A stretch of DNA of 64,000 nucleotides. Source: Haplodiscus bocki. Lineage: Eukaryota. Of this stretch, positions 1 to 64,000 are shown one piece after another. The notes under the pieces were generated by a model. It did not search any database. It had not been told where the DNA came from and was given only the letters and a program-made list of their open reading frames with translations. The translations under genes and the position numbers were made by a program. Where the stretch lies: NCBI GenBank assembly GCA_965655095.1, contig OZ296659.1, forward strand, positions 33,914,001 to 33,978,000, read 5' to 3'. Numbering within the stretch: position 1 is the stretch's first letter; each line of letters opens with the position of its first letter.

Positions 1-935
1 GATTGTAACATCGACCAATTGTGGACTTTGCACAAAGAACCATAGTGTGGCAAACAACGAGCAGACAAAGAGAAGACTCTGAGTGTTATCTGAAACAAAT
101 AATTGCTGCAGTTGGAAAAAAACTCTTCCATTGCAAGTTTAAGTTGTATATATGCAAAGTATTTGCTCAAATATATTCAATCTGAATCACTTCTTTTTTC
201 AACTTTTTTTCCATAGTTCCACATCGAATAGAGCAGTACCCGCATAAAGTATCCACAACCACAATAAACAATCTGCAGTGGTGATAAAAATCCCGCAGCT
301 GCAATCAAATATCCACCGATGCTCCCTAAATAAATTTTGGCCCCGTCCACACAGATTCGAATTCCGCTGACAGAACTCCTTCCCCCACTTCTGCTCACTT
401 AATACCACTACATGGGTGGACAAAATGTGACCCTCAAAAAAACACGAAACAAACGATTTTGGGTACCAAAGTACACTACAAATACTTTGATATACCCAAC
501 CAGTGCTAAAAAGACCATGCAACGCATACTCCTGGGCCTAGTCTCACAAAGCCGAATACAATACCTATCTTAATGCATAGCATACTTTTTGACTCAGGTT
601 ATTTTCGAAAAAACCCGTTTAACCCGACTTCCCCCGAAGACTACCTATTTTAATAGATTGCGTACTCGGGTAGTGCCGACAAACGCACGCTCGGAGCAAC
701 TTTTCCGAAAACATTACATATCGTAATATCATGCATGTCTCCGGGTAGTGCCGATTACATTACCTATCTTATTACATTGAATACTCGGCGACCTAGTGCC
801 GAGCACCGAACCCTGTCTCAACACATTGATCTCACGTAATAACATAGGAACCGAGAATGGACCTACAGCCCAAAACACCGCGTTAGGCTCCATTCGGATC
901 TCGGGTCGCTATAGCCTATCTTAATACAGGGGGGA
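1..935 (+). mobile_element. Terminal fragment of Polinton/adintovirus-like element (copy 1): pPolB C-terminus plus terminal repeat
   Basis: 2-145 reads IVTSTNCGLCTKNHSVANNEQTKRRL, matching the pPolB tail at 32030-32160. 540-935 holds repeated ctatcttaatacattg-like units ending ctatagcctatcttaatacagggggga, like the end at 49062-49090. Confidence 0.7.
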
Positions 936-1170
936 ACTCCACCACCTCCGCTTGCTCAGCTCATTCTCCTACTTCGAGCTCTCTCGCAACGTTTGGAAAT
1001 TTGCTTCGTATAAAGTGTTGTCTGAAATTTATTCAAATCTATTGAATCTGGAAGAATCTACTTCCGAACGGTAAAGGTTTGATTTTACGAGAAAAATTCA
1101 ACACAAGCGGCTGCTCACTTTCTACTGTGGGGTTTGGACTAACTCCAAAGTAGAGCTTTGCAAACATTTA

Positions 1171-1240
1171 AGACGAGCAGGACTCGAACCCGCACCTTCA
1201 AATGTGCAAATCGAATGCTCTCCCAATTAAGTTACTGTCC
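1171..1240 (-). pseudogene. tRNA-like relic (tRNA pseudogene or tRNA-derived SINE head; GCA/Cys-like anticodon region)
   Basis: Reverse complement is GGACAGTAACTTAATTGGGAGAGCATTCGATTTGCACATTTGAAGGTGCGGGTTCGAGTCCTGCTCGTCT. It has an A-box-like D arm, a GGTTCGAGTCC B box/T loop and a TTCGA/TTGAA anticodon stem with an oversized loop. The acceptor stem is poor. Confidence 0.6.
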
Positions 1241-2056
1241 TATTTTTTGTAGTCTGCTAAGTTCCACCTGTGTAGCCACCTTGCCGAATGTTGCCTATGC
1301 TTAGAAATGTTGTTCTGAAAAGTTCACTAGGCATTTTCGAGAGATCTTTTCCTCGTTCATTATTGGAGTAATAAAGTCCGTGATAAAACCATTTTTCCTT
1401 GTAGCTCAGTTTTGATTTTGATGGCGAGCGGATGGTTTTCCTGTAGCATAATGGAATGTAAAACCCAAGATTTAGAAAAATATGGACAGAAATCAACTTA
1501 TACCATTGATATCCTGTCAGTGCACTTTAGCCCATACATAAACAAGCAAAGACTTTTTTGAAATCAACTCTCAACAGAGGTGTAGGCTTCCACCACAACT
1601 TTTGAATATTGATTCGAGCTGTATGCTCGCGCGCTTCAAGCGTTTTTTGTCGCTTCTAAAAATGTTGTGGGCTTCCGACTTCCGAGTTTGGTAATGGTGC
1701 GCTCAAAATTCATTCCAAGTTATTGGCAACCGAAGGTGGTCTCTAGCATCAGCATCGATTCAATATATTCTTTTTTCGGTTCATACATGAATGCTAACCT
1801 CTATTGATGCCAGCTTAGTTCTGGTTGTCTTCTGCCCACCGCTTTGTCAAAATATAAGAGCAGAAACAATTTGAGTTGGACAAGATGAACTGGATCCCCT
1901 GAGACATTCGACGTGCCTTTCAAAGTTTGTTTGATCTTGGAATTGTTTCCTTTCATGTTCTGAATCCCCAAGAAGACCGTATATATGCACCTCACCAGTC
2001 CATTGTTTTTTGTCGGCGCGTTTGTAGAAAAAGTCGAATATTATATTGAGCACTTT

Positions 2057-2593
2057 TGTAATAAATTGATTAGAGGAAAGAAAAGAAACAATGACGTCAG
2101 CGAATAAGCTGTCAGTTGTCAAATTGAACTTCAAAATTATGCTCAGCGATTACACTTCTATGCTCCAGAAAACAATTAAAGCATGGTTAATAAAATGGAA
2201 CTATTCTGAGACAAGAAGACACCTTATCGCCTAAATTACTGAAAATAACTCGAATTTCTAATTATCAATAATTCAAAAATGTATTCCTCGAGAACGAGTG
2301 AATAACTTAACAGAATACCGTAAATCCATCTCTCAGTGAAAGTCTTAAATTGATAGTTTTCTATTTAAATATGTTCTTCGGTTCATTGACAAACCGAAAA
2401 CAATTGAAGCCAAATTGACGGGGAACGGGCATATAAACCACTAGATTTTCAATATTGAATGAGGAAAAATTGTCTTAAATTATTAGCTGATTGAGCGAAA
2501 TCTTGGACAAAAATCAGAAAATCTAAAAAAAATTATTTATGATCTTCACTGCAAATCTTTTTTTCTGCTAAATCTAAAACAAAAAAGCCTACA
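2057..2593 (+). repeat. 5' LTR of element A
   Basis: TGTAATA...CCTACA; about 90% identical by eye to 11584-12126. Confidence 0.95.
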
Positions 2594-2739
2594 AATTGAT
2601 GGCCATAGTCAACGAACCTCTTTTTCTCATTACTCTAAAAATCTACACTTTTGCAATTTCATTTGTTTTACGATTACACAATCTGCTTCGACTTATCTAC
2701 TCCAAAAAGTAGCAGACCCGAAAAATTTCACCCACAAAA

Positions 2740-4130
2740 ATGATAAGTGCTTCCACTGTCCCATTTCTTTTATTCTTAGTTTCGGTCATTTTTCTTGTAG
2801 TTTTGTCACTTTTTCGTCTTAAAATCAAAACTCAAGCAAATTTTATTGATTTTGTGATGAAAAACTTCTCTGGTACCGAGCCTGAAGATGATGCAGACGT
2901 TTTTGTTAAACAAATTGAACATAAAATTAAAGTAACTTGAGGACATTTTCCCGCTACGGGTAATGATCGAGAAAACTATCGACAAAAACCGTCAACGAGC
3001 ACTTTTTGCACCTTTACTTCGCGGACCAGCAGCAGAATGGTATGCTGCCAATATTAACGAGGATGACGCTGCCCACACGTGGTACTTCATAAAACGAGAA
3101 TTTCGTACACGTTTTACTGATGGTCGGGATAGAAAAAGATTTCGATTTCAGGCTGAAAACATTAAACGTACTGAAAATGAGTCCATGAAAACATGCTTGC
3201 AAAGAGTTTAAAAAACGGCTGAGAAACGTTTGCCTACAATCTACGTCGTTGGGGCCACTGCCGCTCAGCGAACGGCTGCAGACAATCAAATGCAAACCCA
3301 TCGAAACGAAAAATATATTTCATTCGAATCGAAAGGTTTAGTTCCAAATCTTCTGAAGCAATGTTCGTACAAAAGAATCCTTGAAAACCCACTTACTACT
3401 TGGGAACAACTAACTGCTCATCTTATCAAAAAAGATTTGTGTTATGCAATGAGAGCAGATGGCGAGGAATTTTCCTCCTCGAATGACAAATTGGTAACCA
3501 TTGAGGAACAGTTGAAAAGTTTGCAAGAAGCATTCCAATCACACAGTGTAAATGCAGTGAATCTAAACCCGCAAAATCCTCAAATGAATCCAAATTTCAC
3601 CCGTTTTCGAAAACCTGGCCACACGGAAGGCACACAGTAATGTAATGTCCCAAAAAACAGAACCAGTCAAATTTCCGATCCCAAAATTTCAATCTCCCAC
3701 GACAAAAAAACTTTGGAATCTATTCTCACAGAACTTTTCGACCACTCAAAGGAACTCAAAATCAGTGTAATCACAGACATTTTACAACACAACAAAACTC
3801 AGTACAAGCTCGGAATCGTTTTCCTCTAAACAGAAATGGTTCCCAAAGAAACTTTCAAAATCAGCAGCGCAACTATCTCCAAAACTCTTATCGACAGAAT
3901 TACCCAAGCTCCTACCAAAATTATTCAAATCAGCGTGATCCTCAACATCCCCCTTTGCAAAAATCAAAAAAGGAGGCAAACCGAAAACAACTACCAAACA
4001 ATCAGTATAAAAATGAGCCAAATGTCACAGAACAAATCAATATGATCCGACAACATCCGAATACGAATGCTTTACAAATGCAAACTCCTAATGCCCTGAC
4101 GTATCAAGCTCTTCGTGCTGGTTGCCATAC
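2740..4130 (+). pseudogene. gag: gag of element A (frameshifted)
   Basis: FSGTEPEDDADVFVKQIE, LRGPAAEWY and W..IKREFRTRF capsid-like motifs; degenerate zinc knuckle near 3595-3650; N/Q-rich tail. Confidence 0.85.
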
Positions 4131-4131
4131 C

Positions 4132-4560
4132 CTTCTAAAATATATCAAAGGAGACATTTTCTAATCAACAGAGAGCTTAACTCTTTGTGCATTGGCAGAT
4201 TTTGCGATGCGAAAAGGTATCACCGCAGAAGTGGTAGAGAAATTCCCATTTTTGTGAAGTTCCGCTGCGCAATTTTCTTTTGATCCTGGAACATTTTTTG
4301 CCTATTGGCATGAAGAATCTCAGCGCCTTATTTACAATTTGGTAATTCAAGTAAAGTGCAATGATAAATCAAAACCTCCTGATGTAGCCAACGCAAAAGA
4401 GGCATTGAGAGAGCATGCGTTGAGAAATAAAGTGAAGGTGACTGCAATGCCCCGACGGGCAAGCGCTCTTGAAAGATTACCGCGGAATGAAATACAAACA
4501 ATGCTTCCAGACATTTTTTGAAAATCTGGAATTCAAATTCAAGTGCATTTTCTTCGATTT
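4132..4560 (+). pseudogene. TARG1/OARD1 (Poa1p-like) macrodomain between gag and protease
   Basis: One frame with internal stops: LLKYIKGDIF*STESLTLCALADFAMRKGITAEVVEKFP...RLIYNLVIQVKCNDK...EALREHALRNKVKVTAMPRRASALERLPRNEIQTMLPDIF, then a shift into ENLEFKF. It is collinear with TARG1 motifs YVKGDLF, SLAHCISEDCRMGAGIA, YIYYLITK and MPRIGCGLDRL. Confidence 0.88.
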
Positions 4561-4714
4561 TCTTCTTAACGACCGTTATCTGGACCCCGCCGTGATTATG
4601 TCAGTGGAGTCCATAGTCTGTACTCTTCAAATTAAAGTCGTATACGCCTTAGCAATCAAAATGTCGAATATTTGTTGATCTCTATATTCACACCACCGGA
4701 GACGTGAATAAAAA

Positions 4715-5775
4715 TAGTGGCCTTAGAAATTGAATTTCTTCTAAACACGGGGGCAACCTGATCCGTTATAAATTTTAACACTTTTAAGGCCATATCAGAC
4801 GTTGGTCAAAATAATACCGTTGTCCGAACCCCAACTCACACAACTGCAATCGAAAATGTTGAAATTCGAATGTTGGGTTACACAATTCTTCCTCTCTCAT
4901 TGGACTTTGATGGTAATTATGAGATTAAACATAAAATGTGGATTACACACAAACACACGACAAATATTTTGGAAATGCAGTTATTTCAGGAGTATTGCGC
5001 AAGTCTTAACTTCGAAATCCCTCTCCCTGGGTTAAAAACCTTTCAAAAAACCATCAATACATGGCAAACACCAGAAAGATAAAAAGTATCCTGGTTGTTC
5101 GAAATTTTTCCCATAACTCTCAACAAACCAGTCTCGATAGAACCATTGAGTACAGATCTCATAAAACATCAATGCCCTCATGAGAACTCTTGTTATACGG
5201 GAGGTACTACCTACAAGCACTTGAAAACTGCAAAAGTGAAAGGATTAAATTATTATCATACGATGGTAAGTGCAAACGAAAGTTCCTTTCCAATTCTCAC
5301 TGCAAATCAAAATCCAATGCCCATAACTCTTCAAAAAGGACTACTAGGCGATACATTTACTCCAATTTTGGATAAAGGAAAAAGAAATCAACTCTTTATG
5401 ATTCATAAACCGCTCCAAGTAGCAGAAGTCCCAACTGAAAATTGTTGATTTCTTGATGTTGAAGAGATTTTTGAACTTTCAATCGAAGACAAACGAAAAA
5501 ATGAAAGAAATTCTATCAGTTGTCAAGAAGTAAGTAGAGAAACATTCACTCCTTTGAATTTGGACAACGAATGTCAAGAAGAACTTAGAGGGTCATGTCT
5601 ACCAAATTGTAATTAAGCAATTTCTATACACAGAGTTTCGACGTTACCTCAAAATGTTCATCATCACTTTTCACAAGAAGAAGTATCTTTCCTTTCCTTT
5701 TTTGACTTCAAAGATTCGGATCTTACTGATGCGGAAATCAGGTCTGTTTGTCAAATTCTGAATAAAGATAATGAA
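4715..5775 (+). pseudogene. pol: pol 5' part of element A: aspartic protease, linker and first helix before RT
   Basis: LEIEFLLNTGAT*SVIN is a degenerate DTG protease motif (about 4725-4785). FDFKDSDLTDAEIRSVCQIL at 5701-5760 resembles the pre-RT helix and then stops abruptly. Confidence 0.8.
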
Positions 5776-5777
5776 TA

Positions 5778-7604
5778 AATGAGTTTGAGGTTACTGAACC
5801 TTTTACAAACCAGATCAGCTCATTGAGCGATATCCTTAAAAATTTTAAAAAGGGCGAAAATGTCAATGTCCCGCGGACAAAAATTTAAAAAGATTGTGTT
5901 GGAAATGTCACTGAGATTTGTGAGATTGTCAACCCGAACAATGAATTACCTGCCCTACTATCGGTTTTTAGACTGGATCAAGAGAGTCAAGCACAATTCG
6001 ATATTGTCAAAAAGCAAACCCTATCCAACGCTGATGAAAATTTGTCTTCACTAGACGTAAATTTTATCGATCTCGACACTCCACTGACTACGTCTCTTTT
6101 ACTGACTGAACAGAAACTCGACTCCGTATCGTCAAAAAATCGAGACTGGTTAAAAAAAAAGAAGAGAGACCAAGCCCTAAAGACCCGCCATATCATTCAC
6201 GAGCATTCAGAAGCTACGAAAAACTTTGAATTACTTTTCGTTGATCCAGATACAAATCGTGTTTGCTACAAAGAAATTATGCACAATGGTGATCACATTG
6301 AGAAAAAGACTTGTCTTCTTTGTCATTACTGTTTGTAGCGCCTCTCCTGTCACGCTCTCATGAATTGTCAGGCCATTTAGCCCAATCGAAAACATTAGCA
6401 AACTTCAAGAGATATTTTTTCTTCCCAGGAATGTTTAAACGGGTCACTGTTCTGATTATTGACTGTTTGTCATGTCAAAAGCATAAACTAAAACGAAAAA
6501 ATTTAAACCAATCTCCTCCTCAGCCTTGGGGAGGCCTGGAGACTATTGGTTTTCGGACTATTCGTATCTACCATAACGGATCTGTTTATCCTAATAATTC
6601 AGGTATTGAACATTGCCTCGTAATAGTAGATTATTTTTTTCAATTTATCCAAGTCTATCCATTTATAAGTACTTCGGCGTTGCATACAATAGAGCCTATC
6701 GAAAACCGGATTTCAAATTTTGGAATTCCCCACATTATAGTATACGACAGAAGAAGTGCCTTTTTCAAAAAAGAAGCAACTAACTGGGCAACAGAACCAA
6801 GGATTACTTTAGCTCCACTAACTGATCACTCACCATGGTAAATCACTCACCATGGCTAATGGTAAAATTGAAATACAAAATAAACACTTTACTCAATTTT
6901 TCCGTCTTTTTTCATCAACAAATGGCTCAAAATGGGCGTTATTGGCACCAAAATTTGCTTTTGCGCATAATACGAGTGTAGATACCGCCACTCGTTCTAG
7001 CCCTAATGGAAACTTCTTGGTTTCAAAACCTGAAATACCGCTTTCTCTTAAGCTCAGACTTATGAGAGATACAAGGAAACTATGTAACTCTGACTTCTGT
7101 GAGGAATTACCTCCACACACTCTCAATATTTCGCAAACAACTACATTTCTTGATTGATTGTTGCATAAATGTCCTTCACCTCGTTTTTTTACCCGTGAAA
7201 ACCAATAAAAATGATCGTATGCAGAAACTTATTGTGTGTCGAGAGGAATTACCGACAAAGCAAAAGAATATAGGAATGAACATTAGTTGGGGAAAGAATT
7301 GCAAGTAGGACAAAAAGTCCTTCGCGAGAAGTTCACCGGAGAACTCAATAAATCAAAGAAAATGTCTTCTTTCCGTTCAAGCCCACACACGTTTCTCCAA
7401 AAGATTACAAATACCAACTGTGAAACTGAGTTAGATGAAAACCCCGGAAAAATATTACACAGCCATAGGAACCCTTTAATTGAGTATCTTCCAAAAGATG
7501 CATCTGTTCCGTCAATGATTAAGGCTTACAATAGACCTCAAAAGTCGCCCGGTGAGCATCGTCAATTCTATCGAAAATTAAATGAAACTGCTGAAGACGA
7601 CTAA
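5778..7604 (+). pseudogene. pol: pol 3' part of element A: tether and DDE integrase with GPY/F region
   Basis: HHCC motif SHELSGH...DCLSCQ; LVIVDYF, IVYDRRSAF and PWANGKIE (a 17-bp duplication at about 6826-6859 breaks the frame); AFAHNT; LQVGQKVL...HRNPLIEY. Confidence 0.9.
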
Positions 7605-8199
7605 AATCAATATGTACCCCATGAAGAATCGCTATTTACTTTTTTTCCTGCAATAGAAACTCAAGGCCACATAACGATCAGTGATCAAAAATGAAAGACT
7701 AATGAATTTGATTCAGGATATAAATCATGGCATGTAAATATTCTATTCAATACTCCTAAACCATGTTCAAGTACAACTAGGGCTCTAATGGGATCAGCAG
7801 ATGGAAGGGTATTTCAACCAAAGTTCTTATCAAGCTCAACTCTTTACCTCGAGTGCACAATCATAATCATGAACAATCGTCATCGTCTCAGCTACGAAGT
7901 GAAAATACTCTGAGCGATCGATGACCCAAAAGATTTCCGATGCTGCTAGATCTGATCAAAGCAGTTCGCGAAGCTTGAGAGAAACCACTCGTTGCCAACG
8001 ATTGGCAGTCCCTAATTAAGTTTTGGAAAGGGAAATGCCTGATGAATTACGATTTTCTGACAACATTTCTCGAAAAAAATCGTACATCAAACAAAATAAA
8101 TAACCCAATAGTACCTGTCATGTTAAAAATCTGGTGAATATCAACCACAATTATCTTGTTTTATGCTTACAGCTCGAATCAGAACTCCGATACCCTGGA

Positions 8200-10314
8200 A
8201 ATCCCCGTATGTATCATATTTTTCCCGTGTTTTCCGTGTGTTCTGTCTGGTTTCGATCATCACAATGATTTTTAGAACGTAGATCCCTCATTATTTGTGT
8301 TTCATTTTGGTTGCCCAAAAATTACTGAAAATAAACTTTACTCTCTGAATAAAAACTCGAAATGTAACATTGAAGTGAGTAATTCTGAAACTACCCTTAT
8401 CTTAACCCTCGACCTGTAACAACGCGTTTACTCGACGACTATTAGTGCCACAAGATGCACCATTCGCCGTGGCGAAAAAAATGGTATGGTGGATTACATG
8501 GCCATAGTGACATCGAAACTAAGCAAAACTCATTAACAGTAAATCTATCAATAGAACCTCAAGCATGCGCTGTAGCTGCAGAAAGAGGACCAAATTCAGT
8601 CCCAAAAGACCATGGCGATAAGTCAATTCCAATAGTTTAAAATGTTCTCAAAGATAGTGTGATTACGGAAAAAAACGATGGAGATTAGGTAGGACACGAT
8701 GATCCAAAATCTCCAAACGAATGTAAAGATACTCGCTGGGTGGTGAGAGATTCCTACCGGACTTTCACGGAAAAGGTAATACTAAACGTTGATCTCAAAT
8801 CAATGCAAATCCGAAATGTCAAAAATTTTGTTTTACATTATAAAGTGTCAGAGGGAGGAAGTCCTAGTACCTTTCTAGACGTTGAAACATACACTTGGAA
8901 CCAAACTGAAAACTGCTTGTTCAAGAAAATTGGCTCTGTAAATAATGGTCAAATGATTAATTATAATGACCAACATTTCATTTCAACAGATCCAAAATCC
9001 AAGTCGGACGATCCAAATTTCTTTTTCGAAATTTTCAGTGATCAGCAAAAGATTTGCAGTCATCCGCTACCAGTATACTTTACAAATTATGATGATTTTT
9101 TCATGCAATACTCTGGCGGTTTTGACATCAATACTGGTCAACCAAAGAGCCCGCATCAAAAAAAACTTACTCTTATTAAATTTCGCATTGAGGGTGATAA
9201 TGAAATTGACTCTCGAAATTTACAGTATGATGTACACCTAGGAGCTAAATTTGACTGTATTCTTCATCGAACAAATCTGAATATTCATGTCTCTCAAGTA
9301 AAATTGATACAAAATCAGTGTTAACTTGAACTTGCCCAAAGGCTTAAAATTTTGACAATGTCTTTAGAAAACACGCGATTAGCTGGATAACTTCTTACTG
9401 GTAACCGTTCTATATTTCGTGACACTAATGGGTGTGTCGGTTGGCTATACCATTGCCCAAAAGTCAGATCCACAATACGTGTGATGGAAAAATGTTATGA
9501 TAAAACACCAATATTTTATAAAAAACTAGTGCATTTTGCTGATCCAATCACTCGTCAGACTTTTCATTCTGCCAATGAAAATTCATGTCAACATGCGACT
9601 CAAAATCTGTTTCAACTCGATATGGACAATGATGATTCTTGGTATAATTTGATACCTCATCCAGTAGTTCATAACAAGCCATTAGTACTTTCGCCGACTA
9701 TGTTTTCTCGTCCAAGTTTGCATGTAATTTATTTTTCTAATAATGTGGACTGTACACACGGAAACAGTTGTCACATTTTTGGAACGATGTTAAAATTGGC
9801 TATCATTCGAAATATATAATTAAAAAAACACTCGTGAACTGGTCAGTCAGAATACTGATTCATATCAAGTAGTAAAGGATTACTCTTCTCCAGTTTACCT
9901 TGCCAATTTTATGTCACCTGAAAATTACACTGACGGCTTTAAAGAAACCGTTGGAAATATCACTCATTAACTGGAAGAACTGGGCATTTTTGCATTGTTT
10001 TTGTTTGTCAGAGTGGTAATTAACGTTATTATAGTAGTAGTGAACGCATTTGAAGTCCAAGAACTAACTAGAAAAACTGTAGGACTTTCGAAAGAACTCC
10101 TCGCAGCAACGTATGATCTGTTTTGTTGTCAGTAATTAGGTCAATTTTTGGGATAACCGATAATAAGGAAACGAATCCACTATATGAAACAAGTAATGCA
10201 TTGTGCATTGAAGCGCCTAATGAAACTAAGGAAGAGGCTCCCTTCCTTTATTCAGACACAAAAATTTATCGACAAGGAACCGCTCCTCAAGAGGTCCCCG
10301 CACCTCTTCATTAA
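8200..10314 (+). pseudogene. env: env-like glycoprotein of element A (chuvirus G / class III fusogen-like)
   Basis: Hydrophobic N-terminus; FGCPK..LYSLN..C; YTWN..ENC; QNQC*LE..LAG*LLTGNRS..GWLYHCPKV..KCYDKTPIFY..HFADPITRQTF..C; TM segment about 9980-10050; short tail ending 10314. Confidence 0.8.
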
Positions 10315-10424
10315 ATTAATAATAAAGGGGAAAGGGAAAAATGTACATGTTTGTTTGGTACCTAACAGTTGTATGAGTAAATTTGTCGCATCAAATAAAT
10401 CTTTTTATTGCTTAGCTGCCTGAG

Positions 10425-10867
10425 GATGGTAAACTACTCTCAGATCTTGACTAAACGTCACTAAGTCCAAAAAGCGAAAATTTTGATGGAAAGTTAAAAA
10501 TTCGTAATCCTATACCAATCGTCGAATCTGCAACTTTACGGGCAAAGCAAATGGTATCTTTAAATACACGAAAACGTCACTTTCACCACAGATCATTTAT
10601 CAATCAATAGAGTACAGGCTTGAAAAAACTAACCAACCATCATTGAGAAACCGATTGGACCTTGAACAAACTCTAGAACGGTACGAAACATACACAAACT
10701 GTCCATGTGGAAATCCCGGATTTGTAAATTACTTGAAGTATTCATTGAAGAAAGACATCAATCAAAACAGTTGGAGAATAATCCACTTTGACTTTCCAAG
10801 AAATAATTACATGATAAAAACAACGATCTGAACGGACAAACTTTATGGGTATCACCAAAACAAATGA
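10425..10867 (+). pseudogene. Accessory ORF X1 downstream of env (unknown, degraded; has CPCGNPG motif)
   Basis: Frame open from about 10508 to 10831. Reading through one TGA leads to a TGA at 10865-10867 that overlaps the next ATG. Confidence 0.45.
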
Positions 10868-11292
10868 CAGCCTTTCCTGATTTGGACAACTTAACACCAA
10901 GTGTAAAACCGAGTATGGTTGCAGATTTTTCAAAAATTCCCGCTGTCAAACGGAATATGGTTTCTGTGAGTTCACAGACTGAAGTAAAAACTGCCTCGCT
11001 AGGAACTGCATGGACTGAAATACATGATATTGAGCTGCAAGAAAAATGCTATGGACTGAAACGAGATCTTGACAGACAAAAACGATTAATTGAAGAATTA
11101 GAGAAGAAACTACAAATCAAAACGAAAGAATCACAGATGCATAAAGATGCTTACAAAACTATCAGAGATGACCACGTAGAAACTCATGTATTAGTATCTA
11201 AAAATCTGAAAAATATGCAAGCAATGGTTGAAACGTCTGAACTAAGACGTGCTGAATGCATTAAAATGATTCAAACCATTCTGGTCAAATAA
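10864..11292 (+). CDS. Accessory ORF X2 (coiled-coil protein; probably extended to 11502 originally)
   Basis: Intact 142-aa ATG ORF with heptad-like LKRDLDRQKRLIEELEKKLQ. The same frame continues to 11502 across two stops. Confidence 0.6.
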   Translation: MTAFPDLDNLTPSVKPSMVADFSKIPAVKRNMVSVSSQTEVKTASLGTAWTEIHDIELQEKCYGLKRDLDRQKRLIEELEKKLQIKTKESQMHKDAYKTIRDDHVETHVLVSKNLKNMQAMVETSELRRAECIKMIQTILVK

Positions 11293-11583
11293 TTAAAACC
11301 CTATAAAAACTCTCTGGAAAAAATGCTTTCGGGTGCAACTAAAACAAAAGGAAAATTTTACAAACATCATAGTCTATTCAGTTTAAAAAAAGGAACCTTA
11401 AAGCCAAATTGGGCTTATTCCTGGCTACCAGACGGGAAATGAGAAGAGATAGAAGAATGGAGCTCAAAATACAATCTACCACTCGATATTGAAAATACAT
11501 AACTGCTCTGACAGAATTAGATACAGCTGTGGTCTGCAGATAGTTAGAAGTAGCACTTTAAATTTCTTAACAAGGGGGTTAGT

Positions 11584-12126
11584 TGTAATAAGCTGATTTG
11601 AGGGAAAAAAAGAAACATTGACGTCAGCGAATAAGCTGTCCGTTGTCAAATTGAACTTCAAAATTGTGCATCAGCGAAGATGGTTCTATGCTCCAGAAAA
11701 CAATTAAAGCATGGTTAATAAAATGGAACTATTCTGAGACAAGAAGAAACCTTATCGCCTAAACTACTGAAATTAACTCGAATTTCTAATTATCAATAAT
11801 TCAAAAATGTAATCGTCGAGAACGAGTGAATAACTTAACAGAATGCCGTAAATGCATCTCTCAGTAAAAGTCCTAGATTGAAAGTTTTCTATTTATATGT
11901 GTTATTCGATTCATTGATAAACCGAAATCTATTGATGCTAAATTGACCGGGAACGGGTATATAAACCACTAGTTTCTCAAAATTGATTATGAAAAAATTT
12001 GTCATAAATTATGAGCTGATTAAGCGAAATCTTTGACAAAAATCATAAAATCTAAAAAAAATAAATGATTGATCTTCACTGTAAATCTTTTTTTTTCTGC
12101 TAAATCTGAAACAAAAAAAGCCTACG
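11584..12126 (+). repeat. 3' LTR of element A
   Basis: TGTAATA...CCTACG (terminal CA mutated to CG), followed by TSD CTTT. Confidence 0.95.
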
Positions 12127-13239
12127 CTTTTTATCAGAACAAATTGTCCATTTTTGTTTTCTACCATCGACTGAATCTTGTTACGGTTATTTTATAAGAG
12201 GAAAACATAAAGAAATCTCAGAAATAGCCAAGAGCTCTCGTACGAAGTTTCGTGGTAGTGAAACAAAATTTGGTGGGGAGAAATTTGTGATACCCACCTT
12301 TGATGTAAAAAAAATGTTCCATTCCAGACACTGTAAGATATGTTATATAACCCTAAGAAATGTTTTGGTACTGCGACACAAAAAAATGAGACGAAATTTT
12401 GAGACACCTTCTATAGTTTACACGAATTTTTTCAACCAACAGATGAGCAGCGATGACTTTGAACTGTTGTCGGGTTCTTGTTATCTTTTACCAACCCATC
12501 AACATAAGAGACTCATAGTTTCTCTATCAATCCGTGGCAGTAGCTCTTTGTAATTTGAACTGTTGATCAATTTTGACCTGGCAAGAAGATCGAAACAGTC
12601 TGGCTTTTTCTCGAAATTTGCGAACACATCAGGCTCAATATGAATTTCGGCCTGTTTTCTTAGAACAGCGTTCTTGTTTTACATCTTGAAAACTTTCCTC
12701 AAAAAGCTTGGCTGAGTGAATTCAAATTCGCATCCATTATTTCACTGCAAAGGAAAACTTTGCTGTATGACAGGAGGAAACTGATTCCATGACACGAAGC
12801 AAGTGCTTAACGGACTACAATAGCGCTCTGTTCGCAGGGACATTACGAAAGAAGTTAAAAATTCGGCGTTTCCGTTCACTGTCTCGACAGTCTCGGCATC
12901 ATGATGTTAACAAACGGTTGCAGGAGTGATGGACCGAAAGAGCGGCAACTATCACTTCAGAAGCACTGAAGCGGGCTCCAGATGTTCACCACTATGTGAT
13001 TGGAGCCCACTAAGTTCCTAATTGACCACTTGACTCGAACCGAGCGGTCAATGAAACAAATGATGCTTACTGGTGAGGTCGCTTCAGCAAAAAAGATTGA
13101 CTGCAGTTCTCCAGAATTTCGATAACAAGCAGAGAAGATATTGCTCCAGTAAATATTGACTTTAAATTTTAACCCAGAAGGTTCTCTGCGTCTGGGTTCT
13201 CTAAAAACGAGAAGTTTTTAGACCCGATTAAGACTTGGT

Positions 13240-14708
13240 GTCATGGCCCATTACATTTTCTCTCTGAACTCCCGTCGCCATGTCGTGGCGATCTTCTCAG
13301 CCCGCTTCAGGATGAGGGTCACTCTGAGAGTCGTCCTCATTCGTTCCCTGGTTTATACTAAACACGTTCCGGGACATCTCCGGAGTGGTTCCGGAGTGGC
13401 CCTGGAGTAGTGGGTTCATGAGAAAGTCATCAAGCCGTGCTAGTGCACCTAGTATGCGATTTTCCGTTCTGCTGAATTCTTGCGACAACTTTTTAGTGAC
13501 CCTTTCCTCAATTTCCTCGGAAACTTGAGTTATGTAGTCCTCCTGTGATCTGGAAACATTTGAGTTTTGCGCCAAATTACTCCTGGGATGTTCTTCACAG
13601 TTTTTTTTGTTTAAGGCTGCTAGTTTCCTTTTGTTTCGCGTTGCCATTTCTACGGGAAAAGTGTTTTCAGTGATTAATAATTGATTGTCTTTTTATTGGA
13701 GAGTCAAATTGGAGGTTTACAGTTCCAGTATTGGGAAAATAATAAAAATGAAGTAAAAATGAAGATTGGTTAAATATCGTCAGTACTATCAATCAATAAT
13801 ATTTGTACACTAATTCTGAAAGAGGTTCAGCAAAGTTCTCCAAAGTTCTGAAATTGTACTTTTATTTCTCCTATTTATACCTTTACCCGGCGGGAAACAT
13901 AATTGTTTACACGCCAAGTCAAGGTACAAATAGGGAAAAGTACTGTCTAAAAGTATAACATCAAAGATAAAAATGGCGACTCTGGTGGGAAATAAACAAC
14001 CTTTCCATCCTTCTCTTCCCTCATAGGACGCGCCTTTTCTAACTTTGGACAGAAAAAGGACGGACCTAATTCGTCAGAGATGGACATCAAATTGTTTTTT
14101 CTCGCGCGGACGTTTTTGTTTACAGTTCTAAAAAATAAATTCCTTAAATGGGAAAGAGAAAAATAATTCCTTAGTTGGGAAAAATGAAATAAAATAAAAT
14201 TTATAGAAAACATGACTTTAAATAATATAGCAAATATAAATAATCATCACCCACATGTTCACTTCATCAAAAAAAATAGCTCATTAGTTCTTACTCTTTG
14301 GAAATGAGGAGCAACTAGTAGCACTACTAGTTTACTCCTTATTCGTACGAGTAGCACTAGTGGTTTCCGGAATGGTTCCGTATTCACTAGTAGTGGTAGT
14401 ATTCTTTGCTCAAATGAGGAGTGATTCCGGAATCATTCCGTATTCACCACAGCACAGCATAGTAATAGTATTAGTGACGTAACCAGACTGGTAGCGACGG
14501 AACACGTACGGAACAAATATTCACTCCGAGAGTCAATACACTTGAAATCAGTTGTTGTGCTTATAGCATCAATTTATTCGTATTATCTAATTAAGCTGAA
14601 CTTCTTGCAATCAATCAAACCATCAGATTGCATTGAAAAAAGGTGGATTTATGTTTAATACCTAAAGAAATAAACTAATATAAAAAAGCGCCTATTCTAT
14701 TAATAACA
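13240..14708 (-). mobile_element. 5' fragment of Gypsy family C (LTR/leader plus gag N-terminus)
   Basis: Homologous to about 60744-62250 in inverse orientation: gtgaatatttgttccgtacgtgttccgtcg and gtacttttccctatttgtaccttgacttggcgtgtaaacaattatg are shared. Boundaries approximate. Confidence 0.8.
13297..13647 (-). pseudogene. gag: gag N-terminal fragment, family C
   Basis: MATRNKRKLAA...YITQVSEEIEERVTKKLSQEFSRTENRILGALARLDDFLMNP matches the start of gag at 61780; truncated near 13240. Confidence 0.85.
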
Positions 14709-15459
14709 CTCTGTAAAAACCATTGTTCAGAGTGAAAACCATAAATAGAGACAATTTGCCTCTACAATGAGCAAAAAACTTTCTGAGGTTGATAAATGCC
14801 CACCAAATCTCTAATTACTAATAAAAAACTTACCTTCGTAAACAAAATTTTATGAAAAAGTTTATGATTATCCATTGTGTTTTTTTTCCATTTTCATGAG
14901 GTTTTACTGAAAAGTCATGATTCACAAAAATCTGTGTCGGAACATAAATGCCACAGTAAACACACTTTAATCATTTTTCTGTTTTTTAAAGTATATAAAA
15001 CGACTTCTAGAGAAGACACGGTCCTTCATATTCTCTGTAATTTTTTCATAAACTTCGCAACAAAAACTGCTGATTCCATAAAAATTATTTGTCGAAAAAG
15101 CACTGTTAGTTTTGCTAATTTTACTAGTATAAACTAACTTTAATACTTTTTCAATAGGACACCCGGCTACCAATTTGATATTTTGCGCCTTCCAGTTTTT
15201 TTTTAAAAAAAAGTGAATTTCCGAGGGAAAAAGCGATTTTTTAGAGAAACTTCATCAAATTTTCGAATTTTTTTTGAAATTCGATTTTTTTTCGGTACTT
15301 TCTTAAAATCCTAATAAACTTAGAAAAATTACATCTTGAAAGATTTTTTACAGCAAATTTGACACCGATACAATTTTTCAAAAAAAGCAAGTATTTAATT
15401 GCGCACGTGTTTGAGAATTTTTTCTGTGTCAATTGTGTTCTATGGCGCATTGCATTTTT

Positions 15460-18245
15460 TAAGTTGTTTTCGGACATGGGGCGAAAAACTTTCGGCTTTT
15501 GTCAGAATCTTTCCAGCGGGGTTGTCTGCATTCTAAGTGTCCGAAGATACATTTTGAGAAAACTTTATCTTGAAAAGTGTCCAAGTTTGTACCACTTTTA
15601 GATTTTGAACCAAAACTTTTCGTCAAAATTTTTCGCCGGAGTTGTCAAAACTTCATTCTTCGTGTCCATATGAACGATTTGAAGAATTCTTTTGTAGAAA
15701 AAAACTTTTTTTACCATTTATTGACCTTGAGCAAAACAATTTTGGCCTTCTAGCAAAAGTTTTCTTTGGCAGGGTTGTCAACACTGCAATTTACGTGTCC
15801 ATAGGGACATATTTGTTTGAGCAAAAAGCGTTTTTTAAAAAGCTATATTTTTAAAAACTTGCCGACATTGATTGAAACATTTGTGGCTTTTTGTCAAGGG
15901 TTTTTCCACAAGGTCGTCAAAACTGCTTTTTACGTGTCCATTGAAACGTTTTTTTTAAGAAAAACGTTTTTTTCTCAAGGAAATATAATCTTCCTTATTA
16001 TTTTCGGACTTGGAGCAAAAAAATTGGCCGCTGCCAAAATTTTTGTCGGCATGGTTGTCAAAACTTCATTCTAGATTTCCATGGGAACAATTTGGAGGAA
16101 AAAATGTTTTCTGAATAGATTCTTTTACTTTCATCAGTTTTGGCCATTGAGCAAAAGAAAATCGGCCTTCTGTCAAAAAGTTCTTCGGCCAGGTTGACAA
16201 AACAAAATTCTAAGTGTCCGAAGGTACCTTTTGAGGAAAAACAGTTTTTTTTCAAAAAATTTATACTTTTTATTCATTTTCGGACATTGAACAAAATAAT
16301 TCCAGCTTTCTCACAAAAATTTTTGCCAAAGTTGTCAAACTGCATTCTATGTGTCCATAGGAACAGTTTAAGAGAATCTTTTTTAACAAAATCATCTTTT
16401 TGATATCATTTTTAGTATTGAGCGAAAAATTTCCGTCTTTTGGCTAGAAAATTTTGGCAGGGTTGTGAAAACTGCATTCTGCGTGTCCATGGGAACACTT
16501 TTTGCAAACTTTTTTGTTTGGGAAAATCAATTTTTAAACACTTCTGGATTTTTAACTGAAAGTTTTTGGCTTCCTGTGGGAATTTTTTTGGGCGGGATTG
16601 TCAAAACTACTTTCTACGTGTCCAGAAGTACACTTTGAGAAAATTTCATCTTGAAATAAAATCAAGGTTTTTTCTCAATTTTAGATTTAGAGCCGAAAAT
16701 TTTTGGTCTTCCGTCCAAATTTTTTCGCCGTGCTTGTCAAAACTTCATTCTACGTGTCCAGATGACCATTTTGAAGAAAAGAAGTTTTTTGGAGAAAAAA
16801 CTTTTTCCATCATTTTCCGAACTTGAGCGCAATAATTTCGCATTTCTTGCAAAAAATTTCTCTGGCAGGAATGTCAAAACTCTTGTTTACGTGTACAAAG
16901 GAACATTTTTAAGGAAATAGCGTTTTTTGAAAAAATTTTTTCATAAAAGTTTGCGGACATTGATTGAAACATTTGTGGTCTTTTGTCAAGGGTTTTTCTA
17001 CAGGGTCGTCAAAACTTCCTTCTACGTGTCCATTGAAACGTTTTCAGGAAAAACAATTTTTTCCAAAAAAAAATCTTCCTCATCATTTCCGGACTTGGAA
17101 CAAAAAAGTTGGCCTTTGCCAAAGTTTTCATCAGCATGGTTGCCAAAACTGCATTCTACGTGTCCATGAGAAAGATTTGAGGGAAATTTGGTTTTCTGAA
17201 GAGATTTTTTCACTCCCATCAGTTTTGGCTATTGAGCGAAAAAGTTTGGGCTTTCTGGCAGAAACTTTTCCGGCAAGGTTGCCAAGACAGCATTCTGAGT
17301 GTCCAAAGGAAACTTTGACCTTTTGAAGGAAAACTGTTTTTTCTCAAAAATTTCTACTTTTTCAATCATTTGCGGACTTTCAACAAGAAAATTCCAGCTT
17401 TTTGACAAAATTTCTTGACAAGTTTGTCAATCTGCAATACATGTGTCCAAAGAAACTTTTTGAAGAAAAACAATTTTTATCAAAATAACGTGTTTTCAAA
17501 ACTTTTTCGGACAATGACCGAAAATTTTTCGGCCTTTTTTCAAAACTATTTTGTCAGGAATGTCAAACCTGCAGTCTTGGAGTCCATGGGAACATTTTCG
17601 GGGAAAAAATTTTCCGACAAAAACTATCTTTTTGATATCATTTTCTGACATTGAGCGAACATATTTCTGTCTTGTCAGAAAAAATTGACAAATTTGTCAA
17701 AACTGCATTCTTCGTGTTCATGGGAACAGTTTGTGCAAACGTGTTTTTTGAGAAAAAAAAAATCCATATTTTCATCATTTTTAGATTTTGAGCTGAGATT
17801 TTTTGGCCTCTTATCGGAATTCTTTTGGCGGGGTTGTCAAAACTACATTCTACGTGTTCAGCGGAACCTTTTGACCAAAGTTTTTATTTCCGAAAAGAAA
17901 AAACTTTTCCTATCATTTTCCGGCAATGAGCGAGACAATTTTCGCCTTCTGGGAAAAAAATTTGACCTATTTGTCAAGACCGCAGTTTACGTGTCCATAG
18001 TGATAATTTTGAGGAAAAAATATTTTTTGAACTCATATTTTTCGGAACTGTTTTCTGTCTTTGTTTGAAACAATTTGGGTCTTTTGTCCAATACTTTTCT
18101 TCGGGGTTCTCAAAACTACGTTCCACATGTCTAGACTCACTATTTGAGGAAAAACTCCTCGATGGAAAAAATTTTTGTTTTCAAAAATCATTTTCTGTCC
18201 CGTAGCAAAAATTATTTCAGCCTTTCGTGGAAAAAACTGGGGCAG
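15460..18245. repeat. Degenerate tandem satellite, ~135 bp monomer, ~21 copies
   Basis: Core gttgtcaaaactgcattctacgtgtcca recurs at about 15521, 15642, 15773, 15912, 16053, 16192, 16330, 16461, 16597, 16733, 16871, 17004 and on to 18105. Confidence 0.9.
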
Positions 18246-18490
18246 TGTTATCGGAACATACTTAATTAGAAAAGAAGTTCCTGAAATATCATTGGACAAA
18301 ATGTAACTCTGTTAATATACCTTTTAATGTGACTTTTTTTGAGAGTAATGATCCCGATATCTATCTATAGTTGCAGTTTTAATCAGAAAGAGATTGTTTG
18401 TTTTCTAAAGAAAGCTACTAAGAAACCTTAGATATCGTTAGCGTACGCAATTCAAGGAATAACATCAGAGAAGTAAACTCGAGAGGTAAA
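18246..18490 (+). repeat. Partial LTR homologue, inverted relative to the element B LTR
   Basis: acatacttaattagaaaagaagttcctgaaatatcattggacaaa...tatcgttagcgt...tcaaggaataacatca aligns (about 70% by eye) to the reverse complement of about 31340-31569. Confidence 0.85.
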
Positions 18491-18519
18491 CTTTAAAAAA
18501 TTCCAATTTTTTAATTACG

Positions 18520-21500
18520 AGTTGAAATGGAGGTATGAGTTGTATCAACTGGTTGGGATTCTAGTTCTTCCATCAGATCACTTTTCAGGGATGAAATACT
18601 GCAGTGTGAATAAATTTTTTTGCAGAGTAGGAGGTTGAAAAATTCACATAGGTCAAATTATAGTCACAGTTTTTCCAACAAACTATTTCATAACAGAAGA
18701 CAAATTGAGAGTCCGTAATACAGAGTTTAAAAGAAAAACTTGTTTCAAAGATGAAGAGAGAAGGAATGAAAGATTTCAGAATCTGAGAGAAATGAAAAAT
18801 GCAGAGTTTTTGAATTATCTTTATTAAATACTATCAGTTTACTTGATCAGTTTTTATGTGATAGCTTGGAGTATTGTAAAATTTGTCGTATTTTATGATA
18901 GTTTGCAGCATTGTTGATTTGATCAATTCTTTATGATTTTTGTGATGAATGTAGATAATATAAAGGTAGGGAGGTTCTAGATGAAAACTAGTTTTATTAA
19001 ATGTTTGGAGGTTTGCATCAGAGAGTTGGGTCAAAAAAGATGATGTTATATAGTTATTATCGAGAGAGGAGTTTGCAGTTGAAAGTTTTGTGTTATGCGA
19101 GCAATTTGAGGGAGAGTAACAATATTCTCAGTTCAGTTTTTCTATATTGATTTTTTTCGATTAATCTTGAGGTTGATGGTTCATTCATTTCACAAAATTG
19201 GGGTATGAATTCTGGATTTTTTCACAGATATCCCTTTGAATATTCCAGGTACTACACTTGGAAGAAAATTCAAGAGGGCCATAAAGTTGTTGAAAATTTT
19301 TACGTTGACGTTTGTCTCAATCAGCATCAAGGTAAATCAGTGACCAATTTTAATGTTGAGTGAAAAAAGTATCCATGAGCTACAGAAATTAGTATCGTTA
19401 TGTTTTCATGAAGTCTATACTTAATTGGTATAGAATTATGAAATTTCAGAAGAAATGTTAGAAATTATTGCAGAAATAGAAAAGTGGGACAATGTGTTCT
19501 ATATTGAGTGAGAAGAAAATATGGTAAGCCAAAAATTGCAACAAAAGCATCAGCAAACCAATCAAGAGTAAACAGAGGAGAAATTTTCAAGAAATGATCT
19601 TATAGACAGACACTTGAGACATTTTAAAAGTTAAAGCGGTTTCTATTAGGAGCTGAATATTAGAAAGCAGTTAAATGTTTTTCAAAGGTAGCTAAAACGT
19701 CAAATGAGATGGCCTTTCCCAAAATCTTCTGTGTGGTATCTGAGGATTTCATGAAAAAAAAACATAATTCCAGAAATTATTTAATTCAGCATTGGAATAA
19801 TATCCAGCTTCTACTGCAGTGAAATCATTTGGGCTTACTGCAGATGGAACTTGTTTTGGTTCAAAGAGCATTGAGGTAGCTCGTAATACAGGTTTATGTG
19901 TCAGTATATAGTGTTCATTGTTATCAAGGTCTAATGCTAAGAGGTTCTGTGGATTGCTATCACAGGACAAAGAAGTAGCATAAGTAAAAAACTGTTTTGT
20001 TATTGGATCAATGTACATTACAGATGCTGATAGTATATTGGTATACGATCCAAACACTTAACAGAATCTCACAGAGGTGAAAGAATAAGAAGACAGTCAC
20101 ATAACGGAGCAGTGAAACTTTCTACATAAAGCAAGTTACTCCGGTTTCCCACAAAAAAGGTAACCAGCATTCTGCGGATTTTGAACAGACATTGCTAAAA
20201 TATTTAGCAATTCTGTCCGTTCTAGTTAACAGATATGACGTATTGTATTGCGTTCTTGAATAGTCGAAATTTTAATTGCATATTCGATGGAATATTCTAA
20301 CTTGATATTTATTTGAGCATCCTAATTTACAGTACTGAAACCTTTTGAATCAATCAGTGGAGGAGAAAAATTTATTTCTTCTAGAGTCATAGACTAATGG
20401 TCAAGACATTAGCTGTTGACTAAATGATGAGCATTCATAAACAACAATTCAATGTTTGTTTCCAGTGTTCATAATAAAACCTTCATGGTAAGTGACACAC
20501 AACATCAGGATACTGATTTGTATGCATTTGCGTTGGTTTTTCACATAAGATATTTTTTGTGAGAAAATTTCTAGTTTTGATAAAGTTGTAGTAATAGTTC
20601 GCAGTGGTGAAGTAGTATAAGGAAGTACGGTTGGTAAATTACCTTTGTAAAGTTTTTCAGGTTTTTTTCCAGTTTCCTCCAAAAAAAAAACAACTTTTTC
20701 CAACCAAAAACTGTTTCTCAGTTTCGACATTTGTCTAATAAAGTCAAGGATATGAAACATTAAACATATTTCTGCAAGAAACCAGACAATAGTATAGGGA
20801 TGTTTCAGTGTTGGTTTACAAGAACCATCAGATTGCAGACTACGAAAGGTATGACCTGCAGGTAATAGTTTATCTGATTTATCATCATAGTCCAGAGAAT
20901 ATTCTCCAATTCTTCATGAACAAATATCTTCATCAAAAAGATAATCTTTAGAAACTTCACATCTTGACTTTGAATTTTCAGTACTAGTAATCTAATCATA
21001 AATATTTGGTTGATAGGTGAAAACACCAGTATGTACACTATTCAATTTAGTTACAGTGAACGGCATTAGTGTCTATACAATTTTAACCTGAAAATTCAGT
21101 CTACCAAAATTAGTGAAAGAGTCATTATGAGAATATTGGTTTAATATGGCGCTATCCCTACCGTTAAGGTTTCGGAAAATGTTTTTGCACTCCCTAGCGT
21201 CCGGTCCTTTTGGTATAGGTAAAGATTTAGCATGCCAATCCAAATGATGAAGTCTATATTATTCGTTGAGGGCACCTCGACCACGAAACACACGAGTTTT
21301 TTGAATAGTTGCAGAGCAGCGGAAGGCTTTAATTCTTTTCGTTATAGCATGAATAAAAACAGAGGCAAAGGTTCAGGGGTATTCAATTTCAGAGGCAACT
21401 TGTGTACATGTCTGTACCAGAGTCAAGCTATAGTGTCTTCAAAAAGGTTGTTTCGGACAATCATAATGAGTAGCTAGGAGTTGAAGTAAGTTTTCAGAGG

Positions 21501-21558
21501 TGATTGTAGTAGCAGTTTGCAGCAAAGAGAAAAATAATATTACATAAAATAAAATCAT
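18520..21558 (-). pseudogene. env: env-like glycoprotein of element B (same family as element A env)
   Basis: Signal peptide MILFYVILFFSLLQTATT, then HYDCPK..YSLTLVQTC; LAMSVQNPQNAGYL..GNRS; MYIDPITKQFF..SCDSNPQN; TM about 19300-19550. The 3' end is uncertain. Confidence 0.8.
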
Positions 21559-23699
21559 AGGTCTCAGAAAATAGTTTAGTATTTTGAACCGGAGATAGGG
21601 CTGTAAAATGTTATACATCCCCCTTGATGATCAAATGGAGGTTCGTCAGAGGAAGTAGTTTGAAAACGAATCGCAGAATAAAAAAAGGAAAAGTTCGGTG
21701 TTTGATTTGAGTTAAGGCTGGAATTGGATGAGGATTCAATCCATTGAAATTTACAGTTTCTTCAAACTTTAGTTCAGTTGAAGTGTGAATTACTCCAGTC
21801 ATTTCTCGAATACGAGTAACAGTGGAATATTGCAGACTATTGATTTTTCTGTTTACAGGATGAATGTGATATCTCAGATCTTGTCTGGGCTGATTAAGTA
21901 TTTGATTATCAATTCTCAGTATAAATTGTTATGGATCAGGCGTTGAAGGCCTAGAATTTTACTATAGTGTATGATTTGGAAGATCAGCAGTACTAATAGA
22001 ACTCAAAGAACCGATTGATTCTTGGTTTCCTTTTGGAGGAGTAGATCTAGGGTATGAGTCAACAGTAAGTGAAGTTTGAATACCAGAAGAAGCCCTTAGA
22101 CACATTGGAACACCACAAAGGAGAGGAAGGAAGATTTTCAGAGGTAGATGAACTAGGTTGTTCGTGTTAACGCAATATTGGAGAGATCGAATTTGATGCT
22201 GATCTTTTACGAGAGGAAGACAATGTTTGAATTGGTGTTGATCTCAAGTAGCAGGAAAGAGCAGCTACAGTTTGAGAAGAGGATATTGATGCATTTTTTG
22301 ACGAAGTTCTATATTCACAATTCGGAAAATCCTCGAAAGAATATGTGCAGTAAAAACTCGAAGACAGTTTTGGATATAACAGGGAAATTGTTTCACAGCT
22401 GCTATCAGAAGCAGTTTTTAAATAAGGTAGATTTACAGATGTAGATGGTTCGTCATTTGTTTGTGCAGAGCAGAAGTGGTTGGTTTATTACAGAAGGTAG
22501 CGTCAAACGACCTTCGATGTTTGAAAGATCTTGATATTCTAGCAACAGTTTTAATAGGGAGCGGAAGTGGTGATGGAATTGGAGGAAGATTTCTATCAAA
22601 CGGATCTGAGGTGTGAATAGGTCTAGCGGTAAAAGCCGGAGTGACAGATGGAGCTACCGGTAATGGTGATAGAGGAGGTTTTGAACAGTTACAGAAGGAC
22701 TTTGAGTTTTCAGAGGAGTTATTAGATTTTTCACAATCGTTTGCAGTTGTTACAGTAGATCTAGTATCTATATCTTTCGAGTTTATTTCAGGAACTGCTG
22801 AAGCAAGCGGTAAGTTATTTTTAATAGATCAATCCGGAGATGAATCCAGGATTACGTCAGTATCAGAAAAGAAGTTATTAGTTACAAGATTTATTGAACA
22901 GATACAATATACAATAACCTCCGGAGAGTTTGAGTTGCGAAAAATTTCAATATCGTTTCAGTTTTTTTACACTACAATGGTAATTGTTTCGAGGTTATCA
23001 GTTTCAGTTTTGAAACAATTTTTTTCAGAACGTTTAAACTTTTCCAAAATAATTAGCAGAGTCTCAAGAGCAAAAAACAAGAGAATTAATCTATCATGAA
23101 CAAGAAAAAAATTACCTTGAATAATTTCGTAGGCTTTCATTTACCAAATATATTCAACTCGATTCACTCTCGATAAGGAACTTTTTTCATTTTAACTTAC
23201 GTAAAAATGATTATTTATCCAGAGAGGAAGGTAATGGTATACAAAGACAACTATTATTTTCACGGTAGTGGTCGTTGATCAGATTTGGTTCGACTATTTT
23301 TATTGAAAGTTTATGATTGGTTGAAAAGCAGGGAGGACTTTGATTACTTTGCGAATGACGTACGAGAATCATATGCAGTATCGGTGTCGGGAAGATCAAA
23401 AAAATCAGGATTATTGCTCAAAGATTAAAATTTTGACGGTGTTGGTTTTTATCAAAATATTTCAGAATCAGATTTTGATGGAGAGTGATAAAAAATGAAG
23501 GATTATCATATAATTTTTAAGATTTGGATAAAAGAATATCAAACATAAATTATTGATCATCATCAGCATTACAGAATGGGTCATCAGCAAAAACTTTATC
23601 ATCAAATTGAGACTTGTTGTATGAAATATAAAATTCATTTTGAATATTGTCTGTTGCATCAGAATCGTGAGTAAGTTCAGAATTTGGTTCATTGTAGAA

Positions 23700-24880
23700 T
23701 TGAATATGAGGAAAGAGCAAAGATTCTTTAGGACAATATGGAATCAAATGGTCTCAATGTGTGTGGTATGTTTTTCCTCCTTGTGTCCATAGTTCCTACG
23801 TGACTTCCATAGGCTTGTTAACCATTTTGAAACAACCAATTCGAAGTGGTTTCAGTTCATCTGAAATCACAAAAGCTTTAGAATTTCGATGCGAGACAAA
23901 TGAGTTCACCGGCGATGGTGTATCAAGGTTGGTTGAAGTTCGCATTGTATATGCAGATTATTTTTGATTGCGTAATGATATACTTTTGAATAATTTGCAG
24001 CATTGCTGTTTCAATAGCGAGAAACGAAGCTGAAATTAGTTTCGACATGATGCTATGAAACACTGGTTTTAAATCAGTTGATTGGTAATGAGAATGAGGA
24101 GCAACTTCTTAACAGCATTGTGCAGTATATTGGCGAAAAGAATTTCAGTAAAAATTCAATTCAAAGTTCAGTGAAATGCGACGTTGTTTTTGAAAAACTG
24201 TTTCAAATGGCGAAAGATGCAGATAAGATAATGGTTGAGTTTTGTGAGCGTAAGAAAAGAAATGTACTTGAATGGACCAGCTTTAAGGATTATCCTGTAG
24301 AAATAATTTCAGATGGCTTTCAACATTTTCATTTTATACTTCAACAAGTCCATTTTTCCAAGGAGCATATGAAGTTGTTGGAGAATGACGAAGATTGTAT
24401 AAAGTACAACATTTTCCCACTTCAGGATTAGGATATTCTGTTCCTCTATTTGTAATCAGATAATGAAGAGGACCAACTTTGTAAACCCAGTGGTGAACTA
24501 AGGAAGTTACAACTTAACAGGCATTTCTTTGGTGTTGGTACAGTTACAATGTATTTGCTAAAAAGATCAACAAATATTATGTATGTGTAACAGCTTCTTT
24601 CAAGTGCAGGGTTTAGTGGATTTTTGGTATCGTTTGAGATACAATGGATCAAAAAGATTGACAGGTTTGAAAATATTAGGATTGCAGCTTCATTTCGTTT
24701 TATTTTTTCCTGTTTATGCTTTTGGCAACCAATGCAGTCATGAATGGAAATTGACAGCCACTTTGAATAAATGGAATATGATAGGGTTGATTAAATTTAT
24801 ACTATGCAATATGCAGACCAGCATGATGGTGTCCATGAACTTTATGGAATACAGAATGAAACAATATCAGTGAAAATCAT
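23700..24880 (-). pseudogene. pol: Integrase of element B
   Basis: HGHHHAG...HDCIGCQ (HHCC); IIFVDLFSKYIVTVP; YAPWKNGLVE; LKPLRIG...HLIPYCPKE. Confidence 0.88.
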
Positions 24881-24957
24881 CGGCGAGAGTTTTGAGAAAA
24901 ACTGTTATCATCAGTGTTTTGTGGAAAATTATCATTATTTTCTGAGGTCGAGTACAT

Positions 24958-26490
24958 GCTTATCACCAGATGAAAATCCAGTTAATTTGATAGTTTCATC
25001 ATAAAATGTAGCCTGTTCGGATCACATGCAGTTTTCTAAATTTTGTTTGCCCTCGCAAGCTGTGATGCTAAAGGTTCCAGAGGCCAAGATTCAGACAATT
25101 GATCAGTGTTTGAGTTGGGATGTCTACCATCCAACCCATTTTTAATAGAATCAGTTTCTTGCATGATGATCAATGCTTTCGGAAAAATAGTTCGATGATT
25201 TGTTTTTTCATGAGGCGTTTAGGCAGTTTGTTTTATTATATTTTTTTAAGGATCGTCCAGCAAAGTTTTCAAGTTGACTCGATAAGGAATAGTAATTTTA
25301 GTATGTCTTTGTCTTCGCATTTTAGCATCGGGTTTCATTTCAATCGAAAACGGAATAGAAGATTTTCCGACATCTTCATTGTGTGTAGCATAACAGTTGA
25401 TAATTTCAACAACAATTTTGCAGAGATGAAGATATTCAGAAACATTAGGACCAGAGATTTGAAAAGGAAGTCTCCTCGGAAATATAAAAAATTCTTTAGT
25501 GTATGGTGAAGGTGGAAATAGTCAAACAAATATTTTTTCACTCGGTTTTACATTACAGATAGTATTGGGTATCTATGCAGATCAACATGAATAACATCCG
25601 AAGAATTGTTTAATTGTTTCATATCTTGATCATGAACATTAAGTTGTTTAGTTATTTTGGGTTGGTGCGTACGAATTATGAACCCGTGCATTTAAATCAA
25701 TAATTCTATAGTGAAATCATTTTAAAGTGGTAATAGTATTTTCTATATATCTGATTCTTCCAGTTGAGAGTGAATAGTAAAATTTTTGATCATTACTGAG
25801 CACAAATTTTCCGAAGTCTTCGATAAAATTGCCATAAAGGAGAAATCTCATTTCAATTGTGACAGAAACTGATTTTGAGGCAATTCAGCAAAAAATCCTG
25901 CATGATTTTCAGTCTCCTGCAATAAAGTTTTTGAAATCTCCCGTAGAAAGTATAATGATTGTACACTATTGGGTTTAATATATGTTTCCTTTTTTGATTT
26001 CATTTGATGAATAAACGAAAAGAAGGGGATCTTCTTTTCAATCAGTGTGGCAAAAAAGCAAATCTGGGTCGATCATTGAAGGAATGTTTGAAGTTCATTG
26101 TAAAATCTCGGAAAATAAAACTTTGTATGCATTTCTCAAAGAATGGCGTTCTGAGAATGTTTTACTTAATATCAGCTACAGCGAAAAAAAATCATGAAGT
26201 ATCTTTATTTTATTTCTTTTGATAAAAACAAGTTACAGAGATATCCTGTTTAATTGGAATTTCAGACTGATCTGCAATAGTCAGCGTTTTTGATGTATTA
26301 TGTTGATCATGATTACAAACGTTGAAAATTTGAGTGATCATCATACAAGCTGGTAAATTAAGTACCGAAATAGACGCACCGCTATCCAATAGAAACGCAA
26401 ATTCCAGTCATGAATGTAAATTTGAATCCGTTTTGTTTTCAGATTGAATACACAGTTTATAAAACCAATTTGTTGGAGTTATAGCAGTTT
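24958..26490 (-). pseudogene. pol: Protease and N-terminal part of RT, element B
   Basis: FLLDSGASISVLN near 26395-26355. RT N-terminal motifs DVGK, WPLEPLASQLARANK and DETIKLTGFSSGDK, ending at about 24958 with no YxDD. Confidence 0.85.
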
Positions 26491-26559
26491 TCATTCCAGT
26501 GGTATACATAATTACTTCAAACTTGTCTTTCGACCATGAAAACTTTCAGTGCAGTGGTC

Positions 26560-27880
26560 ATGATTTTTAGAAGAATTTGATTCCACAATAATAACAACAG
26601 TTGTAGATCCAGACGCAGATCATGAACATGGTTCTGATCGACGTCGATATGAAGCATTATAATTTCTAAAACACTGTCGATTTCTAGGTTTGGATGGCGA
26701 CTATTTCAGAGAGATTAGTGGGGAGATCTAGCGTTCCTTCGTTGGATATAAAATTCAGTGTATCTTGAATGTGATGGAGATCGATTAGAAATGATTTTTG
26801 TATATCAAAAAACATAATCGGGAAAAAGAATTTTTACGTCGAGCACGTGAAATTGAACGTGAACTAGAGTGAGACGATCGATATGGAGAAAATGGATTTC
26901 TTGAATTTGAACGATTTCTAGAATCGTAACTAATACGTGATTAAAAGTTTACAGGATGAGATGAAGGTTGGTTATTTGGATTAATTTGATTCTGGTATGC
27001 TTTAATGCAACCAAATGAAAACTTTCACTGGTAATTTCGATCGAGAATAAAATTTCTGTTTTCTTTCTTCGTCTGCGCGTTGTTTGTGAAAACAATTTGA
27101 AACAGAATGATTGCATTTATGTAAAAAATCACAGTAATTCCGAAATTGAGGTTCACTTTTATTATTCGGATCAGTTGTTCGTGTAAACTTGATTCAGGGT
27201 CCGGATGATAAGTTTAAGCGGAAAATCTTTGAGATTCCAATTTTGATGCTACAATATTAATTTCCAGTGGTAAATCCACAGTACGAATTTTTTCGTTCGT
27301 AATACCTTCAACATCATCAAGTGTAACCAGTGTATCAAATGTAATGAAAGTTCCACTACATTAGATGTATGTTTGACTGGCCGTTTATGAGTAGACATTT
27401 TCAGCTTTTTGGTAACCCTGAAGTGACTATTTCAATTTACTTGAAGTCAATAATTGCAGCAGATTCGTTACACCAGCTTTTTAAAACTAAGTATGGACAT
27501 TTCAGAGCGTAATGTCGAACGTTTTCCATTTCTTTTTTCGTTGAAGTCTGAGCTTCAACTTGTGTGTAACATGCAGTTTTCTATGAAGAAAATTTTTTCT
27601 TCAAATGCAGATACAAAGGCAGACCAGTCATTTTTGTAACTTTCATGAAGTCGCAAAAACCAGCTCAAAGCAATTTCAGCTAATGAAAACTCTATACAAG
27701 CCACTTTTTATTCGTGCTTGTGAATATAGCCGATAGGATCGAAAAGTTGCTCTCCCATTGTAAAAGCAAGTGTGCATCAATTTGATGTAATCAATCTTCA
27801 GAAGTATTTTGATGGTCGAGGCCATCTAAAGCTTCCACCGATTTGATCATCGCAACAAAAGGTACAATGTAGTTTCATGT
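26560..27880 (-). pseudogene. gag: gag core of element B
   Basis: DGLDHQ..LHQIDAH; ALSWFLRLHESYKNDWSAFVSAF; knuckle YCDF..NHSVSNC; Ser/Arg-rich tail. Confidence 0.82.
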
Positions 27881-30800
27881 ACTTACGGCAAAAAAGTTTA
27901 CTGGATTCACAGTAGAATATGAAGAAAGTAAAGTTGCAGAAGTACCTTTACTAGGTGCAATGTGTGCCTGATATAACGTTCGTCTTGGATTTTCAGTAGC
28001 TTTTAAATTAGCGTTTCTTTGGATGGGATTATTAATTGTACCACTCAATGAAGTATTCTCATTGAAAATCAGTGGAGCCAATGGAAATTCTGACAGAGCA
28101 GGAACAGTGGTTGTTATTGTATTCAGTAAAAAGGTTTTATCTTTTGATCTATTTATTTGAGATTTACAGTTTGGTTACTTTGAAATTGGTCAATCTAGTC
28201 AGTAAAGGTAATATACATAGGTAATTTCCTTTGAATTCTAATGTATTGAGAAAACGGTATCACTGCAGTATTTTGAAATTGAAACTGATGAAAATTTACA
28301 CCTGAAGAAATATCTGGAGTTGAAAATTTTCAGAAGTTTTGGGATCTTTATGATCATCAGGATTGCCTCGAACGGTTTTTGTTTTGTGGGCACTTGCAGT
28401 GGTTTTGTAAAACCTAGTATCAGAGGAGAACGGGTAGGAATTGAGAGTCCGGTGACTTCAGTAGAAGGTATACTTTCAGTGGTTTCACTAATGTTTGTGT
28501 ATGGATTTGAAATAACGGAAGTTGTTTGTGTTTGACGTTAGAAACCAGCATTATTATTTTGTTGTGATCTTCAAGCACCAATTGTTTCAGTAATCATTCA
28601 ATGAACTGAAAGTATTTCATCAATTTTGTGATCAAAAGGTCTATTTCCAGTGATGGCTCGGATAACCATTTTGGGATCCAATTCCAATCGGTAAATAATT
28701 TCAATAATGAGTTGGAGTAGGTTAAATTATCTTGGATGAAAGTTTCCAGTTTCAATCAAGAATAGAAAAACTTCTCGTTCGGTGAAATGGTTTGACAAGT
28801 TTTAAAACCAGCTTTGATTTAAAGTTTTCCAAATAAGTTGATAATTAAATAGGAAACATTTTTCTCAGAAACAGAGAGTAGAATTTAATTTGTGGTATTG
28901 TTACAGTGTCTAAAACACTTAATTGGGAGAAAATGTATGTTTTGGAAAGCATCTCTTTGATTAATATCTCGCAGTAGCCAGTGGTCTGGACTATTAGGTC
29001 TTTAAAACATTATCCACTTCAGAAGTTCCAAAAAGATGTTGTTTATTACGGAACTTAACAATTGCGGAAGAAACAACTATATGTTGTTCTATATAATCAT
29101 TAGCTTCCTGCCGTTTCATCAGCAAAAGTTCAAACATATCGTGAATCGGTTAACAAAAACCCCATAAAATTTTTGACTTGGAAATATTCCAAACTTAAGG
29201 TTTTCAACTGGGTTAAAAACTAGAGTGAAAGGTACATCAGCAAAACTTGATTCACAAGTCTTAAATTGATAATATTATAAATAACATTCTTGGTGTTCTC
29301 TAAACAAAGGAATTGAATGAAAATCGAAACAGTGTATTTCAAAAGTCAAAGATTTTGTTGAATTATAAATAGATTTTTAGTAGAGCTAGTAGCATCCGTA
29401 ATAAATGCTCGTCTCTTCCTCTGTAATGACATGGAAGACGAAATGTGAAGGAATGGAAAATTTAGATCCTTCATCTTCTTGCGGTGGGACTTTTTTTGAT
29501 ATTGAAGGAATCATTTCAGTGTTTTCAGGAGTCATCTTTCATTAATATCATGTTGGAGTTGAGTATCAATTTCACTCAACTGTTGTATCAATTGATTACG
29601 TTCCAGTTCTTGTTTTCGTGAAATTTGCTTTGTAGCTTCGTTGATGTTTTATTCGTACACGTTCATTTCCAGCTTGCATTTGTTCTGATGAAAAAATTTC
29701 AGAGAAGTTTTGTTGCAATCCTACAGATGGATTTTGTATTTGTCCAGTAAAAATCTCAGAAAATAAAGTTTCTGGGATTTTCAGTTGTTTTTGGTTCTGG
29801 TATTTGATTCCACAGACGTTTCACCGGGAAGGGATTTTGTAATACTCTCCCTGTGGTTCTTAATATCATCAATTTCATCCTCATGCGGAGTTTTTGATTG
29901 GGAATCAGCAGTTCTACTCGACATGAATTCATAATAGTTCTAGAGCAAATGGAAAGGATTGAATCCAGAAGATTCCAAAAATCAACAAAAGAAATCCTGA
30001 AACAAATCCTTGTAGAAATTTGAATGAAGGAAGTTTCAGTATGTTGTATATGTTTAAACAATTCCAGCACCCAAAAATGGAAAGGAAAATTGTGATGAGG
30101 TTAAAAAACCAATTTTTAACAAATTTGCGTGCAAGCAAAACGTTGTTGGCGAAATTGGGAGAGTATTTGAAACTGCGTTCAACCAAAGCATTGCTCGCAG
30201 AATTCAAAAGCAAATTTCTGTGTAAAGAATTTAATTTTTCAGGTGGGGATAGTCACAAAAGTATATACTTTCAAAACAAATATTGAGAAAATGTGAACAA
30301 TCAACTTTCGCGCACAAGGTCTGATCAATGCTGATCGTAAGACTTTACTTTTACGTTCTGAAAGACAAGAGAACTTCGATAGGCAGAGCACAGTTCAGTA
30401 CTATCTAGAAACTCTCTTGGTTTGCAATGAGTCCTAACTACGTTTTAAGCAGTCACTTTAGTAGTCAGCATTATGAAATTCCAAAGGCGCCATGCAAATG
30501 AAAATTCGTGTTCTGATTTTAAGTCTTACGGGGTGAAGAAGGTAAAATGGGAAACCAGAGAGTAAAAAAAACGACAAACGAAGAACGTAGCTACAACATG
30601 AAAGATAAGATCATTGCAACAGTAGAGTGGTGTGAAAATAGATTATCCTAGAAAACGAAATGATACGATGAGAAAAAAGCCATGAAATTGGCTAATTAGA
30701 ATTTACAAAGATTAAAGAATGGACTATAAAGAAAAGATTCAGTGAAAGTAGTCATAGAAAATTTGGATGGAAAACGGTTGATTACAGTGGTGAGATATCA

Positions 30801-31265
30801 AAACTTCAGAGCAAATGATAAAATTTTCTGTCGATGTTTCGATAAAACAATTTTTAAACTAAATGTTGACAAAAAGCTGAAAAGAAGAAAAAAAGAATGT
30901 TGCCCTAACACTGGAATGCTCTAAACTCGTTGTCTAGTTTACGATACTAGATTGCAAAAGACTCAAAGTCTAGGTGGGTTTCAGTTACAGGCAGACAGCG
31001 AAAGCATAGAAAAGACGGTCAAAGTTATGGTCGAAACGAATTTCAAAGTCTATAGTCCATAAGACTGGGAGTTTAAAGTCGAAACGACTGAATGAAAACT
31101 GGAAAAAAATTTTCCTGGCTTTGTGAATCTTTTGGAAAAAATCGTCTGGAAATTGAAGAAAGACAAGCGAAAGGAAAAGTAGAAAAAGAAGGAACAGAAA
31201 AAGTTGTTTGGAGTGAAGGTAGAGAAGGTTGACGCGGATGAATTTTCACTGTCGTGGCACCAAAA

Positions 31266-31569
31266 TGTATTGACTTTACAAGATGTTAGTTGGTTTGCTA
31301 GCTGAGTTAATACTACGACGGAGATTCTTGCTTAGGCAGGCCTTTTCTGGATTTGCTTTACTTGATGTTATTTCCTTGACCTGCCCACGCTAACGATACG
31401 TAGGTTCTGTCAAGAGAAAGAAACTAGTCTCTACTTGAATAAAACTTCAACTAAAGATAGTTACCCAGATCAAAAAGAATCATAAAATTCATAGATAAGA
31501 ATGCAAACAAAGTTACGATTTGTCCAAAGATATTCCAGGAACTTCTTCTCTAATTTTGTATGTATTACA
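31266..31569 (-). repeat. 5' LTR of element B (304 bp)
   Basis: Minus strand TGTAATACA...CAATACA followed by ttt and TGGTGCCACGAC (PBS-like). Confidence 0.8.
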
Positions 31570-32690
31570 AAATGCAAAACTCTAAATGTTGAAACTCTAC
31601 TACAACTTTTTCACTAAACAAGGGGTTAAAAACAAGTTCCAAGACTTATAGATGGGTACAAATTCTCTGTATCTTGCTCTCGCCGAAAAGGAACCGGAAG
31701 ATATAATCTGATCAGAAATGAAAGCAGAGTGGTAACACCTGCGGTCACAAGATTGCACCGATAGCTTCACTGCTGAAGCAGTTGCAAATTTTGTCCCCCG
31801 AATGTGCCGCAACAAGCCCACAAGACATGTCAAGAGGGAGCCTGGACTTTTCAAGGAGGATTTAAGATGCAGAGGATTCTATGTTTATGTAGCAAAACTT
31901 ATCGCTTCTGTTATTTTACCACAAACAAATATAACTTCAGTAGCAAAGGTCTGAACAAACATGTACCGGAGCAGTGTGGTGATAGACTTTTGGAAAATAT
32001 TCGCTGCGTCCTAGACGAAGATATAAGTTTTACGTAAAGAAAGAAACGTTTCCGAATAAACAATCACGCTGTTGCAACATACGAACAAATTAAGAAAAGA
32101 TTTTATTATTTTTAGTCGAAAATATAGAGAGTGATAGAATCTACACACAACCTCTCAAATTGTAAAACAACCAACTCAATTTTCTCATGTCATGTATCTT
32201 TTCGATTTTATACCTTCTAATTAACTCTTTTAAGTTTTGTTACAATCTTATTACATGCCATTAGGTCAAATCAGTCTCCGCACGCCTGAACAAATTTTCG
32301 AACTCGTAAAAAAATATTTGCACGCGTAAGAAGTTATGCAGGTCCAGGAGAAGTCGTGCCGGAAATGAGCACAGATTACATTCTAGATGCACAAAATTTA
32401 GGATTAGACGTGCATTGCCTATCATAATACATAGACTCGGCTTTTGGATCCTCATCTTCAAATATACATTCCTATCTTGAAGCACTACCACTAACTTAAT
32501 ACATTGAGACGAACCGCCAAAATGCACCTTATCTTATCGCATTGCCGAACTACACCCTGTCGTAAAACAATGCCACAATAAACAGCATCTCAATACATTG
32601 CCGATCCATGCCCAGTCTCAATACATTGTTCAATTTTACACAATCTTAAAGCACAGCCGAACTGTACCTTAACTGTTAACTTAGCCGAAC
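31570..32690 (+). mobile_element. Polinton-like terminal fragment (copy 2): pPolB C-terminus plus terminal repeat
   Basis: AKL*MLKLYYNFF, TNSLYLAL (degenerate DTDS), KREPGLFKE, LCLCSKTY, FSSKGLNK and ATYEQIKK up to about 32165. 32210-32290 matches 48622-48710, followed by aatacattgccga repeats. Confidence 0.85.
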
Positions 32691-33149
32691 ACACTCAGAA
32701 ATCACAAAGAGCTCTCGGCGGCCAATCAGATTCGAGCCTGCAAAACTCTTAGACTAGTCAACCAACCACCATCGATTATTATGCCACCCGAAAGCTCTCG
32801 GCAAGGCTTGAAGAACCTTCTCAGCTCTCTGTTCCTCTCGGCTCGCTTTGGTTTATCTTGATACACAGGGTTTTCAACCCCCTATCTCGCCTGCTCCCAC
32901 GCACACTACTTTTGCGAGACTTATTCGAGAAAAGGTTTTTCAATTTTTCAAGAGGCTCGCGGATAATTTTTACGGCGCTGATTTTATATGACGCCTGCGG
33001 ATACTGTTGTGAACTATTGCTATGTGAAAAAAATGTAGTGAAGTTTGAAAAAAGCAATTAGACGGTGTTTATAGTGACAAAGCCTATAAAATGCAGCGAT
33101 GTTCTGCATTTCCCAAATACTGAAGGAAACCTTTACACTGGAAATCTTT

Positions 33150-36100
33150 TAAATGTTGAGAGGAAGAGGTTGTATTCCGTCTTGCAGATCTTTCTTTTCG
33201 GGATGAACTTATGACATCCTTCTCTTTAGTTGCTCGTATGTGGCGACAACATGATGTTTTGTGCGGAAACATCTATTTGTTGAAGTTACATTAACAACCT
33301 CTTCCTATACTTTGTGATACTTGGACACAGGACAACCACCACAGTCTTCAAGATTTCTTTCATTCAAACCTCTGATAATGAATTTGAAATTGTTTTATTG
33401 GTTGTCATGTCATAGAAAAGTACGTTTTGCTGAACAGGCAATTCTTTTCTGGGCAGCAGAATTCTTCCCTGGAGATACCAAGTTCTCAGTATTTGTGTTT
33501 CTTATGCTCAGTGCAGCAAGTAGGGAGAAGGGATTTTGTTAGTGGCTTGGCTCAAAATTCGCCGCTGCAGTCTCCACTTCGCAAAGAGTTGAACTCCTGT
33601 TTCATTGTTGGTCGGATACAAACATACAAGTTGTGCGCGGATAATGCTAGATACAGCAGTTCTGTATCCAACTTCGGCTCTTCAAACTTTGCAACATCGC
33701 AATATTTTCAAAAAAGTTATACTAAAGCTCAAGATTTCTCAATTTTTCATCTTGCAGAATGAAAAAAACTGACAACTATTGGTTTTTTGTGTTCATTCTC
33801 TGACTTTACCAGCTTTAATTCATTCAATTGATCGTATAAATAACCCAAGAGCTTAAACAATTTCCTTTGATTACTATTTGCATCACTGAGACATCTTGTT
33901 ACTACATGTCGATTCTGATCCACAACCTGATAACCATATAAACTGTTTGCTAGTAACTCTTTTGTCCCACCCACAACACTGGGAATTAGATTTTCGTCTC
34001 CCTCTCTTGTATCATTCACTGCAGCCTGAACAAGTTTGATGAAGTATTTCTTTGGAGTGCCGTGCCAAATTGATAAACCAGCCCCAAAAAAGAGAAGCAA
34101 CGGTGTAATGATTGTTCCATTTGACCAAAAAAACTCTCGATCTAAGCATTCTCCTAGGTTGCATCAAAATTTCTTCTTCCTCAGCGTATGCTTTTATAGG
34201 CCGACCAATGTCACCTCTGAAAGCAGGAATTTATTTATTGATTGGCGAAATTTTGACAAAACTTTCCATGAGCTTCTCGGGTACTTCAATATCACCTTGA
34301 ACATAACCGTTAAACCTTTCATTTTTGATATTTTCAAAAAGTAGCCCCTCTCTGAGAAGCATGTTGCAAGAGAATAATTCACGCAAATGCTGCTAAACAA
34401 TGTTATCCATCTTGTATAATTTCCACACATCACATTCCTACATCTCTTTGACAGTTTTTGTTTCGTTAAAAACATTGTTTTCGTAACTCGTCTAGCTCTC
34501 TCACTTTTTTTGCCTCGCTGAATTCTATCGTCAGTGAGAGATGAACAAGTTTCTCGACATGAACAAAAACGATATTAGCAACCCAGAGCGTCATAAGCAT
34601 CAATTTTTTGTTTGCTTTTCGTGTAAAAACATTCCACCTTACACTGTGGTCTGACTCTCTAAAAGTATGACATGAGCAAATTTGCAAAACCCCTCGTCTT
34701 GTTTTGACCAGGTTTCAATTTTCGAGATTCAAAATCTAGCTCTCATCAACTGTACAGACACGTAAGCATCTCTTGACACATAGAGTAAGCATAAAGCTGA
34801 CTAGCATCACTTTTAACGATGGTTTTGCTTCAGTTTGTTGAATCACGAATAAGAGTTTTGTTCACAATAGCTTTCCTCCTAAAAATAATGGACGGTCCAC
34901 CAGGCAAGTGGTGGCGTCTTTTCTCCAACAAACCCTTGTTGCTCTCTGAGAAGGGTTGAAACTTTGCGGTAGTTGACTTGTGAAGACAATTGTTTCCAAG
35001 ATTTGGCAAAGTACATCGAAGCCTTAAAATGTCAGTTCCTTCGTTTTGGTAAAAATCAACCATCTTTTCCTAGCTTCTAACGTTGGAACAACGTCCTTGT
35101 TGTTGTGCCAGCGCAATATGTCTGAAAAAGTATACATGTTTTCTTGTTCCCACACACCAATCAAGTGTTGATAGTTTTTTGTCAAACTGGAGGTAGTTGA
35201 ATTATTTTCATTTTTGATGATTCTTCTTTGAATGTCATTCAAGCATCTACTAAAGTTTGAAAGTCTCAACAGTCTTTTTCAAAGAGAATATTCTAGCGCT
35301 GTTTGTTATAGAAGGTTTCATAGGGAGGAGGTTGAGTATTGTTGAGCTTTTCTGGATTATCCAACCATTCCTAGGGAAAAAGACCTTTCGTCACTGAAGT
35401 CCTGTAGGCCTTCAGGATAGAATCAAGACTCGTACCTCCTCCAAAAAAAGTCATTGTATCTAGCTACTGAACATCACCAAACTTGAAACATACAAACTGA
35501 TTAGCCTTCTTGATCACTATTGGCTCAGTACTCCATTCATTAACAAAGAGAGACCAGTAAATTACCAAAATAAATTTTTGTCGTCTTTTGCGCTGCTGAA
35601 GCCAGAGACAGTAAGAACGTTGCAATACCTTTCCAAGTATTTCTGCGGATCAATGAGTTGTTTCTTTTGTGTTATTGAAAACTGTGTCCATACGTCCGGC
35701 TATTCTTCTTCGATACACCCATCTTCAATTCCCATTACTGGTCCAATGTGACATCGATGTTGATTGGGAAGAGGGAAAATTTGATTAAGTTTGCTGTGTA
35801 AAATAGTCTCAATCTCTTAAAACATCTTTTTCGTCTGAGTTTTTCTCTATGTTGCTAACTCATCGAGAGCATCAACAAATGATTCAACCGAATCTCTTGG
35901 ATTGGAGTTGCATATAAAGATGGTTTCTTCAATCGAGTCAGAGGAAACTGACAGAGATTTTTCAACGTGGTTACCGATCCAAGTGTAATGTCCGTAATGT
36001 GGAATTTGTCCTCATGAACACATATTGATTCAAACTCAAAAATTGGCATGTTTTTGAAGAGCTTTCAAACGTCGGTGTAAAGGATAACGAACGAGTCTAG

Positions 36101-39100
36101 TTTGTCAATCAGTGTTTCCTGTAGTTGCTGAACATCCTTCGGAAAAACCTGTTTCACTTTTTTTTGTAAGTCGTCAAAAGTCATTCCAGGAGGTGAGTCG
36201 TTTTGATGAATTGATCACATGAAGGAAAACTATTGGCTTTGAAGACAGCTTTGATATTGGAAGCATAGCAAAGGTGACTATTGTAATGGAATAGCTGTAC
36301 AGTTTTAGAAAAATTGCCCACACTCTTCTCCGCAAGCTCCCCAATCATAGATCCCCCTACAATGTCAATGTCGTACAGGAAACTATAAACTTGAATATTG
36401 TGCTCCACTGCTGCAATATCTTCCATACAAACAAGTCGGAAGTTTGCAGGATCAATCCTACCAGTCTTTTCCGGGAATTGAATAAATAGTTCAGACTTTC
36501 CCTCTTTGAGACTTTCATTTCCATGTAAATACAACGCTAGAGCTATAAAGAGACATAAACTATCTTTATATGGTTTTTGGGGTTTTTCTCCGCAAGTGTT
36601 AAGCACTTGACGGAATGATTTTTCATTAGTGGATCTAGTAATAGAACGTCTCTACACCACATGGGATTTTCCTTGAGTCATGCTGCAGAAAAGGTAACAT
36701 TAATCAAATTGTAGATATTCTCGTCTTTTGTACACGATTCAATGACAGCAGTTTAAATAACCCAAGAGCTTAAACAATTTCTTATTGATTACTATTTGCA
36801 TCACTGAGACATCTTGTTACTACATGTCGATTCTGATCCACAATCTGATAACCATATAAACTGTTTGCTAGTAACTCTTTTGTCCCACCCACAACACTGG
36901 AAATTAGATTTTCGTCTCCCTCTCTTGTATCATTCACTGCAGCCTGAACAAGTTTGTTGAAGTACTTCTTTGGAGTGCCGTGCCAAATTGATAAACCAGC
37001 CCCAAAAAAGAGCAGCAACGGTGTAATGATTGTTCCATTTGACCAAAAAAACTCTCGATCTAAGCATTCTCCTAGGTTGCATCAAAATTTCTTCTTCCTC
37101 AGCGTATGCTTTTATAGGCCGACCAATGTCACCTCTGAAAGCAGGAATTTATTTATTGATTGGCGAAATTTTGACAAAACTTTCCATGAGCTTCTCGGGT
37201 ACTTCAATATCACATTGAACATAACCGTTAAACCTTTCATTTTTGATATTTTCAAAAAGTAGCTCCTCTCTGAGAAGCATGTTGCAAGAGAATAATTCAC
37301 GCAAATGCTGCTAAACAATGTTATCCATCTTGTATAATTTCCACACATCACATTCCTACATCTCTTTGACAGTTTTTGTTTCGTTAAAAACATTGTTTTC
37401 GTAACTCGTCTAGCTCTCTCACTTTTTTTGCCTCGCTGAATTCTATCGTCAGTGAGAGATGAACAAGTTTCTCGACATGAACAAAAACGATATTAGCAAC
37501 CCAGAGCGTCATAAGCATCAATTTTTTGTTTGCTTTTCGTGTAAAAACATTCCACCTTACACTGTGGTCTGACTCTCTAAAAGTATGACATGAGCAAATT
37601 TGCAAAACCCCTCGTCTTGTTTTGACCAGGTTTCAATTTTCGAGATTCAAAATCTAGCTCTCATCAACTGTACAGACACGTAAGCATCTCTTGACACATA
37701 GAGTAAGCATAAAGCTGACTAGCATCACTTTTAACGATGGTTTTGCTTCAGTTTGTTGAATCACGAATAAGAGTTTTGTTCACAATAGCTTTCCTCCTAA
37801 AAATAATGGACGGTCCACCAGGCAAGTGGTGGCGTCTTTTCTCCAACAAACCCTTGTTGCTCTCTGAGAAGGGTTGAAACTTTGCGGTAGTTGACTTGTG
37901 AAGACAATTGTTTCCAAGATTTGGCAAAGTACATCGAAGCCTTAAAATGTCAGTTCCTTCGTTTTGGTAAAAATCAACCATCTTTTCCTAGCTTCTAACG
38001 TTGGAACAACGTCCTTGTTGTTGTGCCAGCGCAATATGTCTGAAAAAGTATACATGTTTTCTTGTTCCCACACACCAATCAAGTGTTGATAGTTTTTTGT
38101 CAAACTGGAGGTAGTTGAATTATTTTCATTTTTGATGATTCTTCTTTGAATGTCATTCAAGCATCTACTAAAGTTTGAAAGTCTCAACAGTCTTTTTCAA
38201 AGAGAATATTCTAGCGCTGTTTGTTATAGAAGGTTTCATAGGGAGGAGGTTGAGTATTGTTGAGCTTTTCTGGATTATCCAACCATTCCTAGGGAAAAAG
38301 ACCTTTCGTCACTGAAGTCCTGTAGGCCTTCAGGATAGAATCAAGACTCGTACCTCCTCCAAAAAAAGTCATTGTATCTAGCTACTGAACATCACCAAAC
38401 TTGAAACATACAAACTGATTAGCCTTCTTGATCACTATTGGCTCAGTACTCCATTCATTAACAAAGAGAGACCAGTAAATTACCAAAATAAATTTTTGTC
38501 GTCTTTTGCGCTGCTGAAGCCAGAGACAGTAAGAACGTTGCAATACCTTTCCAAGTATTTCTGCGGATCAATGAGTTGTTTCTTTTGTGTTATTGAAAAC
38601 TGTGTCCATACGTCCGGCTATTCTTCTTCGATACACCCATCTTCAATTCCCATTACTGGTCCAATGTGACATCGATGTTGATTGGGAAGAGGGAAAATTT
38701 GATTAAGTTTGCTGTGTAAAATAGTCTCAATCTCTTAAAACATCTTTTTCGTCTGAGTTTTTCTCTATGTTGCTAACTCATCGAGAGCATCAACAAATGA
38801 TTCAACCGAATCTCTTGGATTGGAGTTGCATATAAAGATGGTTTCTTCAATCGAGTCAGAGGAAACTGACAGAGATTTTTCAACGTGGTTACCGATCCAA
38901 GTGTAATGTCCGTAATGTGGAATTTGTCCTCATGAACACATATTGATTCAAACTCAAAAATTGGCATGTTTTTGAAGAGCTTTCAAACGTCGGTGTAAAG
39001 GATAACGAACGAGTCTAGTTTGTCAATCAGTGTTTCCTGTAGTTGCTGAACATCCTTCGGAAAAACCTGTTTCACTTTTTTTTGTAAGTCGTCAAAAGTC

Positions 39101-40327
39101 ATTCCAGGAGGTGAGTCGTTTTGATGAATTGATCACATGAAGGAAAACTATTGGCTTTGAAGACAGCTTTGATATTGGAAGCATAGCAAAGGTGACTATT
39201 GTAATGGAATAGCTGTACAGTTTTAGAAAAATTGCCCACACTCTTCTCCGCAAGCTCCCCAATCATAGATCCCCCTACAATGTCAATGTCGTACAGGAAA
39301 CTATAAACTTGAATATTGTGCTCCACTGCTGCAATATCTTCCATACAAACAAGTCGGAAGTTTGCAGGATCAATCCTACCAGTCTTTTCCGGGAATTGAA
39401 TAAATAGTTCAGACTTTCCCTCTTTGAGACTTTCATTTCCATGTAAATACAACGCTAGAGCTATAAAGAGACATAAACAATCTTTATACGGTTTTTGGGG
39501 TTTTTCTCCGCAAGTGTTAAGCACTTGACGGAAGGATTTTTCACTAGTGGATCTAGTAATAGAACGTCTCTACACCCCATGGGATTTTCCTTGAGTCATG
39601 CTGCAGAAAAGGTAACATTAATCAATTTGTAGATCTTCTCGTCTTTTGTACACGATTCAAGGACAACGGTGTTACATGGTAGATTATTCATTTTTGTCAA
39701 GTTTTCTGCGGCAGCAAAAAGTTGAATTCATTCCAACAGAGTTTTTGTTTTTCGTGCAAAATAATACCAACAACTACCTTCTTTTACGTTTTTGATCGCA
39801 AACCCGAATGCTACATTCAACTTATCTGCACATTTGAGTCTGCCGAAAAGATGATCCATTTTTCCCAACAAAAATTTCGGATCCAGAAAGTCCATAGCAA
39901 AGTTAAAAACTCTGTGTCTACCACGCTACATCTCGCTCGCCACCAAAAATTGCTTGCACGTATGTAGTTCATCTTTCAAGGTATTGTCATTGACATCTCC
40001 CATTATGTTTGTAGCCTCAAAATTTAAAGTTACTGATCCTCTCTGTGCGCCATGTTCCCTCCTCTTATGTTCTCGCAATATGTAAAAGCTGTGAGAAATT
40101 TTAACATATTTTTTGCAAAGAAGAATATTTGTATCAATTCCTGACGAGTGTTTCTTCACAATGTGAAATTTCATTTCATCGCTGAACTTTGTTGACAAGT
40201 TTGTACGAGAAAGACATATAAAGGATCCAGTAGAACAACCTTTTTTGTGACGCGTAATGTTAATTCGAGTAGTTTGGGTACCATAAGTTTCACAAATTAT
40301 GTTTTTGCTGCGATTGAGGGAAGGCAT
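33150..40327 (-). pseudogene. polB: Protein-primed family B DNA polymerase with N-terminal C2H2-like fingers (internally duplicated)
   Basis: FEFESICV (ExoI), GFSSAKDD (ExoII), WHNNKDVVPTLEA (ExoIII), GGPSIIFRR, DASQLYAY (A), ELLANSLYGYQ (B), LDTELLYLAL (C). Confidence 0.9.
33837..39670. repeat. Near-identical tandem duplication, unit ~2917 bp
   Basis: 33837-36753 is repeated at 36754-39670. ORF pairs are offset by 2918 with only scattered substitutions. Confidence 0.97.
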
Positions 40328-41289
40328 TTGAGTAATAATGGTTTAACAACAAATTCTAAGATAGGCGTGAAGACTGTAGCAACTTGACTGCAGCAATGCA
40401 GAAGAAATATTGGTGAAAATTTGTAGCAGTTGTTACTCAATACATTAAACTTGATATTAAAAAAACATTAAAGGGAATGAAGAACCGAAAACGGAAACAC
40501 TGAACAACCATACAATGACCTGTCATTTACTTTCTTTCATCTTGAAAACCAACCGTATTTTTATAAATTACTAATTAACATCACCACAAATCGTGTCTCA
40601 GAAAAACAGTGAAGTTGAACAAACTCCACCGATAAAGCAACGGGTTGCCTGGGGAAATTCAATTTGTTTTTTTGTTTCTTTTGGTATCAACTGTGAATCA
40701 AAAGACTTCCATAACCGAATTAATTTTTCAATTTTGCTCAGAATGTGTAGTGTAGAGGATAAAAATTTCCGATTCATTGATTTTTTAACGTAATTCTTGA
40801 CACTGACCTGGTTAACCTATTACGTTTTTCATCACTAAACCGCGGCTTCAAATTTGATTACTGGAAAGGGCATTTCCAAACCTAGCTAGTTAAAAAAGCG
40901 TTGTCAGTGTTGCCATACCAGAACGATAAAAATTTTCCGCAAGAAGTACCGACTATAAATTGTTGAGGTCCGTAAGACCGCAAATTCCCAGTTTCTGCAA
41001 TCTGTTATGTCTTTACGAAGAAAAACCAGAGGATTTTGTGGACGAAACGGACGTGACTAGTTATTTTTACCACAACATCTTAGACAATGCTTAGTCCCAG
41101 CATCGGACAGCACTTGTTAGCAAAGGCTCCATCAGAAATTGTTTCGCAATCAAATTGTTCCAGTTTTGCGATTTGAAGATCTTCCAAAAAAGAACTGGTA
41201 TTTCCAGAATAGAACTCGGTTCATAGATCAACAGTTAGGGCAATTTTCTTAAAACTTTCAAGCAAGATTGCAAGAAGTTACAGATTTCA

Positions 41290-41772
41290 ATGCTGAAACC
41301 TGAAAATGACATTGGATCCACAAATTCAAAAGACAAAATCCTTACTCCAAACTATGAAAAAGTCATTGAAAACTTAAAAAGACAAATTCGGTCATCTTTC
41401 TTTTTTGGAAAAAAATCAAACCTTGCATCTTTTCCATCAAAAAGTTTGGACAACACCGTCATCAGTGTCATCAAAGACTCACAGAAAATGTCAACCTTGA
41501 CCATCGCGACAACTACCACCTCTACAAGGACCGATATCACGTTGCAGGCAAATGCGAAACACATGAGACCAATTACAGTGTGTAGCAAGTTCAAGCCCGA
41601 TTGTCGGCCTGAGAATACCAATATTGAGTTTATTGGTAACGTGCATTATCTGAACAAAATATGTTCCAAAAAACTTTGCGTGCACAAAAAGACTGTTCAA
41701 TATCTCGGCGGGGGTAATTATCAATGTCCTCAATGTGCATCCCAAATGCCAGGTCCGTACAATTCCCCTTGA
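41290..41772 (+). CDS. Polinton-associated Cys-rich hypothetical protein
   Basis: Open 160-aa ATG ORF with C-terminal CSKFKPDC...CSKKLC...CPQC. Confidence 0.45.
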   Translation: MLKPENDIGSTNSKDKILTPNYEKVIENLKRQIRSSFFFGKKSNLASFPSKSLDNTVISVIKDSQKMSTLTIATTTTSTRTDITLQANAKHMRPITVCSKFKPDCRPENTNIEFIGNVHYLNKICSKKLCVHKKTVQYLGGGNYQCPQCASQMPGPYNSP

Positions 41773-43599
41773 CGGACAAACAAACTTCCTTTTTCTGATG
41801 TGTCACCAAGCGATTTAAACTTTTGATGAAATGCGAAAAAATACCCAACACGTTATTGTATATGTGTATTGCCCAAAAAGTAAAAAGGAAATCTTTGTTT
41901 ATAGTTCAAGAAATCAGCAATCAGAAAACAAATCTATGACTGCAGAAAGTGCAACACCAGTTGCCACGTGCCTAATAATCCAATTAGGGAACAAAAACCA
42001 ACAATAGGCTATTTCAGTGGAGATGCTACACAATGCTCTAACTGAAAGACTAGTCGTGACCAGCAAAATAAAAAAAACCGTCTCACTTGTTACAAAGGTA
42101 TCTCAGTCAGTCAGAATCAACCACACTTGAACCAGAATCAAAGAAGACAAAAATCACTCCCTTTATGGAACAACCGTGTCGACATTCTATTGGTTCCCAC
42201 AATTAATCAAAGTCTCTTTTACCAAATGGTTTCATACCTTTCCAATCTACAGTTAAGCAGTATGATTTTCTCAGTTTCCAACGAAATAATCCAGTGGTCT
42301 ATCGACTCTGGACTAGATTCTGTTATTCTGACTGCAAAAGATCTGGTCCAGGAAATGACAATGAGCTCTCAAGAAATTCCTCTGCCTGGTTGGAACTTGT
42401 TAAATTCTTGAAGACAGAAATTTTTGGTAAACCATTCGGCTTAAACCCCAGTCACTCCCAAGCAGCAAAGAACGCATGAACTGAGGGAGGAAGTTCTCTA
42501 TAGCGCTGGAGCACAGGACATGGATACCAGTGGCTATGAGCTATCAGACTTGGATGAAATTGACTTCTTATGAAAAAATCCCCAGTTGAAATTAAATTCT
42601 GCCATGAGACCGAGGATTGATTTTCCTTATTTTCCATTAGCGTTTGACAGCTTGGAGCTGGGAGAATCAGTAGAAAACCCCATTCTACTCGTCAATGAGG
42701 AGGAAAAGGAAAAAAATCGCCACCCACAAATCGCAACTCTGAAAACCCAATCGACGCCCTGCCTTGCTGCCAAGTCGAACTTTGAGAAAAAGAATTGAAA
42801 TTAGTTCTAAATTTGTTTGCAGATATTTGTTTCAGTATGTATTACCGTGTATGTATTTTGATGTAGGAAGAAATTAAAATGTCTTAATTTATCATAAATT
42901 TTTTCAACACCAGTCAAATATGTGTCAGACCAAAACAGTTCTAGTTTCGTTGCTTATAAGTTTACTGAGAGGAGCAAGTCCCAGCACATATCAAGTTCAT
43001 ACAAAGAAAAAAGTGGCACACCACAGCAATATCAAAAATTGAAGCCCCTGCGGAAAATAGTATAAGGAATAATGTTTGAACGGCGATTGTTATTATCTAG
43101 TTAACGAAAATATAGTAGGTTGTAAATGTTCCAGTGGCGTTGGAAGACAACGCTGCTGAAATGTAAATTTAGGCGGACTAGGTAAGAATTATTCATTGGA
43201 TAATAACACCTTAAGTCAAGTTCAAAACATGATTGAAAAGTTTTAGAAAATTTTGTGTGCATTTTTCGATTTGAGTTCAGATTTCTGAACTTAAAAGTTT
43301 AGGCTCACAAAACTGAAGTCAAGTTTGAGTTTGGCAACCTGAACTAATTTTTTTCAAAAAAAAATACTATACTGAAATTTAGAATTTCGGACCTCTGTAT
43401 TCAAATTTGAGTTCACGTTCCCGAACCTAAAGCTTTAAGTTCAGAATTGTGAACTCAAAAGTGAGTATTTTTCACCAAACCTAAAAACTCAATTTCAAAA
43501 ATCTGAACTGAAATTCGAATACAGGTTCCTATAATCAAATTACCTCCAGTATTTGTTTTCAGAACACAATAATCGACATCAATGTAAAACTGACTATCT

Positions 43600-43925
43600 A
43601 AAAACGTTTCGATGCAAAATCTTACAAGTTGATAAAATTTTTATCCAAGATCTGACACATTGAACAAATCTTATTTCAAAAACTGACAAATTGAAAAATT
43701 TTCAATTCAAAACGTGACACGTTGTGAAAAACAAATCGCTCAAAATCATGCTTTTTGAAGAAAGAACAAACAGTGCAAATTATGTCAATTTCACGGAGTT
43801 AAATGATGCAAAAAATGAATGTTTGAATACATTTTCGTTCAAACCCTGACACGTTTTGAAGCCTATCTCAAAATCTGACACGTTGTAAATGTTCTTAATC
43901 GATATCTGAAACGTAGTAACTTTTT
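43600..43925. repeat. Short degenerate tandem repeat (aaatctgacacgttg core)
   Basis: The ctgacac(g/a)tt motif recurs at about 43652, 43683, 43715, 43846, 43875 and 43906. Confidence 0.55.
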
Positions 43926-44149
43926 GAATTCGAAAGTTGATTTTATTCTTGTTCTTGATTTTCTAGCATGAAAAATTCTAATTTGAAAGAAGAATGCGAA
44001 AAGCGTTCAATTTTTAATTCCCTGACAATCGTTGTTATCTGTTTGCTTGTTTTTTTGTTTTTGTGGGACTGAAGGTGGTTGTGATGGCTATTTCATTTGC
44101 ACTACCAACTAACTTATCTTTTTGGGATTCAAAAAATGGTTCGTTTCTA

Positions 44150-45250
44150 AAGATTTTTTTTCAGAAGTTACTAAATTACTAGAATATTTACAGTAACCAT
44201 CTTCGAAACAGTCAACAAATTTTCTCAGTTCCAACTCCCATTCAGTCTTTTTAATTTGCTCAATTCTTTTTCTGAAGTCTGATCTATTAGTTTGCCTTAG
44301 TTTTGTCTCCGGAAAAGAGATCAGTAGACGTTTTCAGTACTTCTTCCTCACGAGTCTCTTTCTCGTGATGCTGGGCATTCTGTTCACTCCTCTGCTTTTG
44401 TGGTTAAAATGGACTGCCCTCTGCACATTCTCAAAGAGTTGTCCAATCTTGACAAGAATTTGCCAGTGAATCAGGACTTAAAAAGCGTATATAGACAGTC
44501 CACGTGTTGGTAGGTGAAGTAGAATGCGTCAAATTTTTACAGCAATTCTTCAATGTTACCTTCTTGGAATTCAGAAAATGGTTAATTCACAAAGATTTTA
44601 TTTTGAAAGATACTAAATTACTAGTATAATTACCATGACCATCTAGAAAACAGTCTATAATTATTATCAGTTCTATTTCGAATTTAGTCTTTTTATCTTG
44701 TTCAATTCTGTCTGCAAAGACTGATCCACAAGTTTGCGTCGATTTTGTCACTTGGAAGGAGCTCAAGAATTGTTTTTCGAACTTTTTCCTCAGGAGTCTC
44801 TTTTTCGCGGTGCTGGGCATTCTATCCAATCCTATGATTTGGTGGTTAAAATGAACTACCCTCTGCCCAATAATAAAGAGTTGTCCATTCTTGACAGCAA
44901 TTTGCCAGTGAATCGGTACCTGAAAAGTGTATACAGACAGTCCACGTGTTGGTAGTTGGAACAGAATGCATCCAGTTTTTGGTGCAACTCTTTAACTTCT
45001 CCTATTAGTAAAACGTGATATCTGCAATTGGATAAAGAGCACATTTTGTCATGTTGGTTGGCAATACAGTAGTCTTTACGCACAATGTATTTTTCAAACG
45101 TGCTTTCAGTAATAAAAAAACTGGTGTTTGAACACTTTTTGTAGAAACTGGGTATAATTTGTAACGTTACAGCTGCCATCTGATAGTAGAGGCGTTTCCG
45201 GAACAAACGAATCCTAAAAACAAAGTAAGACTTTTTTGTGCACGTTTACC
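44150..45250 (-). pseudogene. Tandem paralogous Polinton hypothetical gene segments
   Basis: 44150-44560 and 44592-45000 are diverged direct repeats (offset about 442) encoding YQHVDCLY..F...LSR. Confidence 0.6.
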
Positions 45251-46064
45251 AAGAAGGAAGGAGCTTCAAAATATTGAAATCAATTGTTTCATTGACCAAA
45301 AAAGAAAATCTCCTTTGATGGACACATCACATCACATTGAACAAAAAGACACAAATGACCAAGCGTATTCAAGCGACAATTCACAGCTCCAAAAGATTTT
45401 TTTACCTTTTAATCTCAAAAAACAAATCACTTCTTTCAGCAACCACTGTACTATGTCCACAACCGAGTCCCATGTTTTAAAACATGACTGCTTCCACGGA
45501 CAAGATAACCTATACCGACTATGTTGACTCTGGAAGTTTTCATGAGAGATTTGCACGATTTTCTTAGTCCGACAACGACTCCAATTACTTGGATGTAAAA
45601 CTCAAATTTTTCAGGAAGGATGACAACGAAGATTAAAGAGTTTCGAATAGCACAAAGTCTTACAATCGGAGAGCCAGATTTCGACCGATTGATGCGATTG
45701 AAAAGGCAACTGGTCACTGCAGCAAAAAAACTTTGACAATGAGCAACCTTTGCCCTTATACAGATACCGACAATGTCCGAAGCCACGGATGACCAACTCA
45801 AACTTTCTCACAGGGTGGTTAACAACTTGAATTGTCCCAATAGAAAGATATGAGTGACTATGTTTCGTTACAATATAAACAAGCCAGAGAGTTCACATGC
45901 TCAAGTCTGATTGTTTGCAAGGAAAAGGGGAAGAAGAAGGGTTATAACATTGGATGAGGACCAAATTCACTTTTGCTTAGTCACGTGACTGGACTACTTT
46001 TTTGCCTTTACGTTAAGCTCTTTCTCTTGACATTTTCAACTCTGTCGACTTTTGAAGCAGTTTG

Positions 46065-46511
46065 TCTTGAAATGTATTAGACCTTGAGCGTGCAGATAAA
46101 AAATTTTTTAGGGAGTTGGGAGTATTTATTGATGGCAATGTTCAAGGATACTCATTTCGTTCTCCAAAAAAGTACAAACCCACGGAGTAAGCGTTTTGAT
46201 GTACAAAAAACATGCACGGAGTTGTGTGGAACAGTGGGGTTTGGGATTACAGTGAGCTTGCAAACAATCTTCCTAGAGCTGTAAAGGTTGAATACTTTGC
46301 ACAAGGGACAGTAAGATGCAAGAGTCGTGGCATTTTATTGGATAGAGCGGTGGAAAACATGGAAGAGTATGGCTGTACCAAAGTTCAAGATCTCGCAGAA
46401 ACAGGTCAAGAAACGTGGATTCGCTCAAATTACCCATTCAGACACAAGACAACATTTCACTGTGCAGAGCGCAAGGAAAACTGTTTGATAACTGGACAAT
46501 GCAGTATTTGA
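46065..46511 (+). pseudogene. DEDD/DnaQ-like nuclease-fold protein of Polinton
   Basis: VLDLERAD..RELGVF..YSFRSPK..*CTKNMHGVVWNSG..DYSEL...VENMEEYGC...HCAERK in one frame with two stops. Confidence 0.55.
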
Positions 46512-46881
46512 AGTTTTAAATTTTGTCTTGTCAAATATATTGTGAGTATCTTCGAAATCAAATCTTCCAATTTGATTCAATTTGTTTTCCGATAAGCATT
46601 ATTCAGAAATTGAACGTAAAAAACAGATGCTTGATTAGGAACAAAATACTAAGCAAGGTTTAATTGTTTTTGACGACAACAAAAAAGAAGAAAATTGTAG
46701 TCTTGTTTGGGACAAACCTGTTTCAAATTTGAATTGTCTTCTTGAACCAACTTTTCATCAATTTGTGGATTTTATTCGGCTACTTTTGGAGATTTAATCT
46801 TATAAAAATTTCGGAAAAATCCACTGTTTGGTTGGCAATTTTGTGTAGTGCACCAGGATACAATTTACCCTCACCAAGACT

Positions 46882-47520
46882 ATGATGAAGTAAATCTCTA
46901 CAAAAAATTGCGGCTTTGTATCCTTCGCCGGTCCTTCTGAGACGGGAAAATTGCAACTTTTTTATAATTGGCTCAAACTCGGAACGTGCGGAACAAAAGT
47001 TGACGAAATTTTTTTTCATCAACACTCCCAGCCACTTTACAAATATATGCTGAAAGAGATTGAAAATCTCGAGTTTGTTCAGGATGTAAACTTTTTATTT
47101 TATCGAATCGTTGAAAAACAACGGTACAAAATACCTGTTAATACTTTACCTTTCGTTTGAAAAGATTGCAGTTGTTGATATTGCTACCGCTGGAAGACAT
47201 CGTGGATTGAGTACTATTTGAAATGCGCACAACTGCTTTCTTCAAAGCAAACTTGAGCAAGACATTGAGCTCCACAAAACGCACAAAAATTCTCTTCGAA
47301 TATCTCCGTGACGTCAGGCAAGTCAGCAAGCTTAATTCACAGTTGGGGCTTGGATCAGATCTAGTTGACTGGAATCGAGACGAAACGTCTGTTCCGTACG
47401 GTCATTTGTTGCCCCGAGCAGACAATAGATTACGTTTTTGTACAAACGCTGGATCCATTTCCTCAAAACCTTTTATCCCCGAACGGTTGAAGCATTTAAA
47501 ATCTCTAAAAAATGAGCAGT
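46882..47520 (+). pseudogene. A32/FtsK-like genome packaging ATPase
   Basis: Walker A GPSETGK (46930), KYLLIL (Walker B strand), ATAGRHRGLS, VPYGHLL. Confidence 0.88.
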
Positions 47521-47569
47521 CTCTACTTTCCAAGTGTTCCAATCGTTTTACTCTCTACTCTCCAAGTGT

Positions 47570-47840
47570 TCCAATCGTTTTCCCACAAGTGCAAAAGTCT
47601 TCTGCTTCAGTTTTGCGCAAAAGAGCTTATCAGGTTTCTATGCGAATGCATATTAAATCTGCTCAAACGAAAACTGCAAACCAAAAAAATATTAGACGAG
47701 ACAAAACTTCAATATAAAGATCGATTGCTCTCGTCAAAAAGAACAACTTGGAAGCAAAAAGGAGCTCTTCTGGCAACCGAAAAAGGGTCGAAGCTCATAA
47801 AAATTAATTTTCCTTCAACCAATAACCACTTGTCTGACAT
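47570..47840 (+). pseudogene. Small conserved Polinton protein (FLCECILNLL motif)
   Basis: KELIRFLCECILNLLK...TWKQKGALLA; a degraded counterpart follows the ATPase in copy 4 (about 55830-56070). Confidence 0.55.
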
Positions 47841-47889
47841 GGAGCAGTCTCTTATTGACCCTGCTTCTGTGTACAACAAACGTTTCCCG

Positions 47890-48170
47890 CTTAGTTTAGA
47901 GGTTACGGGAATGAAAGCAATGAACTTTCAAGATGATATACCCTCAATTGCTTTTGACAATTTCAAAGACCACTATGTACTAGTGTTTGATTTGATTACA
48001 ATGCAAGACGCTACTAAAATTTTTTATTACCCAGAACTGTTCAGCGAACCCCTGAGACTGGAGCTGAACTTCACATTCCCTCTAGAACAAGTTACTGAAC
48101 TCATTGTGTTAGAAGAACGAATGTCTTGGGTTGCAGTTGAAAGTTTGGCGTTCTTGGAAAGAATGTCTAA
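47890..48170 (+). pseudogene. Major capsid protein C-terminal fragment
   Basis: MKAMNF..HYVLVFDL..PLRLELNFTFPLEQVTELIVL, homologous to 58910-59150. Confidence 0.8.
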
Positions 48171-48172
48171 AA

Positions 48173-48554
48173 TGGATAACGTTGCTTTCCAGCAAAAATT
48201 CAATCGTAACCTTCTTTTCAAGTATCGGTACCTCGGTTCATTCCTATCCAATTAATTCAAACTGTTCCACTTGAGACTTTTGCCAATATAATTACGCAAC
48301 CCTGTAATATTCATAATCAGGGTGAGCATTGGATATAGGTTTCAAATCCTCGTCACCAATTGCAGTTTGCAGACTCTCTCGGAGGCAAAAAGTACAGTTG
48401 CCTCAAGCAGCAGTACAAACAGATGATGCCAGAACTTCTACAGTCTCATCCCAGTGTTCGCAGCCTCTACACGATATATGCAGTTTTTCATCTCTACAAG
48501 TTCCGACAAGAAGGAATTACCGCAGTTCACGACGTTAATGTACTTTCATTTTAA
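48173..48554 (+). pseudogene. Adenain/Ulp1-like maturation cysteine protease
   Basis: KYRYLGSF, GEHW (His), FADSLG (Asp), LQSHPSVRSLY (catalytic Cys position mutated). Confidence 0.82.
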
Positions 48555-48619
48555 AGTAATTACAATTAATACTTCAAGCTTTTCCTTGTAAATGTGCAGC
48601 TTATACGTTTTTTTGAAAT

Positions 48620-49090
48620 TTGTACGCTCTAATTAACTTTTTTAAAATTGATTGCAATATTTCTAGATTACATGCATTAAGTCACATTAATATCCGCAGG
48701 CGTCTTAAACTATCCTCAAGCATCATAATTAGTCCGCGCCGTAATAAATATTCGCCGGCCCCTGGAAAACGTTCAAAAACTTTTTCTTAAAAAGATCTCA
48801 GTGCCTAAATTCCCTTGTCTTTACACACTGATTCCGTATCCTATCTTAAAACATTACCCAACTCGGACACGTATCGTAACATATTGGCTCGGAGAAACTT
48901 TCTTATTACAAATCCTCGCGTAATACATTGACTCGGAACACTAGCTTAAGACATTGCCTATCGGAATACATTTACTCGGAGCCCCTATCTTAATACATTG
49001 GCGAACTATTGCCTATCTTAAAACATTGCCGAAACCATACCATATCTTAATACAATAAAGAACTATAGCCTACCTTAATACATGGGTGGA
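48620..49090. repeat. Right terminal inverted repeat of Polinton copy 3 with internal tandem units
   Basis: About ten (c)tatcttaatacattg-like units at 48835-49085, ending taatacatgggtgga. Confidence 0.8.
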
Positions 49091-50428
49091 AGACCCAAGT
49101 CGGGCTCCAGGGCCTATACCCTATCCTATAAAATGGAGGGTCTTCCAACAACCCCAATTGATCGATTCTTTCTCTCTTACAACTAAAGTTGCTGACTTTG
49201 TGGCAATAAAGCAATACAGCGACCATATATAGGTACAAGTTTTGCCGGTAGCACCAATTGAGTTATCGTTTTGGATGTTGTGTTCTAAAAGAAAACCTTT
49301 GGTTCTTGTGCTAGCAGCTCTACTGAGGAATTTATGGAAAACATGCCGCGATCCCATCCAAATTTACACTGAAAGGACTTTTGATTCTCCGACGCACTGC
49401 TAACACTTTCTCCGCCGTTCTCAATTACAATTAACTTGCGTCAACTTCTTTCTTCACATTTCGAAATTTTCTGTTTTTTTCTTTAAACGCTTGCTCAGGC
49501 ATGGTTTGCAGTTGAATATTTAATCTAGAAATCTTTTCAATTTCCACCGTCAAACTGGGCGAGTTCAAAATGTTAACAATTGGGTCTTTTACGTGAATGA
49601 CTGTACTGGGCCTCACTTGAACTTTCAGCACAACAATCTTTTTATTCGTCTTCATTCGACAATTCTCCCTGATGATCTCTCATTTACAACTACAGTTGTG
49701 ACTTTGTGTTCTTCTTAATGTTTTTTAACTGTAATTGTGTCCCGATATCCTTTCCACTTAGGAACAAACCAAAAATAATCTGATGACCAAATACAACACA
49801 CATCCGGAATTTAAAAAACCCAAACTTAACCTAGCTTCAGTTTCCTGAGAAATTGCCCATAAAATCATCAAATACAAGTTTCCTCTCACAATTATTTCGT
49901 TTTAGTCGTTTCGTGTTCCTTCTCAAAACAATCAAACTCCGTAGATACTTTTTTTACCTATGAGGCACCTTTGTTCGTCCCCCTTCCCGCTCCCCCGTAA
50001 ACTTAAAAATCTCAGCGAACTCCTCAGTTTTGAATTGCGCCCCGATCTAACTTGCAAGCGCTCAGATTTGACATCTTTGAAGTTCTCAGTTATTTTAAAA
50101 CGTCATCATGGAGACTTCTGCAATAGGCATTGAACTTGGTTCGAACGTATAAAATCCTCTTGTCATGGCAAGCGTAATTCTGAAACTTTTCAAGGAAAAT
50201 TGATCACAAATCGGACCAGGATCTTGATTTGGTTCAGAGATCTGCAACCATTTTCTGTAAAAATGTCTTTTTGTTATCTTTTCCTAATCTTGAAGCTTTC
50301 ACCTCTTTCATTTCACTTTAGATTGAGATTGAGTGGATCTACATTACCATCAAACATAGGCGATTGCAAATTTTTATCAGAATCAAATCCGAATCGTTCT
50401 CATGTAACAAAAGAAAGTCCCGACGCTA

Positions 50429-53094
50429 CACTGTAAAACTGGCGCGTGTAAAATTAGCTGCGAAGGACGCAGGTAAACTGATCCGCAGGTAAAAATACCT
50501 GCGGATGCAGGCGAAATTCTCCGCAGATACCGATTGCCTGCGGTTTCTGCGCGTAACTGGCGGAAATTTCCCTGCGCCCGCAGGTAAATTAGGTGAAGCC
50601 TTAATTGTTCCTGTCAGGTCGGCTTTTTTCACAGCGAAAGGGGAAAGGCACGTTTCCTTATATCCAGTTCCAAACATTTTGACCAAAGTAACTAATAGTT
50701 GCTTTTGAAGTCAATGGTGAACCCTTCAAATTTGATTTTGTTTCAAAAGAGTTAGATTGTTGGAGTGTTCCTTGCTGGCTCTTCAAACCGTCATACAAAA
50801 AAACAGCTCGCTGAAAAAGTCATCACTACCATCAAAATGATCGGGAACTGGCTATTGTCACTTTTTCGGTTTTCTCACTCGTACCGAGTGAAGGAGAGAT
50901 AACCAGCAAAAGTAAGAGTTGGTCTTCAATAGCACTTGAAACACAGTGCATTTTCGATGAACACTACTGATTTTTGTAAAAAAAATTATAAGTAAAACGA
51001 AGAACGCGTTGCTTTTTGTAGGGGAAAATTTCCTTAAAATTTCGAAAATCCAGTTTCCCAGAGAAAGAGTGAACAAAAAGTATTGAAGTGTTTCGGCAGA
51101 AAGTTTGATAGGTCTTTCAGAACTAAAGCAGCAAAGGACAGTTGGAGTTTTTTTCGCTTATAAAAACAGGGAGCCAATTTAATGGAAGCAAAATCTAAAG
51201 AGAAAACAACTTTAAAATGGATCTTATTGGACTACATAAAAATGTAACTTAAAGCAACTTGAATCTTAAAATTGGTGAAGTAAAGGCACAATTAAAACTT
51301 TTTTTAAAACTAGTCAATTTAGCACTCCAAAGCAACTTTTCCCCTAAAATTAGGCGTCTTACGATCTGGTTTTCCAACTATTAGTGATGATACAACTCTA
51401 TGATTACTTCTGGAATACTTTTGGCCTATACTTTGTGTATAAGTTGACCCCGTTTCTCTTGTCTAACAGCCGTTTCAAGAATTATATTATAATATTATAA
51501 TATAAATATTTAATAATTGTATATAATTGTATAATAATTATATATACTACTAATCGCCTATTCACAATTAATAGAATAAAAACGACAGAATTGACCAGTT
51601 TACCGGTATTATCGTTACATATCACCATAGCGGATACCGACCGTAAACATTGTCTTTTCACCGTCTTCGTATAAGATTCCGGCTCTTCACCTCATAATTT
51701 CAGGATTACCAACTACCTGAAAGCTGTACCTGTTGTATAAGTCGACCTCGACTTTTTTACTGGAAATTCTGGTTTCAAAAAATTGATTTATACACCATTA
51801 TATACGGTATTAGGCTTTGGTTGCTCCACTCCGTTTACTGTAATGTTTTTGTTCTGATAGATGTTAGTGGACACAGTTAAAAAATCTGTCGATGGTGGCC
51901 CTGCATAAGAGGGAAATGTGTTTGTGGCCTGCGAAGTCTAGAAAAAGCTTGAACTTTTTGAGATGCATACATGTCTTTGACCTGGTGCTCAAATTTTGTT
52001 CAGACATAAATGAAAGATACTGGCTACAGCTTCTCTTTTACTTCATTGTATTGATGGGTATAGTTGCCTCGGTTATTGGAATGAGTTTTTTTCATTTATG
52101 TTTCAGGTTTTAGGTTGAAGTTTTCTCGCATTGCAGTGTCACGGAAACGTTTGCAATTGGAATCGAAAACTGATTTGATCACAAATGGGTTGATTTTTGT
52201 TTTTTTTGTTGGTATATGCCTCGTTTCGTCGACTTCATGTCTGCAAAGACTAAAATTTGCAAAAATTGCTCAAATTTTATTTCTTTTTTGATGACATCAA
52301 ATCTTTTCGATAGTTTGAGGGGTTTTTTGTCTGTTCTTTGAATGCGTCTGTAATTTTTAGCCAGAGGATTTTTTAATATCTATTGATGAGCTTTAGCAAT
52401 GCATTGCAATTTTACTTCCTATGTTTGTGCGTCTTCCCTTCTAGCTTTCCCGCATGTAATGAAAGATTTTTGACACTATTGCATTACCTGCAAACGCAGG
52501 TGACTTTACCTGCAGTTCGCAGGTATAAAGACCCCACATGCAGTTTACCTGCGTTACATGCAGTTTACCTGTAAAAACGGGTAGTTATCCTTGCTTCTAC
52601 GCGGCAAGCACCTCACGCAGAATACACGCGTTAGCACTCAATAAAGCACGCAAGTTGCAGATAACTTCACCTGCATGATGCATGCTAACTTAACTGCAAT
52701 TTTCAGGTGAATTTACCCGCGGTGTGATAACAGATTGCCTGCAATTGCAGGTAATTCTTTGTGGAATTGCAGGTTTTTTTTCCTGCGATTGTGCGGGTAT
52801 TTTTTCCTGCGATTCTAGCGTTTTTGCCAGTAAGTTGCATTTGTTTTTGCTTGCAGAAGCAGGCAATTTTGCTAGCTAGTTGCGGGCAATTTTGCATGAG
52901 TTCCGCATGTAAAATTACCTAAAAAATGCCCGTGGTATTCAGGTAAATTTACATGCGCCTGGTGCTTGCCGCCTCGACGCAGGTAAATTTACCTCTTTGT
53001 ACAGGTAAACTGCGAGTGGGGCCTTTTTACCTGCGAACTGCAGGTAAAATTACCTGAGTTTGAAGGCAATTTTGCACGCGCCAGCTTTACAGTG
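50429..53094. mobile_element. Non-autonomous CACTA/EnSpm-type DNA transposon
   Basis: TIRs CACTGTAAAACTGGCGCGTG...CACGCGCCAGCTTTACAGTG, flanked by TA on both sides. Many subterminal acctgc/gcaggt repeats; no transposase seen. Confidence 0.85.
51420..51809. mobile_element. Possible Tc1/mariner-type MITE nested in the CACTA element
   Basis: Left tatactttgtgtataagttgaccc, internal gtataagtcgacc, right ttgatttatacaccattatatacggta. The left end is degraded. Confidence 0.45.
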
Positions 53095-54718
53095 TACTTC
53101 TACAATTCAAAATAACTGACTTGATAATTAACACCAGCCCATTACAATAAATGCTTCCCAAACAACCTGAGAATGAAGGAAGATTTCCAATCCAGTTCCA
53201 ATTTTGCAACAACCCAATCTAATCAGCAGCAACGCTAACAAAGTTCACAAAAACCCAAAAAAATTAAAAGCCTAAAACGTAAGATTTCGTCGTGAATCTG
53301 TTATATGCAACAAATACTCCGAAACAAATCTGCAACTCCTCTTTCATTAACATCACTACCCACTTTCATCATCCAGAGTTGGTTAAAAGACCTTTTCACA
53401 TAAGTACACGTCTCACAATCTAACACAAACCACTCCTCTGCATTCAACCGTAACTCTGTTGAGTAATTAACACCGTCCCAAGCTAGCTGCACACTTTCAA
53501 CATTTCCTTCTACAGCAACTAATTGAAAAAGACTTTACGAAAAAGATGAACTTGTCTATGAAATTGTTAGCAATTCTCAGATTGCGTTCAACAAAGAACC
53601 TGTTAGATTTTCTCTAGTTTTATGTGTTTTATGTTTAAAGTCGCTGATGAACAACAGGAACACATTTTCAAGACTGAAGTCGCAATCTTGTAAACATTCA
53701 ATCTTTGCTTCCAGAGTCTGATCAAGCCTAATCGCAGGGTTTTAGTTTTACGGTTAACAGGACTGGAGTTTTTCGGCAGACAGGACGAAATTCAGTATTA
53801 TCTACGCCTTCTCTAATGATATCAAATTCTGTTGAAAGTTTAGAAGGTTTCTTAAAAGTCAGCAGCAAAAAAATACGTAACACTAAATGAATGGACTTTG
53901 ACTCCATGTTTCACAGGAAAAGAAAGGCAAACTAGGTTCCCATCCAGTAGATATCTTCTTATGTCGAAAACTTTAGTTATGAAATTCTGAGATTGATAAA
54001 TAATTCAGTACTCAAATTCAGTTGCGATTGAAGACGTTCATGAACAAGTTCCAGTTCAAGGTTTTTGGAAAAAGCAAAACAGGGTAGTTTATGAACAACA
54101 GTAGTTTCGTAAAGTTTTGTTGGCAGAGATGCATAAATTACTCTTTTATCTAATATGATTTTTCATTTTGAATGTTTGTTATATTGTAAATGCAATACGC
54201 TTGATTTGAAATCTGTGATTATTATTTATTTAGGTTTGTACTTCATAACCGTTCCACTGCATAAAATCTATAATGTCCTTGAATTCCACACTCCCAAAAA
54301 TATCGAGTTTCTTTACCGATCCCCAGAAGAACAAAATGAATTTTTTGGTGGGGGGCATCCATAGGACTCAAAAAAATTTTGATGTGTGTAAGCAATCTCT
54401 CGACTGTCTTTTGTAAGATGAAGAATATAAATTCCGACATCAGTTTAAAAAATACTCTGTGGAGTACATTTCATTATCTGCTTCTGGTCTTTTTAGTGCT
54501 TGCTTTAATTTTTCATTCTAGGCTCTTTAACTTTTGAGTCCATACTAGTCTAATTTCATACTAATTTATACATGTTGTTCAAGTTCACATCGGATCATTT
54601 TCTGTTTTCTTCTACATTTTCAAAACTTTCGTTTACTCTTATATTCAAATAATGTCTTCATCACTGAGTTTTGTCTTTTCTCACTCTTTATTATGTTAAT
54701 GTATCTGTTTTAATTTTC

Positions 54719-54918
54719 NNNNNNNNNNNNNNNNNNNNNNNNNNNNNNNNNNNNNNNNNNNNNNNNNNNNNNNNNNNNNNNNNNNNNNNNNNNNNNNNNN
54801 NNNNNNNNNNNNNNNNNNNNNNNNNNNNNNNNNNNNNNNNNNNNNNNNNNNNNNNNNNNNNNNNNNNNNNNNNNNNNNNNNNNNNNNNNNNNNNNNNNNN
54901 NNNNNNNNNNNNNNNNNN
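54719..54918. other. Assembly gap (200 N)
   Basis: Run of N. Confidence 1.
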
Positions 54919-55112
54919 AAACATAGACACACACTTATCGCCCAACAACCATTGAGGAGTTGAAGCCCTGGAGATCAGTAGGAAATTCCAATGTATTGCA
55001 TGAGGAGGACAAAATTGAACGCTCCCTCAGACAATTCTAGTGTCCCAGCTATTGTCTGAACTTCCCAGATTTTGTACCTTGTAGCAACAGACTTTTTAAT
55101 CTTGACAAAACT

Positions 55113-55790
55113 GTAAACGACCTAATTTCTACAAAATAACGAGTCTATATATCATTAATTGGTCCTTCTGAGAAAAAAAACAATGCAAATTGCCTACAAT
55201 TGATTTGAAATTTGATAGTTTAATGAAAATTTTGAAAACAAAATACTGTTTTTATCAACATGTTCGGCTACTTTACGATGGTTCGCCAAAAATCTCAGCC
55301 TCTCGGTTTTATTCAACGTGTAAACTTCGAAAGTATCGATTCATTAAAACCCAACAGTACAAAGTACTTGGTCGATATTGACAACCCATGTGAAAATAAC
55401 TGCAAGAGAATATATTTTGCTGTTTTGGCCACCAATGGAACACATGGCTCATTGAGCACTAGTTACATTGGAGACAAATTCTTTCATCAAAATAAGCTAG
55501 GTTGGGACGTTGAAACTCAAAACACCCGGTTTTTTCTTCAAACTTCTCCGTGAGTGAGGTGCTGCAAGTCAATACGCCAAACAAACAGGTTAAATCAGAG
55601 CTAGTTGCCTGTTATTGAGACACAACGTATGTTCCGTACAGCCAATTTTTGGTTGACGTTTTGCGGAAACCAGAAAACCGAATGGGGTATTAAATGCGCA
55701 CTGGTTTCGGTCCTTAAAGTTGTGTTTCCCAAAACGATAGAACCAATCAAAATTTTCGGGCGACGGACACACAAACCCCGTATAGTGTTC
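55113..55790 (+). pseudogene. Packaging ATPase relic
   Basis: LISTK*RVYISLIGPSE; FIQRVNFESIDSLK..TKYLVDIDNPCE; FFHQNKLG; homologous to 46882-47520. Confidence 0.75.
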
Positions 55791-56642
55791 AAGTGTTCCA
55801 GTCATTTTCCCGAGAGCGCAAATACCGTTTTGCATAGAAATGTTTAGAAGAGATTATGCCGTTTTTTACGCGAGTACATAAAAAATAAAAGATCTGCTCC
55901 AAGAAAACTACAAATAATGGAAAGACAGCAGGTAGCAAAGTTTCAAAATGAAGAAATGGTGCTCTTTTGGGAAAAAGCAACTCGGAATCACTGACAAGTT
56001 TTTCTGGCGTCACAAAAAAGCTCACTACACATATGGTTTGTTACTCCTCTTTTCGTCAATCAATTGTCTTGACACGGATCAGATTGTTTTTGCGTTCCTG
56101 CTTCTGAGTACTACAAGAGTTTCACTAGGCAATCAAACACGATGCAGGGACTTTCAAAGTACCAAACTCAGTAAAATCGTAAATTGACTGGCTCCGAAAT
56201 TATTTCAGAAAAACTTTCTTGTCAAGGTTGACCAATGAGGAGACAATAGTTTGTCTTGTCTTGATAAAATTCTTTATATTTCTGAATGATCAATTTTGGC
56301 GGTGCAGAAACTGGAGTTTCACTATCGGAGATTGTTCATTGTCTGCGTTGTGGAAACTCATTCATTCGGAACGATTAATTAAAGTTTTTTGACGCTGCTA
56401 GTATCTACCAAACTCTGGTCTTGAATTAAAACTAATTAAAAGTTTGTAATTGGAGACAGATTTAGCATTTCCAAGTTTTTTGCGCACTTCAGCAACAGAT
56501 GCAAGCCACAGTTTGCACAAAAAGTTTGAAAAACTGATCCAAGCCTTTCTAGAAAACCGCCACCATATACAATAAAAGATAAACAAGATGACATTATACG
56601 TGGTAACTGTTATGGAAAAGCGTTGATCAAATTCTTTCGAAA

Positions 56643-57420
56643 ATGCGATCAGATACAAAAGAGTTGGTTTTAAGTGCATTTGCACAACTATTCCCAGATA
56701 ATCCAATCAGCTCCTTCAATTTTTTTAACGGAGCAGTGGAATCTGGAGTGGCAAAAAGAGGTTGCAACTTCGGAAACACCCTACGCATCAATGTACCATT
56801 TTCAAACACAGGAGTAGTTCATGTTTTTTGCTAGAAAAAACCTTCAGAATCCTCACAATTTTTTCATCTGGAAGCTGGCTCTTCTACTTCTAATACTAAT
56901 ATTGATGAATCCTTGAACACGATCATACAATGGATACAAAATGACTGCAACAACTTTATCACAGTCAAAGAGTCTCGAAGAAAGCATCTAGTTGAGATTC
57001 ACCAAGCAAAAACAGAGTCTGATCTTGCTTTCCTCAACACTGACTTCAAGTTGACTTTAGGATGCTATATTGGCAGTGAATTGAAAAAGTTACAAGAAGA
57101 AAAGTAACTCATAAAACAGAATTTGCTCACGAAGATGCCCGCATATGGTCTCTCAAGTTATACAGATTTGATTGAAGACAATATTGTACAAGATACAAAA
57201 ACTCTATAGCTGCGTTGCTTTCCCCTCATTTCATTGCCAACGGCAGGGGACTCTTCAAAAACAGACAACATGTGAATTCTCAGTTTTTTAGTCACATACA
57301 AACCAACCCGTGGCTCAGATATTCGTTTTTTGGTTTTCATATTAAATTGTGCAGCACAATCGGTGAAGAATTTCCGTTTGTGTATGTTGGTATCACTAGA
57401 TTTATTTTGATGTTTAGAAT
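56643..57420 (+). pseudogene. Minor capsid (penton-like) relic
   Basis: ELVLSAFAQLFPDNPISSFNF at the N-terminus; YTDLIEDNIVQDTKTL*LRCFP. Confidence 0.7.
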
Positions 57421-57439
57421 AGCTTTCGTCAAAACTTTA

Positions 57440-57800
57440 TATAAAAAATTGCTTGCTTCAAGACAATTAGAAAGTGCAAGCTGTGGTTATTTTGGCCAGA
57501 TGCGTCGAAGTGCATTTGGTACAACTGCATAGGTTCGGGGAGAGCAGCAGTTCCAATTGTGCGCAAAAATTTTATCCCCGTTGCAAAACTTGTCGGTGCT
57601 CTTTTGTTGGAATTCGCTGCACCATACTTTGCAGATTGGTTGTTACCGATTGGAAAATTCCGAAGAAACTGCAAATTTTGTGGGAAAACACACAGTGGAA
57701 AAACAACCGCGGTAGTCGTAGTAAGCAGGGGGAAGAATTCCAGCAAAGTCTACCAAACAAACCAGTCAGTTGCCACGGGTTACAAACTTCATTTTTGATC
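57440..57800 (+). pseudogene. Basic core-like protein relic
   Basis: GQMRRSAFG..RKNFIPVAKLVGALLLEFAAP, lying between penton and MCP. Confidence 0.5.
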
Positions 57801-57849
57801 ACGTTAAACAATTTTTGGTACCAAAGTTTTGTGGCAGATTCTGAAAATC

Positions 57850-59170
57850 ATGGAGAGAAAATTCCGGTAACTGACAAATTTTTTCGTCCCACCAGTTAAA
57901 AACTTGTCCTATTACCTCAACTGATAAAAGCTGGGCAAAATTTTAATGTCGCAGGGATTAGAACTAGTACGTTGACACGAATGGAATGAAATTGTTACTT
58001 TGACAAAAGACAGACTCTCTTCGCTTTGAAATTGAAATTAGTGAAATTTCGTGTTCTCGAAAGCTACAAAACCAGTGAAATTGAAAAAGGGCGAAACAAG
58101 GACAAGAGAAAAGTTACAGTGGACAAAAAGCATGCGGATGAAAACACTCCAGTTCGTCTCGTTACTCATGTAAACATAATGTTGAATTGAAATCTCTCCA
58201 AAATTGAGATGTACAGGGACAATCAGCAAATATAGATCTCAAATAGACTCTATGGGCACAAGTTTTACTTTTCCAACTACCACAGAGAACCCGTTTCCGA
58301 ATACAAGCGAGGTTGGCACTGCAAAGGCTATGACTAGGAAAAAGCCTCTGACAAAATGACAAGCACGCACTTGTTTGCGCTCTTTTTTGCTAGAAAAATC
58401 AGCGGGCTGCATCTAGCTGATGGCTTCAAGTTGTATGTTAAATTAGAGTTTGAACTTTTTCCCACTTCTGACAAACTTTATCCTAAAATGAAAGTTAGAG
58501 TTGGACTAATCAGAGCCAGATCCAACACTTACATAGCTGGTGACAACCAACACGGACATTGGCCTGGGATTTTAAAGCTGCTCGCTCTACAATTGTTGAA
58601 AAAACGTCAAGGGCGATTTTCACCCGATGATGATATACATAATTCCTCTTACTCCCCTGAAGAACCGCTTTTTAAAAACTCTAAAGAGCCATTTGATGAA
58701 TCCTGCCAAACCAAACACCTTCTTTCAGGAAAAGACTTTCGAAAAAGCTCCAGTTTGCCGAAAATCTATGGCAGTGGTTACAAATTTTTCATTCATCGAG
58801 TTGTTTAATGACAATCCATTCTGAAATCAGCAAATCGATTTTAAACAAACCGGATTACCCGAAGGAGGTCAGTCAACCGTAGACGTTGATAAAACTTGCC
58901 TATATGTCACGACAGGGAAAGCATTGAACTTTAAAGTTTTTATCCACTCATTTCCAAGTGAGAAATTCAAAAAACACTAGACACTGGTGTTTGATTTGAC
59001 TTCAAGTAATGGCTTCATTAGAAAACAATCTTGACCCAGAATTAGTTGGAGGACCATTGAGACTGTAGCTAAACTTTAGTTTTCTTCTAGATTACTTACT
59101 GAGTTTTTGACTTGGAGATCAAAAGCCTTTTTTTGCAGTTCACAAGTTTGGCGTTCTTCAAAAAAACTCA
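57850..59170 (+). pseudogene. Major capsid protein (double jelly-roll) relic
   Basis: THVN..SKIEMY..NQQI..LYGHK; DGFKLY..LYPKMKVRVGLIRAR; NPF; LYVTTGKALNF; LVFDLTS. Confidence 0.78.
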
Positions 59171-59174
59171 AATT

Positions 59175-59420
59175 AACCAACGTTGCTCTCCAGTTGAATT
59201 TCAACTGTACCTCAATTCAAGTATTGGTACATTGGATCATTTCCTTTAGCTTCCCAACGAATCCTTTTCAATTAGAACTTTGCCATCAGAAACATTCAAA
59301 CCATTTTCATGCAGAGTGAGCATTGGAAACCCTTGCAAACTCTCACAACAATGTCGAATACAGACTTTTTGAGACGTGGAAAATGCAACTTCCTCAACCA
59401 GCACTACGGACAGATAAACC
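59175..59420 (+). pseudogene. Cysteine protease relic
   Basis: NVALQ at the start and QSEHW; homologous to 48173-48554. Confidence 0.6.
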
Positions 59421-59439
59421 CAAAAGCCACTACAGTCTC

Positions 59440-59800
59440 ATTTCAGTCTGTTTTTGAAGAAATGTTCAACAGAATTGATTATAATCGGCTGGAAGAACGA
59501 ACAACCAAAGAAGTTCTTTTAACTGAATAGATGGACTATGGTCAGTTCAACAAAAATATAGCAACACAGTCCAACAACCAACAGAAATAAATCCAGTTTT
59601 CACATCGCTCAAAGTCAATGAGAAAGCACTTACTTTTACTTTGAATGATAAACGAGAGAGAAAACTATAAACATAAGATAGGAGACATAGTAAGAAGAGA
59701 TCAGAAACATAACTTGTTCTCCAAAGGTGATGCAAAAAGTTGAAGTAACAAGCTCTTTATGGTTGTCAACAGTATCGACTTTATTTTTGATACTCTTCCT
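59440..59800 (+). pseudogene. Polinton-type retroviral-like integrase C-terminal fragment
   Basis: SVFEEMFNR (ERFNR-like); YSNTV..INPV..SLKVNE; KIGDIVR...FSKGD..*SNKLF. Confidence 0.55.
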
Positions 59801-61779
59801 ACTCATCGTCCAGGACGCAATCAACTAGTTAATTGGGCCTAACCGTCGGAAATTCATCTAATTTTCAATGGACAAAAAACAAGTTGTGCAACTTGTTACA
59901 AGAAAAAACAAACATTTGATAGAGAGACTCATAAAAATTAAAGGAAAAATTGAGGCATCAAAGAACCTAATGCTGTCTTCGTGATTTTTGTTCCTGCAGA
60001 TTATATTTTTGAGATAAAAGGAAAAACCCATTCTATGAGCTTCAGTAAGAAAAGATTGGTTGTAAAAGACTACGTGAAATCTTAAACTTGTAGAATGAAA
60101 GAAAAAATACCAGTCGTGAGTTATCTGAAGTTCGTAAAGAAAAAACCTAAACTGCACCAGTGAAGAAAGATTTTGCTCCACTGGCAAAAAACACCTATGC
60201 ATTTGTTTTCACAGATTGATAAGAAAATAAACAAACTTCAGATAGAGCAATTAAAAAAACGAAACTTCTAGAGATCAAATTGATAAAATAAAAAACAAGG
60301 TTTTCTGAAAGATGAGCAAATTATAAACCGTGAAGGTGGTAATCATTAGTTCCAAACACTTAGTATTATACCTTAAGGATGATTTAAACAATGTAGTTCC
60401 AAATTGCAAAGTATATCTGTCGCAGCACGTCTGCGAAGCTTGCGGACAAACGATCCCTTCAACAAAAGACATCCCAGGTCCGTCGAGAAGGAAGTAGAAC
60501 TGTGATATACTCAAACTTATTCAAACACTTATTGTATCATTTACTTATTAATTCATATTTAGGGATACGTAGTATATACGTATCCATCTAGTACGTACAC
60601 ATGTAATTTATTTTGACGATACGTAGTATTTACGTATCGTCCCATAACATTTATTCCATGTAAAAGCACGTATCCGATACGTGTAATTCTGGTGAACTGA
60701 TCCTTATTGGGACGGAAAAGATGCGGAACGAACGAATATTCACTGTATTTTATATTAATTTTAGGTGCTATTTATATAACTAAAATAACTAATTATTATA
60801 TAAATCCACCTCTTTGAATGTGCAGTAATCTATTTAGACTGACAGCTGTAACAAGTTTCCATTAGCTTAACTATTAGAACAGAGCTTGACTTTAAAAGTG
60901 AATATTTGTTCCGTATGTGTTCCGTCGTAACTAATCTGGTGACGTCACTAGAATTTCAGCCAATCCGCTGTGGTACTACGCTGTTTCACTTTGGACGGCC
61001 CCGGGACGTCTACGTAGCCACCAGAATCATTCTCCTCAGTAGTACTGCGGAAGGCAGTGCTACAAGCGGCTACGTAGCCGCCACGGAACACTCCGGCCAA
61101 AGTGAGGCCTGAGCTGGTAGAAACGTGGAACGGGCTAAGATTGACTCCTAGTTTGTTCCAAACAGCGGTTTTAAGCGACGCAGCACGTAATCATGAAACT
61201 TTTGAGACAATAAACATTAATTTTACTTACTTTAAATTATTTTCCAACTGTATCATTGTATTTATTCCCTGTATGGAAATGACTTTGATCTTTTGTTTAT
61301 GTTATTATTTATGATGCCGGCGCGGGAATAACCACTTTGATGTCCATTTCCGACGGATCTGACCGTAATTTTTTCTGTCGAAAGATGGAAAAGACGCGGT
61401 CCGTGAGGAAAGAATTGGACGGAAGGGTGTTTATTTCCCGCCAGAGTCGGCATCCCAATTCTTTGAAAAATAATATGATGAAAGTACTTTTCCCTATTTG
61501 TACTTTGACTTGGCGTGTAAACAATTATGTTTCCCGCCAAGGAAAGGTACAAATAGGAGAAACAAAAGTACAACTATTATTATATAAAAAGTCGCCTTTC
61601 GGTATTGTACTTTTCATAATATTACGACTGTTGCTCGCTGTTTTTCCCTGAAAATCACTTTTAACTGTTGATATCCTTGAACCTTATCCTCACAACCAGA
61701 TTGAGAGGAAATCTGTTAAAAACAAAAAAAAGATAAGTTCAGTCTTCATCGCTGACGGGATTTTTCCCTTTCGAGAGAT

Positions 61780-63474
61780 AAGGCAACTCTGAGAAACAAG
61801 AGGAAACTAGCGGCAGTTTCAGGAGAAGCTCCCGAAGGTAGTAGAAGCAGTAGAGGACAGAACGTACTTGACCCTGAGTGAACCCAGGGTTACATCTCCC
61901 AGGTCTCCGAGGAGAATGAAGGGAGGGTAACTAAGAAACTGTCGAAGGAGTTTAACAAAACGGAGTCACGTATCTTGGGTGCTCTATCGAAACTTGACGA
62001 GTTTCTTCTTAACCCACAAGTTCGGACTTGTTCTGTGGCCGCTCACGGAACCTCCAGAAACTCTAATTTAGAAAACCGGGAAACTCATGAGGATCGCTCC
62101 TCAAACGATGCTCATCCCGAAGGGGGGTATTTTCCTCACCACTCAGGACAAATCAATGGTTCTGAGGCAGACATGGTGACTGAATCCTACCCTCACATGG
62201 TGACAGGAGCTACAGGAGAAATTCGTCACTACCCTCACATGGTGACAGGAGCTACAGAAGAGATCTACCACAACACTCACACGATGACAGCAACTCAAGA
62301 AGAGATTCCCTACTGCTCCCCTACTACTTCGTCAGGCAAACAGAAGAAGGCGCGCTCCACAAGTCAACCTCAATTCCGCAGTGACAATACCCCTGCGACA
62401 ATTGAGGCAGACCAGATTTTGTTGGCCCTTCAACAATTGGCGACGAACTCCAATTCAGCCAATTTCATTAATAAGATTAGCCGAATCTCGAAATTGCCTA
62501 AATCTCTGACAACGACGATGCCTACGTTCGATGGGAAATCAGAAAAATTCGATCTGTTTGAACATCTATTCCAAACGAGTCTGAAAATCCACAATCAGCT
62601 GACGGAAGAAGACAAGATAAACTACTTCCACTCTCTCATGCGCGGTGATGCTCTACAGACTTTCAAAAACATCACTAGCCCCAACAGAGAGAAATTGGGA
62701 GAAATCCTGACTGTGTTCCGTAGAAAGTACGTGAAACCCCAGTCAATGGCTACGGCAAAATACAGGTTTCAACGACTGGTCTTTAACCCCTCAAACCAGA
62801 AGTTAATTGATTTTCCAGATGAACTCCAGAAAAAAGCAAAAGACGCATTCGGAGTTGCAGCTCAAGCGATCATCGAGCAATTCATCTATGCCAAAATGCC
62901 CCCGCACCTGAAGAAAACAATTAACCAGGCGCATCTGGAAAACGGCACGTATGAACAGATTGTGTCGCATCTTGAAAGGGAGTTAGAATTGAATGGTTTC
63001 GAAGCTCCAGATGAAATGCCCATAAACACTGTGACGCAGCAAGCCCCACACCAAAACTCTAACAAGCCCAGACCAACATGCCACCATTGTAAAAAACCAG
63101 GTCACTATCAAAATCAGTGCCGTCAACTCAAACGAGAGAAAGACCAAACACGAAATAACATAAATAGTGCCAACAACAACAACAATGGTAGTGCCCAAAC
63201 AAACTCTAACCCCAACAACAACAAAGTTGCAAACAATACCAAAGGAAGCAATATAAATAATCAAAGACACAAAAGATCTAGACGTGTCTTCCCACCCTGT
63301 GAGACATGTGGTAGAACCAACCACTCCACAGATAAATGCTATCTTGGAGCAAACGCAGCGAACAGACCACCTCCACGAAATAGACGGCCGGAAGGACAGA
63401 ACCAAAGCCAGCAAAAAGATGATCAAAACATCTCAGATGGAAATTTCCAAGCTGCAGCCCAAGCTCTAAACTAA
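61780..63474 (+). CDS. gag: Gag with two CCHC knuckles (start codon mutated, one early stop at about 61879)
   Basis: MPTFDGKSEKF, LMRGDALQTF, CHHCKKPGHYQNQC, CETCGRTNHSTDKC; HMVTG tandem repeat (42 bp period). Confidence 0.92.
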
Positions 63475-64000
63475 AAACGCCACCTCTTCACTCCGAACCT
63501 GCATGCGACAGACCGGAGACAAATGAAAAATCTAAACTTCCACCAATTCCCGAGGTTGTCTGGCAGCAACCTACGGAGAACGATACAAACCAAGATAATT
63601 TATATAAAATTACTAATGACTCGACTTTAAAGACAAATGTAGCCAGTCGAATGTCGCCACCCAATGGAACCCAACCACAGAACCACGTGGACACCACGGA
63701 ACAATCTTCGGGAAAAACAGGGAAAGAGCCAGTACCGTTCCTTGACTGCTCCAAAAATTCTTCTACCAACACCCAAAACACAGAACAGCACGTAGTGACT
63801 ACCCCTAATGGACTTACAACAACTCCGCCTCTCACCACTGCAATTGAAGAAGGGCTGGTGCGAGATGAACTAACAAACGAGGTGTATCTCCCATTAACAT
63901 CCACAGTAGTCTTGAAACGAAAGCTAGAAATGCTCTATGTGCCTCTGGATTTTGACAATAATCTAACGGTAGATGATCTGGTGGACTCAGGAGCATTTGT
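63468..64000 (+). CDS. pol: Pol N-terminus (-1 frame), protease start
   Basis: Open to the window end: KLKTPPLH...MLYVPLDFDNNLTVDDLVDSGAF. Confidence 0.88.

Follow-up and report, generated by a model that had tools for sequence, protein, structure and literature searches.

A TARG1-type macrodomain at the Gag terminus of an env-carrying Ty3/Gypsy family in Haplodiscus bocki, a predicted ADP-ribose eraser

The analysed window, 64,000 nucleotides of the Haplodiscus bocki contig OZ296659.1, contains an LTR element at positions 2057..12126, with all its features on the forward strand. The 5' LTR (TG..CA; 2057..2593, TATA-like box near 2432) and the 3' LTR (TG..CG; 11584..12126) were delimited by direct-repeat alignment, and a target-site duplication (TSD), CTTT, was found on both flanks (2053..2056 and 12127..12130). 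The primer-binding site (2597..2608) is complementary to the host tRNA-Ile(AAT) at 11 of 12 bases, and at 12 of 12 in one sister copy checked. The polypurine tract (11569..11583) lies directly 5' of the 3' LTR. The Ty3/Gypsy hallmarks, LTRs with TG..CA ends, TSD, tRNA primer site and polypurine tract, are present. Domain matches in the window copy itself were obtained for Retrotrans_gag (E 9e-5), integrase H2C2 (E 8e-11) and PF24664 (E 5e-14). The direct repeats, the CTTT flanks, these matches and the macrodomain at 4144..4554 bear out the first-pass annotation of a TSD-bounded LTR element with gag, part of pol, a macrodomain and a glycoprotein. The copy is dead: all genes are broken, RT and RNase H are deleted, and the LTRs diverge by about 10% (485 matches, 50 mismatches, K2P ~0.10, LTR versus LTR).

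The layout of the family of the window element, family A, was read from young sister copies, the LTR pairs of which are 95.6-100% identical. It was determined to be LTR, tRNA-Ile primer site, gag-macrodomain, PR-RT-RH-IN, env, ORF4, polypurine tract and LTR, and 4-bp TSDs were present in all eight sister copies with complete LTR pairs. Family A spread by copying recently. In each of the 11 near-full sister copies inspected, at least one of the four genes was broken. Comparison with the sister Pol placed a deletion junction at 5774..5779 in the window copy, where about 1.55 kb had been lost; the deletion corresponds to residues 387-904 in the sister Pol (1677 aa) and took out RT and RNase H. 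The junction is private to the window copy (1 of 40 scored matches), therefore the RT-less gag-macrodomain-pro-IN design described at first does not represent the family. The same count ruled out a non-autonomous RT-less subfamily.

The gag gene (2830..4635) is broken by about seven stops into three frame segments and comprises a capsid region, a zinc-knuckle region, an N/Q-rich linker and the macrodomain; unbroken sister gag genes have 601-602 codons. The pol remnant (4617..8100, ~17 stops) comprises the protease, the deletion junction, the integrase (H2C2, rve), an SH3-like C-terminal domain and a tail. The slippery heptamer at the gag/pol overlap (4626..4635) is altered in the window copy, and 26 of 31 family copies have it ahead of the gag stop, from which we infer that Gag-Pol was probably produced by -1 frameshifting. 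The sister Pol has the order PR-RT-RH-IN with a Gypsy-type RNase H and an H2C2 integrase. Membership in BEL/Pao was ruled out, as Pfam gave Gypsy-type domains only. In an RT tree with unnamed relatives only, families A-C (B and C are described below) grouped as a clade of 12 rows, set on a long branch. The IMG/VR search returned no RT relative and no env relative.

The macrodomain at the Gag C-terminus (4144..4554, 137 residues) is of the TARG1/OARD1 type. The window copy of the domain has three stops, has lost both catalytic residues and is 75% identical to the sister copies. Five of the six top PDB sequence matches were TARG1 (E ~6e-22) and the remaining one was DarG-like. The catalytic residues of TARG1 are K84 and D125 (PMC9967889). 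The equivalent of K84 was kept in 27 and that of D125 in 29 of 31 family copies, and both were invariant across six families, which share 38-40% identity with family A. Only 23 columns of the six-family alignment are invariant, among them the two catalytic residues and the pocket motifs. Omega was computed on variants common to at least three copies, and private variants were scored apart. The common variants, 7 non-synonymous and 22 synonymous, gave an omega of 0.09; the values for private variants and for the wrong-frame control were 0.6-1.3 and 0.75, respectively. The family A macrodomain is under strong purifying selection, and the sister domain is a predicted ADP-ribose eraser.

Outside the elements, the best matches of the macrodomain were DNA ligase III-macrodomain fusions. 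Pfam scans of 14 Gypsy polyproteins, related or conventional, did not find the domain; one of 150 RT-search relatives had it, as a degenerate copy. In the longer-protein search none of the four matches was an outside Gypsy polyprotein with this macrodomain, which is weak evidence. The outside polyprotein P0097, from the same RT clade, ends in a degenerate macrodomain without catalytic motifs. RT was present in none of the 11 viral loci carrying the domain. The host genome has TARG1-like genes of its own.

The broken env (8138..10314) encodes a chuvirus-like glycoprotein with a hydrophobic N-terminus, a Cys-rich ectodomain, a TM segment and a tail, and a splice-acceptor-like CAG ends at 8172, near its start. 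Unbroken sister genes have 727-749 codons; env follows gag-pol, and its product has an N-terminal signal and a C-terminal TM segment, both assigned by hydropathy. PF24664 matched the sister env with E 1e-49 (residues 25-638 of 653), and atlas leads of 0.87-0.89 indicated similarity to chuvirus/gB-type glycoproteins. The env variants common to at least three copies gave an omega of 0.16, and env is under purifying selection. The PDB sequence search gave no match. The structure model, built from a 10-row alignment, was too poor for use (pLDDT 30), and Foldseek with it returned chu-like glycoproteins at TM ~0.12. The class III assignment made in the first pass is thus supported by sequence (PF24664, atlas) but not by the structure model.

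A single 3' accessory gene, ORF4, occupies 10416..11502 in three frames in the window copy, with the likely start at ATG 10551 (317 aa) and an acceptor-like TAG ending at 10415, just 5' of it. The two accessory ORFs reported at first are one gene, since a 362-codon frame was found in 7 of 119 matches and the one-base gap that splits the window copy was absent from 29 of 32 copies. For variants common to at least three copies, omega was ~0.2-0.3 from codon 46 onwards and 0.75 for codons 1-45; purifying selection acts on ORF4. The protein comprises a basic patch, a ~60-aa beta module, an SQT motif, which may bind dynein light chain, a coiled coil and a helical C-terminus. The protein search gave eight matches, all near-identical copies (75-97% identical), Pfam gave no family apart from weak coiled-coil matches, and the atlas search gave no match. 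The structure model (pLDDT 50) resulted in generic helix matches only, with a best Z of 7.7. The beta module has an SH3/Tudor/chromo-like look, which is an impression only, because no PDB match was below E 0.26.

Two related families of 17-20 kb, B and C, carry the macrodomain inside Pol, between protease and RT, and have an extra TRAF (MATH) gene at the 3' end, which family A does not. Both also retain the ORF4 beta module after env, as does a metagenome contig, at 25-36% identity. A second, distant Gypsy lineage of the same genome has a different env and a TARG1 domain between RH and IN, directly before the integrase; homology between its post-env module and that of ORF4 was undetected (probability 0.4). 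TARG1 was thus found at three positions (Gag end, PR-RT, RH-IN) across two lineages. RT monophyly of the two lineages was rejected (p-AU 1e-59, quick tree with 28 rows), and the macrodomain tree (p-AU 0.29) is compatible with independent capture or inter-lineage exchange. As the clade shows, env-bearing Gypsy elements of invertebrates can match complex retroviruses in gene richness; families B and C would tend to escape surveys that stop at 10 kb and at short pol-env gaps. The host genome gave 31 PARP-domain matches, several of them in frames of more than 1,600 codons.

The explanation we favour, with modest confidence, is that the element in the window is a dead copy, its RT deleted, from a Ty3/Gypsy family that was recently active, and that the Gag-end TARG1 of this family, a predicted eraser, was likely packaged and likely reversed the host's ADP-ribosylation of proteins or nucleic acids of the element. 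Gag-macrodomain would be translated from genomic RNA and Gag-Pol by -1 frameshifting, so that nearly every Gag would carry the eraser, and the protease would likely release it inside the particle. Env and ORF4 were likely expressed from subgenomic RNAs via the conserved acceptors; a search of the 3' portion of the LTR, the leader and the opening 600 bases of gag yielded no consensus splice donor. Env would let particles move from cell to cell, and ORF4 is likely a dimeric coiled-coil adaptor, perhaps tying particles to dynein light chain via the SQT motif. Four sequencing runs looked genomic: they covered the contig evenly, gave no clear splice joint and are uninformative on expression.

Viral macrodomains, most of them of the MacroD class, are counter-defences of RNA viruses against PARP-based immunity. 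Judged from sequence, counter-defence against host ADP-ribosylation is likely the best reading of the macrodomain here as well. A role in integration fits the same selection data, because TARG1 also acts as a DNA-repair enzyme. The macrodomain would then strip PARP-made ADP-ribose from cDNA ends, integrase or gap-repair factors, or bind PARylated chromatin to steer insertion; chromodomains steer the insertion of chromoviruses. We regard such a role as rather unlikely. The ligase III fusions and the position directly before integrase in the second lineage agree with it, as does the reversal of DNA ADP-ribosylation by TARG1 in human cells (PMC9967889), whereas the location on Gag in family A and between protease and RT in families B and C indicates that the domain need not be tethered to integrase, and its rarity in other Gypsy polyproteins (0/14 by Pfam; 1/150, degenerate, by RT search) also speaks against it. 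The catalytically intact domain in many young copies, at three positions in two lineages, may point either to a conflict over ADP-ribose between an invertebrate host and its retroelements or to an ADP-ribose step of integration that has so far gone unrecognised.

It is improbable that the macrodomain serves the particle without catalysis, as a structural or RNA-binding component retained for packaging or stability: its place after the zinc knuckle and N/Q-rich linker and the motif-less domain of P0097 would suit such a component, but the catalytic and pocket residues are among the columns invariant in six families. Still far less credible is the proposal that the extra genes are hitch-hiking host fragments, useless to the element. 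The host's own TARG1-like genes and the restriction of ORF4 protein matches to near-identical copies would be expected of it; the purifying selection on macrodomain and ORF4 largely refutes it, and the retention of the beta module after env in families B and C and the metagenome contig is a further argument against it. Extending the counter-defence reading, we put forward tentatively that the host may restrict retroelements by ADP-ribosylation and that two unrelated enveloped Gypsy lineages may have answered with a packaged TARG1 eraser, placed at three polyprotein positions. If true, this would be a retrotransposon counterpart of the coronavirus and alphavirus macrodomain, within a clade whose complex elements reach up to 20 kb and carry TRAF-like and other accessory genes.

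Sister copies keep both the macrodomain and the 3' gene, which upholds the first-pass view of an env-carrying Gypsy-type relic with a conserved macrodomain and accessory gene; their absence from sisters had been proposed as its test, and the test failed to refute it. The novelty claimed for the combination was overstated. Gypsy elements whose env is of the HSV/gB type ('ancient errantiviruses', Chary and Hayashi) form a widespread class already described (PMC13524379), similar in LTRs, gag-pol-env order, PR-RT-RH-IN, recent multi-copy spread and a chuvirus G-related glycoprotein. In contrast to family A with its ORF4, no fourth gene is described in the available text, and the RT of the window clade stands on a long branch away from conventional Gypsy RTs. 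The term 'macro' occurs 0 times in the main text, and in the available supplement rows in species names only. Macro domain or CNPase genes have been reported from epsilon-like endogenous retroviruses of fish (Basta et al. 2009, cited in PMC4977317); these viruses too are enveloped LTR retroelements with a captured macro domain but, compared by description only, belong to Retroviridae, not Gypsy. No report was found of TARG1 in a Gypsy Gag or of its repeated recruitment, which are apparently new, in a literature search that lay outside subscription journals, Repbase and bioRxiv supplements; the gag-pol-gB-type env class and the macrodomains of fish retroviruses are already known. Human TARG1/OARD1 (C6orf130) and bacterial DarG share with the family a whole-domain sequence match and the catalytic Lys/Asp pair (in the sisters; lost in the window copy), whereas here the domain, known from sequence, is part of the Gag or the Pol of a retroelement.

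A chuvirus-like env is also shared with mosquito BEL/Pao elements, which carry a chuvirus glycoprotein (cited in PMC13524379). The Oikopleura Tor elements are likewise invertebrate LTR elements, with env expressed from a separate RNA (PMC4402516, 'macro' 0 times). The planarian Burro/GYPSM1 are giant Gypsy elements with many captured regulatory domains (PMC6431247, a review with 'macro' 0 times). They resemble families B and C in MATH/TRAF but differ in having an F-type env within a 4,900-aa polyprotein with MATH, BIR and ankyrin, whereas env of family A is separate and MATH is found only as the 3' gene of families B and C.

The element at 2057-12126 of the window, in the 1.5 Gb genome of Haplodiscus bocki, was confirmed as a repeat-bounded LTR element with a target duplication: its direct repeats of 537 and 543 bp (K2P distance about 0.10) were flanked by CTTT on either side and enclosed remnants of gag, of integrase and of a viral fusion glycoprotein. 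Stops and frameshifts disrupted every gene; the stop counts were approximately 7 for gag, 17 for pol, 7 for env and 4 for the 3' gene, and overlapping segments may have been scored twice. In the gag-macrodomain-pro-IN layout proposed by the first-pass annotation, gag with its macrodomain was recovered in the sister copies, whereas the lack of RT and RNase H resulted from a deletion of about 1.55 kb at 5774/5779 present only in the window copy, the junction being spanned by that copy alone (1 of 40 scored matches). The two accessory 3' ORFs assigned there correspond to a single frame, ORF4, in the sisters.

The sisters were sought with the env fragment as query against the genome. Among the 150 matches scored, 60 had at least 50% identity, some being two pieces of a single copy, and 90 had 26-32%. 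Eleven sister copies were retrieved: the ten top-ranking close ones plus one other. LTR pairs, 95.6-100% identical, were present in nine of the ten best, and all eight complete pairs had 4-bp TSDs. The sisters were about 11.6 kb long, about 85% identical to the window copy, and encoded gag (601-602 codons), pol (1677), env (727-749) and ORF4 (362). Each gene was intact in at least one sister; none of the 11 copies had all four intact. The primer site matched the host tRNA-Ile(AAT) across 12 bases. A tandem array of genes of this type, with a spacing of about 380 bp, was observed at G000:C5:79527000-79603000 and beyond; the tRNA-Ile(AAT) pattern gave 311 matches, most apparently within this array, where Val and Thr anticodon variants also occurred. 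In 26 of 31 family A copies a slippery heptamer lies upstream of the gag stop, from which we infer that gag and pol are expressed by -1 frameshifting. An acceptor-like CAG was found at the env 5' end (30/31 copies) and an acceptor-like TAG upstream of ORF4 (28/31); no consensus splice donor was detected in the regions searched of family A. The leader of one copy (L015), also with no consensus donor found, carried an acceptor-like pyrimidine tract and CAG directly 5' of the gag ATG, a site at which trans-splicing might possibly occur.

The final 160 residues of Gag aligned with human TARG1/OARD1 along the entire domain (E 6e-22), and TARG1 made up five of the six PDB hits; the generic Macro model of Pfam scored weakly (E 6e-4). 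Equivalents of the TARG1 catalytic pair, Lys84 and Asp125 (PMC9967889), were retained in 27 and 29 of 31 family A copies, respectively, and both were gone in the window copy. Macrodomain searches of the genome gave 5,700-5,800 first-look candidates, and scores were computed for 150 and 111 of them. Cellular TARG1-like genes are present in the host, alongside 31 PARP-domain matches. The macrodomain tree was compatible with either one capture or several. At G000:C2:12300000-12316000 (loci L130, L151, L152) there are two adjacent TARG1 genes of cellular type, one of them with an N-terminal region that carries no annotation; the captured domain may have come from these genes, a source that the tree did not single out. 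The closest outside matches were DNA ligase III proteins with a C-terminal TARG1-type macrodomain (P0004-P0009); an alphavirus-like replicase (P0010) bore the same type.

Variants were scored against the commonest codon per column, with 10-32 copies per region. The omega of private variants, 0.6-1.3, reflects post-insertion decay. Variants common to at least three copies gave 0.09 in the macrodomain (7 N, 22 S), 0.18 in the capsid region, 0.16 in env and 0.44 in the Pol tail, compared with 0.75 in a wrong-frame control; all these values are approximate because of small counts and related copies. As the shared-variant omega of ORF4 was 0.19-0.28 from codon 46 and 0.75 for codons 1-45, the frame most likely starts at Met46, the ATG of which was retained in 28 of 32 copies, with a predicted product of 317 aa.

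Family A env matched the chuvirus-like viral fusion glycoprotein family PF24664 (E 1e-49) and had a hydrophobic N-terminus, a TM segment and 17 cysteines; scanning of its sequence revealed no R-x-K/R-R site. Atlas leads were chu-like, gp64 and rhabdovirus glycoproteins, each falling short of high confidence. Structure prediction gave no usable fold; the class III reading of env draws its support from sequence. ORF4 matched no known family in Pfam, atlas and protein searches. In its low-confidence model, residues 120-146 formed three strands and residues 189-274 a long helix. An SQT motif, which may resemble dynein light chain sites, was N-terminal to the coiled coil. Homologues of the strand module were short post-env ORFs in the related families B and C (E about 1e-7 to 1e-5); a weak match (E 0.002) came from an ORF behind env of a metagenome contig, which had no DNA match among the genomic loci compared.

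Gag, pol and env (38-39%) were common to families A, B and C. Family B was 19-20 kb long with LTRs of 2.4-2.5 kb (pairs 99.5-99.9% identical); family C was 16.8 kb, as determined from the sole full copy among three seen. Both had the macrodomain between protease and RT, extra small ORFs and a 3'-terminal TRAF/MATH gene (E 1e-17). Family B copies at G000:C12:58827000-58847000 (L051, L031, L032, L052) and similar ones carried an ORF upstream of gag, for which family C has a homologue in front of env (E 2e-18), and several ORFs in the interval from pol to env, one of which, about 210 codons long, is antisense. At G000:C8:30568000-30582000 (L110-L112), a family C copy has lost most of pol and joins gag to the Pol tail, but its env and TRAF genes are intact and its LTRs share 99.9% identity; it is a recently mobilised non-autonomous form. 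In a quick tree (70 of 107 rows passing the length filter), the RTs of families A-C grouped with those of eight unnamed outside proteins in a single clade, distant from conventional Gypsy RTs. At the end of one of these outside proteins stands a degenerate macrodomain.

A second TARG1-bearing lineage, a young Gypsy one, was found with a cellular TARG1 query at G000:C11:38929000-38948000, C5:100969000-100988000 and C4:81834000-81853000 (L139-L150, L153-L155). Its Pol was 1580-1628 aa, its RT about 27% identical to that of family A and its LTR pairs 99.5-100% identical; the macrodomain was located between RNase H and integrase. The post-pol ORF (786-812 aa), with a furin-like site and a hydrophobic peptide and no significant Pfam match, is probably an F-type env. 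Among the further 3' ORFs, one had a beta module and a coiled coil; that ORF also gave a weak J-domain match (E 2e-5) in one family and held an HPD motif in two. RT monophyly with the A-C lineage was rejected in a quick tree.

In the modestly preferred reading, the family A macrodomain would travel in the particle as an eraser and counter host ADP-ribosylation. This is favoured by the catalytic conservation (the pair was retained in six of six macrodomain-bearing Gypsy families), the independence of position and the repeated presence in enveloped lineages. A function in integration or gap repair accounts for the selection data equally well, and is considered a less probable alternative to the eraser.

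No report of TARG1 in Gypsy elements was found in the open-access literature searched. Such domains are annotated in databases in some retroelement polyproteins, so an earlier description elsewhere in print is possible. Descriptions of Gypsy elements with gB-type env, which like family A have a chuvirus-related glycoprotein, come from many phyla (PMC13524379). Fish epsilon-like ERVs reportedly carry macro domains, as family A does (PMC4977317), planarian Burro carries MATH domains, as in the TRAF/MATH gene of families B and C (PMC6431247), and rotifer LTR elements have assorted extra ORFs (PMC5408684). The available part of an ADP-ribose eraser survey states that few viral TARG1-like proteins retain all catalytic residues, and that part does not mention transposons (PMC4245714).

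On the minus strand (19752-25503), the window also contained a further Gypsy-like element in a more advanced state of decay, with fragments of pol and an env that shares 23-28% identity with those of families A-C, which are gB-type. Its other features were a degenerate tandem array (15526-18155), a 2.9 kb tandem duplication of 99.4% identity (33834-39665) and, elsewhere in the window, a gag-like ORF of 530 codons from a different LTR family (61882-63474).

Follow-up and report, generated by a model that had tools for sequence, protein, structure and literature searches.

A TARG1/OARD1-type macrodomain at the end of the Gag protein of a Ty3/gypsy retroelement

Why should a Gag protein end in a domain related to an enzyme that strips ADP-ribose? 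The question was raised by a window of 64,000 nucleotides of Haplodiscus bocki (contig OZ296659.1, positions 33,914,001 to 33,978,000 of the forward strand), hereafter the window, to which all positions refer unless stated otherwise. A sequence-only reading had proposed that positions 4132-4560 encode a TARG1/OARD1-type macrodomain, fused in frame to the tail of Gag and upstream of protease, whose two catalytic positions had decayed. Frame 1 of this stretch indeed reads the motifs YIKGDIF, DFAMRKGI, LIYNLV and AMPRRASALERLP, and is interrupted by stops at 4162-4164, 4255-4257 and 4519-4521. The similarity is far beyond chance. The largest uninterrupted piece (4258-4518, 87 aa) matches only human TARG1/OARD1 chains in the PDB, at E 2e-4, and finds 15 relatives among 1.84 billion representative proteins. 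A cellular tandem TARG1-like protein aligns by tblastn to 4135-4554 over 142 residues in a single frame (E 2e-12). The absence of a significant macrodomain hit had been named in advance as grounds for rejecting the reading. The Pfam Macro model (PF01661) does not reach significance on the broken pieces of the window, but it does on the natural intact homologue described below, with 24.4 bits for a cut-off of 22, and 12 of 26 aligned relatives match it at E<=1e-3. The observation is therefore real.

The domain lies inside a ~10 kb LTR element, and no other copy of this element was found in the window. Its parts, all on the forward strand, are the following.

2056-2594 (+): 5' LTR, a direct repeat of 11583-12120 (about 91% identical), matching both LTRs of the intact relative L002.
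2827-3645 (+): Gag capsid region (Pfam Retrotrans_gag PF03732, E 6.7e-5, on 2963-3208) and remnant of the CCHC zinc knuckle, collinear with the Gag-macro ORF of L002 and broken by 4 extra bases near 2984, 1 missing base near 3630, and in-frame stops at 2938, 3209 and 3643.
3646-4131 (+): low-complexity linker of about 150 residues rich in Q/N/R/F/Y between the zinc knuckle and the macrodomain, conserved as a feature in all copies and found in the homologous proteins P0016, P0018 and P0004.
4132-4560 (+): pseudogenised TARG1/OARD1-type macrodomain, with Q (caa) at codon 4348-4350, equivalent to TARG1 Lys84, and E (gaa) at codon 4471-4473, equivalent to Asp125.
4626-4635 (+): end of the Gag-macro ORF, with the gag stop codon (4633-4635) preceded by a mutated version of the slippery heptamer seen in L002, as revealed by an alignment of six copies.
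4700-5080 (+): aspartic protease remnant, whose active-site motif reads NTGAT at 4744-4758 followed by a stop, brought into the frame of the macrodomain by one extra base near 4721 (L002 pol has LLDTGATC and weak Pfam aspartyl-protease hits).
5774-5779 (+): junction of a ~1.56 kb internal deletion that removed most of RT and RNase H, identified by blastn against the related loci L001 and L002 (5774/5779 corresponds to L002 5535/7092).
6302-7604 (+): integrase remnant with zinc-binding H2C2, catalytic core and C-terminal part (Pfam Integrase_H2C2, E 7.9e-11, and rve, E 3e-4, on 6302-6838).
8446-10311 (+): env remnant, a class III (gB/chuvirus-like) fusion glycoprotein (PF24664 Monjiviricetes_fusion, E 5e-14, on 9391-9816; the same family at E 5e-39 in L002 env).
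10807-11289 (+): remnant of a fourth ORF downstream of env (317 aa in L002, at L002:11859-12812), of unknown function and without a Pfam match, looking coiled-coil-like by eye.
11583-12120 (+): 3' LTR.

This copy is old, dead and non-autonomous. Its gag-macro region carries seven in-frame stops (2938, 3209, 3643, 4162, 4255, 4519 and 4567) on top of the frameshifts and the deletion, and it cannot make the protein. The macrodomain is in the same frame as the Q/N-rich Gag tail (3646-4161), whereas the capsid part of Gag (2936-3637) sits in another frame because of two indels. Rfam and tRNA scans gave only a tRNA-Cys(GCA) gene at 1168-1242 (-), about 0.8 kb upstream of the 5' LTR; some Ty3-type elements target Pol III genes, but one case proves nothing. 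An open 499-aa ORF at 61975-63474 (+) has a BEL/Pao-type Gag domain (DUF1759, E 3.5e-6) and two CCHC-like knuckles, and is probably a younger, unrelated LTR element running off the end of the window. There is also an array of diverged ~135-bp repeats at 15600-17900, with a higher-order period of about 1.09 kb. Two nearly identical 141-aa ORFs without Pfam match lie 2.9 kb apart (36181-36606 and 39099-39524, -), a local duplication of an unknown repeat. A nearby ORF (33747-34100, -) contains an NSLYGYQ-like stretch reminiscent of family B DNA polymerases, although Pfam found nothing in it. A run of N occupies 54719-54918.

We then asked whether the fusion is the design of the family or an accident of this copy, since absence of the domain from other family members had also been stated beforehand as a refutation. 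All close relatives come from ENA, JGI or Logan metagenome assemblies, and no NCBI-named protein came closer than 24-27% identity in pol. Locus L002 (ENA ERZ26859043) holds a young intact copy with LTRs 98.7% identical. It has a 601-aa Gag-linker-macro ORF (P0016), a 1675-aa pol (PR, RT, RNase H, integrase), env in two ORFs, and the fourth ORF. The gag-macro ORF ends in TAA directly after U UUA AAU, and pol is in the -1 frame, open from 16 bases upstream of that stop (L002:4379-4400, equivalent to 4617-4638 in the window). This is the classic layout for a -1 ribosomal frameshift, read here from sequence only; the RNA fold downstream is not better than shuffles (z -1.0), and the heptamer is mutated in the window and in most decayed copies. 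The start of the L002 contig (1-1092) repeats part of the element's own pol (4756-5847) at 99.8% identity, which is either a neighbouring truncated copy or an assembly artefact. At least five full-length gag-macro ORFs of 601-630 aa sit on different contigs within the 90% cluster, and a JGI metagenome contig holds another uninterrupted one. Hence, the fusion to the Gag tail, upstream of protease, is the design of the family.

The natural domain (P0016 residues 428-590) aligns with human TARG1 over its full length at E 1.4e-22, followed by Thermus DarG at 1e-6 and by nothing else below 1e-3 in the PDB. An AlphaFold2 model of this intact relative, built on 26 natural sequences (pLDDT 81.9), superposes on TARG1 with TM 0.87, rmsd 2.3 A and 36% identity. 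The top 50 Foldseek PDB hits are macrodomains or macro-fold designed proteins, in line with a three-layer alpha/beta/alpha macro fold; TARG1 takes ranks 1-8 and DarG ranks 9-12. MacroD-type domains rank far lower, with VEEV, Getah and MACROD2 at TM 0.59-0.64 and 13-17% identity, and Poa1p-type phosphatases appear among the weaker matches. In the viral structure library, the best matches are TARG1-like domains of Kadipiro virus VP8, of a Cressdnaviricota protein, and of negev-, virga- and flavi-like arthropod viruses. The domain also matches the macrodomain part of the DarG antitoxin in NCBIfam (NF048014, E 3.5e-10), but with 39.7 bits for a family cut-off of 250, and with gag and pol rather than DarT as neighbours, so that it does not qualify as a DarG antitoxin. 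These results place it in the TARG1/DarG (ALC1-like) class, and not among MacroD-type domains.

TARG1 works through a Lys84/Asp125 dyad with a covalent lysine intermediate (PMC7050489); one review writes Glu125 where the PDB sequence shows Asp. Conservation of the two residues across copies had been proposed as a check. The lysine is invariant in 26 of 26 aligned macrodomains and in all cluster members that cover it, and the aspartate is present in all gag-tail copies. Both are invariant in a second alignment of 10 sequences that adds integrase-linked, picorna-like-virus and ligase-III-linked relatives. The window copy lacks both residues, with Q and E in their place, whereas all intact family members have K and D, and these changes are thus decay of this copy. 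One pol-internal subfamily also has E at the second position, so E may or may not be tolerated. No repaired, consensus or ancestral version of any gene of the element was built; all searches and the fold used natural sequences or the broken pieces separately, and the natural intact copies answered the questions that a repaired translation or consensus protein had been meant to address.

The same earlier list of checks asked whether the domain evolves neutrally. Using the Nei-Gojobori method, we found dN/dS of 0.28-0.45 for the macrodomain in pairs that include the intact copy, like the Gag capsid (0.26-0.46) and the protease region (0.30-0.61). Pairs of decayed copies gave 0.7-1.1, 0.48-1.11 and 0.38-0.97, respectively. 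Codon bootstraps put the upper 95% bound for the macrodomain at 0.54-0.80. The estimates use six copies, and the pairs with the intact copy are few and share the L002 branch. The domain has been maintained by selection in the replicating lineage, and the window copy decayed neutrally after insertion.

The distribution of the domain extends beyond this family. The closest Pol relatives fall into a clade (SH-aLRT 94) whose members carry a homologous TARG1-type macrodomain inside Pol, between protease and RT (P0020, P0023, P0025, P0026, P0028, P0030, P0033 and others), and some clusters have hundreds of members. Locus L004, from the same sample as L002, shows PR, macro and RT in that order (L004:9234-11183), and a relative also occurs in a Tara Oceans metagenome and in another ENA sample. 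Two more distant gypsy Pols carry a TARG1-like macrodomain after integrase, where chromoviruses carry a chromodomain (P0173 residues 1681-1828 and P0174 residues 1206-1342). A picorna-like polyprotein from a JGI metagenome (helicase, 3C protease, RdRp) ends in one with both catalytic residues (P0175 residues 1939-2078). The nearest cellular relatives (40-42% identity) are DNA-ligase-III-like proteins (P0166-P0172 and P0012) combining a PARP-type zinc finger, the ligase core, a TARG1-like macrodomain and the LIG3 BRCT domain, which links the subfamily to DNA-end repair. In a compact genome from another sample (L003:6001-9023), a cellular gene with two tandem TARG1-like macrodomains (P0008) sits next to a gene with FHA and PAR-binding-type zf-CCHH domains.

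Was the domain captured once or several times? Gag-tail and PR-RT macrodomains share a 2-residue insertion and a Trp that cellular, integrase-linked and viral ones lack. This points to one capture followed by a move within the polyprotein, and to at least one further, probably separate capture for the integrase-linked domains, although the cellular sample is thin. The macrodomain tree resolves only three clans (gag-tail, pol-internal, cellular) and is unrooted, and so does not settle the matter. Other lineages of the same radiation lack the domain altogether; the Pol tree puts macro-less lineages between the gag-tail and PR-RT groups, and two of these were checked and truly lack it.

What does the domain do? 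Our analysis establishes its class, its place in Gag, the conservation of the dyad and the purifying selection, as well as the nature of the stretch in the window, the pseudogenised macrodomain of a dead copy of an env-carrying Ty3/gypsy (errantivirus-like) LTR element, a broken gene that does nothing. The frameshift, and hence the presence of the domain on both Gag and Gag-Pol, is read from the sequence, and everything that concerns function is inferred from homology. With moderate confidence, we consider the domain most likely to be an active ADP-ribosylhydrolase that uses the TARG1 dyad. In this view, the frameshift just before the gag stop would yield Gag-macro-PR-RT-RNaseH-IN, and every Gag and Gag-Pol molecule would carry the domain into the assembling particle, at structural-protein stoichiometry and next to the nucleocapsid-bound RNA, where it would remove ADP-ribose placed by host ADP-ribosyltransferases. 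The targets could be the element's proteins (Glu/Asp esters) or, fitting this macrodomain class better, its nucleic acids: base-linked ADP-ribose on genomic RNA or single-stranded cDNA, or ADP-ribosylated ends of the linear cDNA. A reverse-transcribing element exposes exactly such targets, and removing these marks would keep translation, reverse transcription and integration going. TARG1 hydrolyses Glu/Asp-linked ADP-ribose and ADP-ribose on nucleic-acid ends (PMC7050489, PMC11088682). According to a recent preprint, it is the selective eraser of base-linked ADP-ribose on RNA written by PARP10/15, which lowers translation (bioRxiv 10.64898/2026.03.31.715305), and DarG removes thymine-linked ADP-ribose from ssDNA (PMC7050489). 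The fusion of the nearest cellular relatives to DNA ligase III is a further clue to nucleic acids as substrates. Some observations call for caution. The first diphosphate-binding loop reads M-R-K-G in the gag-tail copies against M-G-A-G in TARG1. Of the three basic residues reported to bind RNA in TARG1, only one position is basic in some copies, by our reading of the alignments. There is no biochemical evidence for any member, packaging follows from the ORF layout and has not been observed, and the ADP-ribosyltransferases of the host were not examined. The interpretation of the sequence-only reading is thus supported in part: the class of the domain, its place in the Gag ORF, the decay of the catalytic positions and the remark that macrodomains of LTR elements mostly sit later in pol, which fits the sister and more distant families, all hold, while a particle-packaged enzyme and PARP-type surveillance of retroelements in this host remain inference.

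Other explanations are less likely. The most likely of these, possible but doubtful, is that the domain is a reader or tether, binding mono- or poly-ADP-ribose to steer Gag or the pre-integration complex, for example to PARylated chromatin, DNA-damage sites or stress granules, much as chromodomains steer chromovirus integration. The ALC1-like class holds both readers and erasers (PMC7050489), the integrase-linked domains sit where chromodomains do, and the diphosphate loop differs from TARG1. However, the catalytic Lys and Asp, which binding alone would not need, are invariant across gag-tail, integrase-linked, viral and cellular relatives, and the closest structure is the hydrolase TARG1, not the ALC1 macrodomain. 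It is very unlikely that the domain acts on small metabolites (O-acetyl-ADP-ribose from sirtuins, or ADP-ribose-1''-phosphate from tRNA splicing) to change host signalling or metabolism. TARG1 was first described as an O-acetyl-ADP-ribose deacetylase, the name it bears in the PDB, and Poa1p-type phosphatases are among the fold matches, but there is no obvious benefit in packaging such an activity at Gag stoichiometry, Poa1p and MacroD matches are much weaker than TARG1 and DarG, and the nearest cellular relatives are fused to a DNA-repair ligase. Finally, a functionless passenger, whether a host TARG1 fragment picked up once or a host gene disrupted by the insertion, would fit the stops and lost catalytic residues of the window copy but is already contradicted by the position of the domain between the LTRs and its collinearity with gag and pol in six copies, by its single ORF with Gag in several intact copies, by its constraint, and by the recruitment of the same kind of domain at other positions in related elements.

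The TARG1/DarG class stands out for removing ADP-ribose from nucleic acids, and here it is built into the structural protein of a retrovirus-like element and was recruited repeatedly, at three positions of the polyprotein. If the domain is active, ADP-ribosylation would be an axis of conflict between hosts and transposons outside vertebrates. A bolder and tentative reading, which we regard as unlikely though not excluded, is that ADP-ribosylation of nucleic acids (bases of genomic RNA or single-stranded cDNA, or ends of the linear cDNA) is an innate restriction on reverse-transcribing elements in invertebrates. Ty3/gypsy elements would have answered it at least twice by capturing a TARG1-type eraser, placed in Gag, between PR and RT, or after integrase, that travels inside the particle with the nucleic acid. 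The precomputed Pfam annotations listed for the Pol polyproteins that carry these domains do not include Macro, so that the domains can be missed.

The counter-defence logic and the fold are familiar, while the class, the carrier and the Gag position are not. The carrier belongs to the recently surveyed env-carrying Ty3/gypsy elements of metazoans (errantiviruses) with gB/chuvirus-like env (PMC13524379), with which it shares the LTRs, gag, the pol order PR-RT-RH-IN and the class III fusion glycoprotein; this family adds the Gag macrodomain and a fourth ORF. That survey does not mention macrodomains or ADP-ribose, a study of extra ORFs in rotifer LTR elements does not mention macrodomains either, and full-text searches, which left out most subscription journals, found no description of a TARG1-type macrodomain in Gag or Pol of an invertebrate LTR element. 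Macro-domain ORFs are reported for fish epsilon-like endogenous retroviruses (Basta et al. 2009, as cited in PMC4977317; this work and Sharifi et al. 2013 are cited here through secondary sources), which are also retroelements that acquired a cellular macrodomain gene. Those are vertebrate Retroviridae with separate additional ORFs, and the class of their macrodomain was not compared; here the domain is fused into the Gag of a Ty3/gypsy element, or into Pol in sister families. Virus-encoded macrodomains are at present known mainly as MacroD-type domains of positive-strand RNA viruses (coronavirus Mac1, alphavirus nsP3, hepatitis E virus), which also lie inside a polyprotein and are thought to reverse host antiviral ADP-ribosylation (PMC7232374, PMC7729036). 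They belong to a different class with different catalytic chemistry, VEEV and Getah domains matching our model only at TM about 0.6 and 16-17% identity, and here the carrier is a reverse-transcribing element with the domain in its structural protein. The bacterial DarG macrodomain, the second-best structural and sequence match, shares the catalytic Lys and erases base-linked ADP-ribose on ssDNA, but our domain has no DarT partner and no DarG C-terminal domain. The closest known system is human TARG1/OARD1 (C6orf130), which gives the best sequence and structure match (36-37% identity), is likewise a minimal domain of ~150 residues, and has the dyad that intact copies keep. The domain described here differs from it in the 2-residue insertion and conserved Trp before the catalytic strand, in the changed first diphosphate loop, and in being not a free-standing cellular protein but the C-terminal module of a retroelement Gag.
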